Part shown: positions 1 through 64,000 of the stretch, piece after piece
How positions within the stretch are numbered: position 1 is the stretch's first letter
Layout of the letters: the number at the start of each line of letters is the position of its first letter
Source: Candidatus Omnitrophota bacterium
GTDB lineage: Bacteria; Omnitrophota; Gorgyraeia; Zapsychrales; Zapsychraceae
Length of the DNA: 64,000 nucleotides
Assembly: GCA_003528115.1 (NCBI GenBank)
Contig: DOGZ01000014.1
Coordinates: 66,466-130,465, forward strand
Reading direction: 5' to 3'
The notes under the pieces: model-generated
The model's input: the letters and a program-made list of their open reading frames with translations, nothing else
Databases searched by the model: none
Told to the model about the DNA's origin: nothing
Made by a program: the position numbers and the translations under genes

Positions 1-150
1 TCCATGCAAGCGAATATTCAGTATTTTAAGCAACGGATAAATCCATAATTTCTTTTCTAAGAAATCATCATTAAGATCCTAACTATATAGGATTATTATA
101 TTTATAATAATAAACATGATAAGAAAATCGCCGTTTTTTTATTATTTTGT

Positions 151-179
151 TTGACCAAAAAAAAATTCTTTGGTATATT
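151..179 (+). promoter_or_regulatory. sigma70-type promoter upstream of purB (-35 TTGACC 151-156, 17-nt spacer, -10 TATATT 174-179)
   Basis: Near-consensus hexamers with 17-bp spacing, ~125 nt upstream of the purB ATG in an AT-rich leader. Confidence 0.5.
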
Positions 180-306
180 AGGTGCGTTTAACTTCAGTAT
201 TTTCACGAGGTAACACGCCTTAAAGTAATATTTGGTTTTGTTAAAAAATAGCGGGTTTATCCCAGTGACTATTCCCTCCATTAATTAGAGAAAAGGAGTT
301 GCCAGT

Positions 307-1602
307 ATGATTGAACGTTATACTTTATCCAAAATGGGCAATATCTGGTCAGAAAAGCATAAGATGGAGATCATGCTTAAAATCGAAGTCCTTGCTTGTG
401 AAGCTATGTGCAAACTGGGCTTGATTCCGAAAAAGTCTTTGGAAAAGATTAAAAAGAACGCCAAATTCGATATTGATGAAGTCAAGAAACTGGAAGAAAA
501 GACCAAACATGACATTGTCGCTTTTATTAATAATGTCGGACATTATATCGGCCCGGAAGCCAGATATCTGCACATGGGGCTGACCTCCTCGGACTTGCTG
601 GACACCTCGCTTTCCGTACAGTGCGTGGAGGCCAGTGATATTCTGCTGGGCGACATTATAAAATTTTTAGCGGTTCTTAAATTGAAAGCGAAAAAATATA
701 AGGACACACCCTGCATTGCCCGTACGCACGGTGTTCACGCGGAACCCATGACTTTCGGGCTCAAACTGGCTGTATGGTATGACGAAATGAGACGCAACCT
801 TGAACGCATGGAGCAGGCGCGCGAGATGATGCGTTATGGGAAATTATCAGGCGCTGTCGGTACCTATGCCAATATTGATCCTTCCGTTGAAGAATTTGTG
901 TGCGAGAAACTGGAACTGAAACCTGTGAATATCGCCACCCAAATTATCCAGAGAGACCACCATTGTCAATTCGTCACAACCCTGGCGTTAATCGGTTCCA
1001 CCCTTAATAAAATAGCCACGGAAATCAGATTATTACAGAAAACTGAAGTCCTGGAAGTGGAAGAGCCTTTCTTTAAAGGACAGATTGGGTCCTCGGCCAT
1101 GCCGCACAAGCGCAATCCCATTGCCTGTGAGCGCATTTCCGGGTTGTCCCGTATTCTGCGGGCCAACTCCCAGGTGGCTTTTGAAAATATTTGTCTGTGG
1201 CATGAGCGGGACATCAGCCATTCGGCCGCTGAACGGATTATTCTGCCGGACAGCACCATCGCGCTTAATTACATGTTTCATAAATTGATCCCCATCATCG
1301 ACGGGCTGTTGGTTTATCCTAAAAATATGGTAGCCAGCCTGACTAAAACAAAGGGATTGATTTATTCTCAGAGGGTTTTATTAGAGTTGATGAAAAAAGG
1401 TCTCGCCCGGGAAGCCGCTTATGAAATCATCCAGCGTTGCGCCATGCAGGTCTGGCAGGAAACATCTAATTTCAAAGATATTCTTTATCGCGATCGGTTG
1501 GTGAGGAAATATTTGAAACCTAATGAAATTGATGGTTGCTTTGATATCAAATATTATACACGGCACACGGATCAAATTTTTAAAAGAGTGGGATTAAAAT
1601 AA
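307..1602 (+). CDS. purB: adenylosuccinate lyase
   Basis: 431 aa; fumarate-lyase signature GSSAMPHKRNP; first gene of a contiguous pur cluster. Confidence 0.9.
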   Translation: MIERYTLSKMGNIWSEKHKMEIMLKIEVLACEAMCKLGLIPKKSLEKIKKNAKFDIDEVKKLEEKTKHDIVAFINNVGHYIGPEARYLHMGLTSSDLLDTSLSVQCVEASDILLGDIIKFLAVLKLKAKKYKDTPCIARTHGVHAEPMTFGLKLAVWYDEMRRNLERMEQAREMMRYGKLSGAVGTYANIDPSVEEFVCEKLELKPVNIATQIIQRDHHCQFVTTLALIGSTLNKIATEIRLLQKTEVLEVEEPFFKGQIGSSAMPHKRNPIACERISGLSRILRANSQVAFENICLWHERDISHSAAERIILPDSTIALNYMFHKLIPIIDGLLVYPKNMVASLTKTKGLIYSQRVLLELMKKGLAREAAYEIIQRCAMQVWQETSNFKDILYRDRLVRKYLKPNEIDGCFDIKYYTRHTDQIFKRVGLK

Positions 1603-2306
1603 TGGAAAAAAGAAAACAGATTTACGAAGGCAAAGCCAAGATCATTTTCGAGACGGATCAGCCGGAGTATGTCATCCAGTATTTTAAAGATGACGCCACC
1701 GCTTTTAATGCCGCGAAGAAAGGCGTTATCGAGCAAAAAGGGATTATGAATAATAAAATTTCGACAAAGATTTTTGAATTCCTTCAGAGTCAGGGCGTTG
1801 AAACGCATTTTGTCAAGCACTTGAGTGACCGGGAAATGCTCATTAAGAAAGTGGAAATTGTTCCCCTGGAGGTGATCATCCGCAATAAAGCGGCGGGTTC
1901 TTTGTGCCGGTTATTGGGGCTCCCGGAAGGTCGGGCCTTTGAAACACCTATTTTAGAGTTTTGCTATAAAAATGACGCGTTGAATGATCCTTTGGTCAAT
2001 GAATATCATATTCGAGCCCTGAATTTCGCGACGGAGAAAGAAATCGCGTTTATAAAAGAAAGCACGTTTAAGATTAATGATTTGATGCGCAATTTTTTTT
2101 CCCGATTAAATCTGGAGCTCATCGACTTTAAACTGGAATTCGGAAGATATCAGGGAAAGATCATTCTGGCGGATGAGATTTCTCCGGACACGTGCCGCCT
2201 TTGGGAGACGGGGACAGGAAAGAAACTGGATAAGGATCGTTTCCGGCATGATTTGGGAAATATCGAAGAGGCTTATAAAGAGGTTTTGAGCCGCGTCACG
2301 AGTTAA
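1602..2306 (+). CDS. purC: SAICAR synthetase
   Basis: 234 aa; ATG overlaps the purB stop (TAATG); N-terminus typical of PurC (YEGKAKI...). Confidence 0.9.
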   Translation: MEKRKQIYEGKAKIIFETDQPEYVIQYFKDDATAFNAAKKGVIEQKGIMNNKISTKIFEFLQSQGVETHFVKHLSDREMLIKKVEIVPLEVIIRNKAAGSLCRLLGLPEGRAFETPILEFCYKNDALNDPLVNEYHIRALNFATEKEIAFIKESTFKINDLMRNFFSRLNLELIDFKLEFGRYQGKIILADEISPDTCRLWETGTGKKLDKDRFRHDLGNIEEAYKEVLSRVTS

Positions 2307-2499
2307 AAACTAATAATAAAAGATCATCAAGCAAGTGACGAAGTATTCGTAAGTTCACGAGTTACATGAGCTGCCGTGGGTAGATCATTTTTTATAAATG
2401 TACCAACGCGATAACTCGCCGACTCGCGACGACATATCTTTTCATCCTTCCTGCTGACTTCCGCTAATTGTGCGTAGGTCAATAACATGACATAATACG

Positions 2500-5427
2500 A
2501 TGTTCTGGCGCATTGAAATAAAATTAAAAGAGAATATTTTTGACGCCCTCGGTGCGGGGATCCATAGATCGGTCCTGGATTTGGGTATTCGGACGATTTC
2601 CGGAGTCAAGGTTATTCAGGTGTATACCATTGACGGACGGATCAGTGAAGTACAGGTTCAAACGGCCTGCAGGGAATTGCTGGCGGATCACATCACGCAG
2701 GATTATGCCTACGCGGCCTACGACCACGCCGGGGATAAAAAAGAAAGATCTTCTTCCCCCTTTTCAGCGACGGAGAGTGCCTTCAGCATTGAAACCGCGT
2801 ATAATCCGGGAGTCATGGATCCGGTCGAACGATCGACGATCAAAGGATTAAGAGACCTCGGGATTGAACCGGTCGATGCGGTGCGGACGGCCAAGAAATA
2901 TGTTCTGCGCGGGACGGCCTCGTCTAAAGAGCTGCATATCATCACGAACAAAGTCCTCTTGAACAAGCTGATTCAGCACGTGGTCCAGGAGCCTTGTCCT
3001 CAAAAGACGTTCGCCGCTTCACCGGCGCAGCGATCCTTCAACCTGATTTATGTGGATTTAATCAAAGCCGGTGTCCGGCAATTAAAAAAAATAAGCAAGG
3101 ACGGACAGCTTTACCTCAATCTTGACGAGATGACGGTGATCCAGAAATATTTTAGAAAGCTTAAACGGAATCCGACCGATTGTGAATTGGAGACCATTGC
3201 TCAAACCTGGAGCGAGCATTGTTATCACAAGACGTTCCGCGGTAATATCCGTTATCAATACCAAGAGAACGGTCAAAAGAAAACGAAGGTGATCCGCAAT
3301 CTGTTGAAATCCACCATCTTCAAGGCCACTCAAGAAATCAATAAGTCCTGGTGTGTTTCTGTTTTCCATGATAACGCGGGCGTCATTAAATTCGATAAAG
3401 ACAGCCATGTCTGTTTTAAGGTTGAGACGCACAATCATCCTTCGGCCCTCGAGCCTTATGGCGGCGCGAATACAGGGTTGGGCGGTGTGATCCGTGATAT
3501 CCTGGGGACGGGGCTTGGGGCCAAACCGATTTGCAGTACGGATGTTTTTTGTTTTGCCCCGCCGGATTTGCCTTTTAAGGATTTGCCGGCCGGGACATTG
3601 CACCCCAAGAGGATTATGAAAGGGGTCGTCAGCGGCGTGCGGGATTACGGCAATAAAATGGGAATTCCGACGGTCAATGGGGCGATCGTTTTTGATAAGA
3701 AATTTGTGGGCAATCCGTTGGTGTATTGCGGGAATGTCGGGCTGATTCCCAAGGACAGAGTCCGAAAGAAGGTGCATCCAGGAGATTTAATCGTTGTTGC
3801 CGGAGGAAAAACGGGGCGGGATGGAATTCATGGAGCGACATTTTCTTCCGGAGAATTGACCGAGCAATCGGAGGTGATTTCTTCGGGGGCGGTACAGATA
3901 GGCGATCCTATTGAGGAAAAAAAAGTCTTGGATGTCCTCCTGCAGGCGCGGGATTTAAATCTTTATACCGCAATCACGGACTGCGGAGCCGGCGGGCTCT
4001 CCAGCGCTGTCGGGGAAATGGCCAAAGAGTTGGGCGCGCGTGTTGACCTTGAGAAGGTGCCTTTGAAGTATGAAGGCTTAAGTTATATGGAAATTTGGAT
4101 CTCGGAGTCTCAAGAGCGGATGGTGCTGTCGGTCAATCCCAAAAATATTCAGAAGTTTTTGAACGTGTTTGCCTCCGAGAATGTCGAGGCCACCGTTATT
4201 GGCGCTTTTACGGGGAGTCAACGCCTCGAACTTTTTTATCAAGGCCGTCAGGTCTGTGATCTGGCCATGGGCTTTTTGCATGACGGGATTCCGAATTTGA
4301 CCAAGGAGGCCTGTTGGACCCAACCCCGCCAACGCTCCCTCAGGATTCCGGTCACGCGGGATTTGGCAAAGAAATTACGGGAAGTTCTGTCCCATTATAA
4401 CGTGTGTTCCAAGGAATCCGTGGTACGTCAGTATGACCATGAAGTGCAGGGGGGGAGTGTCATTAAGCCTTTGAGCGGTGTCAACGCCGACGGGCCGTCT
4501 GACGCCAGTGTCGTGAGGCCGAGGCTGGATTCCCTCAAGGGGATAGCTGTTTCCAACGGCATTAATCCGCGGTTTGGGATGATCGATCCTTTCTGGATGG
4601 CCGCCTCGTGCATTGATGAGGCCGTGAGGCAGATCATTGCCGTCGGTGGAGACATGGAGAAAATTGCCATCCTCGATAATTTCTGCTGGGGGAATCCGGA
4701 TAAACCGGACCGCCTGGGCAGTCTGGTGCGCGCGGCGCAGGGGTGTTATAAAACCGCGGTCGGTTATCAGGTGCCGTTTATTTCCGGTAAAGACAGTTTG
4801 TATAATGAATATACCCAAGGCAAGAAATCCATCGCCATTCCCGGGACGTTGCTCATTTCCGCGATCGGCATTATCGAGGATGTGACCCAATGCGTGACCA
4901 TGGATTTTAAAAAAGCCGGAAATGTCATTTATGTCGTCGGTGAGACAAAGGATGAATTGGGCGGATCGATTTTTCTGGCGACATTGGATTTGATCGGATC
5001 AACGGTTCCCCGGGTGGATACGGAAAAGGGAACACGGATATTCAAGGCCTTATCCCGCGCTGCGCGCAAAGGGTTTGTCCGTTCCATCCACGACTGTTCC
5101 GAAGGAGGAATAGCGGTGGCCCTGGCGGAAATGGCTTTTAGCGGCGGCTTGGGCGTGCGTGCGCGGTTGGACCGGCTTCCTTTTTACAGCGAGGAAAAGA
5201 GAGACGACAAACTGCTCTTTTCAGAATCCAATTCCCGTTTTATTGTTGAAGTGGACCCGGATCACCAGAAGAGCTTTGAACGGATTCTCAAAGATGTTCC
5301 TTTTGGAATGATGGGGCATGTCGAGGCGACCGAGGAATTTGTTGTTTATGGTTTAAACGGCGAGATTTGTATGAAAAGTTCCCTGAGGGATCTCAAGGAA
5401 TCCTGGCAGAGTCCGCTGCGAGGGTAA
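2500..5427 (+). CDS. purL: FGAM synthase II with N-terminal PurS-like domain (purS-purL fusion)
   Basis: 975 aa; first ~80 aa resemble PurS, followed by a linker and tandem AIRS/PurM-like PurL domains. Confidence 0.85.
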   Translation: MFWRIEIKLKENIFDALGAGIHRSVLDLGIRTISGVKVIQVYTIDGRISEVQVQTACRELLADHITQDYAYAAYDHAGDKKERSSSPFSATESAFSIETAYNPGVMDPVERSTIKGLRDLGIEPVDAVRTAKKYVLRGTASSKELHIITNKVLLNKLIQHVVQEPCPQKTFAASPAQRSFNLIYVDLIKAGVRQLKKISKDGQLYLNLDEMTVIQKYFRKLKRNPTDCELETIAQTWSEHCYHKTFRGNIRYQYQENGQKKTKVIRNLLKSTIFKATQEINKSWCVSVFHDNAGVIKFDKDSHVCFKVETHNHPSALEPYGGANTGLGGVIRDILGTGLGAKPICSTDVFCFAPPDLPFKDLPAGTLHPKRIMKGVVSGVRDYGNKMGIPTVNGAIVFDKKFVGNPLVYCGNVGLIPKDRVRKKVHPGDLIVVAGGKTGRDGIHGATFSSGELTEQSEVISSGAVQIGDPIEEKKVLDVLLQARDLNLYTAITDCGAGGLSSAVGEMAKELGARVDLEKVPLKYEGLSYMEIWISESQERMVLSVNPKNIQKFLNVFASENVEATVIGAFTGSQRLELFYQGRQVCDLAMGFLHDGIPNLTKEACWTQPRQRSLRIPVTRDLAKKLREVLSHYNVCSKESVVRQYDHEVQGGSVIKPLSGVNADGPSDASVVRPRLDSLKGIAVSNGINPRFGMIDPFWMAASCIDEAVRQIIAVGGDMEKIAILDNFCWGNPDKPDRLGSLVRAAQGCYKTAVGYQVPFISGKDSLYNEYTQGKKSIAIPGTLLISAIGIIEDVTQCVTMDFKKAGNVIYVVGETKDELGGSIFLATLDLIGSTVPRVDTEKGTRIFKALSRAARKGFVRSIHDCSEGGIAVALAEMAFSGGLGVRARLDRLPFYSEEKRDDKLLFSESNSRFIVEVDPDHQKSFERILKDVPFGMMGHVEATEEFVVYGLNGEICMKSSLRDLKESWQSPLRG

Positions 5428-5510
5428 CTTTTCCGCGCCACAATATTTTTTTACTTTTATGAAAGTCAGTCTGATTTAAGAAATACGGACTTTCGCGAAT
5501 GGGAGAAAGA

Positions 5511-6179
5511 ATGAAACCAAATCAAAAAGGGAAATTGATGGAGGACTTGAAAATGGAAGACCCATGGCGGGTATTTCGGATTATGGGCGAATTTGTCGAG
5601 GGATTTCATGAACTCGCGGAGATCGGGCCGGCGGTCAGCATCTTTGGATCGGCCAGGACCAAACGAACGAACGGTTTGCATGCGCAAGCGGTGAAGACCG
5701 CGCAGCTTTTAGCCAAAGAAGGCTACGCGATCATTACGGGCGGCGGTCCTGGGATTATGGAGGCCGGCAATAAAGGCGCGCTTAATGCCAAAGGACGCTC
5801 TATTGGTTTAAACATCGAACTGCCGTTTGAACAAAAACCCAACCGCTATATCAATAAACTCATTAATTTCCACTACTTCTTCTGCAGGAAAGTGATGTTT
5901 GTTAAATATGCCAAGGCCTTTGTGATTTTTCCCGGCGGTTTTGGGACCCTCGATGAACTCTTCGAGAGTCTGACCCTGATCCAGACAGGGCGGATGGGAA
6001 AATTCCCCGTCGTCTTGTTTGGTTCGCAATATTGGAGCGGCTTGGTGGACTGGCTCAAGAATACCGTGGTCAAAGAAAAGAATATCGATCCTCAAGATGT
6101 TGAGATTTTTCAGATTGTCGATACTCCGGAGGATGTTCTTAAAGCGATTCACAATTTCTACAACAATAAAAAGAAATGA
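5511..6179 (+). CDS. LOG-family (TIGR00730) nucleotide N-glycosidase / PpnN-like protein
   Basis: Motifs GGGPGIMEAGNKGA and PGGFGTLDELFE; RBS GGGAGAAAGA precedes the ATG at 5511 (alternative ATG at 5499). Confidence 0.75.
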   Translation: MKPNQKGKLMEDLKMEDPWRVFRIMGEFVEGFHELAEIGPAVSIFGSARTKRTNGLHAQAVKTAQLLAKEGYAIITGGGPGIMEAGNKGALNAKGRSIGLNIELPFEQKPNRYINKLINFHYFFCRKVMFVKYAKAFVIFPGGFGTLDELFESLTLIQTGRMGKFPVVLFGSQYWSGLVDWLKNTVVKEKNIDPQDVEIFQIVDTPEDVLKAIHNFYNNKKK

Positions 6180-6233
6180 AGCTTTCGACGAGGAGGGTGC
6201 CCCCACCGCAAGAGGCGGGGTATCCTAAGAGCC

Positions 6234-7097
6234 ATGAATGAGCAAGTCAAAGTCATTATTTTACGAACAGCCGGCACGAATTGTAACGAAGAAACGGCCT
6301 TCGCGTTTAGAAGTTGCGGGGCATGGGTGGATCAGGTCCACATTCATAAACTTTTTAACAGCTCCGTTCATTTAAAGGAGTATCACATCCTGGCCATTCC
6401 CGGCGGGTTTACGTATGGAGATGACATTGAGTCCGGCCGTATTTTGGCCAATGAATTGCGCCTGCGTCTGGGCGGGGACATCCGTCAATTTATTGAAGAC
6501 GGGAAACTTATGATCGGTATCTGCAACGGGTTTCAGGTATTGGTGAAAGCGGGACTTCTTCCGGGGCCTTTCAGTGAAGAAGAAAGACATCCCTCCACGT
6601 TTTCCCAACGCGCGACTTTGGTGAATAATGATTCGGGCCATTATGAAGACCGGTGGGTCTATTTGAAGGTCGACGGAAAGAGTGTCTGGACCCGAGGCAT
6701 AGAGCGGATGATCTACATCCCCGTCGCGCATGGGGAAGGAAAGTTTGTCCCTCGGGATCAAGACGTCCTTGCCCAGTTGCAAGGGAACGGTCAGGTCGCC
6801 TTTCGTTACTGCGGGCCAAACGGAGAAAAGCCGGAGTTTCCTCAAAATCCTAACGGATCCGTGGATGACATCGCCGGCATCACGGATAAGACGGGCCGTA
6901 TTTTGGGGCTGATGCCTCACCCTGAACGTCATTTTGTTTTTACCCAGCATCCCAGTTGGACACGGTTAGATAAAAAACAGCACTTGGGAGACGGGGCCAA
7001 GATTTTTGAAAATGGGGTGCAGTACGTGCGCAAGAACATTTTGAAAACGGCGCTAATCCCCCGTCTCCTCGCGGCGGGAACCGGCAAGGGGCAATAA
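6234..7097 (+). CDS. purQ: FGAM synthase I, glutamine amidotransferase subunit
   Basis: 287 aa; class-I GATase nucleophile elbow GICNGFQ; His/Glu present near the C-terminus. Confidence 0.85.
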   Translation: MNEQVKVIILRTAGTNCNEETAFAFRSCGAWVDQVHIHKLFNSSVHLKEYHILAIPGGFTYGDDIESGRILANELRLRLGGDIRQFIEDGKLMIGICNGFQVLVKAGLLPGPFSEEERHPSTFSQRATLVNNDSGHYEDRWVYLKVDGKSVWTRGIERMIYIPVAHGEGKFVPRDQDVLAQLQGNGQVAFRYCGPNGEKPEFPQNPNGSVDDIAGITDKTGRILGLMPHPERHFVFTQHPSWTRLDKKQHLGDGAKIFENGVQYVRKNILKTALIPRLLAAGTGKGQ

Positions 7098-7114
7098 GAA
7101 TAGGGAAGAGACAT

Positions 7115-8176
7115 ATGTTGAAACTCAAGAATATCCCGAGACGAGCGGAGGCACTCTCCTATAAATCCAGCGGGGTGGATATCGCTAAGGCGAATGCCTT
7201 TGTCAAGGCAATTGGCCCGGACATCGCCGGCACTTTAAACCCGTCGGTCATCCAGAGCAAGGGCGCTTTTGCCGGTTTGTTTTCCCTGGACCGGAAAAAA
7301 TACAAGAATCCCGTGCTGGTGTCCTCGACCGATGGGGTGGGGACGAAGCTGCTGGTCGCCAAGTCCATCGGGAAACATGACACGGTTGGGATAGATTTGG
7401 TGGCGATGAATGTCAATGACATCCTGTGCGTCGGCGCTCAACCTTTATTTTTTCTGGATTATATCGCGTGCGGAAAAGTGGATGTAAAGATTTTAAAGGC
7501 CGTGATCAAAGGGATTGCCGCCGGATGCCGTCAGGCCGGGTGCAGCCTGATCGGGGGAGAAACGGCTGAAATGCCCGGGCTGTACGCGCCCGATGAGTAT
7601 GATCTGGCCGGTTTCGCGGTGGGTGTTGTGGAGAGAAACCGGATCATCGACGGCGCGGAGATCAAGGCCGGGGACAGGCTGATCGGCCTTCCATCGAGCG
7701 GTCTGCATTCAAACGGGTTTTCTCTCGTCAGAAAGGTTTTTTCTTTAATCGAACAAAAGAAATTGGCTAAAGAGCTTTTGAAGCCGACAAGGATTTATGC
7801 TAAAGAAGTGACGGCGGTTGTCGATCAATTCCCTCCTCAAGGGAAGTCCTCCGCTGCGGGGGTCAAAGGGATTGCCCATATTACCGGCGGGGCGTTTTAT
7901 GAAAAATTGACGAAAATTCTTCCGGACGGAAAATGCTTTATTGTGGATAAAAAAAGCTGGCCGGTTCCGGAGATTTTTCAGAGGATTCAAGAAAAGGGGA
8001 ATGTCCGTGATGAGGAAATGTACCGGACGTTTAATATGGGAATTGGTTTGGCCTTTGTGTTTAATCAGGAAATCATTCCTTCGGTCAAGGCCTTCCTCGC
8101 TGGACAAAAAATTAAGCATTATGAAATCGGCGAAGTGGGTGAGGACGTCAAGAGAAAAATTATTTTTTCTTCATAA
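7115..8176 (+). CDS. purM: AIR synthetase
   Basis: 353 aa; AIRS N- and C-domain organisation; sits in the pur cluster. Confidence 0.9.
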   Translation: MLKLKNIPRRAEALSYKSSGVDIAKANAFVKAIGPDIAGTLNPSVIQSKGAFAGLFSLDRKKYKNPVLVSSTDGVGTKLLVAKSIGKHDTVGIDLVAMNVNDILCVGAQPLFFLDYIACGKVDVKILKAVIKGIAAGCRQAGCSLIGGETAEMPGLYAPDEYDLAGFAVGVVERNRIIDGAEIKAGDRLIGLPSSGLHSNGFSLVRKVFSLIEQKKLAKELLKPTRIYAKEVTAVVDQFPPQGKSSAAGVKGIAHITGGAFYEKLTKILPDGKCFIVDKKSWPVPEIFQRIQEKGNVRDEEMYRTFNMGIGLAFVFNQEIIPSVKAFLAGQKIKHYEIGEVGEDVKRKIIFSS

Positions 8177-8206
8177 GCGGCATGAAGGTGAACAGGAGAG
8201 AGGGAT

Positions 8207-9511
8207 ATGAAGGTTCTTATTGTGGGTTCAGGCGGACGGGAGCATGCCCTGGCGTGGAAGATTAAGCAAAGTCCCATGGTCAAAGAGCTTTACTGCGCTC
8301 CCGGTAATGGGGGGATCGCCCAGATTTCCGAGTGCGTGGACATCCCGGCAGAGGATATCCAGAGGCTTGTTCAATTCGCCAAGAAGAAAGCCATTGATTT
8401 AACCGTCGTCGGTCCTGAGGCCCCTTTGGTGGCCGGAATCGTGGATGTCTTTAAGAAAGAGGGATTAGCTATATTCGGGCCCAGTCAGCTCGCGGCCCAA
8501 CTGGAAGGGAGCAAGGTTTTTGCCAAAGAATTCATGCAGAAATATGACATCCCGACCGCCGCCTTTGAGTCCTTTGATGATATTCGGGAGGCGAGGGCGT
8601 TTTTGGCTAAAGCGGAATTTCCTTTGGTTATCAAGGCCGACGGTCTGGCCGCGGGAAAAGGGGTGATGATCTGTCAGAACATGGAAGAAGGCGAGGAAAG
8701 CCTGGTTCAGATGATGGAGGACAAGATTTTTCAGGAAGCCGGCCGCCGTGTGATCATCGAGGAATGTTTGAAAGGGGAGGAAGTTTCTATTTTGGCGATT
8801 AGCGACGGAAAGAATTATGTGCTCTTGGATTCTTCCCAGGATCACAAGAGAATTTTTGACGATGATTTGGGGCCGAATACCGGAGGGATGGGGGCTTATT
8901 CGCCGGCGCCTATTGTGGATGCCGAACTGTTGAGAAGGATTGATGAAAGCATTATTGGACCGGTAATCCGCGGGATGAAAAAAGAAGGCGCACCTTTTGA
9001 GGGTATTTTGTACGCGGGGCTCATGATCACCATTGAAGGCCCCAAGGTCCTGGAATTTAATGTGCGGTTTGGCGATCCTGAAACGCAGGTCATTTTACCG
9101 AGATGGAAGAATGATCTTCTGGAGATCATGCTGGCGTGCGGCGAGGGACGGCTGAATAAAGTCCAGTTGCAATGGGACCCGCGCCCGTGCGTGTGTGTGG
9201 TGATGAGTTCCGGCGGATATCCGTCCAAGTATGAAACCGGGAAAGAAATTCTTGGTTTAGAAAAAGTGCAGGGCAAGTTAGACACCATGATCTTTCACGC
9301 GGGAACCAAAAAAGAAGGGAAGAAAATCCTGACGGCCGGCGGCAGAGTCCTGGGGGTGACGGCGTTGGGACGCGATATCCTGGAGGCCATTGAGAGGGCT
9401 TATGAAGTGGTGGAACAAATCCAATTCGATCGTTGTTTTTTCAGACGGGATATCGGTTCCAAGGCGATGAAACATAAAGGGGTCAGGGCTCCGGCGGGAC
9501 GGCAAAACTAA
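8207..9511 (+). CDS. purD: phosphoribosylamine-glycine ligase
   Basis: 434 aa; ATP-grasp fold; N-terminus MKVLIVGSGGREHALAWK characteristic of PurD. Confidence 0.9.
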   Translation: MKVLIVGSGGREHALAWKIKQSPMVKELYCAPGNGGIAQISECVDIPAEDIQRLVQFAKKKAIDLTVVGPEAPLVAGIVDVFKKEGLAIFGPSQLAAQLEGSKVFAKEFMQKYDIPTAAFESFDDIREARAFLAKAEFPLVIKADGLAAGKGVMICQNMEEGEESLVQMMEDKIFQEAGRRVIIEECLKGEEVSILAISDGKNYVLLDSSQDHKRIFDDDLGPNTGGMGAYSPAPIVDAELLRRIDESIIGPVIRGMKKEGAPFEGILYAGLMITIEGPKVLEFNVRFGDPETQVILPRWKNDLLEIMLACGEGRLNKVQLQWDPRPCVCVVMSSGGYPSKYETGKEILGLEKVQGKLDTMIFHAGTKKEGKKILTAGGRVLGVTALGRDILEAIERAYEVVEQIQFDRCFFRRDIGSKAMKHKGVRAPAGRQN

Positions 9512-9530
9512 TGTAGGGAGAGGTCAGCGT

Positions 9531-10016
9531 ATGAATAATATCCAAATTGCTCTTATGATGGGAAGCCAGTCGGATCTGCCCGTGATGAAAGAGGCGGCCA
9601 AAATTCTGGAAGAATTTGATGTGTCGTATGAAATAAGGGTTCTTTCCGCGCACCGGACTCCAAAGGAGACGGCGGAGTATGCCGAACAGTTAAGGCTCCG
9701 GGGCGTGAAGGTGGTGATTTGCGGGGCCGGGGCTTCAGCCGCTTTGGCAGGGGTGGTGGCGGCGCATACGAGTTTGCCTGTGATTGGCGTGCCGATTGTC
9801 GCGACCCCTTTAAACGGAATGGACGCCTTGCTCTCGACTGTGCAAATGCCGCCGGGAGTTCCCGTGGGGGCGATGGCCATTGGGCCATCGGGGGCAAAAA
9901 ACGCGGCGCTCCTGGCTTTGCGGATTATCAGTCTTCAGGATAAGGACGTGGAGCGAAAATTGGCGGAATTTAAAGAAGAGCAAAGAAGAAAAATTCTTGA
10001 TACGGATCTGAATTGA
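9531..10016 (+). CDS. purE: N5-CAIR mutase
   Basis: 161 aa; MGSQSDLPVM and SAHRTP motifs. Confidence 0.9.
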   Translation: MNNIQIALMMGSQSDLPVMKEAAKILEEFDVSYEIRVLSAHRTPKETAEYAEQLRLRGVKVVICGAGASAALAGVVAAHTSLPVIGVPIVATPLNGMDALLSTVQMPPGVPVGAMAIGPSGAKNAALLALRIISLQDKDVERKLAEFKEEQRRKILDTDLN

Positions 10017-11077
10017 AAACAGAAATCGTTGAAGTCCATCCAGATTTTCCTGATTTAAAGAAAATAATTTATTGCGCCAAGATTATTCGTCAGGGCGGAT
10101 TGGTTATTTTCCCAACGGAAACTGTTTACGGAATTGCGGCGGATTTCTCGAATCCGCGGGCCATCCAAAGACTGCGGGAGGTCAAGGGCCGCTCCGAGGA
10201 CAAACCATTTTCTGTCTTGATTTCCCAGCGGGCGTTGATATCGAATTATACGACCAGTACGGATCCGGCCCTGTACAAATTAATTAACGCGTTTTGGCCT
10301 GGGCCATTGACCGTGGTGGTTCCGTCTAAAGAAGAGGGAAAGACGATCGGGATCCGCATGCCGGATCATAAAATCGCCTTAAGGTTAGTGCAGGAATCCC
10401 AATGCACCATTGCGGCGCCTTCGGCCAACCGGACGGGCGAAGAATCTCCGACGACATGCCAAGAGGCTTTAAAAAATTTGGACGGGTTGGTGGAAGTGGC
10501 GATTGACGGGGGCATCGCGAGAATCGGCAAAGGATCCTCGGTGGTTGACCTTGTTCAGGAAAAACCGACGGTTCTGAGGGAGGGCACGATCACGCAGGCG
10601 GACGTGGATCGTGTCACGCAAAAAAAAGGCGTTCTCTTTATCTGTACCGGCAATAGCTGCCGGTCGGTAATGGCGGAATATTTCTTGAAGAATTTGTTGA
10701 AGGATCGTGATGATGTGGAGGTGTTGTCGGCCGGCACAGGCGTTTTTTTGCGTTCAACAGCCAGCGCCGAGACGGTTGCGGTCTTAAAAGCGGAGGGGAT
10801 TGACGCCTCGCAGCATTTGTCCCAGCCGATCAGCACCGTCTTATTGAAGCAGGCGGATCTGATATTTGTGATGACCCGGGGCCATCGTCAGCAGGTTTTG
10901 GAACGTATCCCTGAAGTCGAGAAGCGGGTGTATCTCTTAAAGGAGTTTATTAAAACAGCGGGAGGGTATTCCTTTGACCTGGACATCCCTGACCCGATAG
11001 GCCGCCCCCGTGAGGCTTATGAGGAATGCCTGGCGATGATCAAAGAGGCGGTGCAGAGGATCGCGCAGCTTGTTTAG
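10013..11077 (+). CDS. L-threonylcarbamoyladenylate synthase (TsaC/Sua5/YrdC domain) fused to low-molecular-weight protein-tyrosine phosphatase
   Basis: TTG start overlaps the purE stop; N-terminal half is YrdC-like; C-terminal half carries the LMW-PTP P-loop CTGNSCRS (CX5R). Confidence 0.75.
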   Translation: MKTEIVEVHPDFPDLKKIIYCAKIIRQGGLVIFPTETVYGIAADFSNPRAIQRLREVKGRSEDKPFSVLISQRALISNYTTSTDPALYKLINAFWPGPLTVVVPSKEEGKTIGIRMPDHKIALRLVQESQCTIAAPSANRTGEESPTTCQEALKNLDGLVEVAIDGGIARIGKGSSVVDLVQEKPTVLREGTITQADVDRVTQKKGVLFICTGNSCRSVMAEYFLKNLLKDRDDVEVLSAGTGVFLRSTASAETVAVLKAEGIDASQHLSQPISTVLLKQADLIFVMTRGHRQQVLERIPEVEKRVYLLKEFIKTAGGYSFDLDIPDPIGRPREAYEECLAMIKEAVQRIAQLV

Positions 11078-11153
11078 TGGCCGCGTTACGGATGACCGTG
11101 GACAAATGCCTTAACGCGGGACTCGCCGACACGTTAACTTTTAAGGAGCTTTC

Positions 11154-11618
11154 ATGAAAATTTACATCGGAGCCGATCATCGCGGATATGATTATAAAGA
11201 GAAAATTATTAAAATACTCCAAGACCTGAAGTATAAAGTCACGGATTTCGGCGTTTATCATAAAGAAAAAGACTGCGATTATCCTGAAATCGCTTATCAA
11301 GTCGCGACCCACGTCGCTTCTACGAAAAATAGCCGGGGCATCCTCATTTGTATGTCGGGAATAGGCCAGGCCATGGCGGCCAACAAGGTGCGGGGGGCGT
11401 ATGCCGCCCTGTGTCATGACGCAGAGTCGGCTCTCTTGTCCCGTCAGCATAATAATGCCAATGTCCTTGTCCTGGGCGCGAAATTTGTCAAAGAAAAGGA
11501 CCTCAAAGACATTGTCCAGATATGGCTCACGACGGCGTTTGAAGGAGGAAGGCACCGTCGGAGGGTGAATAAGATTAAGAAAATCGAGAAAGGGATGGAT
11601 ATCCAATTCTGCCGATGA
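11154..11618 (+). CDS. rpiB: ribose-5-phosphate isomerase B
   Basis: 154 aa RpiB/LacAB family; N-terminus [15 protein letters not shown]. Confidence 0.85.
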
Positions 11619-11647
11619 AGACTATGGAACTGAACAAAGGAAAAACC

Positions 11648-12895
11648 ATGAAACATCTATCCGTGACCGATCCCGAGGTTTATCAGGCGATCGTTGAGGA
11701 AATAAAACGGCAACAGAATAATCTTGAATTAATCGCCTCAGAAAATATCGTCTCACAGGCCGTCCTCGAGGCCCAGGGGTGCGTGATGACCAATAAATAT
11801 GCCGAAGGCTACCCCGCGGCGCGCTGGTACGGGGGGTGTGAATACGCGGACGTCGTGGAGACCCTGGCGATTGAACGCGCCAAGAAGCTCTTCGGCGCAC
11901 AACATGTCAATGTTCAACCGCATTCCGGTTCGCAGGCGAATATGGCTGTTTATCTGGCGGCGCTCGAATACGGGGATACGGTGCTGGCCATGGATCTGGC
12001 CTGCGGCGGGCATTTAACACACGGATTTAAAATCAATTTCTCCGGTCGTTCCTACAATTTCGTCTCTTACAAGGTCGATCCAAAAACGGAGATGATTGAT
12101 TATGAGGAGGTTGAGGCCTTGGCCAAAGAGCATAAACCCAAAATGATTTTAGCCGGCGCTTCGGCGTATTCGAGGACGCTGGATTTTAAAAGATTCCGCG
12201 AAATTTGCGACAAGGTCGGCGCGGTTCTCTTTGTGGACATGGCGCACATCGCCGGACTGGTGGCGGCGGGCCTTCATCCTAACCCCGTGCCTTACGCGGA
12301 ATTTGTGACGACGACTACGCATAAAACACTCAGAGGCCCCCGGTCAGGCATGATCCTCTGCCAGGAGCGGTTCGCGAAGAAGATCGATTCCGCCATTTTT
12401 CCCGGCATCCAGGGCGGCCCGTTGATGCATGTCATCGCGGCCAAGGCCGTGGCGCTGAAAGAGGCCCTCAGTGAGGAGTTTAAACAGTATCAGCAGCAGG
12501 TCGTGAAAAACGCCAAGACCTTTGCTCAGGGGATGGCGGAGGCGGGGTACAGGATTGTCGCGGGCGGAACGGATAATCATCTTTTTATGGTGGATCTGCG
12601 TGGTAAAAATATCACGGGCAAAGAGGCGACGGAGGTGCTCGACAAAGTGCGCATCACGGTCAATAAGAATCTCATTCCGTTTGATCCGCAAAATTCGCGG
12701 GTGACCAGCGGTATCCGCGTCGGAACTCCGGCGGTCACCAGCCGCGGCATGAAAGAGCCGCAGATGAAAATAATCGCCGGATTGTGCGACCAGGCTATGA
12801 CGCATAAGGAAGATCCCGCTCTCCTGGCTAGGGTCAGAGCGGACGTTGAACAATTGACCAAGGCGTTTCCCATTTATCAGGAATTAGCGATGTAA
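11648..12895 (+). CDS. glyA: serine hydroxymethyltransferase
   Basis: Canonical SHMT; PLP-lysine region [12 protein letters not shown]; start taken at the ATG at 11648 (ORF is open from 11615). Confidence 0.9.
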
Positions 12896-12899
12896 GACC

Positions 12900-13376
12900 A
12901 TGAAGTGTCCCGCGTGCCATTACAATGAAACAAAGGTGATTGATTCCCGCCTCAATAGTGATGGAAGTTCCGTCCGCAGGCGCCGGGAGTGTCTGAAATG
13001 CGAGAAACGGTTTACGACGTACGAATATGTCGAGCAGGTGCCTTTGATGGTGGTTAAACGTGACGGTCGTCGCCAGCCGTTTGACCGCAAAAAAATCATT
13101 GCCGGCCTTGTGAAGGCTTGCGAAAAGCGGCCTGTCAGTATTGATAAAATGGAAGAGGTCACCAGTGAGATTGAGCGCGTCATTCAAAAGAAGTTTGACC
13201 GCGAGGTGCAGTCTAAAGATATCGGCGAGTTGATTATGGAGAAGCTCGCGGCCTTGGATGAGGTCGCGTATGTGCGCTTCGCCTCTGTGTACCGCCAATT
13301 TCGCGATGTCAATCAATTCATGAGCGAGTTGACTCTCATGCTCGATAAGGAAAAGGGTAAAAAAACAGATCATTAA
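12900..13376 (+). CDS. nrdR: transcriptional repressor NrdR
   Basis: Zn-ribbon CPACHYNETKVIDSR...CLKCEKRFTTYE followed by an ATP-cone. Confidence 0.95.
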   Translation: MKCPACHYNETKVIDSRLNSDGSSVRRRRECLKCEKRFTTYEYVEQVPLMVVKRDGRRQPFDRKKIIAGLVKACEKRPVSIDKMEEVTSEIERVIQKKFDREVQSKDIGELIMEKLAALDEVAYVRFASVYRQFRDVNQFMSELTLMLDKEKGKKTDH

Positions 13377-13406
13377 CAACAACGGCAGGATTTATCCGGG
13401 AAAACT

Positions 13407-13817
13407 ATGATTCAGGTAGAATTGAGTAAAATTATTATTGATGAAAAAAGACAAGATCAGCAGATCATTGTCCTAAAAGAAAAAAATGGCACCCGCCAGT
13501 TCCCTATCGTGATCGGCATCTGGGAGGCGTCCAGTATTAAAATGAAAATCGCGGATATTGTCCCTCCACGTCCCATGACGCACGATCTTTTGGCTGCCAC
13601 TATCAGCGGACTCCATGCCAAACTGGAACGGATGAGCATTGATAAAATGGTGAACAATACCTTTTACGCCAAATTGGAGCTTAAGACAAAAGACGGCGAA
13701 ACGTGTCTTATCGACGCCAGGCCATCAGATGCCATTGCCGTCGCTGTCCGGCTGGACGCGGATATTTTTGTTGCCGAAGATATCCTTAATAAGGTCGCTA
13801 TCTTTAAAAGCGAATAA
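13407..13817 (+). CDS. bifunctional nuclease family protein (DUF151/BFN)
   Basis: 136 aa; BFN-domain-like core (PIVIGIWEASSI...THDLL). Confidence 0.6.
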   Translation: MIQVELSKIIIDEKRQDQQIIVLKEKNGTRQFPIVIGIWEASSIKMKIADIVPPRPMTHDLLAATISGLHAKLERMSIDKMVNNTFYAKLELKTKDGETCLIDARPSDAIAVAVRLDADIFVAEDILNKVAIFKSE

Positions 13818-13924
13818 TTTTATAATTCGAGGCCAATTGTAAAAGACCCGCGACAACCCGGGCAGAACGTCTTTTATCGTTGGTCTTTTGTATTTTCCCA
13901 TTCAATAGATTTATTGTCACGACA

Positions 13925-15394
13925 ATGCTTATGCCGCTTCTGACAGAGTATCCTCAACTGAAAACGATCCGAGAGATGGCCCGTAAAAAAGGGGTGGCTA
14001 TTTATATCGTCGGCGGATTCTTGCGCGATTACCTCTTGGGTCAGTGCAAGACGGATTTTGATTTCGCCGTTGAACGAGACGCCCTGGGCTTGGCCCGAGT
14101 GTTTGCCAGAAAAATTAAAGGGGCGTTTGTCCTTCTGGATGAAGAGCGCGGTTGCGCCCGCGTCGCGAGGAAAGAAGGAGGGCAGATATACACCTTTGAT
14201 TTCGCCGACTTCCGGGCCAAGACGTTTAAAGGGGATTTGTCTCATCGCGATTTTACGATTAATACCTTGTTTGTTGATCTGGTTTCTTTGACAGGGACTG
14301 AGGAGGTGGGGGATGTCCTGCGGGACCCCGGGAATGGTTTGGCGGATTTGAAAAATCAGAAAATCCGAATGACATTTGCCAAGACGTTCGAGGAAGATCC
14401 TTTGCGGATGATGCGGGCCTTCAGCCTCAGGGCGAACCTGGGATTCCAAATAGAGGCCCGGACCCTAACGCGCATAAAAAAGGATAAGGAACGTATACGG
14501 GATGTTTCCTATGAAAGGATTCGCGATGAATTATTCAAGATCCTGGAGTCCAGCCGGACCGGCGATGTTTTGAAAGAAATGGACCGGGCGGGATTATTAG
14601 AGAAGATTATGCCGCAGGTGAAGGTGATGTTTCATTGCAAACAGGGGGGGTATCATCATTTGGATGTCTGGCCGCATTCGCTGGAGACCGTTGTTCAGGT
14701 TGACCGGATGTTGAAACAACCCAGCCTGCTTGAGGAAAAATTAAGTCATTCGGATGTCGGCCAGGATTTGCATAAGTACCTGGCAGATCCTCTCGGCGGT
14801 AATCGCAGCCGCAAGGCCCTCATCAAACTGGCCGCCCTTGTGCATGATATCGGAAAACCCGATACCCGTAAGAAAGAAAAAGAAAGGGTTTCTTTTCACG
14901 GTCATGAACGGGTGGGGCGGGATATTGTCCGGTGCATTGCCAAACTGCTGAAACTTTCAACGCAAGAACGCCACGCTTTGGAGGACATGGTTCTCTGGCA
15001 TCTTCGGCCGGGGTATTTGTCGGATTTTCAACAACCTTCCCAGCGGGCGGTCTATCGTTATTTCCGCGACGCCAAAGAGGAGGCGGCGGGAATTCTTTTA
15101 TTGTCCCTGGCGGATCAGCAGGCCACGCGCGGGCCGTTGACGAGTGAAGACGATCAGCGGCAACATGAAAAAATTTGTTTGCAATTAATGCAACAATTCT
15201 TTATCAAGAGAAGAGAGAAACCTTTTCAACGTATCATCAGCGGCGATGATTTGATCAAGACTTTGAAATTAAAACCGTCTCCGCTGTTCGGAAAGATATT
15301 AGGTGAAGTCGAGGAGAAACAGACATTGGGAGAAATCAAGACAAAACGGGAAGCGCTGGCGCTGGCGAAGAAGATGGCGCAGCCGACGCGTTAA
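13925..15394 (+). CDS. cca: CCA-adding tRNA nucleotidyltransferase / poly(A) polymerase family with HD domain
   Basis: PolyA_pol head (GGFLRDYLLG...DFDFAV) plus HD motif (ALVHDIGKP); start uncertain (ORF open from 13880). Confidence 0.8.
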   Translation: MLMPLLTEYPQLKTIREMARKKGVAIYIVGGFLRDYLLGQCKTDFDFAVERDALGLARVFARKIKGAFVLLDEERGCARVARKEGGQIYTFDFADFRAKTFKGDLSHRDFTINTLFVDLVSLTGTEEVGDVLRDPGNGLADLKNQKIRMTFAKTFEEDPLRMMRAFSLRANLGFQIEARTLTRIKKDKERIRDVSYERIRDELFKILESSRTGDVLKEMDRAGLLEKIMPQVKVMFHCKQGGYHHLDVWPHSLETVVQVDRMLKQPSLLEEKLSHSDVGQDLHKYLADPLGGNRSRKALIKLAALVHDIGKPDTRKKEKERVSFHGHERVGRDIVRCIAKLLKLSTQERHALEDMVLWHLRPGYLSDFQQPSQRAVYRYFRDAKEEAAGILLLSLADQQATRGPLTSEDDQRQHEKICLQLMQQFFIKRREKPFQRIISGDDLIKTLKLKPSPLFGKILGEVEEKQTLGEIKTKREALALAKKMAQPTR

Positions 15395-15400
15395 AGGGTA

Positions 15401-16339
15401 ATGAAAATCATAAATTTAGAATTAAGAATTATTAAAGGCGACATGACGGAGCTGGAGGTCGACGCCATTGTCAATCCATCGAATCGGGAATTGAAAATGG
15501 ATGCGGGGCTGGCGGGATGGATCAAACAGAAGGCCGGCGCGGCTGTGGAGGATGAGGCGAAAAAGAAAGGCCCGCTTGAACCGGGTAGCGTTATTTGGAC
15601 CGGGGCGGGGCGGCTCAAGTCAAAATATATCATTCATGCCGTGACGGTGGGTGGAGATGGAAGGGCGGATGAGATGACTATCCGCCGGGCGTGTGCCGGG
15701 GCGTTTGGGTGCGCCGGTGAATTAAATGTAAAATCCGTGGCCTTGCCGGCGTTGGGCTGCGGCGCGGGCGGTTTTCCGGTGGTGGGATCCGCGAAGATCA
15801 TGGCCCAGGAGACGCTTAAGTTCGCGCGGTTCGGCAACAGCACCGTACGGGAAGTGGTCTATTGTCTTAAGGACGATGAGACGTATCAGACATTTGAAAA
15901 ACAAATTTACGGTTATATCAATCATGTCCAGAATGATTTGGGTCTTGGCCCGTATGTGACTGTGGATATTATTATTGAATGGAACGAAGGGATCGTTCTG
16001 ATTGAACGGTCGAATCCTCCCTTTGGACTGGCTTTACCCGGCGGGTTCCTGGATTATGGGGAGAGCCTGGAGCAGGGGGCTATCCGTGAGGCCAAGGAAG
16101 AGACGAATATGGATCTCCTGGATTTGTGTCAGTTTCACACCTACTCGAGTCCTGACCGGGATCCGCGTTTTCAAACAGTTTCCACGGTCTTTGTGGCGAA
16201 GGGGCGCGGGACCCCGCGATTCGGCGACGACGCGAAGGGATTGCGGGTTGTGGCGGTTGAAGATCTTTTGAAACTGGACTATGCCTTTGACCACAAACAG
16301 GTGATTCAGGATTATCTGGCCTTGGTCAAGCGATTTTGA
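15401..16339 (+). CDS. macro domain (Appr-1''-p processing) fused to NUDIX hydrolase
   Basis: N-terminal macro motifs (IVNPSN..., GCGAGGFP); C-terminal NUDIX box GGFLDYGESLEQGAIREAKEETN. Confidence 0.75.
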   Translation: MKIINLELRIIKGDMTELEVDAIVNPSNRELKMDAGLAGWIKQKAGAAVEDEAKKKGPLEPGSVIWTGAGRLKSKYIIHAVTVGGDGRADEMTIRRACAGAFGCAGELNVKSVALPALGCGAGGFPVVGSAKIMAQETLKFARFGNSTVREVVYCLKDDETYQTFEKQIYGYINHVQNDLGLGPYVTVDIIIEWNEGIVLIERSNPPFGLALPGGFLDYGESLEQGAIREAKEETNMDLLDLCQFHTYSSPDRDPRFQTVSTVFVAKGRGTPRFGDDAKGLRVVAVEDLLKLDYAFDHKQVIQDYLALVKRF

Positions 16340-16388
16340 ATTTCGTCAGCTCCGACGGAATCGGGAATGCCGAATTCAAGGGGAAACG

Positions 16389-18704
16389 ATGAAGAGAGGG
16401 AGGAGAAAGATGTTTTACGCGCGATGGATTGGTGCCATGGTTTATCTGCTTGCTGTCGTTGGATGGGGAGTTCATTTTTCCGCAAGAACGGTCTTGGCCG
16501 AGGAAACAACAGAGATTTCATGCCCTGAAGGCGGCCTCTCCGGCGGGTGCCCTGGGACATGCGCGGAAGGTCAGCGCTGCCTGAATGCTCCTGGGCCGTG
16601 CCATAGGTGCATGGATGTCAAGCGCGTGGAGATCACGTGGATCATTATTATTATTGAAACGCCCTTGGGCCGTGTTGTGTTGGACAACCCCGATACTCGT
16701 CAGAATGGCGCGGGTGATTTTGAACCGGTGTCCTTGATGGTCCTGGCAAATGCCGATGGGAGTGTGGGGGATCTTGGAAAATCCAAGGCGCGTTTAGAAT
16801 CGATCGCCGACAGTTTTAAGGCCGGTCTTTTATCCCAAGGGACGTCGAAGGAAATTGCCGTCAAAATAAAAGAAGGTCTCGACAAGACCGATCGTCCTTA
16901 CAGCATTGGGTGTTTTGACGCGTTTGATCAGGCGGATGCTTTGAAACTGCCTCCGGCGGGAAGCGCGGACGAGGCGGCCGGGGCCTTCGGGTCAGACGTG
17001 GAGAAGGATGTTATCCATAACGGCCCGGTCCTGGCCTGCGGTAGGCAAGACGGCGTCAATGCCCTGGCCATTTTTGATGCCGGCGGGTCCCTGGTCCAGA
17101 CCATCACCAAGGAACTATTACTTCAGAACCCCGACGTAATAGAGGAGTCCCTCGCCCAGGCGGAACAGCGGAGTCGGAAATATTTTAGTCCTGAAGTTCA
17201 ACAGGGCATAACGCCGGCAATTCAGCCGCATCCCATTGTGAGCCTCCCCGCAGACGCTCAGGTTGAGGTGAATGATCCTCTGTATCATTACGTAAAGCCG
17301 AAAAAGAAAAAACTCCTGGGGATTTTAGGAAGCAGCACCAAGGCGCAGATCACCATCGGCAGCAGTTTAAGAATGGGCGGGGGTGTGCTGGGGGGAGTTT
17401 CAACGGAAACGGATAGAAGCCAGGGACCGGATATCAAAGATCAATGGGGGATAAAGAGGGTCGGTTTCTCACCTCCTTCGGATCCGTCCTCCGCGTGGAA
17501 CGTCATGGGGGTTCCAGAGAAAAATGTGGTGGTGGCGGTCATTGATTCAGGATTTGATTTCGCGCATCCTGACGCTCCAGCGTTCTCGTGGACGAATGCA
17601 AAAGAAGTGCCGGATAACGGTATCGACGATGATGCCAACGGGTATGTGGATGACGTAAGGGGATGGAATTTTGTTGACGAAAATAACGACCTAAAAGATT
17701 TAAAAGGACACGGGACTTTTGTCGCCGGCATCCTGGCGGCCAGGACCAATAACGGGCTGGGGATCGCCGGGATTAATCCGGGGGCGGTGATCCTGCCGTT
17801 GAAGGTGACGGATCCCCAAGGACGGGCCAACAGTTTGAATATCGCCAGGGCGATCCATTACGCCGTCGATCAAGGAGCCCGGGTGATCAATATCAGTCTG
17901 GGGGGCCGCGGCTTCTCCAGGTTAGAACAGCATGCCGTCAATTACGCGTTCGCGCACGGCGTTTGTGTGGTTGTGGCCAGCGGCAATACCGGAGATTATC
18001 TGGGCGATGTGGGGCCGGCATCAGCCCGCCGGGTGTTGACTGTCGGGGCGATCAATTATGACGGACAGCGTAGTACCGTCTCGAGCTGGGGACCGAACAA
18101 TGGTTTGTTGGCACCGGGAGAATTGATCGCGTCGCTTCAGTCCGGCGATGCCCCGATGGAGGGGAAGATTTATCTTGATGACAAAAAGTATCATCTTCAG
18201 TCAGGGACGTCATTTTCCACGCCGATGGTGGCCGGTACCGCGTCTCTTCTTTTGGCGAAGAATCCGCAATGGACAGCCAGTCAGATAGAGGATATTTTGA
18301 TGGGCACGGCCACGGATATGGATCAGGAAAATTGGGATGATAAAACAGGCGCCGGTCTTTTAAATGCCTCTAAGGCCCTGAGGGCTGCCGAGAGCGGATA
18401 TTTAACGCTGAAGCTGACAGAGATGCGTATCAATAAAGACAAGAAAAAGAAACTTGCATCGGTCGATGTTTATGGCACGGTACGCGGCGACGTTGATTAT
18501 TTCACCCTGGGTGTCGGAAAAGGCGCCAGGGCCAGGAAATTCAAGACCGTGGCCGGTCCATTTAAGACGCAGGCGGATCATAACTGGATAGCCCGTATCA
18601 ATGAAAAGGAACTCAAAGGCAGCAACACATGGATCATTCAACTGAACGCGTTAGACAGAAGCGGTCAATCCAAGACCGCTGAATCCGTCTTGTTGTTGAA
18701 ATGA
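16389..18704 (+). CDS. secreted subtilisin-like (S8) serine peptidase with Cys-rich N-terminal region
   Basis: Signal/TM N-terminus; catalytic triad contexts DSGFDFAHPD, HGTFVAGILAA, GTSFSTPMVAG; Cys-rich stretch CPEGGLSGGCPGTCAEGQRCLNAPGPCHRC. Confidence 0.85.
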   Translation: MKRGRRKMFYARWIGAMVYLLAVVGWGVHFSARTVLAEETTEISCPEGGLSGGCPGTCAEGQRCLNAPGPCHRCMDVKRVEITWIIIIIETPLGRVVLDNPDTRQNGAGDFEPVSLMVLANADGSVGDLGKSKARLESIADSFKAGLLSQGTSKEIAVKIKEGLDKTDRPYSIGCFDAFDQADALKLPPAGSADEAAGAFGSDVEKDVIHNGPVLACGRQDGVNALAIFDAGGSLVQTITKELLLQNPDVIEESLAQAEQRSRKYFSPEVQQGITPAIQPHPIVSLPADAQVEVNDPLYHYVKPKKKKLLGILGSSTKAQITIGSSLRMGGGVLGGVSTETDRSQGPDIKDQWGIKRVGFSPPSDPSSAWNVMGVPEKNVVVAVIDSGFDFAHPDAPAFSWTNAKEVPDNGIDDDANGYVDDVRGWNFVDENNDLKDLKGHGTFVAGILAARTNNGLGIAGINPGAVILPLKVTDPQGRANSLNIARAIHYAVDQGARVINISLGGRGFSRLEQHAVNYAFAHGVCVVVASGNTGDYLGDVGPASARRVLTVGAINYDGQRSTVSSWGPNNGLLAPGELIASLQSGDAPMEGKIYLDDKKYHLQSGTSFSTPMVAGTASLLLAKNPQWTASQIEDILMGTATDMDQENWDDKTGAGLLNASKALRAAESGYLTLKLTEMRINKDKKKKLASVDVYGTVRGDVDYFTLGVGKGARARKFKTVAGPFKTQADHNWIARINEKELKGSNTWIIQLNALDRSGQSKTAESVLLLK

Positions 18705-18730
18705 AGTTTTCTATATACCCGCGGTGAGAA

Positions 18731-19915
18731 ATGGAGCAGGCGCCCGGGAAAGGAGAATGGAGAGAAAAAATGGATATTCGAACAAAATCAGTGCATACAG
18801 GGGTCTACAAAGATAATAGTTACAATTCCGTGACAACCCCCATCTATCCGACATCCACGTTTTACTTTGACGCCCTGGGAAAGAACAAGGGGTATGATTA
18901 CACGAGAAGCGGGAATCCGACGCGCACGGCCTTGGAGGAAAATATCGCCTCTCTGGAAGGAGGGATAGGCTGTTCCGTGACAGCCACGGGCATGGCCGCT
19001 GTGACGGCGATCCTGTTTCTGTTAAAGCCCGGCGATCATGTCGTGACCGGCGATGATATTTACGGCGGAACGTACCGGTTATTTGATCAGGTCTTTACAA
19101 AGATGGGGGTCTCGTTTTCTTTTGTGTGTATGCGCAATTTGGCGGAAGTGAAAAAGGCCATTCGCCCGGAAACCAAGTTGATGTGGATCGAAACCCCGTC
19201 GAATCCTTTGCTCAATATTGTGGATTTAGGGGCGGTGATCAAAGTCGCGAAGGAGAAGGGTATAGTCACGGTGGTGGATAACACTTTTATGTCGCCGTAT
19301 TTTCAACGGCCTTTTGAATTCGGGGCCGATATGGTCATGCACTCCACGACGAAATATATCAACGGTCACAGCGATGTGGTCGGGGGAGCCATTATCTATA
19401 ATGGCAAAGAAATCGAAGAGAGGATGCGGTTTTTTATCAACGCGCTGGGAGTCGCGGAATCTCCTTTCGATGCCTGGCTTGTCCTGCGGGGGGTGAAGAC
19501 CCTGGCCCAGCGGATGGAGGCCCATCAGGCCAACGCGCTGGCGATCGCCCGCTATCTGGAACAACACAAATATATTAAAAGGGTTTATTATCCCGGCCTC
19601 ACGAGTCATCCCCAGCGCCGGCTCGTGAAAAAACAGATGAAGGGATGCGGCGGCATGCTTTCCTTTGAACTGAACACGGCTAAAGTCCCGCTTAATCAAT
19701 TCTTGGGTAAGTTAAAATATTTTTCATTGGCGGAATCTCTGGGGGGAGTCGAGTCCCTCATTGAACATCCCTGGTCGATGAGTCACGCCTCCATGGGCAA
19801 GGGGGCTTTGCAGGCTTCGGGTATTACGGAAGAAACGATCCGCGTCTCGGCAGGGATTGAGCACGTGCGGGATCTCATCGCTGATTTGGATCATGCCTTG
19901 AAGGGAAAGGCGTAA
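18731..19915 (+). CDS. Cys/Met-metabolism PLP-dependent enzyme (cystathionine gamma-synthase / beta-lyase / methionine gamma-lyase family)
   Basis: 394 aa; PLP-lysine region STTKYINGHSDVVGG typical of the family. Confidence 0.85.
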   Translation: MEQAPGKGEWREKMDIRTKSVHTGVYKDNSYNSVTTPIYPTSTFYFDALGKNKGYDYTRSGNPTRTALEENIASLEGGIGCSVTATGMAAVTAILFLLKPGDHVVTGDDIYGGTYRLFDQVFTKMGVSFSFVCMRNLAEVKKAIRPETKLMWIETPSNPLLNIVDLGAVIKVAKEKGIVTVVDNTFMSPYFQRPFEFGADMVMHSTTKYINGHSDVVGGAIIYNGKEIEERMRFFINALGVAESPFDAWLVLRGVKTLAQRMEAHQANALAIARYLEQHKYIKRVYYPGLTSHPQRRLVKKQMKGCGGMLSFELNTAKVPLNQFLGKLKYFSLAESLGGVESLIEHPWSMSHASMGKGALQASGITEETIRVSAGIEHVRDLIADLDHALKGKA

Positions 19916-20031
19916 CGGCCGTTTTTTCCTTGCCGAGATCACCTGTAAATAATTTAGGTAACGCAGGCGCAACCAAGCTTATCGACCGGACGCGAAAATC
20001 CTGAAATAAAATCATGTCTTAATCCGATCCC

Positions 20032-20634
20032 ATGAATCCATCGCCCTCGTATCTTTCCGAACCGGATGTCCAACTGATGCTGGAATTTCAGGCGGGGCGT
20101 AAAGACTCTTTTGAAACTCTGCTGCGAAAGTATTATCCCCGTTTGTTAAATTTTATTTATCGTTTTGTCGGGAACCGCGAGGCGGCCGAAGATCTCACGC
20201 AGGAGGTCTTTATCAAGGTGTACCAGGGCGCGTCTGGGTATCAGCCGCACGCTCAATTTAAAACCTGGCTTTACACCATTGCCCGGAACATAAGTCTGAA
20301 TGCGTTGAGGAAGAACAAAAACTCAGGTTTTTCCCTGGATGAGGACATTGATTGTGAAGGGGATTCTCTTAAGCGGCAACTGCCGGATACGCGAAATTTG
20401 AATCCGAAAGAAGAGTTGGTTCAAAAGGAAACCGCCCGGGTGGTTCAGGAAGCCATCCAGGCCTTACCGGAAAATCAGCGCTTGGCGGTTATCCTGCGCC
20501 GGTATGAAGAGTTTTCCTACGAAGAGATCGCGAAAACCATGAATGTGTCGGTGGAGGCCGTTAAGTCCATTTTAAACAGGGCCAAAGAGAATTTGAAAAA
20601 AAGTTTGGCAGGGTATTGTTCTCATGGTTACTGA
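20032..20634 (+). CDS. ECF (sigma-70 family group 4) RNA polymerase sigma factor
   Basis: 200 aa; region 2 (DLTQEVFIKVY) and region 4 HTH (YEEIAKTMNVSVEAVKS). Confidence 0.85.
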   Translation: MNPSPSYLSEPDVQLMLEFQAGRKDSFETLLRKYYPRLLNFIYRFVGNREAAEDLTQEVFIKVYQGASGYQPHAQFKTWLYTIARNISLNALRKNKNSGFSLDEDIDCEGDSLKRQLPDTRNLNPKEELVQKETARVVQEAIQALPENQRLAVILRRYEEFSYEEIAKTMNVSVEAVKSILNRAKENLKKSLAGYCSHGY

Positions 20635-20751
20635 CTTGTGCCTCTGAAGGATAAGATTTTATTGGTTGGGCGTAGGGCAATAAATTTAATTGAGCAAGAG
20701 TATCAAAACTTTTCGGTCGGGTGTGTGTTTAAAGAAATAGGAGGAAATGGC

Positions 20752-21258
20752 ATGGAATGCCGGGAGATCAAAGATTTTATTTTGATGTTGATTGAAGGGG
20801 AACCGCAGGATCCGCGGCTTAACGAGGTTAAGGCGCATCTGGAGGTTTGCCCGTCCTGCCGGAAAGAGGCCGAAGCCCTTCAAAAGACCTGGCTCTTGCT
20901 CGGTGAATGGAAAGACATCGCTCCTTCTTCGGGTTACGTTTCTGAATTTTGGACAAAAATAGCGCAAAAAAAACCATGGCCTGAAAGGATCGCGGAGGGT
21001 CTTAAAAAGACGCTGATCCAGAAACGCCCCGCGCCTGTTTTCATAGGCGCCGGGATTTTGATGATCGTCATCTCTCTTTTTGCTCTCCGGAACTACTTTC
21101 AAGGACAGGAAGCCGAGCAGATGGTGGCTGCTCTTAATGAAGAGGAGATGGAGGTGTTCGAAAACATGGACATTGCGGAAAATTATGAGTTGATTGAAAA
21201 CATGGATTTACTGATGGAGTTGGAAATAATAGAAAACTTAGAGGCGTTACAAACATGA
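20752..21258 (+). CDS. anti-sigma factor, zf-HC2 type, single TM
   Basis: Directly after the ECF sigma gene; AGGAGG RBS precedes the ATG; C/H-rich motif H-X3-C-X2-C and one TM helix (FIGAGILMIVISLFAL). Confidence 0.6.
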   Translation: MECREIKDFILMLIEGEPQDPRLNEVKAHLEVCPSCRKEAEALQKTWLLLGEWKDIAPSSGYVSEFWTKIAQKKPWPERIAEGLKKTLIQKRPAPVFIGAGILMIVISLFALRNYFQGQEAEQMVAALNEEEMEVFENMDIAENYELIENMDLLMELEIIENLEALQT

Positions 21259-21968
21259 AATTGAAGAAAAGATTTAACCTGAATTGCGGAGTTGTCATCG
21301 TCAGTCTCTGCCTGGGAGGCGTGGCAGGGAGCGGCGTTGTGTATGCCAGTAACGATCTGCCGGGACAAGGACAACCCGCGGGAGAATCTAAACAAGAGAT
21401 AAATGATTCGATACGTGATAACGAAAGGCGGCCGAGGGAATTTCGGAAGAAATGGCGGCAGATGACGCCGGAACAACAGGAACGCTGGAGACAACGGTTA
21501 AGACAATGGAAAAACCTGGATCCGCAAAAAAAAGCTGCCGTCAAAAGAAAATTATGGCAGTATCAACGACTCTCACCGCAGGAACGGTCAAGGATTAGAG
21601 ATAATTGGTTGAAATACAAAAATCTCAACGAGGATCAGCGCCGTGCTTTGAAAGACAAATTCGGGCGATGGCAGAAACTGGATGAAAAGCAGAGACATTA
21701 TTTGAAAGAAAAATTTAACCACCTGAGGTCTCTGCCCTCGGAGCGCCGCCGCAATGTTTTGCGCAATATGGACAAATGGAAGGGCCTGACCGATGGGGAA
21801 CGGCGGTTTTTAAAAGAAAAATATCGACAGTTTCAAGACGTGTCTCCTGAACAAAGAAAAGGGCTTTTTGAGAGAAATCAGTCCCGGCAAAATCTTTCAC
21901 CGGCAAGGAAGGAATATCTGCGTCAAAGAATGAAGAGAGGGAGAGGGGAAGGATGGGGAAATCCGTAG
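21255..21968 (+). CDS. secreted repeat protein (DUF3106-like) co-encoded with the ECF sigma/anti-sigma pair
   Basis: Signal peptide, then degenerate ~25-aa repeats rich in W/R/Q/E (RWRQRLRQWKNL..., QERSRIRDNWLKYKNL...). Confidence 0.5.
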   Translation: MKLKKRFNLNCGVVIVSLCLGGVAGSGVVYASNDLPGQGQPAGESKQEINDSIRDNERRPREFRKKWRQMTPEQQERWRQRLRQWKNLDPQKKAAVKRKLWQYQRLSPQERSRIRDNWLKYKNLNEDQRRALKDKFGRWQKLDEKQRHYLKEKFNHLRSLPSERRRNVLRNMDKWKGLTDGERRFLKEKYRQFQDVSPEQRKGLFERNQSRQNLSPARKEYLRQRMKRGRGEGWGNP

Positions 21969-22118
21969 GCGGGGAGGCGAGGATTCGCCAGATGTTATTT
22001 GTCGATCGCAAGACAGGGAATGATGGCCGCATTCAAATAGGTAGAAATAGTAAAATATTTTTGTTAATATATCCGCGCTTGAAATTCTTGACGCAATAGG
22101 GGGAAGGGTGAAGGTAGG

Positions 22119-22892
22119 GTGAAAATCAGTTTTACAAAAAAAATCCATTGGACGGGGCTCCTCCTGGTTGTTTTGGGTTTGTGCGGTTTTTCCGACGTCA
22201 CATTAACCGACATTGAAACCGCCGTTATCCGACAGGATTACCGGGAGGGCAGACGATTATCTGAAGAATTGCTGTCGCGCCAGCCGGATAAGCCAACCGC
22301 TTTGGCGGCTTCGTATTATCTTGGCTTAAGTTGTGTTCTGATGGGGCAAGGGGCTGAGGCTAAAAAGATTTTCAAGAAATTGGAGAAAGAGACGGAAGAT
22401 CAGAATCTGCGGGATAAGGTTTATTTGGGGTTATTTGATGCCTATTACATGGAGGGCCATTTTAAAAAGGCGCTTGGGATCATTCAGAAATTACAACACA
22501 CAAGCGTTCAGTCGGAGTTCATGAGTTTAATTTATTTGAAATTAGCCCGGGTGAATTTAAAATTGACGAAATGGGATAAGGCGCGGGACTATTTGAAGAA
22601 AATCATTAATAATTATCCCAACAGTTTGGAGGTCCACACGGCCAGACAACTGCTGGAAGAAAAACAATATTTTGCCGTCCAGGTAGGCGCCTTTATCGAC
22701 CGTGAACGCGCTGAGAAACTGGTTTCTGAATTAATCCAAAAGCAAGAATACGCGTACATTGTTGAGACCCTCGACAGGCATAGCCGAACATTTTATCGTG
22801 TCCGCGTCGGCCAGTTATCTTATTTAGGCGAGGCCGAGAAATTAAGAAAAAAGTTATCCAAACAGGGATATCCTACCCAGATCTACCCTTAG
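22119..22892 (+). CDS. TPR-repeat protein with C-terminal SPOR (septal peptidoglycan-binding) domain
   Basis: Signal peptide, TPR-like helical repeats, C-terminal SPOR-like ~75 aa (FAVQVGAF...YRVRVG). Confidence 0.65.
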   Translation: MKISFTKKIHWTGLLLVVLGLCGFSDVTLTDIETAVIRQDYREGRRLSEELLSRQPDKPTALAASYYLGLSCVLMGQGAEAKKIFKKLEKETEDQNLRDKVYLGLFDAYYMEGHFKKALGIIQKLQHTSVQSEFMSLIYLKLARVNLKLTKWDKARDYLKKIINNYPNSLEVHTARQLLEEKQYFAVQVGAFIDRERAEKLVSELIQKQEYAYIVETLDRHSRTFYRVRVGQLSYLGEAEKLRKKLSKQGYPTQIYP

Positions 22893-22909
22893 CCGTTCGT
22901 TACCTAATA

Positions 22910-23848
22910 GTGTGTATGCTTCTTCCTGGAATCATTTTTATCGTCGGGCCAACAGCGGTTGGGAAGTCAGATGTCGCTATTGTTCTGGCCCAACGCATTC
23001 AGGGGGAAATTATCTCCTGTGATTCGATGCAGGTTTATAGGGAAATTCATATCGCCAGCAATAAACCATCTGGGGATGAGTTAAAGAGTGTTCCGCATCA
23101 TTTAATCGATATTATTTCTGTCCGCGACGAGTTTGACGTGGCGCGATTTAATCAATTGGCCTTGACGCACATCAAGGCCATTCATAGCCGACAGCGCGTT
23201 CCTATTGTTGTCGGTGGGAGCGGGATGTATGTGCAGATCCTTTTAGACGGGATTTTTGAAGGTCGGGGCAAAGACCCTGAATTGCGCCAGGCCCTTGTCC
23301 GGCAGGCCCACGAACTGGGACCGGACGTATTATATGAGAAATTAAAACGGATGGATCCGCAGGCCGCGGCCAGGACGCATCCTAACGATTTGAAGCGGAT
23401 TATCCGGGCCCTGGAGATTGTGCTGACGGAAAATAAATCCGTCTCGGAATTGCATAAAGAGCGCAAAGGTTTGTGGGGGCAATATCCCATTGATATTTTT
23501 GGACTCAATTTAGATAGGAAGGAACTGTATAAAAAGATAGAGGCGCGGGTTGACCATATGTTTCAAGTCGGCGCGGTCGAAGAGGTCAGGGCTCTTCAGA
23601 ACATGTCGTTGAGCAAGACCGCCGAATGTATCATTGGTGTTAAAGAAATCCGGGGATATTTAAACGGCGCGTATGCAGAGGGGGAGGCCCGTGATCTGAT
23701 GAAACTCCATACCCGCCGTCTGGCTAAACGTCAGTTAACCTGGTTTAGAAAAGATAAACGCGTTTTTTGGTTGATGCTGGATTCCCCAGAAACGCCGCGG
23801 CGGGTTGCGGAGAGAATTTTAGAACAACTTCAAATCAGGGAAGGTTGA
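22910..23848 (+). CDS. miaA: tRNA dimethylallyltransferase
   Basis: P-loop GPTAVGKS; classic MiaA (IISCDSMQVYR...). Confidence 0.9.
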   Translation: MCMLLPGIIFIVGPTAVGKSDVAIVLAQRIQGEIISCDSMQVYREIHIASNKPSGDELKSVPHHLIDIISVRDEFDVARFNQLALTHIKAIHSRQRVPIVVGGSGMYVQILLDGIFEGRGKDPELRQALVRQAHELGPDVLYEKLKRMDPQAAARTHPNDLKRIIRALEIVLTENKSVSELHKERKGLWGQYPIDIFGLNLDRKELYKKIEARVDHMFQVGAVEEVRALQNMSLSKTAECIIGVKEIRGYLNGAYAEGEARDLMKLHTRRLAKRQLTWFRKDKRVFWLMLDSPETPRRVAERILEQLQIREG

Positions 23849-23856
23849 ACAAGGGT

Positions 23857-25107
23857 ATGGAAAAGAACCATAAAGAAAAAGTCTTGCTGGTCATTGTTGA
23901 GTTAAAGAAACGGAAAAGCGGCTGGTCGACAAGCGAAATCCGCGACGAAATGGAAGCGTTAGTGGTCGCCTGCGGCGGAGAAGTGGTTGGGGATGTTATT
24001 TGCCCGCTGGCCACTCCGACGGCAAGATATTATATCGGTGAGGGAAAAGTCAAGGAAATAGCCCAGGAATGTGTTCTCAAAGAAGCCGATACGGTCATAT
24101 TTAATCATGATCTCAAGGGCACGCAGCAAAGGAATTTGGAAGAAAGTTTTAAGATAAAGACGATTGATCGCACGCAGTTGATTTTAGATATTTTTGCAAG
24201 ACGGGCCACAAGCCGGGAAGGCAAGATGCAAGTGGAACTCGCGCAGTTTGAGTATTTGTTGCCGAGGCTTGTTGGAAAAGGCGTGGAACTATCCAGATTA
24301 GGCGGGGGGATCGGGACGCTGGGCCCCGGCGAGACCAAGCTTGAGATCGACCGGCGGCGTATATCCGAAAAGATTACCCGGTTGCGCCAAGATCTCAAGG
24401 AAGTGGCTTCTGAGCGCGCGCTCAAACGGAAGAAACGCCAGGAATTCGGGACCCCGTCGCTGTCTCTGGTGGGATACACGAATGCCGGAAAGTCTACGCT
24501 GTTAAACACTCTGACGCAGTCTGATCAAGAAACGAAAGACGGTTTGTTTACAACGCTGGATTCTCTTTCCCGGCAGTTGGTTTTACCAAACCATCAAAAG
24601 GCGATTTTAACAGATACCGTTGGGTTTATGCATGAGCTGCCGCACCGTCTTGTTGAGGCGTTCAAGGCCACATTGGAAGAGGTGACGCAAGCGGATATTC
24701 TGGTGCATGTCCTGGATGTGAGTCATCCTCAGTTCCGTAATTTGTATGAAGCCGTCGGCGTCGTTTTAAAGGAACTTGAGGCTCAGGATAAGCCGACGAT
24801 TGTTGTCCTAAACAAAATCGATAAGCTGGACGATAGACATTGGGTACAGCATCTTCGTGAAAATTTTGAGCACGCAGTCGGCGTTTCGGCGAAAACGGGG
24901 GAAAATGTGTCGGAATTATTGGCCATGATCAGCGCGCTCTTATCTTCACGTCTTGTTGAGATTAACATTGACGTTCCGATCAGCCGGATGGATCTCGTGA
25001 ATCTGGCCCATGAAGAAGGTCAGGTCATTTCCGTAAAATATTATACGGACACGATTAATATTCGGGCAACGGTGCCGGTCCACCTGGCCGGGAAATTCTA
25101 TAAATAG
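23857..25107 (+). CDS. hflX: GTPase HflX
   Basis: HflX N-domain plus G-domain (GYTNAGKST, DTVGF, NKID); start at ATG 23857 (ORF open from 23767, overlapping the miaA end). Confidence 0.85.
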   Translation: MEKNHKEKVLLVIVELKKRKSGWSTSEIRDEMEALVVACGGEVVGDVICPLATPTARYYIGEGKVKEIAQECVLKEADTVIFNHDLKGTQQRNLEESFKIKTIDRTQLILDIFARRATSREGKMQVELAQFEYLLPRLVGKGVELSRLGGGIGTLGPGETKLEIDRRRISEKITRLRQDLKEVASERALKRKKRQEFGTPSLSLVGYTNAGKSTLLNTLTQSDQETKDGLFTTLDSLSRQLVLPNHQKAILTDTVGFMHELPHRLVEAFKATLEEVTQADILVHVLDVSHPQFRNLYEAVGVVLKELEAQDKPTIVVLNKIDKLDDRHWVQHLRENFEHAVGVSAKTGENVSELLAMISALLSSRLVEINIDVPISRMDLVNLAHEEGQVISVKYYTDTINIRATVPVHLAGKFYK

Positions 25108-25117
25108 CCGGAGTTTC

Positions 25118-26170
25118 GTGTTTAGGATTTTTAAAAGAATGACGTTTATATTTCTTTTTATCCGCGTAGCCGTTATTTTGTTTGTCTTCCTTGGCGCCCC
25201 GAGGATACTTTGGGGGATTGTCGAGACGCCCGCCACGGAGGGGAGACTTTCTCTTGAAGAACCTTCGGTTGATTTGACGGAATTGGGGGGCACCCCTGAA
25301 TCCGGGGAAACGAAATCGAATGGTATTTACAAAGAGCTTTATGAAACCGGCGAGGTCAAGCGGCGTCTCACGTATGAGAACGGCCTTCCCAACGGGCATT
25401 TTAATACGTACTACAAAAACGGGAAATTAATGGGCGAGGGCTTATATATTAACGGTATTTTAGAGGCAAAGGCCCGAAGCTACTATCCTAATGGATTATT
25501 AAAGTTGGAAGCTCATTATGAAAGAGGGGTCATTGACGGCGCTGTTAAGTGGTTTTATCCTGACGGCACAGTCCAGCGCATAGCCCATTATGAAAACGGG
25601 ACGCTCGATGGCCTTTTGACGGAATACAGGGAAAACGGACAGCCACAGTATGAAAGGAATTATAATCATGGGAACGAAGATGGCCTCGCCAAAGAGTACG
25701 GGCCAGAGGGTTTTCTTTTGAGAACGGCTTTTTATAAGAACGGGGTCCAGCAAGGGGTCATTCGTGAATATGATGAAAGTGGAAAGTTGAACAAGGCTTT
25801 TGATGCCCACCGCGGCGTTCCACGGGGAGTCATTAAAGAGTATTACGCGACGGGAGAGTTAAAAAGTAAGGGGGTTTTGAAAAAAGGCCGATTACAGGAT
25901 GGGGTGATTACGGAATACTATAGAACCGGTGAGGTCTTTCGGGAAATTTCCCTCAAGCAGGGCCGACGGGAAGGTATTTTCCGGGAATTTTATATCGATG
26001 GCGGGCTGAAAACTTTAGGGTATTATAAAAACAATCGGCGGGAGGGGATTTTTAAGACGTATTATCCTGATGGAACTTTAAAAAATGAGCGGAGTTTTCA
26101 AAACAATACGAAAATATTTAGTAAAAATTACGATACGTATGGTAACCTTATCCTGAATGACGACTATTAA
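25118..26170 (+). CDS. secreted MORN-variant (YwqK-family) repeat protein
   Basis: N-terminal hydrophobic signal, then >10 tandem ~23-aa repeats of the Y-x-NG-x-L / G-x-W-x-x-YYxNG type. Confidence 0.6.
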   Translation: MFRIFKRMTFIFLFIRVAVILFVFLGAPRILWGIVETPATEGRLSLEEPSVDLTELGGTPESGETKSNGIYKELYETGEVKRRLTYENGLPNGHFNTYYKNGKLMGEGLYINGILEAKARSYYPNGLLKLEAHYERGVIDGAVKWFYPDGTVQRIAHYENGTLDGLLTEYRENGQPQYERNYNHGNEDGLAKEYGPEGFLLRTAFYKNGVQQGVIREYDESGKLNKAFDAHRGVPRGVIKEYYATGELKSKGVLKKGRLQDGVITEYYRTGEVFREISLKQGRREGIFREFYIDGGLKTLGYYKNNRREGIFKTYYPDGTLKNERSFQNNTKIFSKNYDTYGNLILNDDY

Positions 26171-26215
26171 AAAAGATTCAATCATCGTGGAAAGGGATTT
26201 TCGTTAATTATTAAT

Positions 26216-26887
26216 ATGGTAAGTTTGATTATTATTCTTATTATTATTCTTTTTGTTGGAGGGATTATCCTTTTAGGCGAAGCCTCTCCGTTCAAGAGAA
26301 AATCTAGGCCTGAGATCCTTCGATCTTTGGCCAAATTTCTGGATGGGCGTCTTGAACCCATCGAACAGGCGGAAAATTCTTTTAGAATCCGTTTTACGTA
26401 TGAGGGGAGAGAATTTGTTTATGAGGATTGGGAGGAACAAGGAATCCAGAACACTATTTATAAAACGTATTTAAAACTTCAAACGCCCGGTAATTTCACC
26501 TTAAATTTTACGGAAAAAAGCCGGGGAGGTTCTGTGCGAAGTGATTTGATTCTCATTTCAAAGATTGACGCCAATTCGGTCTATAAAGACTCTAAAGTTC
26601 AAATTCCCAAAGAATTACAGGACTTTAATATCCACTCGAATAACCCTGTACTTCTCAATGATCTTTTCCAAGAGCCAAAGATAATAAAGATATTTTCTGA
26701 ATTTAAGAATAGAGATAATCGTGGCCGCCCGTTTATGACCCTAAAAATTATTGAAGGTGCTATTATTTTGGAGTTTCCTTACTCAGGTTTATACTATCCA
26801 AAGCCGCTCAACCTTCAGCCAAACTTTCATTCCTTAGAAGTTTATTTAGAGCGGTTATTCTTTATATCTAAGAAACTTATATCCTAA
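26216..26887 (+). CDS. hypothetical membrane-anchored protein
   Basis: 223 aa ORF; N-terminal TM (LIIILIIILFVGGIILL); no recognised domain. Confidence 0.4.
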   Translation: MVSLIIILIIILFVGGIILLGEASPFKRKSRPEILRSLAKFLDGRLEPIEQAENSFRIRFTYEGREFVYEDWEEQGIQNTIYKTYLKLQTPGNFTLNFTEKSRGGSVRSDLILISKIDANSVYKDSKVQIPKELQDFNIHSNNPVLLNDLFQEPKIIKIFSEFKNRDNRGRPFMTLKIIEGAIILEFPYSGLYYPKPLNLQPNFHSLEVYLERLFFISKKLIS

Positions 26888-26929
26888 GAACGCCTACCGG
26901 TATGGGGGCGCCTGGGTCAGAATTGAGTG

Positions 26930-26957
26930 TTGACAACAAAGACTTTTTTGTTATAAT
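26930..26957 (+). promoter_or_regulatory. sigma70 promoter of the hrcA-grpE-dnaK-dnaJ operon (-35 TTGACA 26930-26935, -10 TATAAT 26952-26957)
   Basis: Consensus hexamers with a 16-nt spacer, immediately upstream of CIRCE. Confidence 0.6.
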
Positions 26958-26963
26958 ACCGCC

Positions 26964-26990
26964 TTAGCATTCTCCTTTAAGGAGTGCTAA
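26964..26990 (+). promoter_or_regulatory. CIRCE operator (HrcA binding site)
   Basis: TTAGCATTC-N9-GAGTGCTAA matches the CIRCE consensus TTAGCACTC-N9-GAGTGCTAA; lies between the promoter and hrcA. Confidence 0.85.
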
Positions 26991-27003
26991 ATTTTCATGG
27001 AGA

Positions 27004-27750
27004 GTGAATATGACATCACGATTAGTGGATGTTAGAGCAAGGAAAGATAAAATCCTTGGAATAACGATTGATCAGTATATTAAAACAGTTTCACCTGTTA
27101 GTTCTATGTTTTTGGCCACTGAATACAATCTGGAATTAAGCCCGGCCAGCATAAGAAATATCCTTGCTGAATTAGAAGAAGACGGTTATTTGACGCATCC
27201 CCATACTTCAGCCGGCCGAATCCCTACTCAAATGGGATACCGGTATTACGTGGATCATTTGATGGATGAAATCCAATTGCTTGAAGAGGAAAAACAGCGT
27301 ATTAAAGCGGAAGTTGATCAAAACAGCATGGAACTAGAAGAGTTGCTGGATAAGACTTCCCGTGTTTTGTCGGATACGACCCATTATACCAGCATCATTT
27401 CTGTTGATGGATGGGGCAATAAAGTATTTTGCTGCGGAACCAGCTTTATTGTGGACTATCCAGAATACCAGGACATCAAAAAGATTGGGAATATCTTGAC
27501 CGCGTTAGATGAAAAAGAACAACTGCTGGGAATTATTAATCAAGATTTGGCGAAGAAAATTAATATTTATATCGGCCATGAAATGGCCTGTTCTGAGATT
27601 AATAGCTGTTCTTTGGTTGTTTCAAGATACCGGTCCAAGGAAGGAACGACTGGCCGGTTAGCTGTGTTGGGCCCCACCCGAATGAATTATGAACACGTAG
27701 TTTCCGCCATAGATTATCTCTCCCATCATTTAATGGAAGAAATTTTATAA
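27004..27750 (+). CDS. hrcA: heat-inducible transcription repressor HrcA
   Basis: 248 aa; position ahead of grpE-dnaK-dnaJ and behind CIRCE; N-terminal wHTH. Confidence 0.8.
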   Translation: MNMTSRLVDVRARKDKILGITIDQYIKTVSPVSSMFLATEYNLELSPASIRNILAELEEDGYLTHPHTSAGRIPTQMGYRYYVDHLMDEIQLLEEEKQRIKAEVDQNSMELEELLDKTSRVLSDTTHYTSIISVDGWGNKVFCCGTSFIVDYPEYQDIKKIGNILTALDEKEQLLGIINQDLAKKINIYIGHEMACSEINSCSLVVSRYRSKEGTTGRLAVLGPTRMNYEHVVSAIDYLSHHLMEEIL

Positions 27751-27756
27751 TTTGAG

Positions 27757-28365
27757 GTGTCCAAGGAAATGCAGGAAAATCCCCAGACAGATAGTTCAAA
27801 GGAAAACAACTCGCCATCAGGAGATCATGCGGCTGAGAAAGGTTTTCTTGATGAAAAACAAGAGAAGGTGGGACAAGAGAGCGCGCCAGATCCCATGATC
27901 AAGATTAAAGAGTCGGACTATAAAAAACTTAACGAAGAGGCGGTTCAGTATAAAGACCGGTATGTCCGGTTGTACGCTGAGTTTGAGAACGCACGTAAGC
28001 GCATGGAGCGCGAAAAAATAGAGTTTATGAAATACGCGAATGAGGAGCTTATTATCGAATTTTTAGCGATATTGGATAACCTGGAACGATCCATTGAAGC
28101 CGCTAAAACAAAGCATCAGGATTATGAGGCATTTCTTAAAGGGGTGGAAATGGTGATGACGCACATTCATGAAATGCTGAAGAAGAACGGCGTTCGTCCG
28201 ATTGAAGCCAAGGGAAAGATGTTTGATCCCCATTGTCATGAAGTCTTGATGCAGGAAGAGACAGATCTTTTTGAGGATGGAATTGTTATGGAAGAATTTC
28301 AAAAGGGATATTATCTTGGCGATAAAGTTGTTCGTACCGTTAAAGCCAAGGTGGCCAAGAAATGA
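27757..28365 (+). CDS. grpE: nucleotide exchange factor GrpE
   Basis: 202 aa; GrpE coiled-coil and C-terminal motif (RYVRLYAEFENARKR). Confidence 0.9.
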   Translation: MSKEMQENPQTDSSKENNSPSGDHAAEKGFLDEKQEKVGQESAPDPMIKIKESDYKKLNEEAVQYKDRYVRLYAEFENARKRMEREKIEFMKYANEELIIEFLAILDNLERSIEAAKTKHQDYEAFLKGVEMVMTHIHEMLKKNGVRPIEAKGKMFDPHCHEVLMQEETDLFEDGIVMEEFQKGYYLGDKVVRTVKAKVAKK

Positions 28366-28409
28366 AAGACAGAATCAGCATATCGTTGTGAGGTTAAAGG
28401 AGGACCGAC

Positions 28410-30347
28410 ATGGCAAGAGCAATTGGTATTGATTTAGGAACATCGAATTCGGCGGCCGCCGTTATGGAAGGTGGACGTCCAACGATTATTCCTTCGGCTG
28501 AAGGGGCGGGTGTGGCTTCGGGAAAGGCGTTTCCGTCTTTTGTCGCTTTTACGAAGGATGGGCAGCGATTGGTGGGAGAGCCGGCTAGACGCCAGGCTCC
28601 GATCAATTCGGAAGGGACCATTTACGCGGCTAAACGTAAAATGGGGACTAATGAGACGTTTAAGGTCTTTGGAAAAGAATTCACGCCCCAACAGGTCAGC
28701 GCTTTTATTCTGCAAAAAATAAAAACGGACGCGGAGAAATTTCTCGGTGAAAAAGTGGAGGAGGCTGTGATCACCGTGCCCGCGTACTTTAATGACAATC
28801 AGCGTCAGGCCACTAAAGACGCCGGAGAAATCGCCGGGCTAAAAGTCTTAAGAATTATTAATGAGCCCACGGCCGCTTGTCTGGCCTACGGATTGGATAA
28901 GGCCGGCAAAGAACAGAAAATTATGGTCTTCGATTTCGGCGGCGGCACGCTGGATGTTACTATCCTGGAAATGGGATGGGATGAGGAGCATAAGGCGGCA
29001 ACGTTTGAAGTATTATCGACAAGCGGGGATAATCATCTCGGCGGCACCGATATGGATAATGTCTTGATTGATTATATCGTCGGTGAGTTCAAGAAAGACT
29101 CAGGAATAGATTTGAAAAATGACAAAATGGCCTTTCAGCGGTTAAGAGAGGCAGCGGAAAAAGCTAAAGTCGAACTTTCGAGCACGGTTTCCACAGATAT
29201 TAATCTGCCGTTCATCACCGCCGATGCCAGCGGACCTAAACACCTGACGTTGACGATTGACCGGGCCAAATTGGAAGATTTGATTTCTTCCATTGTTGAT
29301 CGTTGCCGTGGGCCGATTATGCAGGCCATGAAAGATGCCTCCGACAAACTCGGGGAGAAGGTTCAGGTCGAACGCGTTATTCTCGTTGGGGGGCCGACAC
29401 GCATGCCCATTGTTCAGAAATTCGTTGAGAAAGAAATTGGTCAGAAAATTGAACGCGGAGTCGATCCTATGGAGTGCGTGGCGTTAGGGGCCGCTATTCA
29501 GGCAGGGATTATTCGCGGCGAAGCCAAGGAAGTTTTGCTTTTGGACGTCACGCCATTAACCCTCGGTATTGAGACCTTAGGAGGGGTTTTTACGAAATTG
29601 ATCGATCGCAATACCACGATTCCCATCAAAAAAAGCCAGATTTTCTCAACCGCCGATGATAATCAAACAGCGGTGACTATTCGAGTTCTTCAGGGAGAAC
29701 GGCAGATGGCCAATGATAACACGGAATTAGGACGTTTTGATTTGGTCGGTATCCCGCCGGCACCAAGAGGTGTTCCGCAAGTTGAGGTTACTTTTGATAT
29801 TGATACCGACGGTATCGTTCATGTCTCCGCCAAAGATAAAGGAACGGGGAAAGAGCAATCAATCCGGATTACAGCTAAAACTAAACTCTCGGACGCGGAA
29901 ATAGAAAAAATGGTTAAAGAGGCCGAAAAATATGCCGAAGAGGATAAAAAACGAAAAGAAGAGGTGGAATTACTTAATCAGGCCAATAGCCTTCTTTATT
30001 CGACGGAAAAAGCCGTGAAAGATTACGGTGATAAAATTTCAGCCGACGATAAATCCCATATAGAGAAAGAACTTGAGACCCTGAAAGAAGCGATCAAGGG
30101 CAAGGATAAGGATAAGATCAAGCATCACATGGATTCCTTGCAGAAGGCGAGTCATAAATTGGCGGAGGAAGTCTATAAATCAACGGCCTCACAACAGGCC
30201 GGTGGTTCACAGGCGGAGGGCTCTGCTGATCATGGGACGCATTCTGGGGGGGCAGATTCTCCGCATGGGCACAAAGGAGAATCCAAATCAGACAAAAACG
30301 ATGATGTCATTGACGCGGATTTTAAGGCCGAGGATGACAAGAAATAA
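28410..30347 (+). CDS. dnaK: chaperone DnaK (Hsp70)
   Basis: 645 aa; Hsp70 signatures [27 protein letters not shown]. Confidence 0.95.
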
Positions 30348-30408
30348 GGTGTTAACAAAATAAAGAAAGTCAAGAGTGTAAATTATAGTCTTTGAATATA
30401 AATTAGAA

Positions 30409-30438
30409 GGGACGCGAAATCTCGCGTCCCTCCTTATT
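30409..30438 (+). terminator. putative intrinsic terminator/attenuator between dnaK and dnaJ
   Basis: 9-bp GC-rich stem GGGACGCGA/TCGCGTCCC with a 4-nt loop, followed by TCCTTATT. Confidence 0.45.
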
Positions 30439-30466
30439 GAATCCGCGGTTATTGAGAAGGTTTTAG

Positions 30467-31621
30467 ATGAAAAAAGATTATTACGAAATTTTAGGTGTTC
30501 CCCGGCAGTCCGCTTTGCCGGAGATAAAAAAAGCTTATAGGTCGCTGGCTCTGAAGTTTCATCCGGATCGCGTACCGGAGGGAGAAAAGAAAGAAGCTGA
30601 AGAAAAGTTTAAAGAAATATCAGAAGCTTACGGTGTCTTGTCTGATCCCCAGAAACGTTCGTTGTATGATCAATATGGCCATGCCGGGATCGATCGAAAC
30701 TATACGGCCGATGATATATTTAAGGGGGCGGATTTTAGCAGCATCTTCGGTGAAGCCGGGTTGGGGGATGTCTTTAGTCAGTTTTTTGGTGACGCGGCCT
30801 TTGACATATTCGGCGGGTCGAGCTCGGGCCAGCGGGGTTCTCGAAAACGTCATCAACGGGGACGTGATATTCAGTATGAGGTGGATGTCTCTTTGGAAGA
30901 GGCCTTCACCGGGATCAAAAAGAAAATTCAAATTCCCCGCAATGAGTATTGCACGCATTGCCAGGGTTCTGGAGCTAAAGCGGGCAGTCACATGAAAACG
31001 TGCAGCACTTGCGGTGGACGGGGCCAGGTGATGATGGCCAGTGGATTTTTCAGGATGGCTCAAACCTGTTCCGCGTGTGGGGGGCAGGGGCAGATTATTA
31101 CAGAATATTGTCCTGAGTGTCATGGAAAGGGATACCTCAGGGTGACAAGGAATATAGACGTTGGCATTCCGCCGGGGGTGGACAATAGTTCCAGACTCAG
31201 AGTCCGGGGCGAGGGCGAGATCGGGAGCGGCGGGGCTGGTGATCTTTTTCTCTATATTCACGTTCTGGATCATGAAACTTTTAAAAGAGACGGGAATGAT
31301 ATTTATATGCCTTTAGAAGTGAGTTTTATCAAAGCGGCTTTAGGCGCGGAGATGTCCGTTCCCACGCTGAATGGCCAGGTATCGATGAAGATTCCGGCTG
31401 GAACGCAAAGCGGGAAGGTTTTTCGTCTAAAAGGGAAGGGAATGCCGGATGTGCACATGGGGGCGCAGGGGGATCAATATGTTACGATTATGCTTCAAGT
31501 TCCCACAAAATTAAGCCCTGAGCAGAGGGAATTATTGGAGAAATTTGCAGAGATCAGTGGAGAGGACGTTACCCCGATGGCAAAATCTCTTAAGGAAAAG
31601 ATAAAAAAAGTTTTTAAATAA
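30467..31621 (+). CDS. dnaJ: chaperone DnaJ
   Basis: J-domain with HPD (KFHPDR), G/F region, four CxxCxGxG zinc-finger repeats. Confidence 0.95.
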
Positions 31622-31655
31622 CAATGCCGGGCGAAGAAGCAAGGGAGGTGTGAAT

Positions 31656-31934
31656 ATGCCGACATATCAATATGAATGTGACGCGTGTGGACATGAGTTG
31701 GAGGTCTTACAGACCATGCTGGACAAGAAATTAAAGAAGTGTCCGAAGTGCGGTCAGAATAAATTGCAACGGCTGATTGGAGCGGGCAGTGGAATGATTT
31801 TCAAGGGCAGTGGTTTTTATGAAACGGATTATAAAAGGAAAGAACCGGCCCAAAAAGAAACCGCCCCGAAACCGTGTGAAATGGCTAAAGCAGGGGAAAA
31901 GGTCTGTTGTCCTTGCGCGCCGGTTAAAGAATAA
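31656..31934 (+). CDS. FmdB-family zinc-ribbon protein
   Basis: MPTYQYECDACGH...CPKCG motif. Confidence 0.65.
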   Translation: MPTYQYECDACGHELEVLQTMLDKKLKKCPKCGQNKLQRLIGAGSGMIFKGSGFYETDYKRKEPAQKETAPKPCEMAKAGEKVCCPCAPVKE

Positions 31935-31955
31935 TCCGGAGGCGGAAATAGGAAA

Positions 31956-32336
31956 ATGGGCTATTTAGATATTCGGAAAATCTTGAGATTTTGGTTTCCA
32001 GTATTGGGATATTCTGGTATTATTTTTTACGTTTCTTCTATCGCCAAATTGAAGACTCCTGTCGATATTATGTATTTTGACAAGGTTTGGCACCTGTTGG
32101 AATATTTGCCGTTTGGTTTCTTGTTAGCCAGGGCTCTGGTCAATACAAGAAGTTCTCTTTCCCGAAGTTCAATGGTGGGGTTGGTTCTTTTATTGTCTTT
32201 TTTTTATGGTGTCAGTGATGAGGTTCACCAATCTTTTGTTGCCGGGAGAGAATCCGCCTTGACGGATGTTTTGGCAGATACCATTGGTGGTTTAATAGGA
32301 GGGTATGTGTACCCTTTTTTTAATAAAGGGATTTGA
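31956..32336 (+). CDS. VanZ-like membrane protein
   Basis: 126 aa, 3-4 TM helices, similar to the VanZ family. Confidence 0.45.
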   Translation: MGYLDIRKILRFWFPVLGYSGIIFYVSSIAKLKTPVDIMYFDKVWHLLEYLPFGFLLARALVNTRSSLSRSSMVGLVLLLSFFYGVSDEVHQSFVAGRESALTDVLADTIGGLIGGYVYPFFNKGI

Positions 32337-32396
32337 ACAGAGAGAGGGAAAAGGGGGATCTTTCTATTTAAAGAACTGGAGGTTAATGAAGAGATT

Positions 32397-33662
32397 ATGG
32401 CAGGCATTAAACCATTCAAAGCAGTTTATTATAACTCGAAAAAAATAAAGGACTTATCCAAAGTTGTGTGTCCGCCTTATGACGTTATCAGTCCTGAGGA
32501 GCAGGAGTATTATCATAATTTAAGTCCACAGAACTTTATTCATATAGATTTAGCCAAGGATAAACCGAGTGATAATAAGACGAATAATAAATATATCCGG
32601 GCCAGAAGGATTTATGAAGATTGGCTGAAAAAGGGCGTCTTGATGCAGGATGAGGCCCCGTGTATTTACTTTTATAAGCAGGAATATAAAATCCAGGGAC
32701 AAAATTATAGCCGATTGGGTTTCATCTCTTTGATGGAGTTGGAGGATGAAAAAGACTCCAAAATCGTTCCTCATGAAAATACGCATGCCCACGCGGTGGA
32801 AGATCGTTTGAACTTGTGTAAAAGTCTTCATTCCAATTTAAGCTGTATTTTTGTTTGTTTCTCCGATAAACAAAAGAAAGTTGAGAAAAATTTTAATAAG
32901 CATGTTATGACGAATAATCCTTTGTTTGATATTGAGGATAATGACAAAGTCCGGCATAAATTGTGGCGGGTGGATGATCCCATTCTGATAAACGAAATTA
33001 ACGCGTCGCTTTCCGATCAGCATTTATTTATCGCCGATGGACACCATCGTTATAAAGTGGCTATGGAGTACAGGCGCTTCAAGATGGGGAGAAAGAAAAC
33101 TTTAACCGGTAATGAGCCGTTCAATTACGTGATGACTTATTTTACCAATATGGATTCCAGGGACCTCCTGATATTGCCGATGCACCGGATCGTTAAACAG
33201 ATTCCTAAAGACCTGGACTTCTTAGAAGAATTTTTCCGTATCGACAGAGTGAAAAGTCGTGATGATTTGCATATCTTGCTCGCGCGAGCGGGGCATAACG
33301 AGCATGCCTTGGGATTCTACACGCGGGACGGGGCCAAACTGTTGCGATTGAAAAATAAACAGCTTATTGATGAACATGTCAAAGAAGGATCCAGCGAATA
33401 TAAAAGGTTGGACGCGACTATTCTCAAATATTTTGTTTTTGATCGGGTGGGTATTGAATCGAGCAGCGTTATTTATACCAAAGATATGAAAGAAGCCTTC
33501 TCCATGGTGGATAATTTTGAGGCAGAGGCGAGCTTTATCTTGAACCCCGTCAAGATCACACAATTAAAGACCATAGCCCTGAATGGAGAGAAAATGCCTC
33601 CGAAAACAACGTATTTCTATCCAAAGGTCCTTTCCGGTCTGACGGTTTATAAAATGGATTGA
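32397..33662 (+). CDS. DUF1015-family protein
   Basis: 421 aa; N-terminus (KPFKAVYYN...CPPYDVIS) typical of DUF1015. Confidence 0.55.
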   Translation: MAGIKPFKAVYYNSKKIKDLSKVVCPPYDVISPEEQEYYHNLSPQNFIHIDLAKDKPSDNKTNNKYIRARRIYEDWLKKGVLMQDEAPCIYFYKQEYKIQGQNYSRLGFISLMELEDEKDSKIVPHENTHAHAVEDRLNLCKSLHSNLSCIFVCFSDKQKKVEKNFNKHVMTNNPLFDIEDNDKVRHKLWRVDDPILINEINASLSDQHLFIADGHHRYKVAMEYRRFKMGRKKTLTGNEPFNYVMTYFTNMDSRDLLILPMHRIVKQIPKDLDFLEEFFRIDRVKSRDDLHILLARAGHNEHALGFYTRDGAKLLRLKNKQLIDEHVKEGSSEYKRLDATILKYFVFDRVGIESSSVIYTKDMKEAFSMVDNFEAEASFILNPVKITQLKTIALNGEKMPPKTTYFYPKVLSGLTVYKMD

Positions 33663-33713
33663 GGGGAAGTTTTTACCCCAGTCTAGAATCTATTCGTATA
33701 TGCTTTTAAAAAT

Positions 33714-34571
33714 ATGGCTCTATTTGGCAAAAAGAAATATACTCTTGTTACCGTCAAGAAAAAGGATATCCCAGCCGGCTTGTGGACAAAATGCCCTGAA
33801 TGTTCGGCCCCTACCTATAAAAAAGAATTAAGCAATAATTTTTACGTTTGTCCGAAGTGCCGGTATCATTTTACGTTAACGGCTCAGCAAAGGATCGATT
33901 TTCTTATTGATCAGGGGACGTTTCAGGAAATCGATGCCGACTTGATATCGGTTGATCCCTTGGAATTCAAAGGGCCCAAGACGTATAAGGAAAAATTAGA
34001 AAGTGATCGTCAGGCTACAGGGTTGAAAGACGCTGTGATCACAGGATATGGAAAGCTTCAGGGAAAGAAGATCGCCATCGCGGTGACGGATTCAAGATTT
34101 ATTATGGGCTCTATGGGGTCCGTTGTCGGCGAAAGGATCACGCGCGTAGTTGAGTTGGCTACGGAAAAGAAATGGCCGGTTCTTATCGTTTCAGGATCCG
34201 GGGGCGGGGCGCGGATGTACGAGGGGGTCTTCTCCTTAATGCAGATGGCCAAGACATGTGCCGCTTTGGCCAGACACCATAAGGCGGGTTTTTTGCATAT
34301 TTCGTTATTAACGAATCCCACGATGGCGGGGATTATGGCTTCATTTGCCGGCATCGGGGATATTATCATGGCCGAGCCCAAAGCCCTCATCGGTTTCACG
34401 GGACCGCGTGTTATTGAACAGACCATCCGTCAGAAACTTCCTGAAGGATTTCAGAAATCAGAATTTCTTTTGGCGCATGGGTTGTTGGATATGATTGTTG
34501 ACCGGAAAGATTTGCCACATGTCCTTGCTCAAATTATTGACTATTCACAAAACGGCAACAAAAACGAATAA
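33714..34571 (+). CDS. accD: acetyl-CoA carboxylase carboxyltransferase beta subunit
   Basis: N-terminal Zn ribbon CPECSAPTYKKEL...CPKCRYHF plus carboxyltransferase domain. Confidence 0.9.
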   Translation: MALFGKKKYTLVTVKKKDIPAGLWTKCPECSAPTYKKELSNNFYVCPKCRYHFTLTAQQRIDFLIDQGTFQEIDADLISVDPLEFKGPKTYKEKLESDRQATGLKDAVITGYGKLQGKKIAIAVTDSRFIMGSMGSVVGERITRVVELATEKKWPVLIVSGSGGGARMYEGVFSLMQMAKTCAALARHHKAGFLHISLLTNPTMAGIMASFAGIGDIIMAEPKALIGFTGPRVIEQTIRQKLPEGFQKSEFLLAHGLLDMIVDRKDLPHVLAQIIDYSQNGNKNE

Positions 34572-34620
34572 GACCCAGAACGCGTTCGGTCTTAGAAAAT
34601 CAGTTTAAAGGAAAAAATTT

Positions 34621-35724
34621 ATGGCGCAGATAAGTTTAAAAAATGTATCCAAGATTTATAAAGGTGATGTTAAGGCGGTTGACAAGGTCAACATAGGGAT
34701 CGAAAACAAAGAGTTTCTGGTCCTTGTCGGACCGTCAGGGTGCGGCAAGTCCACCACCTTAAGAATGATTGCCGGTCTTGAAGAGATTTCGGAAGGCACG
34801 ATATGGATTGGGGATAATGTGGTCAATGATGTGCCGTCGAAAGACCGTAATATCGCCATGGTCTTCCAGAATTACGCCTTGTATCCGCACATGACGGTGG
34901 CCGAGAATATGTCCTTTGGGCTGCGTTTGCGAAAATATCCCAAACATGAAATTGAACGACGCGTTAATGAAGCTACGGAGATCCTGGGAATCAAGAAGTT
35001 GATCAATCGCCGGCCCAGACAACTTTCCGGCGGTGAGCGGCAGCGCGTGGCTTTGGGCCGGGCCATTGTGCGCAAACCCATGGCTTTTTTGTTTGATGAG
35101 CCTTTAAGCAACCTGGATGCCAAAATGCGCGTCCAGATGCGCACGGAAATTCATAAACTGAGATTAAGACTTCAGACAACATTCGTGTATGTCACGCATG
35201 ATCAAACAGAGGCCCTGACACTGGGGGACCGGATTGCCGTCATGAAAGACGGACGCGTTCAACAAATCTCTGATCCCATGACGATTTATGATAAGCCGGC
35301 CAACAAATTTGTCGCAAGTTTCATCGGGACGCCCCCGATCAATTTAATGGAGGGGCGAATCATCAAGAAAGAAAGAAAATACTATTTTGATGAGGGAAAA
35401 TTTCAGGTCAGACTTGTCGAAGAAATGCATAATGTCGTAGCCCCGTATGACGGCAAACCCATTACCTTTGGAATCAGGTCTGAGGATGTTTATGATAAGT
35501 TGTTTGTTTCCCAGGCGTCCCCGGATACGACCGTCAGGGCGGTCTGTGAAGTGGTTGAGCCTCTGGGGTCGGAGGTGTATTTATATCTCAATTCAGGGAA
35601 GAATGTTTTTATTGCCCGCGTGGGAGCCCATAACCGACCAGAGGTGAACCGGGATATGGATCTTGTTTTTGATATGAGTAAGGTGCATTTCTTTGATCCG
35701 GACACTGAAAAAACAATTATTTAA
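34621..35724 (+). CDS. ABC transporter ATP-binding protein, MalK/UgpC-like with C-terminal TOBE domain (no adjacent permease/SBP)
   Basis: Walker A GPSGCGKST, signature LSGGERQRV, Walker B FLFDEP; MalK-like C-terminal extension. Confidence 0.85.
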   Translation: MAQISLKNVSKIYKGDVKAVDKVNIGIENKEFLVLVGPSGCGKSTTLRMIAGLEEISEGTIWIGDNVVNDVPSKDRNIAMVFQNYALYPHMTVAENMSFGLRLRKYPKHEIERRVNEATEILGIKKLINRRPRQLSGGERQRVALGRAIVRKPMAFLFDEPLSNLDAKMRVQMRTEIHKLRLRLQTTFVYVTHDQTEALTLGDRIAVMKDGRVQQISDPMTIYDKPANKFVASFIGTPPINLMEGRIIKKERKYYFDEGKFQVRLVEEMHNVVAPYDGKPITFGIRSEDVYDKLFVSQASPDTTVRAVCEVVEPLGSEVYLYLNSGKNVFIARVGAHNRPEVNRDMDLVFDMSKVHFFDPDTEKTII

Positions 35725-36988
35725 TTCACAATTTTTTCTTCCTTTCACGCTACTTCTTTCTTTAGTAGTTTTCTTCCTCTTTGCCAGTCTTCTTAATTCC
35801 GCTTTTTTTATTTATCTTGTCGCTGGATTGCTTATTACAATTTTTTATTTGATCCGTCTCAACGGACATTTGACCCGGTATAAGGCCGAAGCGGATTTGC
35901 AGATCCAGAATCTCTATGAGCAAAGAAATTTGCTCGATGCTGAGATGGACAAAGAGAGCGCCTCCATTCAATCCTTTCGAAAGAAGATTATTAATTATTC
36001 CCATCTCAAAGGTCTCACCGAACGGTTGAACATGTGTCTTTATACAGAGGACACCTCCAGAGCTCTTTCGGCGGAAGTCAATAAAATGTTTGGCGAGAAG
36101 GAAACTATGATTATTCTTTATCTTCTGCATTCCAAGACGGGTGAATTGGGGATTTCTATTTCCCATAAGGGACAAATGAAGATCAATATCAAATCGAAGA
36201 AAGGAGATATCTTTGATCAGTGGCTTGTCAAGAATATGCAGCCGTTGCTCATTGAAGATACCAAGAGTGATTTCCGGTTTGACCTTGACAAGGTTGTTTC
36301 AGAGGACCCGCGGGATATCCGCTCTATGATCAGTGTCCCTTTAATGATTGGGAATAAAGCCCTGGGGATTCTTCGAGTCGACAGTCCCAAGCCGGATCAG
36401 TTTGATACAGAAGACTTAAGGCTTTTGACAACGATCGGAGATTTGGGCGCCGTTGCCATTGAGAACGCGCAATTGTTTGAACGCGTCGAGCGTTTGGCTA
36501 TCAGGGATGGATTAACGGATCTCTATTTGAGAAGGTATCTGATGAGCCGCCTCCCGCAGGAGATCAATCGTCATATGCGCGGTGGAACACAGTTGTCTTT
36601 TCTAATGCTCGATTTGGATAAATTTAAACAATACAACGATCAATTTGGTCATATGGCGGGAGATATCGTCCTTCGGACCGTGGGGGTGGTTTTGGCGGAA
36701 TTTTTGGATAGGCCGGGGAATTTGGTCTGCCGCTATGGAGGGGAAGAATTTGCTGTCTTATTACCGGAATGTCCGAAGAGTAAAGCCGTTGAGATAGCTG
36801 AAGAAATCAGGGAAAGAATTTCTCAACAAACGGTTATTTTAAGAAGAGAAAAAACAAATATCACGGCATCTATTGGGGTGGCTACATTCCCAGTCGACGC
36901 TCATAGTAAGGAAGAATTGATCGATAAAGCGGATCAGGCTTTGTACAAGGCCAAGAGTGAAGGAAGGAACAGAGTGTGCGCCGCTTAA
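35693..36988 (+). CDS. membrane-anchored GAF-GGDEF diguanylate cyclase
   Basis: 2 N-terminal TM helices, GAF-like middle region, GGDEF domain with RYGGEEF active site. Confidence 0.8.
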   Translation: MIRTLKKQLFNSQFFLPFTLLLSLVVFFLFASLLNSAFFIYLVAGLLITIFYLIRLNGHLTRYKAEADLQIQNLYEQRNLLDAEMDKESASIQSFRKKIINYSHLKGLTERLNMCLYTEDTSRALSAEVNKMFGEKETMIILYLLHSKTGELGISISHKGQMKINIKSKKGDIFDQWLVKNMQPLLIEDTKSDFRFDLDKVVSEDPRDIRSMISVPLMIGNKALGILRVDSPKPDQFDTEDLRLLTTIGDLGAVAIENAQLFERVERLAIRDGLTDLYLRRYLMSRLPQEINRHMRGGTQLSFLMLDLDKFKQYNDQFGHMAGDIVLRTVGVVLAEFLDRPGNLVCRYGGEEFAVLLPECPKSKAVEIAEEIRERISQQTVILRREKTNITASIGVATFPVDAHSKEELIDKADQALYKAKSEGRNRVCAA

Positions 36989-37007
36989 AAATTACAAGGG
37001 ATAAGAA

Positions 37008-38027
37008 ATGAATTTTATCATGGTATCGGTTCTCCTGATTTACGTGATGATGGTGATTCTTTTTGCCCGGCGTTTGGTGGCGCAGATTGAGTTGAGGGGG
37101 AAATGGAGATTGGCGGAAGAGCGGCAGACCTTTCAAGGATTGCAGGCTCAGAAAAAATCCTTGAGTGAGGAAAAGATAAAACTGGAAGAAGAGGCGATCA
37201 AAATTTTTGTTTTGTATGAACTTACAAAAGAGACCACGAAAAGTGTGCATGAAGAAGAGGCCTTTGAGATTTTTAAACAGAAGCTTAAAGAACATGTGTC
37301 CTTTCGTGACTGTCGCCTCTTTGATCCCGCTTCCGAAGAGATAGAGCATTTGAAGCAGTCCGAGGAGTATTTTGTTTTTGCTCTCTGCGCCAAGAGACGG
37401 AGGATGGGCTTTCTCGCGGTGCAAGAGGTCCCGGATGAAGACAAGGAAAAGCTGATGATCCTCAGCCATCAGTTTGCCCTTGTTTTAAGACGGGTGAGAC
37501 TTTATCAGGAAATTGAGAAGATTGCCATCACAGACAGTTTAACGGAAGTCCATACCCGGCGCTACCTCCTGGAGCGTTTCAAGGAAGAAATTCAACGATC
37601 CCGGATGCGTCGAATGAAGGCCTCTTTCCTAATGATTGACGTGGATCATTTTAAGAAATTTAATGATAGTTACGGCCATTTGGCCGGAGATCTGGTTTTA
37701 AGGGAAATCGCCGGGATTATCAAAGAAAATATCCGTGAGATCGATATCGCGGGTCGTTACGGCGGAGAAGAATTTTGTGTTGTGTTGCCGGATACGGGTC
37801 GTCAAGGGGCCATCTATGCCGCTGAACGTATCAGACTGGCATCTGAGAAAACTCCGATTAAAGCGTACGACGCGAAAATCACGGCCACGGTTAGTATCGG
37901 CGTATCGACTTTTCCGGAAGACGGAGAAAAAACAGATGAATTGATTGACAAGGCCGATTGGGCTTTGTACAGGGCTAAAAAGCAAGGGCGTAACAAGGTC
38001 TGCTCTTTTGGAATTTATGAGGGCTAA
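37008..38027 (+). CDS. membrane-anchored GGDEF diguanylate cyclase
   Basis: N-terminal TM helix, coiled-coil, GGDEF domain with RYGGEEF. Confidence 0.8.
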   Translation: MNFIMVSVLLIYVMMVILFARRLVAQIELRGKWRLAEERQTFQGLQAQKKSLSEEKIKLEEEAIKIFVLYELTKETTKSVHEEEAFEIFKQKLKEHVSFRDCRLFDPASEEIEHLKQSEEYFVFALCAKRRRMGFLAVQEVPDEDKEKLMILSHQFALVLRRVRLYQEIEKIAITDSLTEVHTRRYLLERFKEEIQRSRMRRMKASFLMIDVDHFKKFNDSYGHLAGDLVLREIAGIIKENIREIDIAGRYGGEEFCVVLPDTGRQGAIYAAERIRLASEKTPIKAYDAKITATVSIGVSTFPEDGEKTDELIDKADWALYRAKKQGRNKVCSFGIYEG

Positions 38028-38264
38028 ATCATCTCAAATTATCCAAAATTAACAAAAATTAACTAAAATACCCGTTGAATCGCCGGGATTCATCGTGTAA
38101 GATGTGTCCGTCTTAAGGGGTATCCGGCTGTTGAATGGTCCAAGACGAGATGAGAAAATATTTTTTGTTGATAGCCGGTCGGTTCCCGCCCAGTTTATAG
38201 ACCCCTTTTTATCCGATTAAGATTCAAACTTTAATAATTTCTAAGTGATAAATTCAAGATCAAT

Positions 38265-39200
38265 ATGAAGAACTTGACTATAGGTGTCGATGTCGGCGGG
38301 ACCAATATTAAATTGGGGCTAGTGGATTCATCCGGCAAAATTCGGGACAGGTCTTTTTTGGAGACGAAGAGTTATTCGTCGGACAAAGGAAAGTTGATTT
38401 CCGCGCTCGCGGATGCGGTTTTAAACCTCCTGGGAAAAAACAAATTAACCCAAGCGGATGTTTTAGGGGTGGGGTTAGGGTTACCGGGTCTGATTGATCC
38501 CGTGCGAGGGATTGTCCACGTGCTTCCTAATATCCCGGGATGGCACAATGTCCCGATTAAAGCCCTTCTGGAAAAAAAGACCGGGATCCCCACGTTTATT
38601 GAGAACGATGTCAATTTAATTACATTAGGGGAATGGAAATTCGGGATCGGGCAGGGATGTCAAAATCTTGTGTGTATCACGTTGGGTACGGGTGTCGGCG
38701 GGGGACTGATATTGAATAACGCCTTGTACAGAGGCGAAGGCTTTGTGGCCGGAGAGATCGGGCATATGCCTCTCAATGAAAAAGGACCTGTTTGCCCCTG
38801 CGGCGGATGGGGGTGTTTTGAACGGTACGTCGGAAATCAAACGTTGTTGGCAAAGGCGAGAAAGACTTTTAAAAATAAGAATATGGGAATCCAGGATGTC
38901 TTTGCCTTGGCAAACCAAGGCCATTCGCAGGCCCTGGCGTTCTGGGAGGAGACGGCCACGCGTATCGGTAACGCCCTGGTGGGTGTGGTCAATCTTTTAA
39001 ATCCGCGCATGATTATCATCGGAGGGGGAGTTGCCAACAACTTTAAATATATGGGTAAGACGATTGAAAAGATTATTCAACAGCGCGCGATGAAGGTGCA
39101 GGCGAAGATGGTTAAGATCGTTCAGGCCAGATTAATAGACGATGCCGGCCTCATCGGAGCGCAGGTGCTTGTGCAGGAAGCGCTCGGGATAAAATCATAA
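38265..39200 (+). CDS. ROK-family glucokinase
   Basis: ATP motif GVDVGGTNIKLGLVD and the ROK zinc motif CPCGGWGCFE. Confidence 0.85.
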   Translation: MKNLTIGVDVGGTNIKLGLVDSSGKIRDRSFLETKSYSSDKGKLISALADAVLNLLGKNKLTQADVLGVGLGLPGLIDPVRGIVHVLPNIPGWHNVPIKALLEKKTGIPTFIENDVNLITLGEWKFGIGQGCQNLVCITLGTGVGGGLILNNALYRGEGFVAGEIGHMPLNEKGPVCPCGGWGCFERYVGNQTLLAKARKTFKNKNMGIQDVFALANQGHSQALAFWEETATRIGNALVGVVNLLNPRMIIIGGGVANNFKYMGKTIEKIIQQRAMKVQAKMVKIVQARLIDDAGLIGAQVLVQEALGIKS

Positions 39201-39214
39201 GAGATACGACCTAG

Positions 39215-41506
39215 ATGGTGAGAAATATTTCATTCCTTATAGGACTTTCGCGTTTGGCGATCTGCTTCGTTGCAACCTTCTGTGCTTGCTCAGCGTACGG
39301 ACACTGTACGCCGCGCGGAGTTTATCCCGAGCTTTTCTCGGGACTCCTCGGTTGCGCCTCGAATTTCATCCAAACGCGAAAGTCCTACCTTAGAACGATA
39401 TCCGTTTTTTTCTTCGGTTTATCAATTTTTTTGTCGATTTTCCTGACGGGACACGCGTGGGCCCAATCTCCTAAAGAGTCTGTTGAATTAAACGGCGATA
39501 CGGTCGAATATTCGGTCGACGGCAATAAGGTAACGGCACAAGGAAACGTGGAGGTTGTTTATCAAGAGGTGCGGCTTATGTGTGATAGCGTGGAATTCTC
39601 CCGAGACACAAAGATGGCGTATGCCCAAGGCAATGTCCGTTTGGTGACAGGCCAGGGAGAGATCTCCGGCGATCGCATGGTCTTTAATTTTGAAACCATG
39701 AGCGGTGATTTTAACGGGGCGAAGATTTTTTCCAAGCCTTATTTCGGGCAAGCTAAAAAGATTTCTAAAAAGGAAGGCAACGAGATTGATCTGATTGAGG
39801 GCCATATGACCACCTGCGACCATGATAAACCGCATTTTAAAATGGTTTCCCGCAAAATAGAGATTTATCCGGGAGAAAAGATGGTTGCCCGTCGCAGCAA
39901 ACTGGTGTTAGGTAAGGTCCCGTTATTGTACCTCCCTAGGTTAACTCAGCGATTGGACGGAAAAAAGCCCCTGGTTGTTTTTACGCCGGGGTACAATAAA
40001 GAATGGGGGATGTTTGTTCTCTCCAAGACGTTTTTTCACATTAATGATAACCTCAAGGGATTTATCCGCGTCGATGCCAGGGAAAAAAGAGATGTGGCGG
40101 AAGGATTGGATCTTGAATATAAATCACCGAAGACGGGAAGCGGCCTTATCCGGACATACTACATGAATGAACGCAGGATCTCCGCCAAACGTTTTTATAA
40201 GGAACGCCCCACTCCGACCATCGAGAGGGAACGATTTAAAGCCGAATGGCGTCATAAGTGGAAGATCGATGACAATACCAATGCCATTTTACAGTATTAT
40301 AAATTAAGTGATAAAACACTTTTGAAGGAATATTTTGAAAGAGAGTTTGAGAAAGACAGCGCCCCGCAAACGTACTTTTTGTTAACGAGAAATTTGCCCA
40401 AAGGGACGTTCAGTTTCAGGACGGATGCCAGGGTTAACCGTTTTGAATCGGCGGTCGAGCGCCTCCCGGAAGTGCGCTACGATCTTTCAAATGAGAAAAT
40501 AGGGGAAACGGGGTTATATGTTAAAGATACGACGACCTTTTCTAATTTAACCTCCAAGACAGCCTCTCCCAGCGAAATCCGCAAAAAGACCCTGCGTCTT
40601 GACACGGAAAATGAGATTTCGTACCCCTTTAAGTTAGGATTTGTCGAATTGAAACCTTTTGTCGGGGGCCGAGAGACGTTTTACAGCAGGACGATCGATC
40701 CGGCGGAATACAACTCGATCCGTGGGATCTTCCGGACGGGATCAAGCCTGAGTACGAAATTTTACCGCCTTTGGGAAACCGAAACAGATGTCTGGGGCAT
40801 GGATATTCATCGTTTAAGACACATCGTGACGCCGACGGTATCGTATGTTTTTCAGGGGGACCCCACGATTCCGTCCTCCCATTTGGATTCCTTCGACAGT
40901 ATAGATTCTTTAAGTAATCAGCACTTCATTAATTTTTCTATTGAAAATAAATTGCAGACAAAAAGAGGGGGCGAGACGGTGGAATTGCTGCGCGCCATCC
41001 TAGGCACAGATTTCCATCTGAAGGAAGAGTCTACCAAGGGAGGTTTTGGAACCATAACTTCTGATATTGATTTCCGGCCCAAGGATTGGCTGACCTTGTA
41101 TTTTGACGCGGGTTATGATACAACAACGGATCGTTTAAGCACGGCCAACTTCGATTTGTATATTAACGGCAAAGACGACCGCTGGTCTTATGGCGTGGGG
41201 AAGAGGTTCAACTCAAATGCCGACGATCAACTGACCCAGGAATTAAAGTGGAAGATTAATCCCAAGTGGGCTTTGCGATGGTATCAGAGGTTTGATGTGG
41301 AGGCGGGTATTTTAAAAGAACAGGAATACACGATCCGACGCGATCTGCATGAATGGTTGATGGATATCAGCTTTAATGAAACGCGGGATGAGGGAGACGA
41401 AATCTGGATTATCTTTACACTCAAAGCTTTCCCGGATATCGCGCTGGACGTGGGCTCAGGGTTTAATGAACGCAAAGCGGGATCCCAGAGTGAAGATCGA
41501 CCGTAG
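39215..41506 (+). CDS. lptD: LPS-assembly protein LptD (OstA family); 5' end/start uncertain
   Basis: ~760 aa OstA-like organisation (N-terminal OstA domain plus large beta-barrel); the ORF's first ~60 codons are encoded by the MITE copy, so the true start is probably downstream, after ~39390. Confidence 0.7.
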   Translation: MVRNISFLIGLSRLAICFVATFCACSAYGHCTPRGVYPELFSGLLGCASNFIQTRKSYLRTISVFFFGLSIFLSIFLTGHAWAQSPKESVELNGDTVEYSVDGNKVTAQGNVEVVYQEVRLMCDSVEFSRDTKMAYAQGNVRLVTGQGEISGDRMVFNFETMSGDFNGAKIFSKPYFGQAKKISKKEGNEIDLIEGHMTTCDHDKPHFKMVSRKIEIYPGEKMVARRSKLVLGKVPLLYLPRLTQRLDGKKPLVVFTPGYNKEWGMFVLSKTFFHINDNLKGFIRVDAREKRDVAEGLDLEYKSPKTGSGLIRTYYMNERRISAKRFYKERPTPTIERERFKAEWRHKWKIDDNTNAILQYYKLSDKTLLKEYFEREFEKDSAPQTYFLLTRNLPKGTFSFRTDARVNRFESAVERLPEVRYDLSNEKIGETGLYVKDTTTFSNLTSKTASPSEIRKKTLRLDTENEISYPFKLGFVELKPFVGGRETFYSRTIDPAEYNSIRGIFRTGSSLSTKFYRLWETETDVWGMDIHRLRHIVTPTVSYVFQGDPTIPSSHLDSFDSIDSLSNQHFINFSIENKLQTKRGGETVELLRAILGTDFHLKEESTKGGFGTITSDIDFRPKDWLTLYFDAGYDTTTDRLSTANFDLYINGKDDRWSYGVGKRFNSNADDQLTQELKWKINPKWALRWYQRFDVEAGILKEQEYTIRRDLHEWLMDISFNETRDEGDEIWIIFTLKAFPDIALDVGSGFNERKAGSQSEDRP
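39240..39387 (+). repeat. MITE-like inverted-repeat element, copy A (terminal IR AGGACTTTCGCGTTTGG / CCAAACGCGAAAGTCCT)
   Basis: Near-identical second copy at 54780-54903; flanked by T...A; contains nested palindromes; copy A carries an extra ~24-bp hairpin insert. Confidence 0.75.
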
Positions 41507-41528
41507 TGTTGGAAAGAGGAAGGTTACA

Positions 41529-42851
41529 ATGGATATTGCTATTATAGGTTCGGGATATGTGGGGCTGGTGACCGGCGTCTGTCTGGCGCACATCGGCCAT
41601 CGGGTTATCTGTGTGGATAATAACCAGGAAAAGATCAAGAGATTAAGACAGGCTAAAATCCCTATTTATGAGCCGGGGTTGGATGAGTTGGTTAAGAAAT
41701 ATTTGAAGAGTAAGAGGCTTTCTTTTTCGACTTCCATCAAAGAGGCTACCCGAAAGGCGACGGTTATTTTTATAGCCGTGGGGACCCCCGCGCGGCAAAA
41801 TGGAGAAGCGGATTTAACGTACGTTGAGAATGTCGCCCGCGAGATCGCCCTGAATATGGATTCTTATAAGTTGATTGTCGAGAAATCGACCGTGCCCGCG
41901 GAGACAGGCAAACGCATTGAGCGCACCATAAAGTTGAATTTATCCAAGAAGTTCAGAAAAGGGAATAAAATCACCTTAGATTTCGACGTGGCCTCCAATC
42001 CCGAATTCCTGCGCGAGGGGTCCGCGATTCATGATTTTATGCATCCGGATCGAGTCGTGATCGGTGTGGAATCCAAAAAGGCGGAACAAATTTTCCGGGA
42101 GATCTATAAACCTTTAAAAACGCACATGATCGTCACGAATATCAGTTCCGCCGAGCTGATCAAACACGCCTCCAATTCGTTCCTTGCCACCAAAATTTCG
42201 TTTATTAATTCGATCGCCCAAATTTGTGATCACGTGGGGGCGGATGTCTTGAAAGTGGCTGAAGGGATGGGATTTGATAAACGCATCGGACGCCAATTCC
42301 TCGACGCGGGTATAGGTTACGGCGGCAGTTGTTTTCCCAAAGATGTGGAGGCCTTTATCCGCCTGAGCGAAAAAAGCGGGTATCATTTCAGCCTCCTCAA
42401 TGAAGTCAGGAATGTGAATGAATGCCAGAGAATTTCTTTTGTTAAACTTATCGAAGATAAATTATGGATTATTAAAGGGAAAAAAATCGGGATCCTGGGG
42501 CTGGCCTTTAAACCTAACACCGATGATATGCGCAATGCCCCTTCCATTGATTTAATCAATATGCTTCAAAATGAGGGGGCCCTCATTAAGGCGTATGATC
42601 CCAAGGCCATGCCCAATACAAAAAAGTGCCTAACAAAAGTGACGTACTGCAAGGATCCTTACGAATTGGCCAAAGGATGTGATTGTTTATTATTGGTCAC
42701 GGAGTGGGATGAATTCAAAGATTTGGATTTCAAGATGATCCGGCGGTTGATGAAGCAGCCTCTTGTATTCGACGGACGAAACTTGTATCATGACAAAAAT
42801 TTGAAAGAACTCGGTTTCGAGTATTATGGGATCGGACGTGGACAGATTTGA
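41529..42851 (+). CDS. ugd: UDP-glucose 6-dehydrogenase
   Basis: MDIAIIGSGYVGLV NAD motif; catalytic Cys region GYGGSCFPKD; start at ATG 41529 (ORF open from 41376, overlapping lptD). Confidence 0.85.
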   Translation: MDIAIIGSGYVGLVTGVCLAHIGHRVICVDNNQEKIKRLRQAKIPIYEPGLDELVKKYLKSKRLSFSTSIKEATRKATVIFIAVGTPARQNGEADLTYVENVAREIALNMDSYKLIVEKSTVPAETGKRIERTIKLNLSKKFRKGNKITLDFDVASNPEFLREGSAIHDFMHPDRVVIGVESKKAEQIFREIYKPLKTHMIVTNISSAELIKHASNSFLATKISFINSIAQICDHVGADVLKVAEGMGFDKRIGRQFLDAGIGYGGSCFPKDVEAFIRLSEKSGYHFSLLNEVRNVNECQRISFVKLIEDKLWIIKGKKIGILGLAFKPNTDDMRNAPSIDLINMLQNEGALIKAYDPKAMPNTKKCLTKVTYCKDPYELAKGCDCLLLVTEWDEFKDLDFKMIRRLMKQPLVFDGRNLYHDKNLKELGFEYYGIGRGQI

Positions 42852-42892
42852 ATCTTGAATCGCGCGTATAAATAATAAAAGAATAAAACGTT

Positions 42893-44194
42893 ATGTCACT
42901 GGCCCTGAAAAGAAAAATTCTGGAAAAAAAGGCGCGGATTGCCGTGATAGGCCTGGGTTATGTGGGATTGCCTTTGGCGGTGAATTTTGCCAAGGCCGGG
43001 TTTAAGGTTTTTGGCGTCGACACGGACACCGATCGCATTGAAAAGATCCGTCAGAAGAAGAGTTATATTCTCGATGTCCCGCAAGCGGATATCGTCCGCG
43101 TGGTTCAGCAAGGAACGTTCGAGGCTATGACGGAATTCGAAATATTGAAGACGGTCGATGTCATTATCATTTGCGTCCCGACGCCCTTGAAACGGAAATA
43201 CACCCCGGATATCACCTATATCCTTAGCGCCGTGCGGTCTATCCGGAAATATTATAAAAAAGACACCTTGATTATCCTGGAAAGCACCACGTATCCTGGG
43301 ACAACGGAAGAGTTGATTTTGCCTGAACTGCAGAAGAGCGGTTATCAATTGGACAAGGATTTCTATCTCTCTTTTTCGCCGGAGCGCATTGACCCGGGGA
43401 ACAAGAGATATGATGTGACAAGGATTCCCAAAATTGTCGGCGGCATGACGCCCAAGAGCGGCGCTTTGACCCAACAGCTTTATGAGAATATTATCGGGAA
43501 GGTGCATCTGGTCTCCTCGGCTAAGGCCGCGGAAATGACCAAGCTCTTGGAGAATACGTTTCGTATTATCAACATCGGTTGGGTGAATGAAGTGGCGATG
43601 ATGTGCCATAAACTCGACATCGACGTCTGGGAGGTGATTGACGCGGCCAAGACTAAGCCGTTTGGTTTTATGCCGTTTTATCCCGGTTTGGGCGTCGGCG
43701 GACATTGTATCCCGGATGATCCGCTGTACCTTTACTGGAAGGCCAAACATCACGGTTTCAGCTCAAAGTTTATAAAAATTTCCGCGGATATTAATTCCCA
43801 TATGCCTTTTTACGCGGTGGACCGGTTGAAGGAAGTTTTGGGGAAGAACAACAAGCAACTCAAAGGGGCTCACGTGTTGGTCATTGGGGTGACGTATAAA
43901 AAGGATGTCAAGGATTTACGCAAGTCTCCTTCCGTAAAATTAATCGAAATCCTTCAAGGACAGCATTGTCGCGTGGATTACTTCGATCCCATCATCCCGT
44001 ATCTGTCCCTCGGCGCCATTCAGGCCGTTTCGGTGAAGTTGACGAAAGAGGAGTTAAGAAAATATGATTGTGTCGTGATAGCCACCGATCACACGGGGAT
44101 CGATTATCCTTTGATTCGGAAGCACGCGCGTCTCATTTTTGATATCCGCAATGTTTATGGAGAGACGCGGGATAAAAAAATTGTTAAATTTTAA
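42893..44194 (+). CDS. nucleotide-sugar dehydrogenase (UDP-N-acetyl-D-mannosamine / UDP-GlcNAc 6-dehydrogenase family)
   Basis: IAVIGLGYVGLPLA NAD motif; catalytic region GVGGHCIPDD. Confidence 0.8.
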   Translation: MSLALKRKILEKKARIAVIGLGYVGLPLAVNFAKAGFKVFGVDTDTDRIEKIRQKKSYILDVPQADIVRVVQQGTFEAMTEFEILKTVDVIIICVPTPLKRKYTPDITYILSAVRSIRKYYKKDTLIILESTTYPGTTEELILPELQKSGYQLDKDFYLSFSPERIDPGNKRYDVTRIPKIVGGMTPKSGALTQQLYENIIGKVHLVSSAKAAEMTKLLENTFRIINIGWVNEVAMMCHKLDIDVWEVIDAAKTKPFGFMPFYPGLGVGGHCIPDDPLYLYWKAKHHGFSSKFIKISADINSHMPFYAVDRLKEVLGKNNKQLKGAHVLVIGVTYKKDVKDLRKSPSVKLIEILQGQHCRVDYFDPIIPYLSLGAIQAVSVKLTKEELRKYDCVVIATDHTGIDYPLIRKHARLIFDIRNVYGETRDKKIVKF

Positions 44195-44227
44195 CGCAAG
44201 AATTTTCTAAACGCGAAGGGCGCAGAT

Positions 44228-45181
44228 ATGGCACGAAAAAAAGTGGTCATGATAACCGGCGGGGCCGGTTTCTTGGGAAGTCATTTGTGTGACTGGTTTA
44301 TGAAGAAAGGGCTCAAAGTCATTTGTGTGGATAATCTCATCACAGGAAGCCTGGAGAACATCCGGCAGCATGCCAAAGACAAGAATTTTGAATTCATTAA
44401 ACATGATATCTCCAAAGAACTGCGTGTGGAAGGGCCGGTGGATTATGTCCTTCATTTTGCCTCTCCGGCAAGCCCTGTGGATTATTTGAATTTCCCAATC
44501 CCGACGCTGAAGGTCGGTTCTTTGGGTTCGCACAATATGCTGGGATTGGCCAAACTGAAGAAGGCCCGGTATCTTGTCGCCTCAACGTCTGAAGTTTACG
44601 GAGACCCGGAAGTCCATCCTCAGAAAGAGACCTATTGGGGGCACGTTAATCCTATCGGTCCGCGCGGGGTTTACGACGAAGCCAAGCGTTTTGCCGAGGC
44701 GATCACCATGGCGTATCATCGTTACCACAAGGTCGACACCAAGATCGTGCGTATTTTCAACACGTACGGCCCGCGGATGCGCATCCATGATGGACGGGTT
44801 GTTCCCAATTTTATTTTTCAGTCATTACGGAATCAACCCTTGACGGTTTATGGACGGGGAGAACAGACCCGGTCGTTTTGTTATTATTCCGATCTAATCG
44901 ACGGTATTACCCGTCTTCTGTATTCCGATATCCCGGGGCCGGTGAATATCGGCAATCCCGTTGAGTTTAAGATCATCGACTTCGCGAAGTTGGTAATTAA
45001 GCTTTCCGGGACCCGGAGCAAGATTGTTTACCGACCGTTGCCTGTCGATGACCCCAAACAGCGCAAACCGGACATCACCCTTGCCAGGAAGGTCTTGAAG
45101 TGGTCTCCCGACGTCAAATTGAGAGACGGCCTGGAGCAAACTATTCTGTGGTTCAAGAGCCATCTCCCCGCAGAACGCTGA
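44228..45181 (+). CDS. UDP-glucuronate decarboxylase (UDP-xylose synthase) family SDR
   Basis: [13 protein letters not shown] Rossmann motif, YDEAKR catalytic motif; follows ugd. Confidence 0.8.
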
Positions 45182-45246
45182 TTCCCCGGGTCCCCGTGAA
45201 CCGGCGTTTGCGCCGTTAAGGAAAACCATGCAAAGAGTGCGTCCAA

Positions 45247-46227
45247 ATGATGCGTTCCGGTAATATTCCCTCAGACAAATTATTAGCAATGTATGCCTCG
45301 CTGCTCAAGATCCGCCGGGTCCAACTCAAGATCGAGGAACATTATCATGAAAACGCAATGAAGACCCCCGTGCACCTTTGCCTGGGGCAGGAGGCGGTTT
45401 CCGTCGGCGTATGCGCGAACTTAAAGACACGAGATATGATCTTCAGCAATCACCGCAGCCACGGCCATTATTTGGCCAAGGGCGGAGATTTAAAAGCCAT
45501 GATGGCGGAACTTTATTGTAAAGAGACGGGGTGCGCGAAAGGCCGCGGGGGATCGATGCATCTGATTGATAAATCCGTCGGACATTTTGGATCATCCGCG
45601 ATTGTCGGCGGCGGCATCCCTCACGCGGTGGGGGCCGCGTTCGCCTTTAAGATGCGCAAAGAAGATCTTGTGGCCGTGACATTTTTCGGCGACGCGGCTT
45701 CGGAACAGGGCGTTTTTTATGAGAGCATGAATTGGGCGGCCCTCAAGAAACTGCCCGTCATTTTTGTCTGCGAGAATAATCATTATTCCGTGTGTTCGCA
45801 TATTGATGTCCGTCAGGCGAATTATGATATTTCCATGAGGGCCAGGGCTTTTGATATTCCCTCGATGAGGGTCGATGGGATGAATCTCCTGGAGGTGTGT
45901 GAGAAATCCCAGGCGGCTATTGAAATGGCCAGGGCTGGGAATGGGCCGTATCTCTTGGAGTGTGTCGTGCAGCGATGGCGGGCCCACGCCGGAGCCGGAG
46001 ATCCCCAAAAAGAACAGTATCGCAAGACGGAAGACATGGATGAATCCCGAAGGCGGGACCCTTTAAAGGATTTTACCGCTTATCTTCTGGATCATCGCGC
46101 GGCCGGCCAAGATCAGCTTGACGTCGTAGACCGGCAGATTGATCAGGAGATTGAAGCGGCGTTTCGTTTCGCCCGCGAAAGCCCCCTGCCGGATCCGGCG
46201 GGATTAGAGAAGTATTTATATTGCTGA
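45247..46227 (+). CDS. TPP-dependent dehydrogenase E1 component alpha subunit (acetoin/pyruvate dehydrogenase E1-alpha-like)
   Basis: TPP-binding motif GDAASEQG...CENNHYS. Confidence 0.8.
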   Translation: MMRSGNIPSDKLLAMYASLLKIRRVQLKIEEHYHENAMKTPVHLCLGQEAVSVGVCANLKTRDMIFSNHRSHGHYLAKGGDLKAMMAELYCKETGCAKGRGGSMHLIDKSVGHFGSSAIVGGGIPHAVGAAFAFKMRKEDLVAVTFFGDAASEQGVFYESMNWAALKKLPVIFVCENNHYSVCSHIDVRQANYDISMRARAFDIPSMRVDGMNLLEVCEKSQAAIEMARAGNGPYLLECVVQRWRAHAGAGDPQKEQYRKTEDMDESRRRDPLKDFTAYLLDHRAAGQDQLDVVDRQIDQEIEAAFRFARESPLPDPAGLEKYLYC

Positions 46228-46396
46228 ATTCCGGACTCCCGGAGTGTTCCATTATTTTTGCGCAAGTCAGGCCACTGTAACAGAAAGTATTGATTAAGTT
46301 TGTACCCTTCTTTAATCCTCCCCGCCGTGGGGGAGGAAGGGTGGGGGGTGAAAAAAATTAGGTTACAATGCAATAGAGTGCGCAGGTCAATAAAAA

Positions 46397-47440
46397 ATGC
46401 CTTGGACCAAAATACAAGTCGAAAAACAGGAACCTGTCTTTGACGCCAGTGAAGGGCAGAATGTCCGCAAATTAAGTTACGGCGAGGCCATCCGCGAGGC
46501 CTTGGATCAGGCCCTGGAACGCGATCCCCGGGTCTATGTGATGGGGCAGGGGATCAATGATCCCGGGGGCATGTTTGGATCTACCGACGGTCTTTATAAA
46601 AAGTACGGTCTGGAGAGGGTCTTTGATACGCCGCTTTCCGAGGAGGGCATCCTGGGGATGGCCATCGGATCAGCCATGGCCGGCTTGCGTCCGGTTTCCA
46701 TCCATAACCGGCCGGACTTTCTTTTAATGGGGATGGACCAGATCGTCAATCACGCGGCCAAATGGAGTTATATGTTTGCCGGTCAAGTTCCGATCCCTCT
46801 GGTGATCCGTGCCTGTATCGGACGCGGATGGGGATCGGCGGCCCAGCATTCGCAGGCCTTGCAGTCCCTTTTTGTTCACATCCCCGGCCTCAAAGTGGTG
46901 ATGCCCTCGACGGCTTATGACGCGAAAGGATTATTGATCACCAGTATCGCCGATAATAACCCTGTTCTGTATTTTGAACAGCGCTGGGTGTACAAACATC
47001 AAGGGTATGTGCCTGAGGATGTTTATTCGATTCCCTTCGGGGAAGGGGTCATCAAAAGAGAAGGGACGGATGTTACGATCGTTGCCGTTTCTCACATGGT
47101 GATTGAATCCCTGCGCGCCGCAGAGGAATTGGAAAAAAAAGGCATCAGCGTTGAGATTATCGATCCACGCTCTTTAAAGCCTTTGGATGATCAGTTGATC
47201 CTTAAGTCTGTGGCCAAGACCGGCCGGCTGCTGGTCTCTGATTTGAGCTGGAAGACCGGCGGGTTCAGCGCTGAAGTCATCGCGACGGTCGTCGAGAAAG
47301 GATTTCACTTTCTTAAGAAAGCCCCTGTCCGCGTGGCCTTTCCGGATATCCCCACGCCCGCGGGCCATGTGCTGGAAGAGGCCTTTTATCCGGGGGTCGA
47401 GGATATTATTGAAGCCGTCCGGAAATTGATGGGAAAATGA
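46397..47440 (+). CDS. TPP-dependent dehydrogenase E1 component beta subunit (transketolase-like)
   Basis: 347 aa E1-beta architecture; paired with the E1-alpha upstream. Confidence 0.8.
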   Translation: MPWTKIQVEKQEPVFDASEGQNVRKLSYGEAIREALDQALERDPRVYVMGQGINDPGGMFGSTDGLYKKYGLERVFDTPLSEEGILGMAIGSAMAGLRPVSIHNRPDFLLMGMDQIVNHAAKWSYMFAGQVPIPLVIRACIGRGWGSAAQHSQALQSLFVHIPGLKVVMPSTAYDAKGLLITSIADNNPVLYFEQRWVYKHQGYVPEDVYSIPFGEGVIKREGTDVTIVAVSHMVIESLRAAEELEKKGISVEIIDPRSLKPLDDQLILKSVAKTGRLLVSDLSWKTGGFSAEVIATVVEKGFHFLKKAPVRVAFPDIPTPAGHVLEEAFYPGVEDIIEAVRKLMGK

Positions 47441-48390
47441 TGCGAAGACATTCGAAGATCCTGATCGTCGGGCACGACGACATCGTGGAAAACGCGTTGG
47501 TGGAACACTTTCAGTCGAAGGGGTTCAGCCGTGTCTTTTCTTCCTCCGCGATGGCCATGGACACCACCATTCAAACATCGGTTTATGATTTCTTTTCTCA
47601 GCATCGTCCCGAGTATGTGTTTTTAGGATCCACCCGTTCGGGCGGGATTGAAGCGAATCGGACAAGGGGCGCCGAATTTATTTATCATAACCTCGAGAGC
47701 CAAAATAACATTCTTTACGCGGCGCATAAGTTTGGTGTTGAGAAATTGCTTTTCCTGGCGAGTTCCTGTGTCTACCCCAAAGATTGCCCGCAGCCGATAC
47801 GGGAAGAGTCACTTTTAACCGGGGAGCTGGAGAAGACCAGTGAGCCCTACGCCGTGGCCAAGATCGCCGGCATCAAACTCTGTCAGGCGTTTCGACGGCA
47901 ATACGGACTTAAAACGGTGGTGATGATCCCTGCGACGATTTACGGACCGGGAAGTGATATGGATATCCAGACCGCTCATGTCATCGGCGCTTTGATCGGA
48001 AAGTTTGAATCGGCGGTAAGCCATCATGAAAAACAAGTGACGGTCTGGGGGACAGGCACGCCTCGAAGAGAGTTTATCTATGTGGAGGATTTTGTTCAGG
48101 CCTGTCTTTTCTTAATGGAGCATTATGATCAGGAAGAGATCGTGAATGCGGGGTGCGGATACGATGTCACCATTAAAGAACTGTCCGAGATGGTCGCTGA
48201 GGCGGTTGGATACAAAGGAGATATCATTTTTGACAGTTCCAAACCTGATGGAACGGCCAAGAAATTATTGCATAACAGCCGGATCACAAAACTAGGCTGG
48301 CGGCCCAGGGTTTCTTTAAAAGAAGGCGTTGAGAAAACAGTCGCGTGGTTTAAAGAGGAAGTCAAACATCAGAAGCGTGAATTTTTATAA
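47437..48390 (+). CDS. fcl: GDP-L-fucose synthase (GDP-4-keto-6-deoxymannose 3,5-epimerase/4-reductase)-like, with degenerate N-terminal Rossmann motif
   Basis: Recalled resemblance to E. coli Fcl (e.g. LLFLASSCVYPK...EPYAVAKIAGIKLCQAF); ATG overlaps the E1-beta stop (ATGA). Confidence 0.75.
   Translation: MMRRHSKILIVGHDDIVENALVEHFQSKGFSRVFSSSAMAMDTTIQTSVYDFFSQHRPEYVFLGSTRSGGIEANRTRGAEFIYHNLESQNNILYAAHKFGVEKLLFLASSCVYPKDCPQPIREESLLTGELEKTSEPYAVAKIAGIKLCQAFRRQYGLKTVVMIPATIYGPGSDMDIQTAHVIGALIGKFESAVSHHEKQVTVWGTGTPRREFIYVEDFVQACLFLMEHYDQEEIVNAGCGYDVTIKELSEMVAEAVGYKGDIIFDSSKPDGTAKKLLHNSRITKLGWRPRVSLKEGVEKTVAWFKEEVKHQKREFL
48298..48378 (+). repeat. direct repeat copy 1 (native 3' end of fcl)
   Basis: ~80 bp repeated at 49654-49733 (1 mismatch) and, more diverged, at 51412-51469. 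Confidence 0.85.
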
Positions 48391-48465
48391 CAGTGTATTT
48401 TATTGGCGCTTTTTATTATTTAATCAGACTTCTTCAAGGGATTTAGAATTAAAAAAGGATGTGAA

Positions 48466-48711
48466 ATGCGTATCCCCCCTAATAAACAATTATTTTGGTT
48501 TCTTAAAGATACTGTCTCTTTAGATCTGTCTAAAACTTCAGACCTGGAGCTGTATGTACAACAGGTACTATCCAGAGGAAACCAAGAGGACGTCAAAGCC
48601 CTCTTAACTGCGGTTGATTTTGAACAATTTAAGCAAGTATTCTCAAGAATTAAACGATTTTTTCCCTGGGAGGTTCGGGCTTTTTGGGAGGATTTCATTG
48701 AAAATTATTAA
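48466..48711 (+). CDS. small hypothetical protein, candidate antitoxin of the downstream AbiEii-like gene
   Basis: 81-aa ORF whose stop overlaps the likely TTG start (~48695) of the nucleotidyltransferase gene; no recognised domain. Confidence 0.3.
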   Translation: MRIPPNKQLFWFLKDTVSLDLSKTSDLELYVQQVLSRGNQEDVKALLTAVDFEQFKQVFSRIKRFFPWEVRAFWEDFIENY

Positions 48712-49378
48712 CTCGGTTCAAGAAAAAATTCTCAAAAGTTTCGGCGACATTAAAGACAGTGACCAGTTTTATTTAACTGGAGGTACCGCCCTGTCTTATT
48801 TTTATTTAAAACATAGACAGAGCAATGATCTGGACTTTTTTACTTCTACAGAAGAAATTGTCGGCTCATTCAGCCATCAACTTGAGGATCATTTAAAAGC
48901 TAATGGATTTAAGTGTCAGCGGCAAAGGGGGCTCCATTCATTTGTAGAACTGATTGTGACATTGGATAATGAAACAACGCTAATTCATCTTGCCGTAGAT
49001 GCTGCTTTTCGCTTCGAACCAACGAAAGAATTTCCTGCTTTCCTTCATCTGAAGGTTGATAACTTAACTGATATTGCGTCAAATAAATTATTGGCACTAT
49101 TTGGAAGAGCCACTTTAAGGGATTTCATTGACGTTTATTTTCTGATTAAAAAAGAGGGATTTTCAAAAGAACAATTAATTGATACTGCCAAGAAAAAAGA
49201 CCCGGGATTTGATTTGTATTGGCTCGGCGTGGCTTTTGAACGGATTAATACCTTTGACTCAAAATCTACGGATATCTTTATGCTCGTTAAGCCTTTACCA
49301 ATCGAAGAATTAAAAACGTTTTTCAACCAATGGCGTAAAGAAATTGCCGGCGAATTAAAACCTTTTAAAGGACAATAG
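48695..49378 (+). CDS. AbiEii/AbiGii-family (DUF1814) nucleotidyltransferase, putative type IV TA/abortive-infection toxin
   Basis: Motifs LTGGTALSYFYL, HRQSNDLDFF and RDFIDVYFL match recalled DUF1814 family motifs; AT-rich relative to neighbours; the ORF is open from 48614 but the probable start is TTG at ~48695. Confidence 0.6.
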   Translation, partial: SLKIINSVQEKILKSFGDIKDSDQFYLTGGTALSYFYLKHRQSNDLDFFTSTEEIVGSFSHQLEDHLKANGFKCQRQRGLHSFVELIVTLDNETTLIHLAVDAAFRFEPTKEFPAFLHLKVDNLTDIASNKLLALFGRATLRDFIDVYFLIKKEGFSKEQLIDTAKKKDPGFDLYWLGVAFERINTFDSKSTDIFMLVKPLPIEELKTFFNQWRKEIAGELKPFKGQ

Positions 49379-49381
49379 GTC

Positions 49382-49515
49382 CCTAACTCCTAATTAGGAA
49401 TTTCTATTCTCCTCGAGAGCTCATCGATATCCATTTTGCACCCATTGGGTGAAAAAACTAGCTCGTCGAAATATCGAGGGAGCCATGATTCTCTAATTAG
49501 GAGTTGAGGATAGGT
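49382..49515. repeat. short inverted-repeat-bounded element (CTAACTCCTAATTAGGA ... TCTAATTAGGAGTTGAG)
   Basis: 15-17 bp imperfect inverted repeats around a perfect 10-bp palindrome CCTAATTAGG, spaced ~100 bp apart in non-coding DNA. Confidence 0.4.
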
Positions 49516-49614
49516 GTTCCCATAGCGGCAAATGAGGTTCAAGCAAAGGATGAGGCGAAGGACAACGCCTTGACGTTATGTCGTCAAGGTCGGCCACCGG
49601 CGTGAGGTGTGAGG

Positions 49615-49733
49615 TTGCAATTGTCGCCCGCGGGAGAGAATTGTAGTGTAAAAGGCGGCCCAGGATTTCTTTAAAAGAAGGCGTTGAGAAAACAGTCGCG
49701 TGGTTTAAAGAGGAAGTCAAACATCAGAAGCGT
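49615..49733 (+). repeat. direct repeat copy 2 (junction module plus fcl 3'-end duplicate)
   Basis: 49654-49733 is ~99% identical to 48299-48378; 49615-49658 is similar to 51367-51410. Confidence 0.85.
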
Positions 49734-50047
49734 CCTGGTGCTTATTAAAAAAGGCGGTGGCATAGCGTTTATCGACGTCCGCACAAGTAATAGAATGCAT
49801 CCCTTTGGCAAAAGGACGTCGTTATACTGACTACTAGCACATTCTATTTCTTTTACAGAAGTCAGTAATTTACTTTGCAAGAAAAGAAATAAGAAATTTT
49901 TTTCTTGAGCTGTCGTTATTATGAAAAATAAAGTCTACATTCAGACATGGGGCTGGGCGATGAACGCGTTATAGGATGAGAATGGAGAGGACAGCTAAAC
50001 CATAGTAAATAATAAGTTGTAACAGAAATCATCTTTCTCTTAAAATT

Positions 50048-51007
50048 ATGCACGACAAAAATCTTCATTTATGGCAACATGCGCACACCTTTGGACAGGA
50101 GCATAAACGCTCCGGGGAACGCCGTACGACTCTTGTTATTGTCATTACGGCTGCAATGATGGCGGTTGAGATTGTTACCGGCATCCTCTTCGGCTCTATG
50201 GCCTTACTTGCCGATGGTCTGCACATGGCCTCTCATACAATTGCCCTTTTAATCAACGTTTTTGCCTACATCTATGCCCGACGTCATTCCCATGATACGC
50301 GGTACAGTTTCGGTACGGGAAAGGTCAACGCTCTGGGAGGATTCACCGGAGCAGTCCTACTCGCCGTTTTTGCTCTTATGATGGCGTGGGGGAGTATGGA
50401 GCGCCTTATGCATCCTGTTTCTATTGCCTTTAATCAAGCTATCTTTGTGGCCATCATCGGATTGATTATTAATGGAGTTTCGGTCTTTATCCTTGGGCAC
50501 GAAGAAGATAATCATGACGCGCATGAACATTCCGACCATCACCACGATGACCGCCACGACCACAATTTAAAATCAGCCTATTTTCATGTTTTAGCCGATG
50601 CCCTGACATCCATTCTGGCGATTATCGCTCTCTTGACAGCAAAATACTTTGGCCTCATTTGGATGGATCCTCTGATGGGCATTGTCGGTGCCATTTTGGT
50701 ATGCCAATGGTCGTTGGGACTTTTACGAACAACGAGCTCCATCTTGCTTGATAGACAGGGATCGGACGAACTCAAAACAAAGATCAAGGAAAGCATTGAA
50801 AGTGTTGGTGATAGTCGGGTCGCTGACCTGCATCTCTGGGTGTTGGGTCCGAATATCTACGGTGTCATCATTTCGGTGGTTACTCATAATCCCGAATCGC
50901 CGGAGTACTATAAAAAATTACTTCCTCTTCATTTGGGCCTTGCGCACGTGACAGTTGAGGTTTATCCGTGTCCCAACAAGGAAGAAACCAAAGTGTCGAA
51001 TCGATGA
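50048..51007 (+). CDS. czcD: cation diffusion facilitator (CzcD/ZitB-type) divalent metal efflux transporter
   Basis: 6 TM helices, His-rich cytoplasmic loop HEEDNHDAHEHSDHHHDDRHDHN, C-terminal CDF domain. Confidence 0.85.
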   Translation: MHDKNLHLWQHAHTFGQEHKRSGERRTTLVIVITAAMMAVEIVTGILFGSMALLADGLHMASHTIALLINVFAYIYARRHSHDTRYSFGTGKVNALGGFTGAVLLAVFALMMAWGSMERLMHPVSIAFNQAIFVAIIGLIINGVSVFILGHEEDNHDAHEHSDHHHDDRHDHNLKSAYFHVLADALTSILAIIALLTAKYFGLIWMDPLMGIVGAILVCQWSLGLLRTTSSILLDRQGSDELKTKIKESIESVGDSRVADLHLWVLGPNIYGVIISVVTHNPESPEYYKKLLPLHLGLAHVTVEVYPCPNKEETKVSNR

Positions 51008-51015
51008 AGTAAAGA

Positions 51016-51222
51016 AACAAAAGACCGCGCGGTACGAAAACCGAGATTGTCGAAGCCGCTATCGCTTCCTTTAAAAAGGAATTCGCGATTTCCGATCTCG
51101 AAAAAGCCTGCCCGGGAGTAAGCCGGGACATGATCCGCATTGTGATGAACCGCTTAAGGAAAGAGGGGCGGTTAAAAATCCTGGGCCGTGGCCGCGATGC
51201 ACGGTGGGCAAAACTCAAATAG
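51016..51222 (+). pseudogene. gene remnant: C-terminal winged-helix-like fragment without a start codon
   Basis: Frame open from a TAA stop at ~51013 with no usable start; translation ...ISDLEKACPGVSRDMIRIVMNRLRKEGRLKILGRGRDARWAKLK resembles C-terminal wHTH tails (e.g. of Fic/AbiEi-type proteins). Confidence 0.35.
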
Positions 51223-51366
51223 ACAATAGCACATCTTAACGTGGTAATGAATGTGGTAATATCAAGGGGTGCCGGAGAAGACCGTTGCCTGCCCTGAGTG
51301 AACGAAGTATGTCGATGGGGTACAATCCTAATGAAGGAGGGTGTCCTGGGAATTCTGGGAATGAGT

Positions 51367-51469
51367 TTGCAATTGTCGCCCGCGGAAGAGAATTGCAGAG
51401 TAAAATGCGGCGAGGTTTCTGTAAAAGAAGGCGTTGAGAAAACAGTCGCGTGGTTTAAAGAGAAAGTCA
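51367..51469 (+). repeat. direct repeat copy 3 (junction module plus diverged fcl 3'-end remnant) upstream of the epimerase gene
   Basis: TTGCAATTGTCGCCCGCGG... shared with copy 2; TAAAAGAAGGCGTTGAGAAAACAGTCGCGTGGTTTAAAGAG shared with the fcl 3' end. Confidence 0.8.
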
Positions 51470-51487
51470 ACAGACAGGAGAGTGTTC

Positions 51488-52420
51488 ATGAAGATATTAG
51501 TCACCGGAGGCGCGGGTTATTTAGGCGCTGTTATCGTTCCTGTATTACTGAAAGAAGGCCACCAGGTCTCGGTGGTTGACAATTTTATGTATAATCAAAC
51601 CCCTTTGCTGGATTGCTGCCATCATCGCGACTTAACGATTATCCGGGGGGATGCCCGGGATAAATCCCTTATTGCCAGGGAATTAAAAACCGCCGATGCC
51701 ATTTTCCCGCTGGCCTGTTTGACCGGCGCGCCTTTGTGCGCGAAAGATCCCCAGGCCGCGGAATCCATCATCGTCGAGTCCATAAAGATGATTTTGAGCT
51801 TGCGGAGCCCGGCCCAGAAAATTATTTATCCAACGACGAACAGCGGTTACGGTGTCGGCGAGAAGGGGAAGCATTGTACCGAAAAGACTCCTTTAAGACC
51901 GGTCTCTGTTTACGGCCGGCTGAAGGTCAAGGCGGAAGAGGAACTATTAAATGCCAAAGGAGCGATAACCTTGCGTTTGGCGACGGCTTTTGGGGTGAGC
52001 CCCCGGATGCGGCTGGATCTTCTGGTCAACGACTTTACGTACCGGGCGGTGAATGACCGTTTTGTGGTGTTGTTTGAAGCCCATTTTAAACGGAACTATA
52101 TTCATGTGCGCGACGTGGCCAAGGCCTTTGTACATTCTTTGAATCGTTTTGACAAAATGAAGGACGAACCATATAATGTAGGCCTGAGTGACGCCAATTT
52201 AAGCAAGTTGGAACTCTGCGCGGAGATCAAGAAACACGTTTCTGAATTCTATTTTGTCGAATCGGCGATCGGTCAGGATCCTGATAAAAGAGATTACATC
52301 GTCAGCAATGAAAAAATTGAGGAAACAGGATTCAAACCCGATGTCTCTCTCTCGGAAGGTATAAGCGAGCTTGTCAAGGGATACCAAATTATCAAGAGAA
52401 ATCAATACACAAATGTCTAA
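51488..52420 (+). CDS. NAD-dependent nucleotide-sugar epimerase/dehydratase (SDR)
   Basis: MKILVTGGAGYLGAV Rossmann motif and catalytic YGRLK (YxxxK); start at ATG 51488 (the ORF upstream of it is out-of-context repeat sequence). Confidence 0.8.
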   Translation: MKILVTGGAGYLGAVIVPVLLKEGHQVSVVDNFMYNQTPLLDCCHHRDLTIIRGDARDKSLIARELKTADAIFPLACLTGAPLCAKDPQAAESIIVESIKMILSLRSPAQKIIYPTTNSGYGVGEKGKHCTEKTPLRPVSVYGRLKVKAEEELLNAKGAITLRLATAFGVSPRMRLDLLVNDFTYRAVNDRFVVLFEAHFKRNYIHVRDVAKAFVHSLNRFDKMKDEPYNVGLSDANLSKLELCAEIKKHVSEFYFVESAIGQDPDKRDYIVSNEKIEETGFKPDVSLSEGISELVKGYQIIKRNQYTNV

Positions 52421-52534
52421 GGTTGAACGCGTCGGCGAATTCACGGGTGTCGTGGGTGTCATCAATTCTTGGAATGCCCTTAACGCGCGGCTTGCTGAGC
52501 TCGAGTCTCCCATCAACTCTCTCTTTTTAAGTCC

Positions 52535-53995
52535 ATGGATATAGTCTTCATCAAAGCGAATAATCAAAAGAAAATCTATCAGGACCTCAGTAAAGATTTT
52601 ACGGGCATTGAACCTCCTTTATGGCTGGCCTTGACGGCCGCTTATATCAGAGAATACGGTTTCTCTGTGGCTGTGATTGACGCAGAGGCTGAAAATCTCG
52701 ATACCCAGGAAACGGTCGATCGGATCAAAGAATTCAATCCACGATTAGCCTCGGTGGTTGTCTCGGGGACGAACCCTTCCGCGTCCACTTTGAATATGCC
52801 CGGCGCGGGCGAAGTCCTAAGAGAGATGAAAAAGAAATGTCCGGGTATTCCAACGGTCATCTCCGGTCTTCATCCTTCAGCCTTGCCCGAGCGAACGGTG
52901 AAGGAAGAAACGGCCGATTTTGTTATGGAAGGGGAAGGGTTATCGACGCATTTAGAACTTCTTCAGGCCTTAAAATCAGGGAAGACGCTGGATGAAGAAT
53001 TTGCCCTGGACGGTCTTTGGTATAAAAGAGACGGCCGAATTATTTCCCATCCCAGGGCGGTCAATGTGAATGATTTGGGGATCCTGCCGATGCCGGCGTG
53101 GGATCTGCTGCCCATGGAGCAGTACCGGGCGCATAACTGGCATTGTTTTGGCCATGTCGATGAACGCCAGCCGTACGCCGTCATTTATACAAGTTTGGGG
53201 TGTCCGTTCAACTGCAGTTTTTGTTGCATCAATGTCACCTTCGGAGGATCAGGGATCCGGTATCGTCCTCCGGTCAAGGTCGTCGAAGAAATCGATTTTC
53301 TTGTGAAAAATTACGGCGTGAAGAATATCAAGGTCCTCGATGAACTGTTTGCCATGAAACAAACTCATGTGGAGGAATTATGTGATCGTCTGATTGCCCG
53401 CGGGTATGATCTGAATTTCTGGGTGTACGGCCGGATTGACACGGTCAAAGAATCCATGCTGGCCAAGATGAAGAAGGCGGGGATCAACTGGATTGCCTAC
53501 GGGATCGAGGCCGGCAGTAAAAGGGTGCGTGATGGAGTTTCCAAAGGGAGGTTCGATCAGGAACAGATTCGAAAGGTCGTTAAAATGACTCAGGCGGCCG
53601 GCATTTATGTCGTCGGTAATTTTATTTTCGGACTTCCTGAAGATGATCTTCAGACCATGCAGGAAACCTTGGATTTAGCCAAGGGATTAAATTGCGAGTA
53701 CGCCAACTTTTACTGTGCCATGGCGTATCCGGGTTCCAAGCTTTATGACGATGCCCTGGCGCAGGGGATCGCGCTTCCCCGGACATGGACCGGATACGCG
53801 CAATTTAGTGAAGAGACATTCCCCTTGGCGACGAAATATATCTCGGGCGCGGATGTCCTGCGGTTTCGCGATAAAGCCTTTGATGAATATTACGGCAGTC
53901 CGGTTTATTTAAATATGATTGAAGAAAAGTTCGGAGTGAGGACCGTTGAACATATCAAGGAAATGTGTTCCGTGAAGTTGAAAAGAAAATATTAG
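52535..53995 (+). CDS. B12-binding domain radical SAM enzyme
   Basis: N-terminal cobalamin-binding-like domain; radical SAM cluster motif CPFNCSFC (CxxxCxxC). Confidence 0.8.
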   Translation: MDIVFIKANNQKKIYQDLSKDFTGIEPPLWLALTAAYIREYGFSVAVIDAEAENLDTQETVDRIKEFNPRLASVVVSGTNPSASTLNMPGAGEVLREMKKKCPGIPTVISGLHPSALPERTVKEETADFVMEGEGLSTHLELLQALKSGKTLDEEFALDGLWYKRDGRIISHPRAVNVNDLGILPMPAWDLLPMEQYRAHNWHCFGHVDERQPYAVIYTSLGCPFNCSFCCINVTFGGSGIRYRPPVKVVEEIDFLVKNYGVKNIKVLDELFAMKQTHVEELCDRLIARGYDLNFWVYGRIDTVKESMLAKMKKAGINWIAYGIEAGSKRVRDGVSKGRFDQEQIRKVVKMTQAAGIYVVGNFIFGLPEDDLQTMQETLDLAKGLNCEYANFYCAMAYPGSKLYDDALAQGIALPRTWTGYAQFSEETFPLATKYISGADVLRFRDKAFDEYYGSPVYLNMIEEKFGVRTVEHIKEMCSVKLKRKY

Positions 53996-54029
53996 ACGGC
54001 GGGAAAGAGGGGAAAACGAGAGGGGATTT

Positions 54030-54767
54030 TTGAATTTAGAAAATGTTGATGCCGTTGTCCTCTGCGGGGGGCTTGGGAAAAGATTAAGAAGTGTTACCGG
54101 AGACAATCCAAAGGTTATGGCCGCGGTCGAGGGCAGGCCTTTTCTGGATGTCCTCATGGAGTATTTAGCGCGGCAGGGATTCAAACGGGTCATATTATGC
54201 ACCGGTTATCAAGCCGATCAGATTGAAGCGTATTACCGGCAAAACACCCACGGACTGCGTTTTGAGTTCTCCAGAGAAGAAGAACCTTTGGGGACGGGAG
54301 GGGCGGTAAGAAACGCCCGATGTTTGATTCAAAGTAGTCCTTTCGTTGTTTTAAATGGGGATTCATTTTGCGCGGTGAATTACCGCGCTCTGGGGGAGTT
54401 TCATCAATCCCGAAAAGCCCTGGCTTCTGTGGTTGTCTCGAAGGCCGAGGATCATAGGGATTACGGGGGCATTGTCCTTGATGAAACCGGCAGGATTGTC
54501 CGTTTCCTCGAGAAGAATAACCCGGTTCTGTCCGGCGGAAAGAAGACAGCGGACGAGGTCTCCTGCGTCAATGCCGGGATTTATTGTTTTAATGACGAAA
54601 TTTTTTCCTTCATGCCCAAAGCACGGACCTTTTCTTTGGAATATGATTTTTTCCCAGGTCTTGTACGACATCTTTTTTTTGGTTTTCTGGTGGAGGAGGC
54701 CTTCTTGGACATTGGCACGCCGGAAAGATATCAGCAGGCCTTGGCAAAAATGAAAAGACCGGTTTAA
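54030..54767 (+). CDS. sugar-1-phosphate nucleotidyltransferase (HddC / GDP-heptose-type)
   Basis: TTG start; nucleotide-binding motif VVLCGGLGKRLRSVTGDNPKVM typical of the NTP_transferase family. Confidence 0.75.
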   Translation: MNLENVDAVVLCGGLGKRLRSVTGDNPKVMAAVEGRPFLDVLMEYLARQGFKRVILCTGYQADQIEAYYRQNTHGLRFEFSREEEPLGTGGAVRNARCLIQSSPFVVLNGDSFCAVNYRALGEFHQSRKALASVVVSKAEDHRDYGGIVLDETGRIVRFLEKNNPVLSGGKKTADEVSCVNAGIYCFNDEIFSFMPKARTFSLEYDFFPGLVRHLFFGFLVEEAFLDIGTPERYQQALAKMKRPV

Positions 54768-54779
54768 AATAAATTAAAG

Positions 54780-54903
54780 TAGGATTTTCGCGTTTGGCGA
54801 TCTGCTTCGTTGCAACCTTCTGTGCTTGCTCAGCGTACACAACAGTACGCCTCGCTTCGCTCCTCGGTTGCGCCTCGCATTTCATCCAAACGTGAAAGTC
54901 CTA
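54780..54903 (+). repeat. MITE-like inverted-repeat element, copy B
   Basis: ~90% identical to 39240-39387 apart from a ~24-bp indel; same orientation; intergenic, immediately 5' of the GT2 gene. Confidence 0.75.
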
Positions 54904-54916
54904 TAAAAAAAAGGAA

Positions 54917-55714
54917 ATGGTTTTGCGTTCTCAGCAGGAGAAACAACGCGTGGAAGATATTATCGTCAGGAACAAGATGACGGCTTACAGTCTTTCGGTG
55001 GTGATTCCGGTTTATAATGAAGAAGACTGTATTGAAGAGACGCTGGCGAAGATTCAGGAGTTCTTGAACGTCCGTTTCCAGGATTATGAGATCCTTGTCG
55101 TGGATGACGGCAGTGATGACGGGACGTATTTAAAAGTCAAAGCCTTGGCCGAGAAAAACAAACGCATCCAATTGTTCAAGAACGATAGAAACAGCGGTAA
55201 GGGATTTAGCGTCAAAAGGGGCATGCTGGCGGCCACGTCGGACTTTGTTTTGTTCATGGACGCGGACTGCTCAACCCCGGTTGAAGAAATTATGAAATTT
55301 GTGCCGTATTTCTCCCAAGACATCGATATCCTGCTGGGTTCCAGAGTCTTGAAAGAGTCTAACGTCCTTAAGAGGCAAGGGGTTATCCGCAGGAGCTTGG
55401 GTCGGTTGTTTAATTGCCTTATTCAGATATTTTTATTCCAAGGCGTCCAGGATACGCAATGCGGGTTTAAGTGTTTTAAAAGACAGGCCGCCCAGAAATT
55501 ATTTAAACTCCAAACGATTCAGCGGTATTGTTTTGACGCCGAGATTCTTTTCTTGGCCAGAAAACGGAACTGTACCATTAAAGAAATTCCGATCACCTGG
55601 GTCAACAGAAAGAATTCAAGATTGGGAATTATAAAAGACGCCCCGAAAATGCTTTCCGATTTATTAAAGATCCGGTGGAATGATTGGAAGGGTATATATG
55701 CGGATTCCCGCTAA
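54917..55714 (+). CDS. family 2 glycosyltransferase (polyprenol-phosphate sugar transferase, DPM1/ArnC-like)
   Basis: SVVIPVYNEEDCI...VVDDGSDDGT GT2 signature with DAD motif (FMDADCS). Confidence 0.8.
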   Translation: MVLRSQQEKQRVEDIIVRNKMTAYSLSVVIPVYNEEDCIEETLAKIQEFLNVRFQDYEILVVDDGSDDGTYLKVKALAEKNKRIQLFKNDRNSGKGFSVKRGMLAATSDFVLFMDADCSTPVEEIMKFVPYFSQDIDILLGSRVLKESNVLKRQGVIRRSLGRLFNCLIQIFLFQGVQDTQCGFKCFKRQAAQKLFKLQTIQRYCFDAEILFLARKRNCTIKEIPITWVNRKNSRLGIIKDAPKMLSDLLKIRWNDWKGIYADSR

Positions 55715-55736
55715 TATGTCCATCAAGGGTGGAGAA

Positions 55737-56891
55737 ATGCGAAAGACATTTAAAGTTCCCTTCGGGACGGTTTCTATCACGCCGGAGGCGCGTCAGCTCA
55801 TTGACCGGATCCTTGAGTCCACGTGGGTGACCAAGGGGAAATATGTGCAAGAGTTCGAGAAGAAATTCGCGGAGCTTTTCGGCGTCAAGGAGGCCGTGGC
55901 GGTCAGCAGCGGCACGGATGCCGATGCCCTGGCCTGCGCGGTCCTTTATGACTTTGGGGCGCGGCGCGGGGATGAAATTATCGTCCCGGCCCTTTCTTTC
56001 GTCGCTACGGGCAATGCCGTCTTTCAGGCGGGATTTGTTCCTGTCTTTGTGGATGTCCAGAGGGAGACATTAAATATCAATCCGGCGAAGATCGAAGAAG
56101 TGATCACGCCCAAGACCCGGGCTATCATGCCGGTGCATTTGATGGGGAAGCCGGCCGCGATGGATCAGATCCAAGAGATCGCCCGGCGACACAAGCTTTT
56201 TGTGATTGAAGATGCCGCCGAGGCTCATGGCGCGCAATACCGGGGGGAAAAAATCGGGGCTATCGGAGATATGGCGGCCTTCAGCCTTTACGCGGCGCAT
56301 ATTGTGACAACGATTGAAGGCGGGATCATGACGACCAATAATCCCGCGATGGCGGAGGCCATGCGGTCGTTGCGCAATCATGGCATGGTGAACAAATTCA
56401 CTTTCCAGCGCATCGGCTTTTCCGCCAAGATGAATGAAATTGAGGCGGCGGTCGGTCTGGGGAATATCCAAATATTCTCGACCATCCTGGAGAAACGCCG
56501 AAGAAATTTGATTTATCTTATTGACAAATTCAGGAGATTCGAAGATTATTTTATAACCCTCAAAGAGGAGCCGTACGAAAAAATAGGGCCGCACGCCTTT
56601 TCGATCATTCTGCGGGAAAAGGTGGGCTTTACCAAGGACGAATTTGTTTCTTACATCGAAGCCAAGGGAATCGATTCGCGGAATCTCTTTTATTCCATGC
56701 CGACCCAAACGGCCAGTTACGCCTTTTTAGGCCATAAGCTCGGGGATTTTCCCGAGGCGGAGTATTGTTCAGATCAGGGGACACACATCGGCATCCATCA
56801 AGACATTTCTTCGGAAGACCTGGATTATATCGCGGAGGTCGTTCAGACGTTTCTCCAATCAAAAAGATTAAGGGTTCGCTCATGCACATAG
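55737..56891 (+). CDS. DegT/DnrJ/EryC1/StrS-family PLP-dependent sugar aminotransferase
   Basis: Family architecture; PLP-lysine region; ORF is open from 55680, overlapping the GT2 end. Confidence 0.8.
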   Translation: MRKTFKVPFGTVSITPEARQLIDRILESTWVTKGKYVQEFEKKFAELFGVKEAVAVSSGTDADALACAVLYDFGARRGDEIIVPALSFVATGNAVFQAGFVPVFVDVQRETLNINPAKIEEVITPKTRAIMPVHLMGKPAAMDQIQEIARRHKLFVIEDAAEAHGAQYRGEKIGAIGDMAAFSLYAAHIVTTIEGGIMTTNNPAMAEAMRSLRNHGMVNKFTFQRIGFSAKMNEIEAAVGLGNIQIFSTILEKRRRNLIYLIDKFRRFEDYFITLKEEPYEKIGPHAFSIILREKVGFTKDEFVSYIEAKGIDSRNLFYSMPTQTASYAFLGHKLGDFPEAEYCSDQGTHIGIHQDISSEDLDYIAEVVQTFLQSKRLRVRSCT

Positions 56892-57997
56892 CCATCAATT
56901 GCCGGTCGTTTATAAAAAAGAAATATACGGGAATTGGAAGGTATACCTACCATTTAGTTAAAAGCCTGAGCGAGATCGACACGCAGAATGAATATCAGTT
57001 ATACGCGAAAAAAGGCATTCTGAATCTCAACAAGCGCCTGCCGCATTTCGGCGTCAAGAATTTTATTATCAAGACGGATCGATTTAACAGAGGCATCGAA
57101 AAGTCTTTGGGAAAAGTCGATATTTACCATTCCCCCAGCCCTGATTCCCTGAATGTCAATAATGGAGCCAGAATCGTTGTGACGGTCCATGATCTGATTT
57201 TTAAAGCCTTTCCGCAGGGACACACGCAGAGAACGCTGGATGAGACAGAAAAACAGTTTACGAACATAGGGAAAATCGCCTCAAAGATTATTTGTTGTTC
57301 TCAAAATACGATTAACGATCTCAAGAAATATTTTCAAGTCCCTGAGGACAAAATCGCTTTAGTTTACCAGGGCGTCGACAAAAATTTGTTTTATCGTGTC
57401 GGCAAAGACGAAGAGCCGACAGCCGCTAAAATGATCAGGGCCAGAGGCCTGAAAGAGCCGTTTGTTTTGTCCGTCGGGACTATTGAGCCGCGGAAGAACC
57501 TGGAAAATCTTCTTCATGCCTTTGACAAATTAAGGACGAGAAATCAATTTAAGGGAAAATTGGTTGTGATCGGCATGAAGGGATGGATGAGCGACGGGAT
57601 TGAAGGCCTCATCCGTAAGCTTGAGTTGAAGAATCATGTGATCTTTTTAGGATATCTCTCGGACCAGGAACTGCGGTATTTTTATAACAAGGCGGAGGCT
57701 TTTGTCTTTCCGTCTTTTTACGAGGGATTCGGGTTCCCTATTGTAGAGGCCTTTGCCTGCGGGGCACCCGTGGTCACTTCGAACGTTTCTTCCTGCCCCG
57801 AGGTCGCTCGGGACGCCGCCCTGATCGTCGATCCTTACCGGCCCGAAGATATTGCCGGGGCCATTGCCCGGATCGTGAAAGATTCTTCCCTTCGACAGAC
57901 TTTAAGGCAAAAAGGGTTTAAAAGAGCGCAAGATTTCAATTTCCGCAAGACAGCCGAGGAGACATTGAAAGTTTATCAAGAGGTTTACCGGACGTGA
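56882..57997 (+). CDS. family 4 glycosyltransferase (GT-B)
   Basis: C-terminal GT4 motif EGFGFPIVEAFACGAPVV. Confidence 0.8.
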   Translation: MHIAINCRSFIKKKYTGIGRYTYHLVKSLSEIDTQNEYQLYAKKGILNLNKRLPHFGVKNFIIKTDRFNRGIEKSLGKVDIYHSPSPDSLNVNNGARIVVTVHDLIFKAFPQGHTQRTLDETEKQFTNIGKIASKIICCSQNTINDLKKYFQVPEDKIALVYQGVDKNLFYRVGKDEEPTAAKMIRARGLKEPFVLSVGTIEPRKNLENLLHAFDKLRTRNQFKGKLVVIGMKGWMSDGIEGLIRKLELKNHVIFLGYLSDQELRYFYNKAEAFVFPSFYEGFGFPIVEAFACGAPVVTSNVSSCPEVARDAALIVDPYRPEDIAGAIARIVKDSSLRQTLRQKGFKRAQDFNFRKTAEETLKVYQEVYRT

Positions 57998-58040
57998 AAG
58001 TCCTGAGATTAAGAGTAAAGGGCTGAAGCACGGACTGACC

Positions 58041-58883
58041 ATGAAAATAAGCGGTTGTACCATTGCGCGCAATGTGATCAAATATAATTATCCTGTCCTG
58101 GAATCCATACAATCGATCCTGCCGATCTGTGATGAGTTTGTTGTTAACGTCGGTGATTCTCAAGACGAGACGCTGGCCTTAATTAAGTCGATTAAAAGCG
58201 ATAAAATACGCATCATTCAAAATGTCTGGGATTTTTCGCAAAAAGCAGAAGTCCTTTCCCACCAGACCAATCTGGCCTTGCGCGCATGTCGCGGGGACTG
58301 GACGTTTTATCTTCAATCCGATGAGGTGATCCATGAAGAGGATCTTCCCGTGCTGGAGAGGATGATGCGCCGGTATCTGGAGGACAAAGAGGTGGAGGCT
58401 TTAAGATTTAAATGGTTTCATTTTTACGGGAGTTATTTCCGGTACAGGATTGATCGCGGCTGGTACCAGAAGCAAGACAGAATTATCCGTAATAACGGGG
58501 AGATTGAATCGTATGGGGACGCGTACGGTTTTCGGCGCAAGGACGCTCAGCCCTTAAAAAGAAAGAACACCGGGTGCTTTCTGTATCATTATGGTTGGGT
58601 TCAGCCCGAGGATGTGATGAAACAGAGACGGATCAACGCCGAGAAAATTGGATTTGTCACACTGCAGGAAGGGGAGCGAAGGCAAGAATATAGTTATAGT
58701 GATTTAAACCGATTTCCGATCTATTGGGGAACTCATCCTCAGGGGATGGGGAGGAGGATCCGGGAACACCGGTTGAGTCAAAAGGATTTAAAGGAGATCA
58801 ACAAGAAATACTGGTGGCATCCGTTCAAATGGCTGAAGGTCAGGTATAAAACATTTAAGAGAATCTCCCATAAAATTGAATAA
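58041..58883 (+). CDS. putative glycosyltransferase (GT2-like LPS biosynthesis family)
   Basis: 280 aa; N-terminal region resembles small GT2-like LPS proteins; assignment tentative. Confidence 0.45.
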   Translation: MKISGCTIARNVIKYNYPVLESIQSILPICDEFVVNVGDSQDETLALIKSIKSDKIRIIQNVWDFSQKAEVLSHQTNLALRACRGDWTFYLQSDEVIHEEDLPVLERMMRRYLEDKEVEALRFKWFHFYGSYFRYRIDRGWYQKQDRIIRNNGEIESYGDAYGFRRKDAQPLKRKNTGCFLYHYGWVQPEDVMKQRRINAEKIGFVTLQEGERRQEYSYSDLNRFPIYWGTHPQGMGRRIREHRLSQKDLKEINKKYWWHPFKWLKVRYKTFKRISHKIE

Positions 58884-59958
58884 GGAACGTGGTATGAGCG
58901 TCGACAAGGATGTCTATGCGGTTGTCTTGGCCGGCGGGTCCGGAACGCGTTTTTGGCCCATGAGCCGGGAATCCCGGCCGAAGCAATTCTTGAATATTGT
59001 GGGCGCGGCATCGCTTTTCCAGGACACGCTCAAGCGGATCAAGCCAAAGATAGCCGGGGCGAACATATTTATTGTGACGAATGCTGTTTACCGAAAACAG
59101 GTCGGACAGCAAACCGCCGCGTATCAGATCCCCAAGACCAATATATTGCTGGAACCTCAAGGGAAGAATACCGCGCCGGCGATCTGCTGGGCCGCTTGGA
59201 AAATCCATCAGATCAATCCCGACGCTGTTCTGGCGGTATTTCCCTCGGATCACCTGATTCTCCATCAAGGCAATTTCCTCAAAGTTTTGGAGGAAGCTCT
59301 GGTCTTGGCGCGACGGGAATACCTTGTCACGCTGGGCATAGTCCCCACAAGACCGGAGACGGGATACGGGTATTTGAAAATCAGGAAGACGACTTCGCGG
59401 GGCCGGAAGGTCGTCAAGGTCGAGAAGTTCATCGAGAAACCTTCGCTGGAAAAGGCCAGGCAGTTTGTCCGGCAGAAGAGGTATTTGTGGAACAGCGGCA
59501 TGTTTATCTGGAAGAGCGCCGTTGTGCTAAAAGAGTTTGAAAGACATCTGCCGGAGATGTGCCGCGTATTGCGCGGGAGGACCGCGCTCGCCCAGATTCG
59601 TAAAATTTGGCCGCAGCTTCCCAACATTTCCATTGATTACGGTATTTTGGAGAAGGCGGATAACGTGGCGGCCGTTCCGGCCAAAGATATCGGCTGGTCG
59701 GACGTCGGGAGTTGGGAGGCGTTGGCGGATGTTCTTCCGAAAGATAAAAACAGGAATTATTTTAAAGGCGATGTGATCTCCCTGGATTGCGCGGGCAGTT
59801 TCGTGTGGGGAGAAAAGAGGCTGATTGCCGCGGTAGGACTCGAAGATCTGATTGTTATTGATACACCGGAGGCGGTGTTGGTTTGTAAAAAAGATATGTC
59901 TCAACGGATTAGAGAAATCGTTTCAGCCCTGAAAAAAAATCAAAGGACGGAGATTTAA
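58876..59958 (+). CDS. manC: mannose-1-phosphate guanylyltransferase
   Basis: N-terminal motif VVLAGGSGTRFWPMSRESRPKQFL and ManC fold; alternative start at 58894. Confidence 0.8.
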   Translation: MNKERGMSVDKDVYAVVLAGGSGTRFWPMSRESRPKQFLNIVGAASLFQDTLKRIKPKIAGANIFIVTNAVYRKQVGQQTAAYQIPKTNILLEPQGKNTAPAICWAAWKIHQINPDAVLAVFPSDHLILHQGNFLKVLEEALVLARREYLVTLGIVPTRPETGYGYLKIRKTTSRGRKVVKVEKFIEKPSLEKARQFVRQKRYLWNSGMFIWKSAVVLKEFERHLPEMCRVLRGRTALAQIRKIWPQLPNISIDYGILEKADNVAAVPAKDIGWSDVGSWEALADVLPKDKNRNYFKGDVISLDCAGSFVWGEKRLIAAVGLEDLIVIDTPEAVLVCKKDMSQRIREIVSALKKNQRTEI

Positions 59959-59964
59959 TGCCCC

Positions 59965-61050
59965 ATGAGCGCGTTGCCCCAGCCGTTAAAGAGAGTTTTG
60001 ATTATTAACATTTTCGGTATCGGCGATGTCCTTTTTACCACTCCCCTGATCCGCAATTTGAAATCCTCTTTCCCTGATATTTTTATTGGGTATCTCTGCA
60101 ATCAACGGGCCCGCCCGGTGCTTGAAAATAATCCTCACGTGGACAAAATTTTTGTTTATGAACGCGATGACTTTAAGAAGATTTATGATCAGTCCAGGAT
60201 TCTCTATTTAAAGAAATTAAACGCGTTTATGAAGGATATCCGCCGGGAGGGATTTGAGGTTGTCCTGGATGTCTCCTTAAACAGTTTCACGGGTTTTCTG
60301 GCGTGGTGGGCGGGCATTAAACACCGGGTGGGGTTTGATTATAAGAACAGAGGTTTTTTTCTGAATCATAAGATTTTCTTGAAAGGGTATGAAGAGAAGC
60401 ATGTGGTTGAGTATTATTTGAAGCTCTTAGAGGAAGTCGATGTTCCTGTTGTGAGCAAAACCCTTGAATTTCATGTCCGCCGTGAGGACGCGGAGTGGGC
60501 GGGGCATTTTCTCAAGAGTCAGGGGGTTTCTCCGGACAGTTTGCTGATTGGCCTGGTGCCGGGGGGCGGGGCCAGTTGGGGGAAGGACGCTTTCTACAAG
60601 CGATGGCCCGCGGAGAAATACGCGAAATTAGCCGATAAATTATTTGAAAAATATTCCGCGGATATTATACTGTTGGGTGATTCAAAAGAATTGGGCGTAT
60701 CCGCGGAGGTCGCTCGCCTGATGCGCCATCCCGCCGTATTGGCTACGGGTCTGACAACCATCGGTCAATTCGCGGCGTTGACACAGAAATGCTCTTTCAA
60801 TATTCTCAACGATGGCGGTCCGTTGCATGTGGCTGTAGCCGCCGGGGCAAAAACAGTTTCTATCTTCGGGCCTGTGGATGAACGTGTTTACGGCCCTTAT
60901 CCACGATCGGATCATCATAAAGTTGTCACCAAGCAGCTCGCCTGCCGGCCGTGCTATCGGCGTTTTCGAAGGGCCAGTTGTGACCATATAAGTTGTCTCC
61001 ATCAAATAACTGTGGACGATGTCCTCCAAGAGGCGGCGGAGATTATTTGA
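59965..61050 (+). CDS. family 9 glycosyltransferase (ADP-heptose:LPS heptosyltransferase-like)
   Basis: RVLIINIFGIGDVLFTTPLIRNLK N-terminus and GT9 architecture. Confidence 0.75.
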   Translation: MSALPQPLKRVLIINIFGIGDVLFTTPLIRNLKSSFPDIFIGYLCNQRARPVLENNPHVDKIFVYERDDFKKIYDQSRILYLKKLNAFMKDIRREGFEVVLDVSLNSFTGFLAWWAGIKHRVGFDYKNRGFFLNHKIFLKGYEEKHVVEYYLKLLEEVDVPVVSKTLEFHVRREDAEWAGHFLKSQGVSPDSLLIGLVPGGGASWGKDAFYKRWPAEKYAKLADKLFEKYSADIILLGDSKELGVSAEVARLMRHPAVLATGLTTIGQFAALTQKCSFNILNDGGPLHVAVAAGAKTVSIFGPVDERVYGPYPRSDHHKVVTKQLACRPCYRRFRRASCDHISCLHQITVDDVLQEAAEII

Positions 61051-61102
61051 CCATAGATTCCAATTTCCCAGGCGCCTGGAAAATTGGGGGAAACAAGAAG
61101 GG

Positions 61103-62239
61103 ATGAAGGGCATGAGTGTTCCATTTATCGATTTTAGCCAGCAATATCACGCCATTAAGGACCGGATTGACGTCGGGCTTAAAAGGGTTTTTGAAAAGGG
61201 GAATTTTATTTTGGGTGAGGAGGAGAAGGTCTTTGAGACGGATTTTGCCAAATATTGTGACGCGGCGTACGCGGTGGGGGTGAATTCCGGAACCGACGCG
61301 TTATATTTAGCGTTGGCGGCTCTGGACATAGGGCCCGGGGATGAGGTGGTCCTTCCGACTTTTTCTTTTATCGCCACAGCCCTGTGCGTTTCGTACACCG
61401 GCGCCAGGCCTGTCTTTGTCGATATCCAGGAAGACACGTATAATATTGATCCACAGAAACTTAAAAAGGCCATCACGCATAAAACCAAGGCGATCCTTCC
61501 TGTCCATATTTACGGTCAGCCGGCGGATATCAACGAGATTGCAGAGATTGCCCGAGGGCATAATATCCCTGTTGTTGAAGACGCGGCCCAGGCGCATGGG
61601 GCCCTCTATCAGGGGAGAAAAGTCGGATCCCTGGGGGAAAGCGCCTGTTTCAGTTTTTACCCGACTAAAAGTCTTGGGGCGTTCGGCGACGGCGGGATGG
61701 TCGTGACCAGTAATAAAAAAATCTATGAGAAGGTGATGATGCTGAGGGATTACGGCCGGAGTGATCGCTATGATCACAAGATTAAGGGATTTAATTCGCG
61801 GCTGGACACCGTCCAGGCGGTTGTTTTATCGGCCAAATTGAACCATCTCGATGAATGGAACAAGATGCGTTTGGATAACGCGGCCTATTATTGTCAAGTG
61901 CTCAAGGAGGCGGAGGGCATCATCACGCCGGTCATGAAACAGGACAGGACCCATGTCTTTCAAACATTTGCCGTGCGTTTGAAAAACCGTGACGCGGTCT
62001 GCGACCGGATGAAGAACAAAGGGATCGGGGTCTTGATTCATTATCCTATTCCCATACATCTTCAGGAGGCGTATGCCGATTTAGGATATAAAAGAGGTGA
62101 TTTCCCCGTCTCAGAACGGGTGGCCGGAGAGATTCTGTCTTTGCCGATGTTCCCGCATATGCGTAGAGAGCAGATTCAATACGTCTGTGAATCCCTAAAA
62201 GAATTCATCACCTGCGGGGGGTTGAAAGGAAAACAATGA
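61103..62239 (+). CDS. DegT/DnrJ/EryC1-family PLP-dependent sugar aminotransferase (second copy)
   Basis: Second DegT-family gene in the locus; PLP-lysine region (FSFYPTKSLG). Confidence 0.8.
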   Translation: MKGMSVPFIDFSQQYHAIKDRIDVGLKRVFEKGNFILGEEEKVFETDFAKYCDAAYAVGVNSGTDALYLALAALDIGPGDEVVLPTFSFIATALCVSYTGARPVFVDIQEDTYNIDPQKLKKAITHKTKAILPVHIYGQPADINEIAEIARGHNIPVVEDAAQAHGALYQGRKVGSLGESACFSFYPTKSLGAFGDGGMVVTSNKKIYEKVMMLRDYGRSDRYDHKIKGFNSRLDTVQAVVLSAKLNHLDEWNKMRLDNAAYYCQVLKEAEGIITPVMKQDRTHVFQTFAVRLKNRDAVCDRMKNKGIGVLIHYPIPIHLQEAYADLGYKRGDFPVSERVAGEILSLPMFPHMRREQIQYVCESLKEFITCGGLKGKQ

Positions 62240-63000
62240 GCCAGTTGCCGCTGTCCGTGGTTGTGATTACAAAGAATGAGGAGAATAATATCAGCGAATG
62301 CCTGGGAAGTGTGCGTCACTGGGCGGATGAAATTATCATCGTCGATGATGAAAGCCAAGACCGCACGGTGGAAGTCGCCGAGAAATACGCCGATAAAATC
62401 TTCCATCGGCGGATGGATAATGAGGGCAAGCACAGAAACTGGGCGTACGCGCAGGCTAAAAATGAATGGGTGTTAAGCCTGGACGCGGACGAATACGTCA
62501 GTGACGAGTTGAAACAGGAAATCAGCCGCGTCCTTCCGGATACAAAATTCCATGCCTTTTCTATTCCTTTAAAGAATTACATTGGAGGCTACTGGGTCCG
62601 GTATTCGGGTTGGTATCCGGCCGGGAAATTGCGCCTTTTCATGAAAAGCCGTTTCAAGTACGAAGAAGTGGAAGTCCATCCCCGTGTTTTTCTCGATGGA
62701 GAAACAGGCCATTTAACCAAAGATATTGTTCATAAAGGGTATCCGGATTTTGAACATTTTCTGGCCAGCCTGAATCGTCAGACGACGCTGGAGGCCAGAA
62801 AATGGATCCACACGGGCAGGCACATGTCTTTGGGCCGGGCGGTGTGGCGTACGCTGGATCGTTTCCCCCGTTCTTTTGTCGGGAAACAGGGATACAAAGA
62901 CGGTTTTATAGGTTTTATGGTCGCTTTCTTCGCCTCGCTTTATCAGATTATCAGTTACGCGAAATATTGGGAAATGAAGAAGAAGCAACCCAAGAAATAA
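62236..63000 (+). CDS. family 2 glycosyltransferase (LPS core-type)
   Basis: LSVVVITKNEENNISECL...IIIVDDESQDRT GT2 motif. Confidence 0.75.
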   Translation: MSQLPLSVVVITKNEENNISECLGSVRHWADEIIIVDDESQDRTVEVAEKYADKIFHRRMDNEGKHRNWAYAQAKNEWVLSLDADEYVSDELKQEISRVLPDTKFHAFSIPLKNYIGGYWVRYSGWYPAGKLRLFMKSRFKYEEVEVHPRVFLDGETGHLTKDIVHKGYPDFEHFLASLNRQTTLEARKWIHTGRHMSLGRAVWRTLDRFPRSFVGKQGYKDGFIGFMVAFFASLYQIISYAKYWEMKKKQPKK

Positions 63001-63069
63001 GGTCGGGATTCAAACCCGAGGACTTTGGTTATGGTGGAATCCCGGATCAATCGAAAGGGAGATGGAGGA

Positions 63070-63627
63070 ATGAAGGTTGTATTTCTCGATAGAGATGGTG
63101 TGATCAATGAGTTCCCGGGCAACGGCAATTATGTCACCTTGCTCAAGGAGTTTCATTTTATTCCCGGGGCTTTGGAGGCCTTGCGAAAATTGACCGAGGA
63201 AGAATATTCCATATTTGTTATTTCCAACCAGGCGGGTGTGGGCAAGGGGATTTATACCCAAGAAAAGCTCAATCATATTACCCGCACCATGCTCCAAAAG
63301 GTCAAAAAGGCCGGCGGGAAAATCAAGAAGGTTTTTTATTGCACGCATAAGTCCGGCGTTGGTTGCGATTGCCGGAAACCGGAAATAGGTTCTGTCCGTC
63401 GGGCCCTGGGGTTAATGAATAAAACAATCCACGCGGCGAAAAAGGCTTTTTTTGTCGGGGATACGCAGGTGGATATCCTGGCTGGACATAATGCCGGCTG
63501 TAAGACGATCTTTGTCTTATCCGGTCGCGAAGACCGCCGGCACATGCGCAGTTGGGAAGTCAAGCCGGATTTTATCGCCAAAGACCTTCTGGAGGCGACA
63601 CAAATCATAACCCAGGATGTCGCCTAG
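63070..63627 (+). CDS. gmhB: D-glycero-D-manno-heptose 1,7-bisphosphate phosphatase (HAD)
   Basis: HAD motif I FLDRDGVIN and GmhB zinc-binding Cys cluster CTHKSGVGCDCRKP. Confidence 0.8.
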   Translation: MKVVFLDRDGVINEFPGNGNYVTLLKEFHFIPGALEALRKLTEEEYSIFVISNQAGVGKGIYTQEKLNHITRTMLQKVKKAGGKIKKVFYCTHKSGVGCDCRKPEIGSVRRALGLMNKTIHAAKKAFFVGDTQVDILAGHNAGCKTIFVLSGREDRRHMRSWEVKPDFIAKDLLEATQIITQDVA

Positions 63628-63696
63628 GCCCCTTCTCCAACGACGATATAAATCGAATAAGAATTCTATCCTTTCGCGCTCAGCAGAGAGTCTATT

Positions 63697-64000
63697 ATGA
63701 AAATCCTCGTTATTCACGCCTCGGCCGGGGCGGGACATCTGAAAGCCGCCGAAGCCATTTATCAGGGTCTCATCCGCGACTCCCGGCATCACGTCGTTCT
63801 CGTGGACGCTCTGGACTATACGAGTCCGTTTTCCAAGAAACTTTACCGGGAGGCGTACGCTTTTGTGATCTCCAGGATGCCTCGGCTCTGGGGGTTCCTG
63901 TTTTCTCTTCTGGATGTGAATGTCCTTCAGCCTTTTGTCAGGAAGGTGAGAAGGGCGCATAACGCCCTTAGCGCCGGGAAGTTACACCGTTTCTTGCGGG
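63697..64000 (+). CDS. MGDG-synthase/MurG-like (GT28) glycosyltransferase, 5' partial (runs off the window)
   Basis: N-terminus MKILVIHASAGAGHLKAAEAI typical of diacylglycerol glycosyltransferases. Confidence 0.5.
   Translation, partial: MKILVIHASAGAGHLKAAEAIYQGLIRDSRHHVVLVDALDYTSPFSKKLYREAYAFVISRMPRLWGFLFSLLDVNVLQPFVRKVRRAHNALSAGKLHRFLR

Follow-up and report, generated by a model that had tools for sequence, protein, structure and literature searches.

A predicted type-IIa LOG phosphoribohydrolase gene conserved inside the purine biosynthesis operon of one Omnitrophota clade

Introduction

The locus described here raises the question of why a gene for a putative nucleotide hydrolase should lie among genes that build nucleotides. 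In a 64-kb stretch of Omnitrophota DNA (the window, by which we mean the whole stretch analysed), an earlier note had placed a gene of LOG/PpnN-like type in the de novo purine operon, and had proposed that it serves as a purine degradation or balancing valve. Substrates on record for the family are AMP, N6-prenyl-AMP, UMP, CMP, GMP and IMP (PMC5379747, PMC12500856, PMC6717881). The role of bacterial LOGs beyond plant-associated species is unsettled, and the control of LOGs without PAG domains has been named as an open question in a study of PpnN (bioRxiv 10.1101/2025.04.13.648610); a LOG gene embedded among pur genes is therefore a modest but useful clue to both role and regulation. We found no earlier report of a LOG gene within a purine operon in the literature searched, coverage of which was incomplete.

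Results and Discussion

Identity of the gene product

The open reading frame in question, on the forward strand, begins at either of two in-frame ATG codons (5499 or 5511), ends at 6179, and encodes a LOG-family protein of 222 aa plus stop. The sequence favours ATG 5511 as the likelier start, because a GGGAG stands 5 nt 5' of it, whereas the alternative at 5499 lacks a Shine-Dalgarno sequence. The assignment of 5511-6179 to the LOG family, made in the earlier note, is borne out by profile hidden Markov models that the product matches above their cut-offs (TIGR00730, 147.7 bits against 96.35; PF03641, 132.5 bits against 27, E 1.4e-38), and by the presence of both motifs that the note had quoted. 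PF03641 and PF18306 are the only Pfam matches of the 222-aa product. In a PDB sequence search the best match is 5ZI9, a type-II LOG of Streptomyces coelicolor (E 7.6e-74), alongside 5WQ3 (Cg1261 of Corynebacterium glutamicum, E 3.1e-67) and 1WEK (TT1465 of Thermus thermophilus, E 4.9e-65), and identity to these three solved type-II LOGs is 50-55% across about 200 aa. Type-I LOGs and PpnN match more weakly (E 1e-10 to 1e-6), the type-I LOGs alone reaching E 1e-8 to 1e-10 against 1e-65 to 1e-74 for type II. An AlphaFold model (monomer, 23 homologues as input, pLDDT 80) adopts the Rossmann-like fold of solved LOGs, and a Foldseek search with this model returned the same three structures at the top (E about 1e-21, TM 0.82-0.88). 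Judged by these sequence and model matches, the product is a canonical type-IIa LOG and a predicted nucleoside 5'-monophosphate (NMP) phosphoribohydrolase, which belongs to a known kind and represents no new enzyme type or system. Neither a second LOG copy nor purine salvage genes were found in the 64-kb window.

The label 'PpnN-like' has to be given up in favour of type-IIa LOG. By definition, PpnN carries PAG1 and PAG2 domains on either side of its nucleosidase domain (PMC6717881); the window protein is not a PpnN (YgdH), because PAG1 (DUF4478) and PAG2 (DUF3412) are both absent and its score against NF038390 is 44.9 bits, where the PpnN cut-off is 450. Escherichia coli PpnN has in common with the window LOG the PF03641 catalytic domain and, by homology, the conversion of NMP to base and ribose-5-phosphate, but it is an alarmone-controlled tetramer, about 450 aa in length, with PAG1 and PAG2 as gating domains, and the window LOG has neither domain. 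As a (p)ppGpp-activated pyrimidine/purine NMP nucleosidase with a proposed role in purine homeostasis (PMC6717881), PpnN nonetheless is the closest functional parallel to a valve. Any control of the window LOG would be exerted through operon co-expression and not through (p)ppGpp gating.

Active site and quaternary structure

The defining feature of type-II LOGs is an additional helix at the N-terminus, on which the hexamer is built (Seo and Kim, PMC5379747). Residues 17-35 of the window LOG align without gaps to the corresponding Asp46-Leu64 of Cg1261, and the model places a helix at residues 18-36; by homology, the protein may be expected to assemble as a hexamer, in which the N-terminal alpha-1 helix joins three dimers. 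Fold, alpha-1 helix, and catalytic and AMP-binding residues are common to the window LOG, Cg1261, TT1465 and the S. coelicolor enzyme, as is a PGGFGTLDE motif with Asp in the penultimate position. The window LOG is shorter, however, at 222 aa and without a long disordered N-terminal region, where the solved type-IIa LOGs have 260-264 aa.

Mutation of R155, K156, T175, D177 or E178 in Cg1261 abolishes AMP hydrolysis, and these residues are essential (PMC5379747). All five are kept in the window LOG in an ungapped alignment (R126, K127, T146, D148 and E149), in which the PGGxGTxxE motif, at residues 141-149, reads PGGFGTLDE. The pocket residues F123, F124 and E152 are likewise kept, and L156 occupies the position of Met185 in Cg1261, where TT1465 also has Leu. 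Glu84 is the counterpart of E74 in PaLOG and E223 in PpnN, from which its role is taken (bioRxiv 10.1101/2025.04.13.648610). E149, R126 and E84 show no variation among 23 close homologues or among 89 type-IIa sequences. The catalytic apparatus thus appears intact, and the protein is probably an active enzyme, in which Arg126 and Glu84 would hold the ribose hydroxyls of a nucleoside 5'-monophosphate while Glu149 activates water for attack on C1', so that the N-glycosidic bond is cleaved and free base and ribose-5-phosphate are released.

Catalytic and pocket positions are identical between 14 LOGs that are embedded among pur genes and 71 other type-IIa LOGs, sampled as set out below. A residue scan returned eight sites that are fixed in the embedded clade and different elsewhere, of which only H121 and M162 do not also occur in the non-embedded sisters of that clade; altered specificity of the embedded enzymes was rejected on these grounds. 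Since the active site is that of other type-IIa LOGs, novelty would appear to lie in the genomic context, the chemistry being generic for the type; and since the same active site is found in 71 type-IIa LOGs with unrelated neighbours, the protein itself seems to give no pointer to purine metabolism. What sets the enzyme apart would be the timing and the partners of its expression, for which the locus (Table 1) is the guide.

Table 1. Features in and around the LOG gene (positions counted from the first letter of the window)
Feature	Position	Strand	Basis or remark
Strongest sigma-70-like promoter match in the region, TTGACC-17-TATATT, 5' of purB	151..179	+	10 of 12, extended TG; consensus match only
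purB	307-1602	+	First gene of conserved string
purC	1602-2306	+	Second gene of conserved string
purS-purS-purL fusion (purSL), 975 aa, FGAM synthase synthetase subunit; upstream neighbour of LOG	2500..5427	+	PF02700, PF18072, 2x AIRS/AIRS_C; TIGR01736 650 bits
purSL-LOG spacer, 83 nt	5428..5510	+	Without promoter-like, terminator-like or Rfam element or unusual fold
Shine-Dalgarno-like GGGAG	5501..5505	+	5 nt 5' of ATG 5511; read from sequence
Type-IIa LOG coding sequence	5511..6179	+	ORF list, TIGR00730, PF03641, PDB sequence matches, AlphaFold model
Alpha-1 helix equivalent (aa 17-35, DPWRVFRIMGEFVEGFHEL); builds type-II LOG hexamer	5559..5615	+	Alignment to Cg1261 Asp46-Leu64
GGGPGIMEAGNKG motif, aa 77-89, including Glu84 (ribose hydroxyl binding)	5739..5777	+	
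FFCRK, aa 123-127: base/prenyl pocket Phe123, Phe124; catalytic Arg126; Lys127	5877..5891	+	Mapped to Cg1261 F152, F153, R155, K156
PGGFGTLDELFE, aa 141-152: PGGxGTxxE motif with Thr146, Asp148, catalytic Glu149	5931..5966	+	
LOG-purQ spacer, 54 nt	6180..6233	+	GC-rich hairpin about 6194-6226
purQ, FGAM synthase glutaminase subunit; downstream neighbour of LOG	6234..7097	+	PF13507 E 5.8e-80, TIGR01737
purM, purD, purE, tsaC-LMW-phosphatase fusion, rpiB	7115..11618	+	Continue conserved co-directional string

The LOG gene within the purine gene string

The position and orientation given in the earlier note, between purL and purQ and co-directional with both, hold: purSL lies upstream across the 83-nt spacer, and purQ downstream across the 54-nt spacer. 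The wider order is purB, purC, purSL, LOG, purQ, purM, purD, purE, the TsaC-LMW-phosphatase fusion, rpiB, glyA and nrdR. All family-matched ORFs of the 64-kb window are on the + strand, with positive GC skew throughout, so that co-orientation of LOG with the pur genes is weak evidence when taken alone. Neither of the two spacers contains a promoter-like or terminator-like site, and a promoter and terminator belonging to LOG itself were therefore rejected. A riboswitch or leader RNA near LOG was also rejected, as an Rfam scan of positions 1-16000 gave no match, even with the E-value limit relaxed to 1, and the 83-nt spacer folds no better than its shuffles (z-score 0.04). The LOG-purQ spacer folds at -21.2 kcal/mol, which is not significant (z-score -1.29), and its hairpin was dismissed as an intrinsic terminator, having no U-tract. 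The promoter match 5' of purB is a candidate for the operon promoter.

Conservation in relatives

Conservation of this gene order in related genomes, which the earlier note had proposed as a check, was first sampled with the LOG protein, using one genome per GTDB species. The scan yielded 80 loci, and the order purB-purC-purSL-LOG-purQ-purM-purD is intact in each of the nine nearest, which are Omnitrophota at 64-74% identity. In the other 71, no pur gene lies near LOG out to a distance of about 10 kb; they comprise two Omnitrophota loci, one labelled Planctomycetia that clusters with these, and 68 from other phyla, including Bacteroidota, Actinomycetota, Chloroflexota and Acidobacteriota. The window LOG, by contrast with all 71 of these non-embedded type-IIa loci, would lie in the interior of an operon and be coupled to purQ. 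Seven more contigs retrieved through LOG homologues (loci L099-L105) have the same purSL-LOG-purQ order, and this order is found in all 18 distinct relatives reached through LOG.

Sampling through LOG is conditioned on the presence of a similar LOG, and loci were hence sampled independently through PurQ homologues. LOG lies directly upstream of purQ in six of the seven long contigs obtained in this way (L106-L108 and L110-L112), while in the seventh, L109, purSL is followed by purQ with no LOG between. A metagenome scan with PurQ gave a single close relative, L081, with the same order, the rest being distant PurQs without context. The order purM, purD, purE, tsaC fusion, rpiB also recurs in L001-L009, L081 and L099-L112.

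The junctions on the two sides of LOG are unequal. Across 20 distinct loci, the median distance from LOG stop to purQ start is 0.5 nt, with 12 nt or less in 15 and overlap in 9, which is as tight as the purQ-purM junction in these loci; from purSL stop to LOG start the median is 29.5 nt, with 12 nt or less in 7 of the 20. Foreign ORFs occur in some relatives on the purSL side of LOG, and never between LOG and purQ. Toxin-antitoxin genes are found inside the operon in relatives, as MNT/HEPN in L104 and L105 and as PIN in L110. L102/L103 and L110 have small ORFs in the interval from purSL to LOG, which were set aside, being unrelated to one another and without a family.

In sum of position, the window LOG is on the strand of the pur genes, with short gaps, no isolating promoter or terminator, a gene order kept in relatives and coupled junctions; the earlier note had named flanking signals together with lost synteny as grounds against its reading, and what was found is bare spacers and a conserved order. 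Membership of the operon is well supported by this comparative evidence, and the embedding is a real, conserved and clade-specific arrangement. LOG is probably transcribed together with the pur genes, within the purB to purE string, and in most relatives is probably coupled in translation to purQ, so that induction of de novo purine synthesis would bring the hydrolase with it.

Origin and persistence of the embedded LOGs

When 89 type-IIa LOGs were placed in a neighbour-joining tree, the pur-embedded tips, 18 in number, all fell in one clade without intruders. Its sisters are three non-embedded LOGs of Omnitrophota type, the neighbours of which (mnmG, an M48 peptidase, an HD-domain protein and lpxA) are all unrelated to pur. 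Both findings accord with LOG having entered the operon once, between purS-purS-purL and purQ, in one Omnitrophota clade. In a tree of purSL, purQ and purM, L109, which has no LOG, falls within the LOG-bearing lineages and is basal in none of 200 bootstraps, and no LOG remnants were found in it; on this evidence L109 represents secondary loss or relocation. Since L109 has no LOG at the site, LOG is dispensable for FGAM synthase and for operon integrity. Recent horizontal transfer of LOG was considered and rejected, as its GC and GC3 are within the range of the neighbouring genes. Median identity to orthologues is 72% for LOG, versus 64-66% for PurSL, PurQ, PurM and PurD. As LOG is conserved at least as well as the flanking enzymes, and is neighbour-like in GC and GC3, it appears to be a functional, long-resident gene under purifying selection.

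Long residence need not imply a shared task. An ordinary housekeeping type-IIa LOG, with whatever task such enzymes perform in other bacteria, might have landed once at this site, uncoupled from purine synthesis, and have stayed because clean removal is rare. The generic active site would be expected of such a gene, as would the miscellaneous, lineage-specific company that type-IIa LOGs keep in other phyla (uvrA, a solute symporter, recR), and the sister Omnitrophota LOGs adjoin mnmG, M48 peptidase and HD-domain genes. The operon, moreover, tolerates unrelated insertions (MNT/HEPN, PIN, orphan ORFs), is undisturbed in L109, and includes non-purine genes in its conserved string. Indeed, because of these non-purine genes, the toxin-antitoxin insertions and the loss in L109, position inside the string is no proof of shared function. 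We nevertheless consider an accidental passenger rather unlikely, given that the same exact site is kept across lineages in which core pur proteins are at 56-70% identity, that insertions pile up on the purSL side and never at the mostly overlapping or near-abutting LOG-purQ junction, and that LOG is at least as well conserved as the enzymes around it.

An intimate role in the pathway itself might be imagined at the opposite extreme, with LOG hydrolysing an intermediate (AICAR, SAICAR or adenylosuccinate) or binding PurQ/PurSL as a physical partner. It can be reasoned that all purine intermediates are 5-phosphoribosyl N-glycosides, that adenylosuccinate is an N6-substituted AMP, and so of the class that LOGs favour, and that LOG, which is coupled to purQ, has on either side of it a gene for one of the two FGAM synthase subunits. 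The active site, however, is without clade-specific changes (H121 and M162 being the only clade-unique residues), and L109 keeps purSL-purQ without LOG. To our knowledge, no member of the LOG family uses AICAR, SAICAR or adenylosuccinate, or binds FGAM synthase, and we regard this proposal as highly improbable. In a broader form, in which LOG would belong specifically to the de novo pathway and not be a generic housekeeping hydrolase, serving overflow or proof-reading of pathway ribotides or adenylosuccinate-type N6-substituted AMPs, or acting as a stoichiometric partner of PurQ, the proposal is still very unlikely. Were it so, embedding in the operon would replace the alarmone gating of PpnN as the means of controlling a potentially wasteful nucleotide hydrolase.

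Substrates and possible function

The biochemistry of the closest relatives bears on which nucleotide the embedded enzyme might cleave. [quoted passage not shown] NmYgdH of Neisseria meningitidis (PDB 9US2) prefers UMP over CMP, AMP and GMP, and its Q97 sets the choice between UMP and CMP (PMC12500856). It is the fourth-best solved relative of the window LOG (E 3.5e-52, 46% identity), with size class, fold and PGGFGTLDE in common, and Q97 aligns with Q108; alignment between the two fails over the first roughly 30 residues, a stretch that takes in the alpha-1 helix region.

A pyrimidine NMP nucleosidase would cleave mainly UMP or CMP on induction of the pur genes, lowering pyrimidine pools and supplying ribose-5-phosphate for PRPP, and would in this way keep pyrimidines in balance with purines. 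Such a role would accord with the UMP preference and aligned glutamine of NmYgdH (PMC12500856), with the sluggish handling of AMP by Cg1261 and Tt1465, and with the presence of rpiB in the same string. The pocket segment of the window LOG, however, reads FHYFFCRK, as in the AMP-/iPRMP-active Cg1261, ScLOGII and Tt1465, where NmYgdH has FSRFAERK. The Km of NmYgdH for UMP, at 11.8 mM, is in addition far above physiological levels, and the portions of the literature consulted report no UMP activity for true type-IIa LOGs. We therefore judge a pyrimidine substrate to be unlikely.

Clearance of modified nucleotides of cytokinin type is also to be weighed, whereby N6-modified AMPs from tRNA turnover (i6A-MP, possibly t6A-MP) would be cleaved to modified base and ribose-5-phosphate; the operon position would then reflect only loose co-regulation with nucleotide metabolism, and both parts of the proposal are distinctly unlikely in our estimation. 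Co-expression of Cg1261 and an IPT in E. coli yields isopentenyladenine (PMC5379747), and a preference of LOG-like proteins for larger, modified nucleotides has been reported (bioRxiv 10.1101/2025.04.13.648610). The 'prenyl pocket' of F123, F124, E152 and L156 is conserved, the gene string includes the TsaC fusion, and MiaA is encoded in the window at 22910-23848. On the other hand, miaA is a universal housekeeping gene 17 kb away, Omnitrophota have no known link to plants or cytokinin signalling, and such a role would leave the tight purQ coupling unexplained. The product was, further, rejected as a cytokinin riboside 5'-monophosphate phosphoribohydrolase, scoring 53.3 bits against the cut-off of 300 for that equivalog (NF058542).

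Purine rebalancing is the reading that we prefer, and we give it about an even chance. It holds that a type-IIa LOG was captured into the pur operon, where it acts in overflow or rebalancing in the manner of an AMP nucleosidase. [quoted passage not shown] By analogy, excess adenine-type NMP would be cleaved to base and ribose-5-phosphate, the latter re-entering metabolism via PRPP, or via RpiB from the same gene string. LOG identity and operon embedding, on which the earlier note had built its purine degradation or balancing valve, both stand, and the valve itself is a reasonable reading of context only. The embedding hints at a nucleotide-balancing role; the choice of NMP substrate and the purine-balancing purpose are speculative.

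Several points run against a valve. The conserved string also holds the non-purine genes tsaC, rpiB, glyA and nrdR. Hydrolysis of purine NMPs during their synthesis would be a futile cycle unless gated kinetically or allosterically. The tested type-IIa enzymes turn AMP over slowly, and NmYgdH, at 46% identity, prefers UMP.

More broadly, the clade-wide placement of LOG in the pur operon is comparative evidence for an ancestral job in the nucleotide and ribose-5-phosphate economy, and not in hormone production. A universal partner gene of type-IIa LOG was sought by neighbour clustering and rejected, partners being lineage-specific only, bar rpiB in Cytophagales. There, rpiB lies divergently beside a type-IIa LOG in 9-12 Cytophagales-type loci, and this recurrent adjacency, together with rpiB in the string of the window, is a further hint of ribose-5-phosphate economy.

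Position of LOG and variation of the pur operon

The type-IIa LOG gene of the window follows a purine biosynthesis gene with two N-terminal PurS-like domains, a fusion kept in all relatives at 961-991 aa (Table). This protein has the same architecture as large PurL minus the glutaminase domain, PurQ being separately encoded in the window, and LOG occupies the exact position at which large PurL carries its fused glutaminase domain.

Among the contigs of Omnitrophota relatives reached via LOG or PurQ homologues, one (L109) has an operon as in the others but without LOG. In the tree L109 branches within the LOG-bearing lineages, so this absence is a secondary loss; the 90-nt purSL-purQ spacer of L109 contains the inverted repeats GTCACAAG/CTTGTGAC. 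Selfish insertions are tolerated by the pur operon, which in some relatives carries foreign genes, including toxin-like genes and mutually unrelated orphan ORFs; among these operons no foreign insertion lies at the LOG-purQ junction. Near-identical strains are further separated by a 119-nt insertion, which could reflect either local duplication or assembly variation. In L099 the LOG stop codon is overlapped (ATGA) by a sequence resembling the 5' end of purQ, but the called purQ start lies 119 nt downstream; in L101 purQ begins at this overlap.

Upstream, the purC-purSL gap gave no match to Rfam and contains a weak terminator-like hairpin followed by a T-run, a possible sign of a transcription-unit boundary, or of an attenuator, within the pur string.

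Table. Features of the window and of related loci
Feature	Location	Remarks
purC-purSL gap	window 2307-2499	193 nt
Hairpin	window 2371-2383	within the gap
PurS-PurS-PurL fusion	window 2500-5427	975 aa
TsaC/Sua5 (threonylcarbamoyl-AMP synthase) fused to low-molecular-weight phosphotyrosine-phosphatase/ArsC-like domain	window 10013-11077	354 aa
miaA (tRNA isopentenyltransferase), then hflX	window 22910-25107	
AbiEii-family nucleotidyltransferase toxin gene	window 48614-49378	flanked by polysaccharide-biosynthesis genes
purSL and purQ without LOG	L109 1513-5313	purSL 1513-4410; purQ 4501-5313
MNT/HEPN pair	L104 8703-9424; L105 5613-6334	between purQ and purM
PIN toxin and small ORFs	L110 2668-3767	between purSL and LOG
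Orphan ORFs	L102 6482-6958	143-158 aa; between purSL and LOG
119-nt insertion	L099 7669-7790 (also L100, L106)	versus L101 7669
Divergent rpiB	L016, L017, L020, L026, L030, L032, L043, L044, L045, L050, L062, L080	~150-500 bp upstream of LOG (at ~10001)

LOG and ribose-5-phosphate metabolism

In Cytophagales-type Bacteroidota, at loci from a LOG-protein scan (one genome per GTDB species) where LOG lacks pur neighbours, rpiB, encoding ribose-5-phosphate isomerase B, directly adjoins type-IIa LOG in divergent orientation. This adjacency is a second, independent tie of type-IIa LOG to ribose-5-phosphate metabolism.

Other genes in the window

The MiaA product is i6A in tRNA, and tRNA turnover would release N6-prenyl-AMP, a known substrate of LOG enzymes; in the window, miaA lies 17 kb from LOG and is unlinked to it. 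The TsaC-phosphatase fusion has the same length (354 aa) here as in all relatives for which gene calls were returned. Across window 1-64000, every ORF with a family match is on the plus strand, and each 2-kb bin has positive GC skew. The entire stretch appears to belong to a single leading-strand replichore arm. The AbiEii gene is located in a stretch of low GC (0.40 versus 0.48 for the whole window) and may be a small mobile insertion.

Follow-up and report, generated by a model that had tools for sequence, protein, structure and literature searches.

In Bacillus subtilis, the genes around the arginine phosphatase gene ywlE stand in the order ywlC-ywlD-ywlE-ywlF(rpiB)-ywlG-glyA, where ywlC is tsaC. 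The phospho-arginine (pArg) phosphatase gene ptpB of Staphylococcus aureus lies in an operon with an upstream open reading frame and adjoins glyA (PMC8001253). [quoted passage not shown] According to a 2026 preprint, this specificity is not absolute in the family.

A connection to tRNA modification has come from B. subtilis, where TsaD is phosphorylated on Arg282. Loss of YwlE destabilizes TsaD via ClpCP, and this is suppressed by R282K (PMC7546277).

The enzymes that form L-threonylcarbamoyl-AMP (TC-AMP) share a KxR/SxN catalytic tetrad, and the signature residue before SxN is Pro in Sua5 and Thr or Ser in TsaC (PMC10321239). Published exceptions, i.e. TsaC proteins bearing Pro, occur in Aquificae, Brachyspira, Lactococcus and Erysipelothrix. 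Two reviews of the universal tRNA modification t6A mention only HypF and TobZ as fusions, and our full-text literature search found no paper describing a fusion of TsaC or Sua5 to an LMW-PTP.

Such a fusion is encoded at 10013..11077 on the + strand of the window (the whole 64-kb stretch of DNA analysed). The gene runs for 354 aa from a TTG start to a TAG stop at 11075-11077, and its product was 100% identical to a protein in a public collection (P0001). Upstream lies purE, for AIR carboxylase (9531..10016, +; Pfam AIRC, E 9.5e-61). Downstream are rpiB, for ribose-5-phosphate isomerase B (11154..11618, +; PF02502, E 6.2e-55), and glyA, for serine hydroxymethyltransferase (11615..12895, +; PF00464, E 3.3e-171), whose ATG overlaps the rpiB stop.

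An earlier, sequence-only reading of this DNA had placed the TTG start on the purE stop codon. This was borne out, as TTG (10013-10015) and TGA (10014-10016) overlap in the shared string TTGA. The start call was sound, because the same residue (M/V/L-KTE...) opens the protein at eight orthologous Omnitrophota-type loci, where the start codon is ATG three times, TTG three times and GTG twice. The same reading had proposed translational coupling to purE, which the overlap makes plausible. On the other hand, the 4-nt overlap was confined to the window and the closest locus (L001). In the other seven fusion-bearing Omnitrophota-type loci, purE ended approximately 20-200 nt upstream of the fusion gene.

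A frameshift or a chimeric assembly was ruled out as the source of the fusion, since the reading frame was unbroken in hundreds of independent assemblies. The idea that the 76 nt ahead of rpiB hold a terminator or a regulatory RNA was also rejected, the hairpin there being no more stable than those of shuffled sequences (z = +1.15). Terminator-like sites were present only at the level expected from shuffling, and no Rfam or tRNA match was found within the window.

The N-terminal half contains a TsaC/YrdC-like catalytic domain at residues 23-191 (10079..10585, +). Pfam Sua5_yciO_yrdC (PF01300) matched these residues over the full profile (1-178/178; E 1.2e-53, 181.7 bits). The curated equivalog TIGR00057 reached 181.7 bits over residues 10-201 (cutoff 123.2). 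With both models matching, the YrdC/Sua5-like assignment made in the sequence-only reading held, and the domain is predicted to be a TsaC/Sua5-type threonylcarbamoyl-AMP synthase. Its best solved relative was the Sua5 of Pyrococcus abyssi (6f87, E 1.8e-36), and its score of 129 bits to the N-domains of Sua5 far exceeded the 41 bits to E. coli TsaC. Foldseek with the predicted model (AlphaFold2 pLDDT about 97-98) matched Sua5, YciO and YrdC at E-values from 1e-11 to 5e-22, as expected from a YrdC-like fold.

The catalytic tetrad was intact. Its KxR half is K58-G59-R60 (10184..10192, +), and its SxN half, S137-A138-N139, follows the signature Pro136 (10418..10429, + with Pro136). Among 116 two-domain representatives with 30-60% identity to the query, K was retained in 107, R in 104, S in 115 and N in 114. 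The signature position was Pro in 66 of them, Thr in 34 and Ser in 12. Pro136 is of the Sua5 type, and not the Thr or Ser of single-domain TsaC. This casts some doubt on how the domain would work without a SUA5 domain.

No match to that domain (Sua5_C, PF03481) was found at E<=0.01 in the Pfam search of the fusion protein. The interface motifs of Sua5 were degenerate, with EESPT in place of KPSPT and GKG in place of GVE. The Sua5 active-site residues Pro59, Asn62 and His67 were replaced by Ser61, Lys64 and Leu69, so that the protein does not carry the Sua5 set. The Lys at the position equivalent to Asn62 is found also in TsaC.

The place of the SUA5 domain is taken by an LMW-PTP domain at residues 207-349 (10631..11059, +). 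Pfam LMWPc (PF01451) matched it almost end to end (1-142/144; E 4.9e-32, 111.6 bits against a gathering cutoff of 23.2), and the E-values of both Pfam domains are far beyond chance. The claim that the protein departs from the standard Sua5 layout, with an LMW-PTP carrying a CX5R P-loop (CTGNSCRS) in second position, was therefore confirmed by the full-length LMWPc match and the absence of PF03481; no alignment of the C-terminal region to the Sua5 C-terminal domain was seen. Against solved LMW-PTPs, the target-normalized Foldseek TM of this half was 0.83-0.93.

The P-loop, C211-T-G-N-S215-C216-R217-S218 (residues 211-218; 10643..10666, +), provides the nucleophile Cys211, the specificity position Ser215, a second Cys216 and Arg217. 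The general-acid loop is D327-P328-I329-G330 (10991..11002, +). C211, C216, R217, D327 and P328 were each kept in all 116 two-domain representatives. A dead structural domain was ruled out by this retention of the catalytic Cys, Arg and Asp.

At position 5 of the P-loop, the two-domain forms had Ser in 55 and Thr in 52 of 116, the long forms had Thr in 23 of 25, and Planctomycetota proteins had Thr in 120 of 120. The resulting CTGNTCRS of the Planctomycetota is the P-loop of YwlE. Ser215 retains the hydroxyl, and the residue tested experimentally at this position is Thr, not Ser. Ser215 in place of Thr, and the same CTGNSCRS in the arsenate reductase ArsC pI258, speak against a pArg preference. 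The residue after DP was Ile or Val in 90 of 116 and not aromatic.

The top PDB match of this half was a YwlE arginine phosphatase (4pic, E 3.1e-21), followed by the Thermoanaerobacter tengcongensis LMW-PTP (4egs, 3e-19) and chains of B. subtilis YwlE (1zgg and 4kk3, 1.2e-17). These ranked above Wzb, MPtpA and YfkJ. The closest subgroup to the phosphatase half is thus that of the protein-arginine phosphatase YwlE, and not the classical tyrosine phosphatases.

The two domains are joined by a linker of 15 residues, TITQADVDRVTQKKG (residues 192-206; 10586..10630, +). DSSP on the predicted model assigned residues 195-202 to a short helix, and block means of pLDDT lay at 97-98 between residues 181 and 210. 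In 78 of 116 homologues, G191 and C211 were spaced 18-19 residues apart. The AlphaFold2 model (mean pLDDT 97.1, pTM 0.92) predicted that the two domains form a rigid body with a fixed interface. Superposition on Sua5 structures gave an rmsd of 15-18 A and a query-normalized TM of 0.53-0.55; therefore, only the TsaC half matches.

The sequence-only reading had treated the fusion as a departure whose distribution deserved checking. The fusion was not rare: it is lineage-typical, since in Omnitrophota and Planctomycetota the gene usually takes this form. The order purE-[fusion]-rpiB-glyA-nrdR was kept in eight Omnitrophota-type loci. The rpiB gene lay downstream in most of the loci inspected, namely L001-L012 and L041, and it also followed the fusion in Planctomycetota; synteny with glyA was kept in L001-L008 and L010.

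Unfused and larger forms were also found. At one Omnitrophota locus (L010), each half is encoded by a gene of its own, the two being neighbours divided by a stop codon and a spacer of approximately 85 nt, and the phosphatase has its own ATG. A three-domain form, Sua5+Sua5_C+LMWPc, occurs in Clostridia-type genomes. Its locus (L041), prfA-prmC-[fusion]-rpiB-DUF436, is the computed counterpart of the B. subtilis ywl order given above. The fusion thus mirrors a conserved gene order of tsaC, a ywlE-like gene and rpiB.

Of the 26 free-standing LMW-PTP loci (L013-L038) from Proteobacteria and other phyla, those with a blastp-confirmed phosphatase had neither tsaC nor rpiB next to it. These phosphatases are of a different, Wzb-like subgroup and are uninformative on the fusion. 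No gene for McsB (the arginine kinase), ClpC or a tyrosine kinase was found within the 64-kb window. The absence of McsB would not be decisive, because pArg has been found in mycobacteria without an McsB homologue. Nothing relevant on McsB in either Planctomycetota or Omnitrophota emerged from the literature search, and the McsB structure paper is silent on phyletic distribution.

We interpreted this gene, with a probability of about 70%, as encoding one polypeptide with two working enzymes, born from the fusion of neighbouring tsaC and ywlE-like genes. The N-terminal domain would be a TsaC-type synthase that converts threonine, CO2 or bicarbonate, and ATP to TC-AMP and PPi, the first step toward t6A37 on tRNA. 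The C-terminal domain would have the LMW-PTP fold and act as a cysteine-dependent phosphatase of the YwlE-like subgroup. Judged by its sequence, it probably prefers proteins phosphorylated on arginine, or at any rate on a non-aromatic residue. The fusion probably arose by the joining of two genes that stand side by side in many bacteria, where tsaC or sua5 is followed by a ywlE-like phosphatase gene and then by rpiB. It would fix 1:1 co-expression and, if the predicted rigid interface is correct, the physical association of the halves. We infer that each half has its predicted activity, that the phosphatase acts on a phospho-protein, with pArg likelier than pTyr, and that co-localization of the two is of selective advantage.

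A more specific reading is that the phosphatase is tethered to TsaC to dephosphorylate TsaD, TsaB, TsaE or TsaC itself, so that t6A synthesis is protected or tuned against protein phosphorylation. A direct role of this kind is possible because TsaD is a client of YwlE in B. subtilis. Consistent with it, a TC-AMP synthase and a YwlE-like phosphatase are joined both in proteins that contain Sua5_C and in proteins that lack it; the near-constant linker length and the confident fixed interface in the predicted model also fit. On the other hand, the clients of YwlE in Bacillus are numerous, so the adjacency may simply mirror a shared growth-related operon (prfA, prmC, rpiB, glyA). In addition, tsaD, tsaB and tsaE were not found near the fusion in the window, and the evidence for TsaD phosphorylation is confined to Firmicutes. 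We considered dedicated coupling to the t6A machinery rather unlikely.

Repeated fusion spans Omnitrophota, Planctomycetota and Clostridia, with and without the SUA5 domain. It may record an ancient direct link of protein (arginine) dephosphorylation to t6A synthesis, in which the fused phosphatase would preserve parts of the t6A machinery, e.g. TsaD, in a stable, unphosphorylated state. This suggestion is tentative, and we would not expect it to hold. If it were true, pArg signalling would extend well beyond Firmicutes.

Another possibility was that the phosphatase is a Wzb-like pTyr enzyme controlling a BY-kinase and polysaccharide export, its fusion to TsaC being an accident of gene order. 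The Pfam family name points this way, and polysaccharide and LPS genes are abundant in the 3' half of the window. The top NCBIfam matches were Wzb (61.7 against a cutoff of 243) and a generic 'phosphotyrosine-protein phosphatase' (59.1 against 247), both far below their cutoffs. The Foldseek TM was also slightly higher to Wzb than to YwlE. By sequence, however, YwlE was the best match at 79 bits, compared with 56-61 for Wzb and 28 for the B. subtilis pTyr enzyme YfkJ. Moreover, position 5 is Ser or Thr and not Ile or Leu, and Ile or Val rather than an aromatic residue follows DP. No BY-kinase adjoins the fusion gene, and the free-standing Wzb-type genes of Proteobacteria lack tsaC or rpiB neighbours. 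A tyrosine phosphatase was therefore doubtful.

It was also conceivable that the LMW-PTP replaces the missing SUA5 domain and linker, and acts in TC-AMP chemistry, e.g. by binding or removing PPi, and not on proteins. Its position in the chain is that of the SUA5 domain, the total length is Sua5-like, Pro136 of the Sua5 type is retained in the N domain, and the interface is predicted to be rigid. The P. abyssi structure 6f87 was solved with PPi, which is contacted by Asn62, and the P-loop is an anion-binding site. HypF, with an acylphosphatase domain fused to a YrdC domain, provides a precedent. However, the three-domain proteins keep both Sua5_C and LMWPc, the unfused version exists (L010), and only the TsaC half superposes on Sua5 structures. 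The degenerate interface motifs and the change of Asn62 to Lys, as in TsaC, also argue against such a substitution. No LMW-PTP is known to cleave PPi. This alternative was very unlikely.

The 'LMW-PTP / ArsC-type' label of the sequence-only reading stood for the fold and for the P-loop, which is identical to that of ArsC pI258 (the aligned sequence being identical to 1ljl), and the database name of one homologue (P0040) is 'Arsenate reductase thioredoxin-coupled, LMWP family'. An arsenate reductase is nevertheless highly unlikely, since Thr and Val stand at the positions of the redox-relay Cys82 and Cys89 with no other Cys conserved in the fusion family, the scores were far below the ArsC cutoffs (54.7 against 174.3 for TIGR02691, and 57.5 against 215), and the housekeeping context, with no ars genes nearby, is conserved across phyla.

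The fusion is of the 'Rosetta stone' kind and hints that TC-AMP synthase cooperates with YwlE-like phosphatases, or that cells need the two jointly. The link of YwlE to the t6A pathway has so far come from one genetic study in B. subtilis, on TsaD stability. The fusion is a useful functional hint and not a surprise, because it is usual in Omnitrophota and Planctomycetota and copies the Bacillus-type gene pairing. If pArg is indeed preferred, two phyla outside the Gram-positives would carry a pArg phosphatase within an essential housekeeping enzyme, and one would then ask which kinase phosphorylates arginine in them.

The automatic names of these proteins vary among 'threonylcarbamoyl-AMP synthase', 'protein-tyrosine phosphatase' and 'arsenate reductase'. 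Sorting of TsaC from Sua5 by length would misfile the fusions, because 354 aa is the length of a Sua5.

Compared with known systems, the fusion combines enzyme families that are adjacent as tsaC (ywlC) and ywlE in B. subtilis and as NWMN_2020 and ptpB in S. aureus, with rpiB and glyA close by. Here, they form one polypeptide with a 15-residue linker, the TC-AMP synthase has no SUA5 domain, and P-loop position 5 is Ser and not Thr.

With Sua5 (P. abyssi 6f87, Sulfolobus tokodaii 3aje and the Thermotoga maritima TsaC2 9dsq), the fusion shares the YrdC-like domain, KxR/SxN, the Pro signature and a similar total length. It differs in its second domain, an LMW-PTP that cannot be superposed on SUA5, in lacking the flexible linker of approximately 20 residues, in having Lys for Asn62 and Leu for His67, and in the degenerate KPSPT and GVE. 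The single-domain TsaC of E. coli (YrdC, 1hru) likewise has no SUA5 domain and has Lys at the Asn62 equivalent, and the Pro-bearing TsaC exceptions have Pro before SxN as in the fusion. The additional enzymatic domain sets the fusion apart from all single-domain TsaC.

YwlE, PtpB and the Drosophila DARP share with the fusion the LMW-PTP fold, C(X)4CR(S/T) with the second Cys, the DP acid and, with the fusion family, a small hydroxyl residue at position 5. The fusion differs from them by Ser instead of Thr, by Ile instead of Phe or Tyr after DP, and by the attached TsaC. ArsC pI258 belongs to the same fold family and has the identical P-loop; the fusion lacks its Cys82 and Cys89, is approximately 30% identical to it, and scores far below the family cutoffs.

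In other multi-domain proteins, a YrdC-like domain is often joined to an enzyme of the same pathway, as in HypF, TobZ and TsaN (TsaD-TsaC-SUA5-TcdA). Those partners (Kae1-like, acylphosphatase and TcdA) have a clear chemical link, whereas the LMW-PTP has no obvious chemical role in TC-AMP synthesis.

The fusion ORF on the + strand ran from a TTG at 10013 to a TAG at 11075–11077 and encoded 354 aa. A Pfam search found two complete domains, Sua5_yciO_yrdC at residues 23–191 (E 1.2e-53) and LMWPc at residues 207–349 (E 4.9e-32). For the NCBIfam equivalog TIGR00057 (L-threonylcarbamoyladenylate synthase) the score was 181.7 bits, above the cutoff of 123.2. This bore out the sequence-only reading, which had taken the N-terminal half as YrdC/Sua5-like and the C-terminal half as LMW-PTP. 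That reading would fall if the C-terminal half were the regular Sua5 C-terminal domain; the Pfam search gave no Sua5_C match in the 354-aa protein, and the reading stands. Among solved structures, the N-terminal half was closest to Pyrococcus abyssi Sua5 (E 1.8e-36), with YciO (4.8e-17) and Escherichia coli TsaC (1.9e-9) more distant. The C-terminal half was closest to the arginine phosphatase YwlE of G. stearothermophilus (3.1e-21); an LMW-PTP of T. tengcongensis and the B. subtilis YwlE came next, ahead of Wzb, MPtpA, ArsC and YfkJ (2.6e-5), a tyrosine phosphatase of B. subtilis.

The TTG start had been said to overlap the purE stop, and the two indeed share the TTGA at 10013. The same first residue (M/V/L-KTE...) was found in eight orthologous loci, encoded by ATG in three, GTG in two and TTG in three, which makes the unusual start credible. 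The 4-nt overlap occurred only in the window and its closest locus (L001), and in the other loci purE ended about 20–200 nt upstream. Translational coupling to purE, as originally proposed, is therefore plausible in the window genome, though not conserved.

To follow the active sites, the query was aligned with 141 cluster representatives of a protein library (50% identity); 115 were two-domain (n = 116 with the query) and 25 exceeded 450 aa. The KxR/SxN tetrad, the literature criterion for genuine TsaC/Sua5 enzymes (PMC10321239), is K58, R60, S137 and N139 in the window protein, and was retained at K in 107/116, R in 104/116, S in 115/116 and N in 114/116 two-domain proteins. In the phosphatase half, C211 (the nucleophile), C216 (the other P-loop cysteine), R217 and the general-acid residues D327 and P328 were present in all 116, which speaks against a C-terminal domain that is dead or serves structure only. 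Such retention of catalytic residues across the set indicates purifying selection on both centres.

The residue before SxN tells the variants apart: Sua5 has Pro there and single-domain TsaC has Thr or Ser, apart from a few Pro-bearing exceptions in Aquificae, Brachyspira, Lactococcus and Erysipelothrix (Pichard-Kostuch et al., PMC10321239). The window protein has Pro136, the Sua5-type residue. On the other hand, the Sua5 interface motifs KPSPT and GVE are altered to EESPT and GKG, His67 is replaced by Leu, and Asn62 by Lys, as in many TsaCs. Because the proline is present but the other Sua5-specific features are absent, the N-terminal half is a TsaC-like catalytic domain retaining a Sua5-type proline. 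This fits an origin from a Sua5 that lost its SUA5 domain. Across the two-domain set, 66 proteins had Pro at this position, 34 had Thr and 12 had Ser; in the Planctomycetota members it was Thr or Ser wherever the search pattern matched. The longer proteins (>450 aa) retained the full Sua5 motif set.

The AlphaFold2 model, built from the 116-sequence alignment, had a mean pLDDT of 97.1 and a pTM of 0.92; the only drop, to about 79, was in the loop before the DP motif. A pTM that high for a two-domain chain implies that the predicted interdomain arrangement is confidently fixed. The linker was modelled as a short helix, and its length was nearly constant (G191 to C211, 18–19 residues in 78/116 homologues). 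In Foldseek searches against the PDB, Sua5 structures superposed on the TsaC half only (query-normalised TM 0.53–0.55, rmsd 15–18 Å), so the phosphatase domain is predicted not to occupy the SUA5-domain position. The C-terminal half matched solved LMW-PTPs with target-normalised TM of 0.83–0.93.

The fusion gene belongs to a run of housekeeping genes that all point the same way, with purB, purC, purSL, a LOG-like gene, purQ, purM, purD and purE upstream and rpiB, glyA, nrdR, a BFN-domain gene and a CCA-type nucleotidyltransferase gene downstream. Here purL (2500–5427, +; 975 aa) carries an N-terminal PurS domain (PurS, FGAR-AT linker, AIRS/AIRS_C), and the LOG or 'lysine decarboxylase-like' SLOG gene (5499–6179, +) sits inside the purine operon between purL and purQ. 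The exact gene order was repeated in eight Omnitrophota-type loci at 55–69% identity. Two of their MAGs, L001 and L006, are titled 'uncultured Planctomycetales bacterium' and 'Lysobacterales bacterium' and have the full order at 60–69% identity to the window; these labels are probably binning or labelling errors.

When the distribution of the fusion was checked, as the sequence-only reading had proposed, both domains were present in the best 120/120 matches of a search seeded with the window protein, the named ones mostly Omnitrophota. The same held for the best 120/120 of a Planctomycetaceae-seeded search, which included Pirellulales, Planctomycetia and Thermoguttaceae, some on contigs of 3–8.8 Mb. 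The fusion was followed by rpiB in three Planctomycetota loci. Sua5, Sua5_C and LMWPc occurred together in 7/7 longer representatives examined with Pfam. One such protein, from an Oscillospiraceae MAG, is encoded after prfA; another lies in rpmE-DUF1385-prfA-prmC-[fusion]-rpiB-DUF436-dCMP deaminase, which is the Bacillus ywlC...ywlG neighbourhood. The family has further variants: P0230 (436 aa) has two YrdC-domain stretches and Sua5_C with no phosphatase domain, and P0409 (606 aa) adds a PF13808 domain to the TsaC-LMWPc fusion.

At the place of the fusion, another Omnitrophota genome (locus L010, 43–45% identity) has two separate genes: tsaC ends in TAG, followed by a GC-rich spacer of about 85 nt and a phosphatase gene with its own ATG (MGVKRILFVCTGNSCRS). 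The spacer (L010 6579–6670) is very rich in GC and has G-runs followed by complementary C-runs (GGGGCAGGGGGCGGGAGACAGGGGGCGAGGG ... CCCACGCCCCGCGTCTCTTGCCCCGCGCCCC), and could be a structured element or an insertion remnant. For S. aureus, the gene of the phospho-arginine (pArg) phosphatase, ptpB, is described as sharing an operon with NWMN_2020, the ORF upstream of it, and glyA is adjacent (PMC8001253). The T. tengcongensis LMW-PTP (PDB 4egs) has a chain record reading 'Ribose 5-phosphate isomerase RpiB' under an entry title reading LMW-PTP; the name was probably taken over from the adjoining rpiB gene, again mirroring the phosphatase–rpiB linkage. Around the free-standing Wzb-like LMW-PTP genes of Proteobacteria, by contrast, neither tsaC nor rpiB was a neighbour in the loci inspected. 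On the simplest account, two genes conserved as neighbours, one for a TC-AMP synthase and, downstream, one for a ywlE-like phosphatase, merged into one reading frame to give a bifunctional protein; this took place in two architectures at least, one that has SUA5 and one that lacks it.

That the phosphatase tethered to TsaC is dedicated to the t6A machinery is plausible but, in our estimate, unlikely. In its favor, B. subtilis TsaD is phosphorylated on Arg282, ywlE loss leads to its faster degradation by ClpCP, and R282K suppresses this effect (PMC7546277). This was the sole experimental bridge found between the two functions. No McsB, ClpC, TsaB/D/E or BY-kinase gene lay within the 64-kb window. 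A missing kinase gene would not settle the pArg question, because mycobacteria have pArg without a recognisable McsB.

Several other features of the window were recorded. All convincingly annotated genes (1–64000) are on the + strand, so that the co-directional run is unusually long. ORFs of ≥110 aa on the minus strand overlap longer plus-strand genes, and the two tested (50883–51470 and 36885–37469) had no Pfam match. Directly 3' of the CCA-type gene, which has an HD domain (13880–15394), is a gene (15401–16339, +) for a single 312-aa protein with a Macro and a NUDIX domain, both ADP-ribose-related. miaA, for another tRNA A37 modification enzyme, is 12 kb downstream of the fusion and precedes hflX; the two genes span 22910–25107 (+). 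The listed hflX ORF (TTG 23767) and miaA have 82 nt in common, and hflX therefore probably starts further downstream. In the hrcA-grpE-dnaK-dnaJ heat-shock operon (27004–31621, +), hrcA encodes just 248 aa and matches the HrcA profile only in its C-terminal part, at residues 140–233; HrcA is reported as an McsB target in Firmicutes. At 35693–38027 (+), two GGDEF diguanylate cyclase genes lie side by side, and the first of them also encodes a GAF domain. An AbiEii-type nucleotidyltransferase toxin gene (48614–49378, +; type IV toxin-antitoxin family) is located among sugar-nucleotide genes; its partner antitoxin was not identified, and the next ~670 nt (49379–50047) have no ORF of ≥110 aa.

The two domains are already known, as are their chemistry and the linkage of their genes. 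The TsaC-LMWPc architecture is abundant in databases under inconsistent automatic names (threonylcarbamoyl-AMP synthase, protein-tyrosine phosphatase, arsenate reductase), and we found no paper describing or testing it. The fusion offers a testable guilt-by-fusion link from t6A synthesis to protein dephosphorylation, and cautions against sorting TsaC from Sua5 by length.

The P-loop CTGNSCRS (residues 211–218), labelled 'LMW-PTP / ArsC-type' in the sequence-only reading, is the same in the arsenate reductase ArsC pI258. On the other hand, the redox-relay Cys82 and Cys89 of ArsC align with Thr and Val, no cysteine beyond the P-loop is conserved in the family alignment, and ArsC profile scores (NCBIfam) were far under the cutoffs. 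Position 5 of the P-loop is the known specificity switch of the fold: YwlE, PtpB and DARP owe their preference for pArg to a Thr there, an Ile makes for phospho-tyrosine (pTyr) preference, and Thr-to-Ile swaps move the activity (PMC7772506; PMC8001253). The window protein has Ser215, which keeps the hydroxyl; the specificity residues tested in the literature are Thr and Ile. Position 5 was Ser in 55 and Thr in 52 of the 116 two-domain proteins, and Thr in 23/25 long forms. We infer, rather than take as shown, that the C-terminal domain prefers pArg, since a recent preprint cautions that the family does not separate pArg from pTyr absolutely. Where pTyr enzymes usually have an aromatic residue after the DP general acid, 90/116 fusion proteins have Ile or Val, and the P-loop of all 120 best Planctomycetota homologues, CTGNTCRS, is exactly that of YwlE.

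Follow-up and report, generated by a model that had tools for sequence, protein, structure and literature searches.

The two palindromic repeats in the 64,000-nt stretch of DNA analysed here (the window) belong to a genuine MITE family. We hold with a probability of about 85% that both are non-autonomous copies mobilised in trans with 5-bp target-site duplications (TSDs), and that one of them, copy A, is read through in the leader of LptD. The element takes the form of an imperfect long hairpin bounded by terminal inverted repeats (TIRs) with the 18-bp consensus TAGGACTTTCGCGTTTGG, and its host is the groundwater Omnitrophica WOR_2 bacterium GWA2_45_18 / GWC2_45_7. The in-frame copy in lptD is a curiosity, and the element itself belongs to a known kind, the MITE, not to a new kind of system. 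Coordinates are collected in Table 1.

Table 1. Element copies, their parts and possible relics, in window coordinates
Feature	Position	Strand	Length	Remarks
MITE copy A, hairpin-bearing subfamily	39240..39387	+	148 nt	Inside lptD ORF; sequence TAGGACTTTCGCGTTTGG...CCAAACGCGAAAGTCCTA
Copy A left TIR	39240..39257	+	18 bp	TAGGACTTTCGCGTTTGG
Copy A right TIR	39370..39387	-	18 bp	Perfect reverse complement of left TIR
Copy A subfamily-specific insert	39316..39343	+	~24 nt	Stem-loop CCCGAGCTTTTCTCGGG at 39326-39342
Copy A left TSD	39235..39239	.	5 bp	CCTTA
Copy A right TSD	39388..39392	.	5 bp	CCTTA
lptD ORF	39215..41506	+	763 codons	Reads through copy A in frame
MITE copy B	54780..54903	+	124 nt	Intergenic, nucleotidyltransferase gene / GT2 gene
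Copy B left TSD	54775..54779	.		TAAAG
Copy B right TSD	54904..54908	.		TAAAA, 4/5 identical to left
Probable decayed half-copy	19959..20002	-		Variant TIR AGGATTTTCGCGTCCGG and ~27 nt core-like, just upstream of ORF at 20032; nhmmer E = 0.36, weak
Solo TIR-like motif, possibly relic	5486..5502	+		CGGACTTTCGCGAATGG, just upstream of an ORF
Solo TIR-like motif, possibly relic	57988..58004	-		AGGACTTTCACGTCCGG, overlaps GT4 gene stop codon

A preliminary description of this DNA had reported two palindromic copies at these positions, and their TIRs, internal palindromes and block identity bear it out. Copy A has TIRs that are perfect over 18 bp and copy B differs by one transition per arm; the two align in two blocks, with identities of 98% and 95%, and share the nested palindromes GCGTAC/GTACGC and GTTGCAACC/GGTTGCGCC. 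The 17-mer TIR was found seven times in the window at up to three mismatches, against an expectation of 0.17. RNA folding, which the description had proposed as a check, gave structures for copies A and B much stabler than those of shuffled sequence (z = -7.2 and -7.4), and opposite strands folded equally well, at -70.7 vs -74.2 kcal/mol for copy A and -52.8 vs -55.1 kcal/mol for copy B. The ~24-bp hairpin insert ascribed to copy A is present but not private to it, being a subfamily mark that recurs in L007, L095, L096 and L106; the 148-nt subfamily occupies further loci, among them the last three, which come from contigs of the sample that yielded the window organism.

The duplications that accompany the elements were examined in 54 non-redundant paired-TIR elements drawn from the window, genomes and metagenomes, with partner TIRs at 0-3 mismatches. 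Direct repeats of 5 bp at the element edges are perfect in 28/54 and match at four of five positions in 13/54, and when the offset was shifted as a control, perfect repeats dropped to 0-2. Target sites are 70-97% A+T. The T...A flank seen earlier on both copies is not a TA-type target duplication; the T and A form the outermost TIR pair, the duplication being the 5 bp outside it. This 18th pair varies (T, C, A, G) and the variable 5-bp repeats lie beyond, which rules out duplication of TA.

Scanning species-representative genomes for the TIR yielded 56 loci, in ~30 of which the TIRs are paired at a spacing of 58-230 nt, and metagenomes added 52 loci, ~33 with a paired TIR at no more than three mismatches; the metagenome loci that lack a pair are mostly contig ends or have a decayed partner TIR. 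Elements range from 58 to 232 nt across the family, within the ~50-300 bp of a MITE, and their frames encode short peptides only. Copies were found on seven contigs of one MAG and 11 contigs of one metagenome, several contigs from the window organism's sample carry same-TIR copies, and an internally deleted derivative of 58 nt sits at three different sites in one MAG (L010, L026, L048). One TIR goes with several cores, in that some same-TIR elements have unrelated palindromic interiors. The hosts are Omnitrophota, many CPR/Patescibacteria MAGs and MAGs labelled Planctomycetales; a taxonomic check found no good marker genes on the loci of the MAG labelled 'Planctomycetales'. Most copies are intergenic, at unrelated AT-rich gene boundaries. 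The proposal of a MITE-like mobile palindromic family is thus upheld by the TIRs, the 5-bp TSDs, the many unrelated loci and the spread of internally deleted derivatives. That the window holds two full copies and its flanks none could be taken for a local duplication, or even a chance palindrome, with no element family behind it. We give this explanation no credence, as dozens of copies, every one with a TSD of its own, are scattered over unrelated loci of many genomes and metagenomes; the outcome that the preliminary description had thought damaging to its proposal, no more copies and unconserved termini, was looked for and clearly failed to appear. Within the window and 20 kb of flanks (10 kb each side) there are no full copies beyond A and B, and the flanks contain a decayed half-copy only.

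Copy A does not precede lptD, as had been described; it lies inside the ORF at 39215-41506, 24 nt past the ATG. The ancestral start at ATG 39215, directly preceded by a TAG stop, is 24 nt upstream of the insertion point, and the element would have landed between codons 8 and 9 of the LptD signal peptide. Since copy A and one TSD add 153 nt, or 51 sense codons without a stop, the ORF has stayed intact, and gene callers call lptD straight through the element. The closest relatives of copy A are 147 nt long against its 148 nt, and the reading frame is kept by 148+5 only. When the element and one TSD are taken out, the gene reads ATG GTG AGA AAT ATT TCA TTC CTT AGA ACG... and a clean signal peptide is restored, the N-terminus running MVRNISFLRTISVFFFGLSIFLSIFLTGHAWA and then QSPKESVELNGD; excision of 146 or 148 nt was rejected because it leaves no usable start codon, and 153 nt alone restores a proper gene. 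The 51 residues are absent from relatives at 53-64% identity, whose LptD begins with an ordinary signal peptide. The empty-site lptD allele (ATGGTGAGAAATATTTCATTCCTTAGAACG) was not found in the 90% LptD cluster (3 members), of which the 691-aa member is the same DNA annotated from another start, and the DNA of the sister MAG is likewise identical; the insertion event is therefore read from the TSD and from comparison with distant homologues.

Translation of the LptD precursor most likely runs through the element, since the ancestral start lies upstream of it and the stretch between it and the hydrophobic core offers no canonical in-frame start. This precursor has hydrophobic segments at residues 5-29, which are element-encoded, and at 59-80; this arrangement could disturb export. 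We suspect that copy A is tolerated as part of a leader that is cleaved from LptD. Other exported proteins, too, carry the element peptide in their leaders, namely P0128 (MINDNFYKI[element]KINLILLLWAAPGLCAFS), P0124 (a prepilin leader) and P0125, and P0122 is a further case of an in-frame element in a coding gene; the in-frame copies that are tolerated cluster in N-terminal leaders that are cleaved off rather than in mature domains. Such cases amount to a handful among billions: one element-peptide search gave nine proteins, and that of the representatives gave 11, of which one is real and 10 are compositional matches, so that the peptide was rejected as a protein module. The lptD case is a clear instance, open to checking, of an essential outer-membrane biogenesis gene that has tolerated a transposon, and also an annotation trap, as public LptD entries start 72 residues too late (P0142 is annotated from a TTG within the signal peptide) or include the 51 element-encoded residues.

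Copy B lies between the nucleotidyltransferase stop at 54767 and the GT2 start, which may be the ATG at 54917 but is more likely that at 54977. It would have landed in the short spacer separating these two sugar-metabolism genes, and is presumably carried as a stable stem-loop, a passive passenger of a polycistronic transcript. Consensus scans gave a single promoter-like match near copy B, at 54741-54770 just upstream of the element, and no promoter or terminator within or immediately after copy A or B, nor a terminator-like tail. The earlier suggestion that the element serves as a mobile promoter or terminator is thus without a site in or right after the copies, and both orientations occur in the family (where the two neighbours agree, 12 copies are co-oriented and 7 anti-oriented). 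Nor are the copies each time 5' of an envelope-biogenesis gene, given that copy A is inside coding sequence and the neighbours across the family are unrelated (nusG/rplK, pilins, an ABC ATPase, rpoN, histidine kinases). The genes of the window are all on the + strand and many serve the envelope or sugar metabolism, so an envelope-gene link is expected by chance, and the association looks coincidental.

The stems of the hairpin vary in concert. Compensatory double changes affect 21/35 stem pairs, 94% of cells are paired (24-47% in slid controls), and none of 500 shuffles reaches this level. Cores that are unrelated in sequence are hairpins too: the interiors alone have a median z of -3.9, with 33/56 below -3. 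Among the 28 pairs of the outer and middle stems, mismatches were tallied as 16 G-U vs 15 A-C; with these balanced and both strands folding alike, there is no strand-specific RNA signal. Element interiors often fold better on the reverse strand, an effect that is gone for whole elements, may be inherited and was not used. Rfam gave no gathering-threshold match over the window, and nothing relevant at E <= 1 around either copy.

Such covariation exceeds the need of a purely selfish TIR-dependent element, and the MITE reading leaves it without explanation. One might suppose that a hairpin of MITE origin is functional when single-stranded, in mRNA stability or translation or as a mobilisation structure, and that it affects expression of lptD and the GT2 operon. 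The covariation itself, the folding of unrelated cores, the position of copies 0-30 nt from gene ends, which makes it almost certain that they are transcribed, and the promoter-like site just 5' of copy B would agree with this. We nonetheless consider such a function unlikely, as the strands fold equally, the mismatch types are balanced, both orientations occur, a terminator-like tail is absent, and conversion of one arm by the other in the DNA could give covariation without selection. Far less probable again is a structured cis-regulatory RNA, leader- or riboswitch-like, dedicated to envelope-biogenesis genes. Each window copy stands at the 5' end of an envelope-related gene and is co-oriented with it, and the structure is conserved and covarying, but a chance association is readily had in a + strand window rich in envelope and sugar genes, neighbours elsewhere are unrelated and orientations varied, copy A is inside coding sequence, Rfam has no match, and the 5-bp TSDs show transposition.

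Among described elements, the closest in kind are the bacterial MITEs, which include Correia/NEMIS of Neisseria, ERIC/IRU, Nezha and Chunjie (review PMC10969869). Like these, the present elements are small, transposase-free and multi-copy, have TIRs and TSDs, target AT-rich sites at gene boundaries, fold into long hairpins and are occasionally fused to adjacent ORFs. They differ in that one 18-bp TIR is combined with several unrelated palindromic cores, in their hosts (CPR/Patescibacteria, Omnitrophota and MAGs labelled Planctomycetales), and in the TSD, which is 5 bp here and TA in Correia/ERIC-type MITEs; an IS630/Tc1-mariner-type MITE such as Correia was rejected, there being no TA duplication and a variable 5-bp TSD instead. 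Residence in frame recalls the Rickettsia palindromic elements (RPEs; Ogata et al. 2000 and 2002, cited in PMC10969869), which, as described there, are also selfish palindromes of ~100-150 bp able to lie in a gene without destroying it. Compared with that description, the present family has clear TIRs and TSDs, a different host and a different composition, and in-frame residence is exceptional in it, most copies being intergenic, whereas RPEs lie predominantly in frame within ORFs and encode a conserved peptide module. No sequence match to a bacterial MITE emerged: no paper turned up when full texts were searched for the TIR, and neither plasmid nor phage collections gave a hit.

Duplications of 5 bp are made by Tn3-derived TIMEs and by some IS families, which also include non-autonomous elements bounded by inverted repeats, and the present elements resemble TIMEs in all three respects. 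Tn3-family inverted repeats are ~38 bp long and start with GGGG, and the ends of IS2 and IS1202 start with TG or TGT; to our knowledge, a TAGGAC... terminus fits no IS family with 5-bp duplications. REPs are 20-40 nt long with a GTAG or CGTC head, have no TSD and are associated with RAYT, and attC sites have RYYYAAC/GTTRRRY cores, all point the same way within cassette arrays and likewise have no TSD. Both REP/BIME and attC are, like the present family, palindromic repeats packed between genes. REP/BIME was rejected on the length of 58-230 nt, the TAGGAC head, the 5-bp TSDs and the fact that no RAYT gene was seen; attC on termini that, by inspection, misfit its cores, on the scattered distribution in both orientations and on the TSDs; and IS200/IS605-derived palindromic elements, which have subterminal hairpins but neither TIRs nor a TSD, on the TIRs and TSDs. 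A palindrome mobilised as a single strand by a Y1/HUH enzyme, whether REP/BIME through RAYT or IS200/IS605-associated, would suit the strong palindromy, and covarying stems are what recognition of a DNA hairpin might favour. It is nevertheless highly improbable, in that elements of this type do not have TSDs or long TIRs, the length is above that of REPs, and no tnpA, RAYT or TnpB gene is near the fetched copies.

A larger claim, which we regard as doubtful, is that the copies represent a MITE superfamily not described before, whose one 18-bp TIR serves to mobilise palindromic cores that can be exchanged for each other, across very distant ultra-small groundwater lineages (CPR/Patescibacteria, Omnitrophota and MAGs labelled Planctomycetales); the autonomous partner is invisible in these streamlined genomes, the hairpin is under selection and the element is leader-compatible. 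Were this true, the transposase would act in trans from an unseen source, such as a rare IS, a phage or a host/episymbiont partner; the element would prefer AT-rich 5' gene ends and survive in frame in cleaved signal or prepilin leaders, and would thereby remodel how envelope proteins, LptD among them, are marked for export. That CPR, Omnitrophota and further uncultivated lineages have this TIR in common marks gene flow, or use of one transposase, among groundwater nanobacteria, a group with hardly any catalogue of mobile elements; a catalogue of this family would improve gene-start calling and help to account for contig breaks in these MAGs.

Under the MITE reading, a transposase supplied in trans would recognise the TIRs, and a 5-bp staggered cut at AT-rich sites would lead to insertion with 5-bp TSDs. 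The search for an autonomous IS covered all loci, with up to 3-4 mismatches allowed in the partner TIR, and included ORF and Pfam checks beside single TIRs. The 120 fetched loci yielded neither an autonomous element nor a transposase with these TIRs, and three viral-contig scans gave chance matches only. The genes beside single TIRs include a LexA-methylase fusion and histidine kinases, and no transposase. A longer element (TAGGACTTTCGCGTTTGGCCGTTTTCTAGCC...ATGCAACAA) breaks contigs at L063, L067, L072 and L085 and is, though truncated, a candidate autonomous IS.

The preliminary description reported two palindromic repeats in the window, and their coordinates, alignment, terminal inverted repeats (TIRs) and folding all bear this out (copies A and B; see table). 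The copies can be aligned end to end, save for a segment of ~24 nt present only in copy A and a few apical-loop differences, and BLAST returned a 59-nt block of 98% identity and a 44-nt block of 95%. The TIRs of copy A are 18 bp long and perfect (TAGGACTTTCGCGTTTGG / CCAAACGCGAAAGTCCTA), while those of copy B carry a single transition per arm; the 17-mer TIR core, allowing up to 3 mismatches, occurs 7 times in the window versus 0.17 expected. Each copy is predicted to form a single long hairpin (A, -70.7 kcal/mol, z = -7.2; B, -52.8 kcal/mol, z = -7.4), and no shuffled sequence was equally stable. A profile search identified A and B as the only full copies in the window, and the flanking 10 kb on each side held no other full copy. 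That old insertions erode in place is suggested by a decayed half-copy ahead of tatA.

Elements, relics and genes bearing insertions (window positions unless a fetched locus, L, or protein, P, is named)
Feature	Location	Strand	Length (nt)	Remarks
lptD ORF	39215-41506	+		Pfam LptD; reads through copy A without a stop
Copy A	39240-39387		148	TSDs CCTTA/CCTTA
Copy B	54780-54903		124	TSDs TAAAG/TAAAA
Probable half-copy (relic)	19959-20002
Solo TIR-like motif (relic)	5486
Solo TIR-like motif (relic)	57988
Decayed half-copy (...CCTGACGCGAAAGTTTTTT)	L121 4954-5029			~5 kb upstream of window, before tatA; nhmmer E = 0.056
TPR/SPOR protein	P0128			Element in N-terminal leader; duplicated 'KI' marks TSD
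Protein	P0125			Element in N-terminal leader
Prepilin	P0124			Element in N-terminal leader
Protein	P0122			Element between two transmembrane segments
Proteins	P0126, P0129			ATG inside reverse-oriented element gives spurious N-terminal extension
RpoN	P0127			Element lengthens C-terminus
Pseudopilin gene	L007			Element adjoins start codon

Directly outside the 18-bp TIRs lie 5-bp direct repeats, AT-rich and variable in sequence. In a non-redundant set of 54 elements, these target-site duplications (TSDs) were perfect (5/5) in 28 and matched at 4/5 positions in 13, versus 0-2 perfect matches when the right-hand window was moved by 1 or 2 nt. The T and A previously taken to flank the element are instead its outermost TIR pair, occupied by C, G or T in other copies. 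The surroundings of insertion sites are 70-97% A+T and share no strict consensus. Several independent insertions (window 39223-39239, L007, L010, L033) have left flanks that resemble one another, AAATATTTCA(T); besides AT-richness the target may carry a favoured motif, or the likeness may be due to chance, gene starts being AT-rich. An internal deletion has produced a 58-nt derivative that occupies three different sites in one metagenome-assembled genome (MAG), the 148-nt form with the extra hairpin constitutes a subfamily also found at L007, L095, L096 and L106, and several unrelated palindromic cores are bounded by the same TIR. Other widespread palindromes within this 18-bp TIR (L005, L018, L038, L043, L046, L079, L104, L105; also L021, L050, L065) are of the core types GTCATTGCGAG...GAAGCAATC and GTCATTCC...GGAATC.

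The window's organism is Omnitrophica WOR_2 bacterium GWA2_45_18 / GWC2_45_7, a groundwater bacterium sampled at Rifle and related sites. Further copies of 91-98% identity (L086, L096, L106, L110; also L095, L102) are on metagenome contigs from its sample. Scanning GTDB representatives (one genome per species) with TAGGAYTTTCRCGTTTGG yielded 56 loci, a total that we estimate to be near chance level; their distribution is unlike chance, with an inverted second TIR 58-230 nt away in ~30 of the 56 and clustering in particular MAGs. Matches fall on seven contigs of one 'Planctomycetales' MAG, on two contigs of Omnitrophota nzgw302, and in many CPR/Patescibacteria MAGs (Kuenenbacteria, Magasanikbacteria, Spechtbacteria, Uhrbacteria, Yanofskybacteria, Doudnabacteria, Saccharibacteria and Moraniibacteriota, the last on contigs of 204 and 635 kb). 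The leftover single matches (Bradyrhizobium, Paenibacillus and others) seem to be chance hits. An exact 18-mer scan of metagenomes gave 52 loci, ~33 of them with a partner TIR at no more than 3 mismatches, the remainder mostly having a decayed partner TIR or lying at contig ends. Many loci are indeed found at contig ends, as repeats that break assemblies would be.

Together, the TIRs, the 5-bp TSDs and these signs of mobility are the defining features of a MITE, and the central idea of the preliminary description, a MITE-like family, is upheld by the many loci and the spread of derivatives; its positional details and regulatory role are not. The family shows every defining MITE feature tested save an identified autonomous partner, and lacks those of REP/RAYT elements, IS200/IS605 palindromes, TA-duplicating MITEs, attC sites and Rickettsia palindromic elements. 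It is a real MITE family, apparently undescribed: Rfam and the plasmid and phage collections gave no match, viral contigs gave chance matches only, no indexed paper contains the TIR string, and no paper linking MITEs with Omnitrophica was found. No IS family could be assigned from the 5-bp TSD and TAGGAC terminus. The best lead to the parent is a longer element inside which four contigs end (L063 1974-2096, L067 5214-5331, L072 1858-1976, L085 3632-3697); an identical element of >120 nt with flanks that differ from contig to contig, it begins with the TIR, runs on as ...CCGTTTTCTAGCCAAAACGCC...ACCACTATGCAACAA with no second TIR before the break, and possibly represents one end of a full-length IS. 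Of interest are the insertion into the lptD signal peptide, in frame and delimited by TSDs, the occurrence of a single TIR in lineages that include CPR and Omnitrophota, and the hairpin covariation.

Copy A, previously placed upstream of lptD, lies within that reading frame, which gene callers read through the element in several assemblies. LptD homologues (53-64% identity) have an ordinary signal peptide soon followed by conserved SVELNGDTVEYS, without extra residues. Excision of 146 or 148 nt was rejected, as it leaves no usable start codon. Once the element and one copy of its TSD are deleted (153 nt, 51 codons), the sequence reads ATG GTG AGA AAT ATT TCA TTC CTT AGA ACG ATA TCC..., translated as MVRNISFLRTISVFFFGLSIFLSIFLTGHAWA/QSPKESVELNGD. 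This restored leader is a textbook Sec signal peptide with cleavage site AWA/Q, similar to those of its relatives (SFA/Q, AIA/Q, CWA/Q). Together with an in-frame TAG directly upstream of the ATG, it identifies ATG 39215 or GTG 39218 as the ancestral start, and the insertion falls between codons 8 and 9, 24 nt past ATG 39215.

The only canonical in-frame starts now are the original ATG/GTG, a TTG in the left TIR and a second TTG, midway along the hydrophobic core, from which MSIFLTGHAWA would remain, too short for a signal. The LptD precursor, if made, therefore almost certainly contains element-encoded residues; as it stands, it has two hydrophobic segments, at residues 5-29 (element-encoded) and 59-80 (original), which may affect how efficiently it is exported. 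Public annotations differ in start on identical DNA (39431-41506 vs 39215-41506; L123): OGW96649.1 and HBR14465.1 (763 aa) begin at the ATG before the element, and OGX19750.1 (691 aa), from a sister MAG whose DNA is identical to the window at lptD, begins at an internal TTG within the signal peptide, a start that would strip the export signal. No empty-site allele was found among the LptD records compared, including the sister MAG. In the subfamily with the extra hairpin, two of the three forward frames are stop-free, and a clean landing in frame is therefore not unlikely. L095 and L096, the closest relatives of copy A, measure 147 nt; copy A has one more nucleotide, in the apical loop, and only 148+5 keeps the lptD frame; this single instance hints faintly that frame mattered. 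Elsewhere among LptD homologues, P0054 has an N-terminal extension (SLRGT..RRSNL..EIASH), which may resemble peptides translated from the other palindromic repeats bounded by this TIR. The relative P0075 combines ROK and LptD domains in one 1030-aa protein, which shows that the ROK-lptD adjacency of the window is conserved, both being called as a single ORF there.

A search of element peptides in three open frames against 5.8 billion proteins returned nine proteins, and the 51 lptD residues, against 1.84 billion cluster representatives, returned 11, of which 1 was a real match. With so few proteins, in-frame residence is occasional and no family trait, unlike in Rickettsia palindromic elements, of which it is a family trait (PMC10969869). 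In P0128, P0125 and P0124 the element precedes a hydrophobic segment or prepilin cleavage motif. This recurring place in cleaved leaders would fit both a preference for AT-rich targets, n-regions having many codons for Lys, Asn and Ile, and purifying selection sparing the mature protein.

Hairpin covariation is the sole feature beyond a plain selfish MITE. On 29 same-core copies from Omnitrophota, 'Planctomycetales' and CPR MAGs, RNAalifold called 28 pairs, 14 with compensatory changes. With the apical stem added by hand, the 35 pairs were 94% paired, with double changes in 21 (97 cells), a level reached by 0 of 500 shuffles; sliding the partner by 1-3 columns reduced pairing to 24-47%. Interiors of elements with unrelated cores also form hairpins (median z -3.9). 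A strand-specific RNA was rejected: the two strands fold equally well, and G-U and A-C mismatches are balanced (16 vs 15 over the 28 RNAalifold pairs, our own tally), so the signal is of the kind left by a DNA palindrome, or by a structure for which either strand serves. Either selection or arm-to-arm conversion could underlie the covariation; selection, if the cause, could favour mobilisation, or a passage through transcripts that does no harm.

Copy B lies between a nucleotidyltransferase stop (54767) and the glycosyltransferase (GT2) gene, whose first ATG is at 54917; the ATG at 54977, which has an AGGA motif, is better placed. The proposed role as mobile promoter or terminator found no support: a scan revealed no intrinsic-terminator-like site at either copy, and the one promoter-like match in their vicinity precedes copy B and lies outside it. 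The 29 related copies are 0-30 nt from neighbouring ORFs and, where both neighbours agree, 12 are co-oriented and 7 anti-oriented. The element sometimes provides the TAG stop of the upstream gene; in our ORF calls for L110, L019, L100, L029 and L088 this TAG is at the TIR tip, and these five insertions seem to have truncated genes at the 3' end and given them a new stop. Genes beside family members have unrelated functions and the window is dense in envelope and sugar genes, so the proposed association with envelope biogenesis is best read as coincidence.

Gene-strand bias in the window is extreme: all gene-like ORFs of at least 150 codons are on the + strand over 64 kb, as in the flanking 20 kb, bar one gene. 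Direct repeats of ~111 nt (49610-49720 and 51362-51470, 91% identical) surround the cation-efflux gene region and resemble the end of an epimerase coding sequence (3' part, ...GVEKTVAWFKE...), which suggests that an insertion or rearrangement close to the genes for AbiEii and cation efflux left a duplicated gene end.
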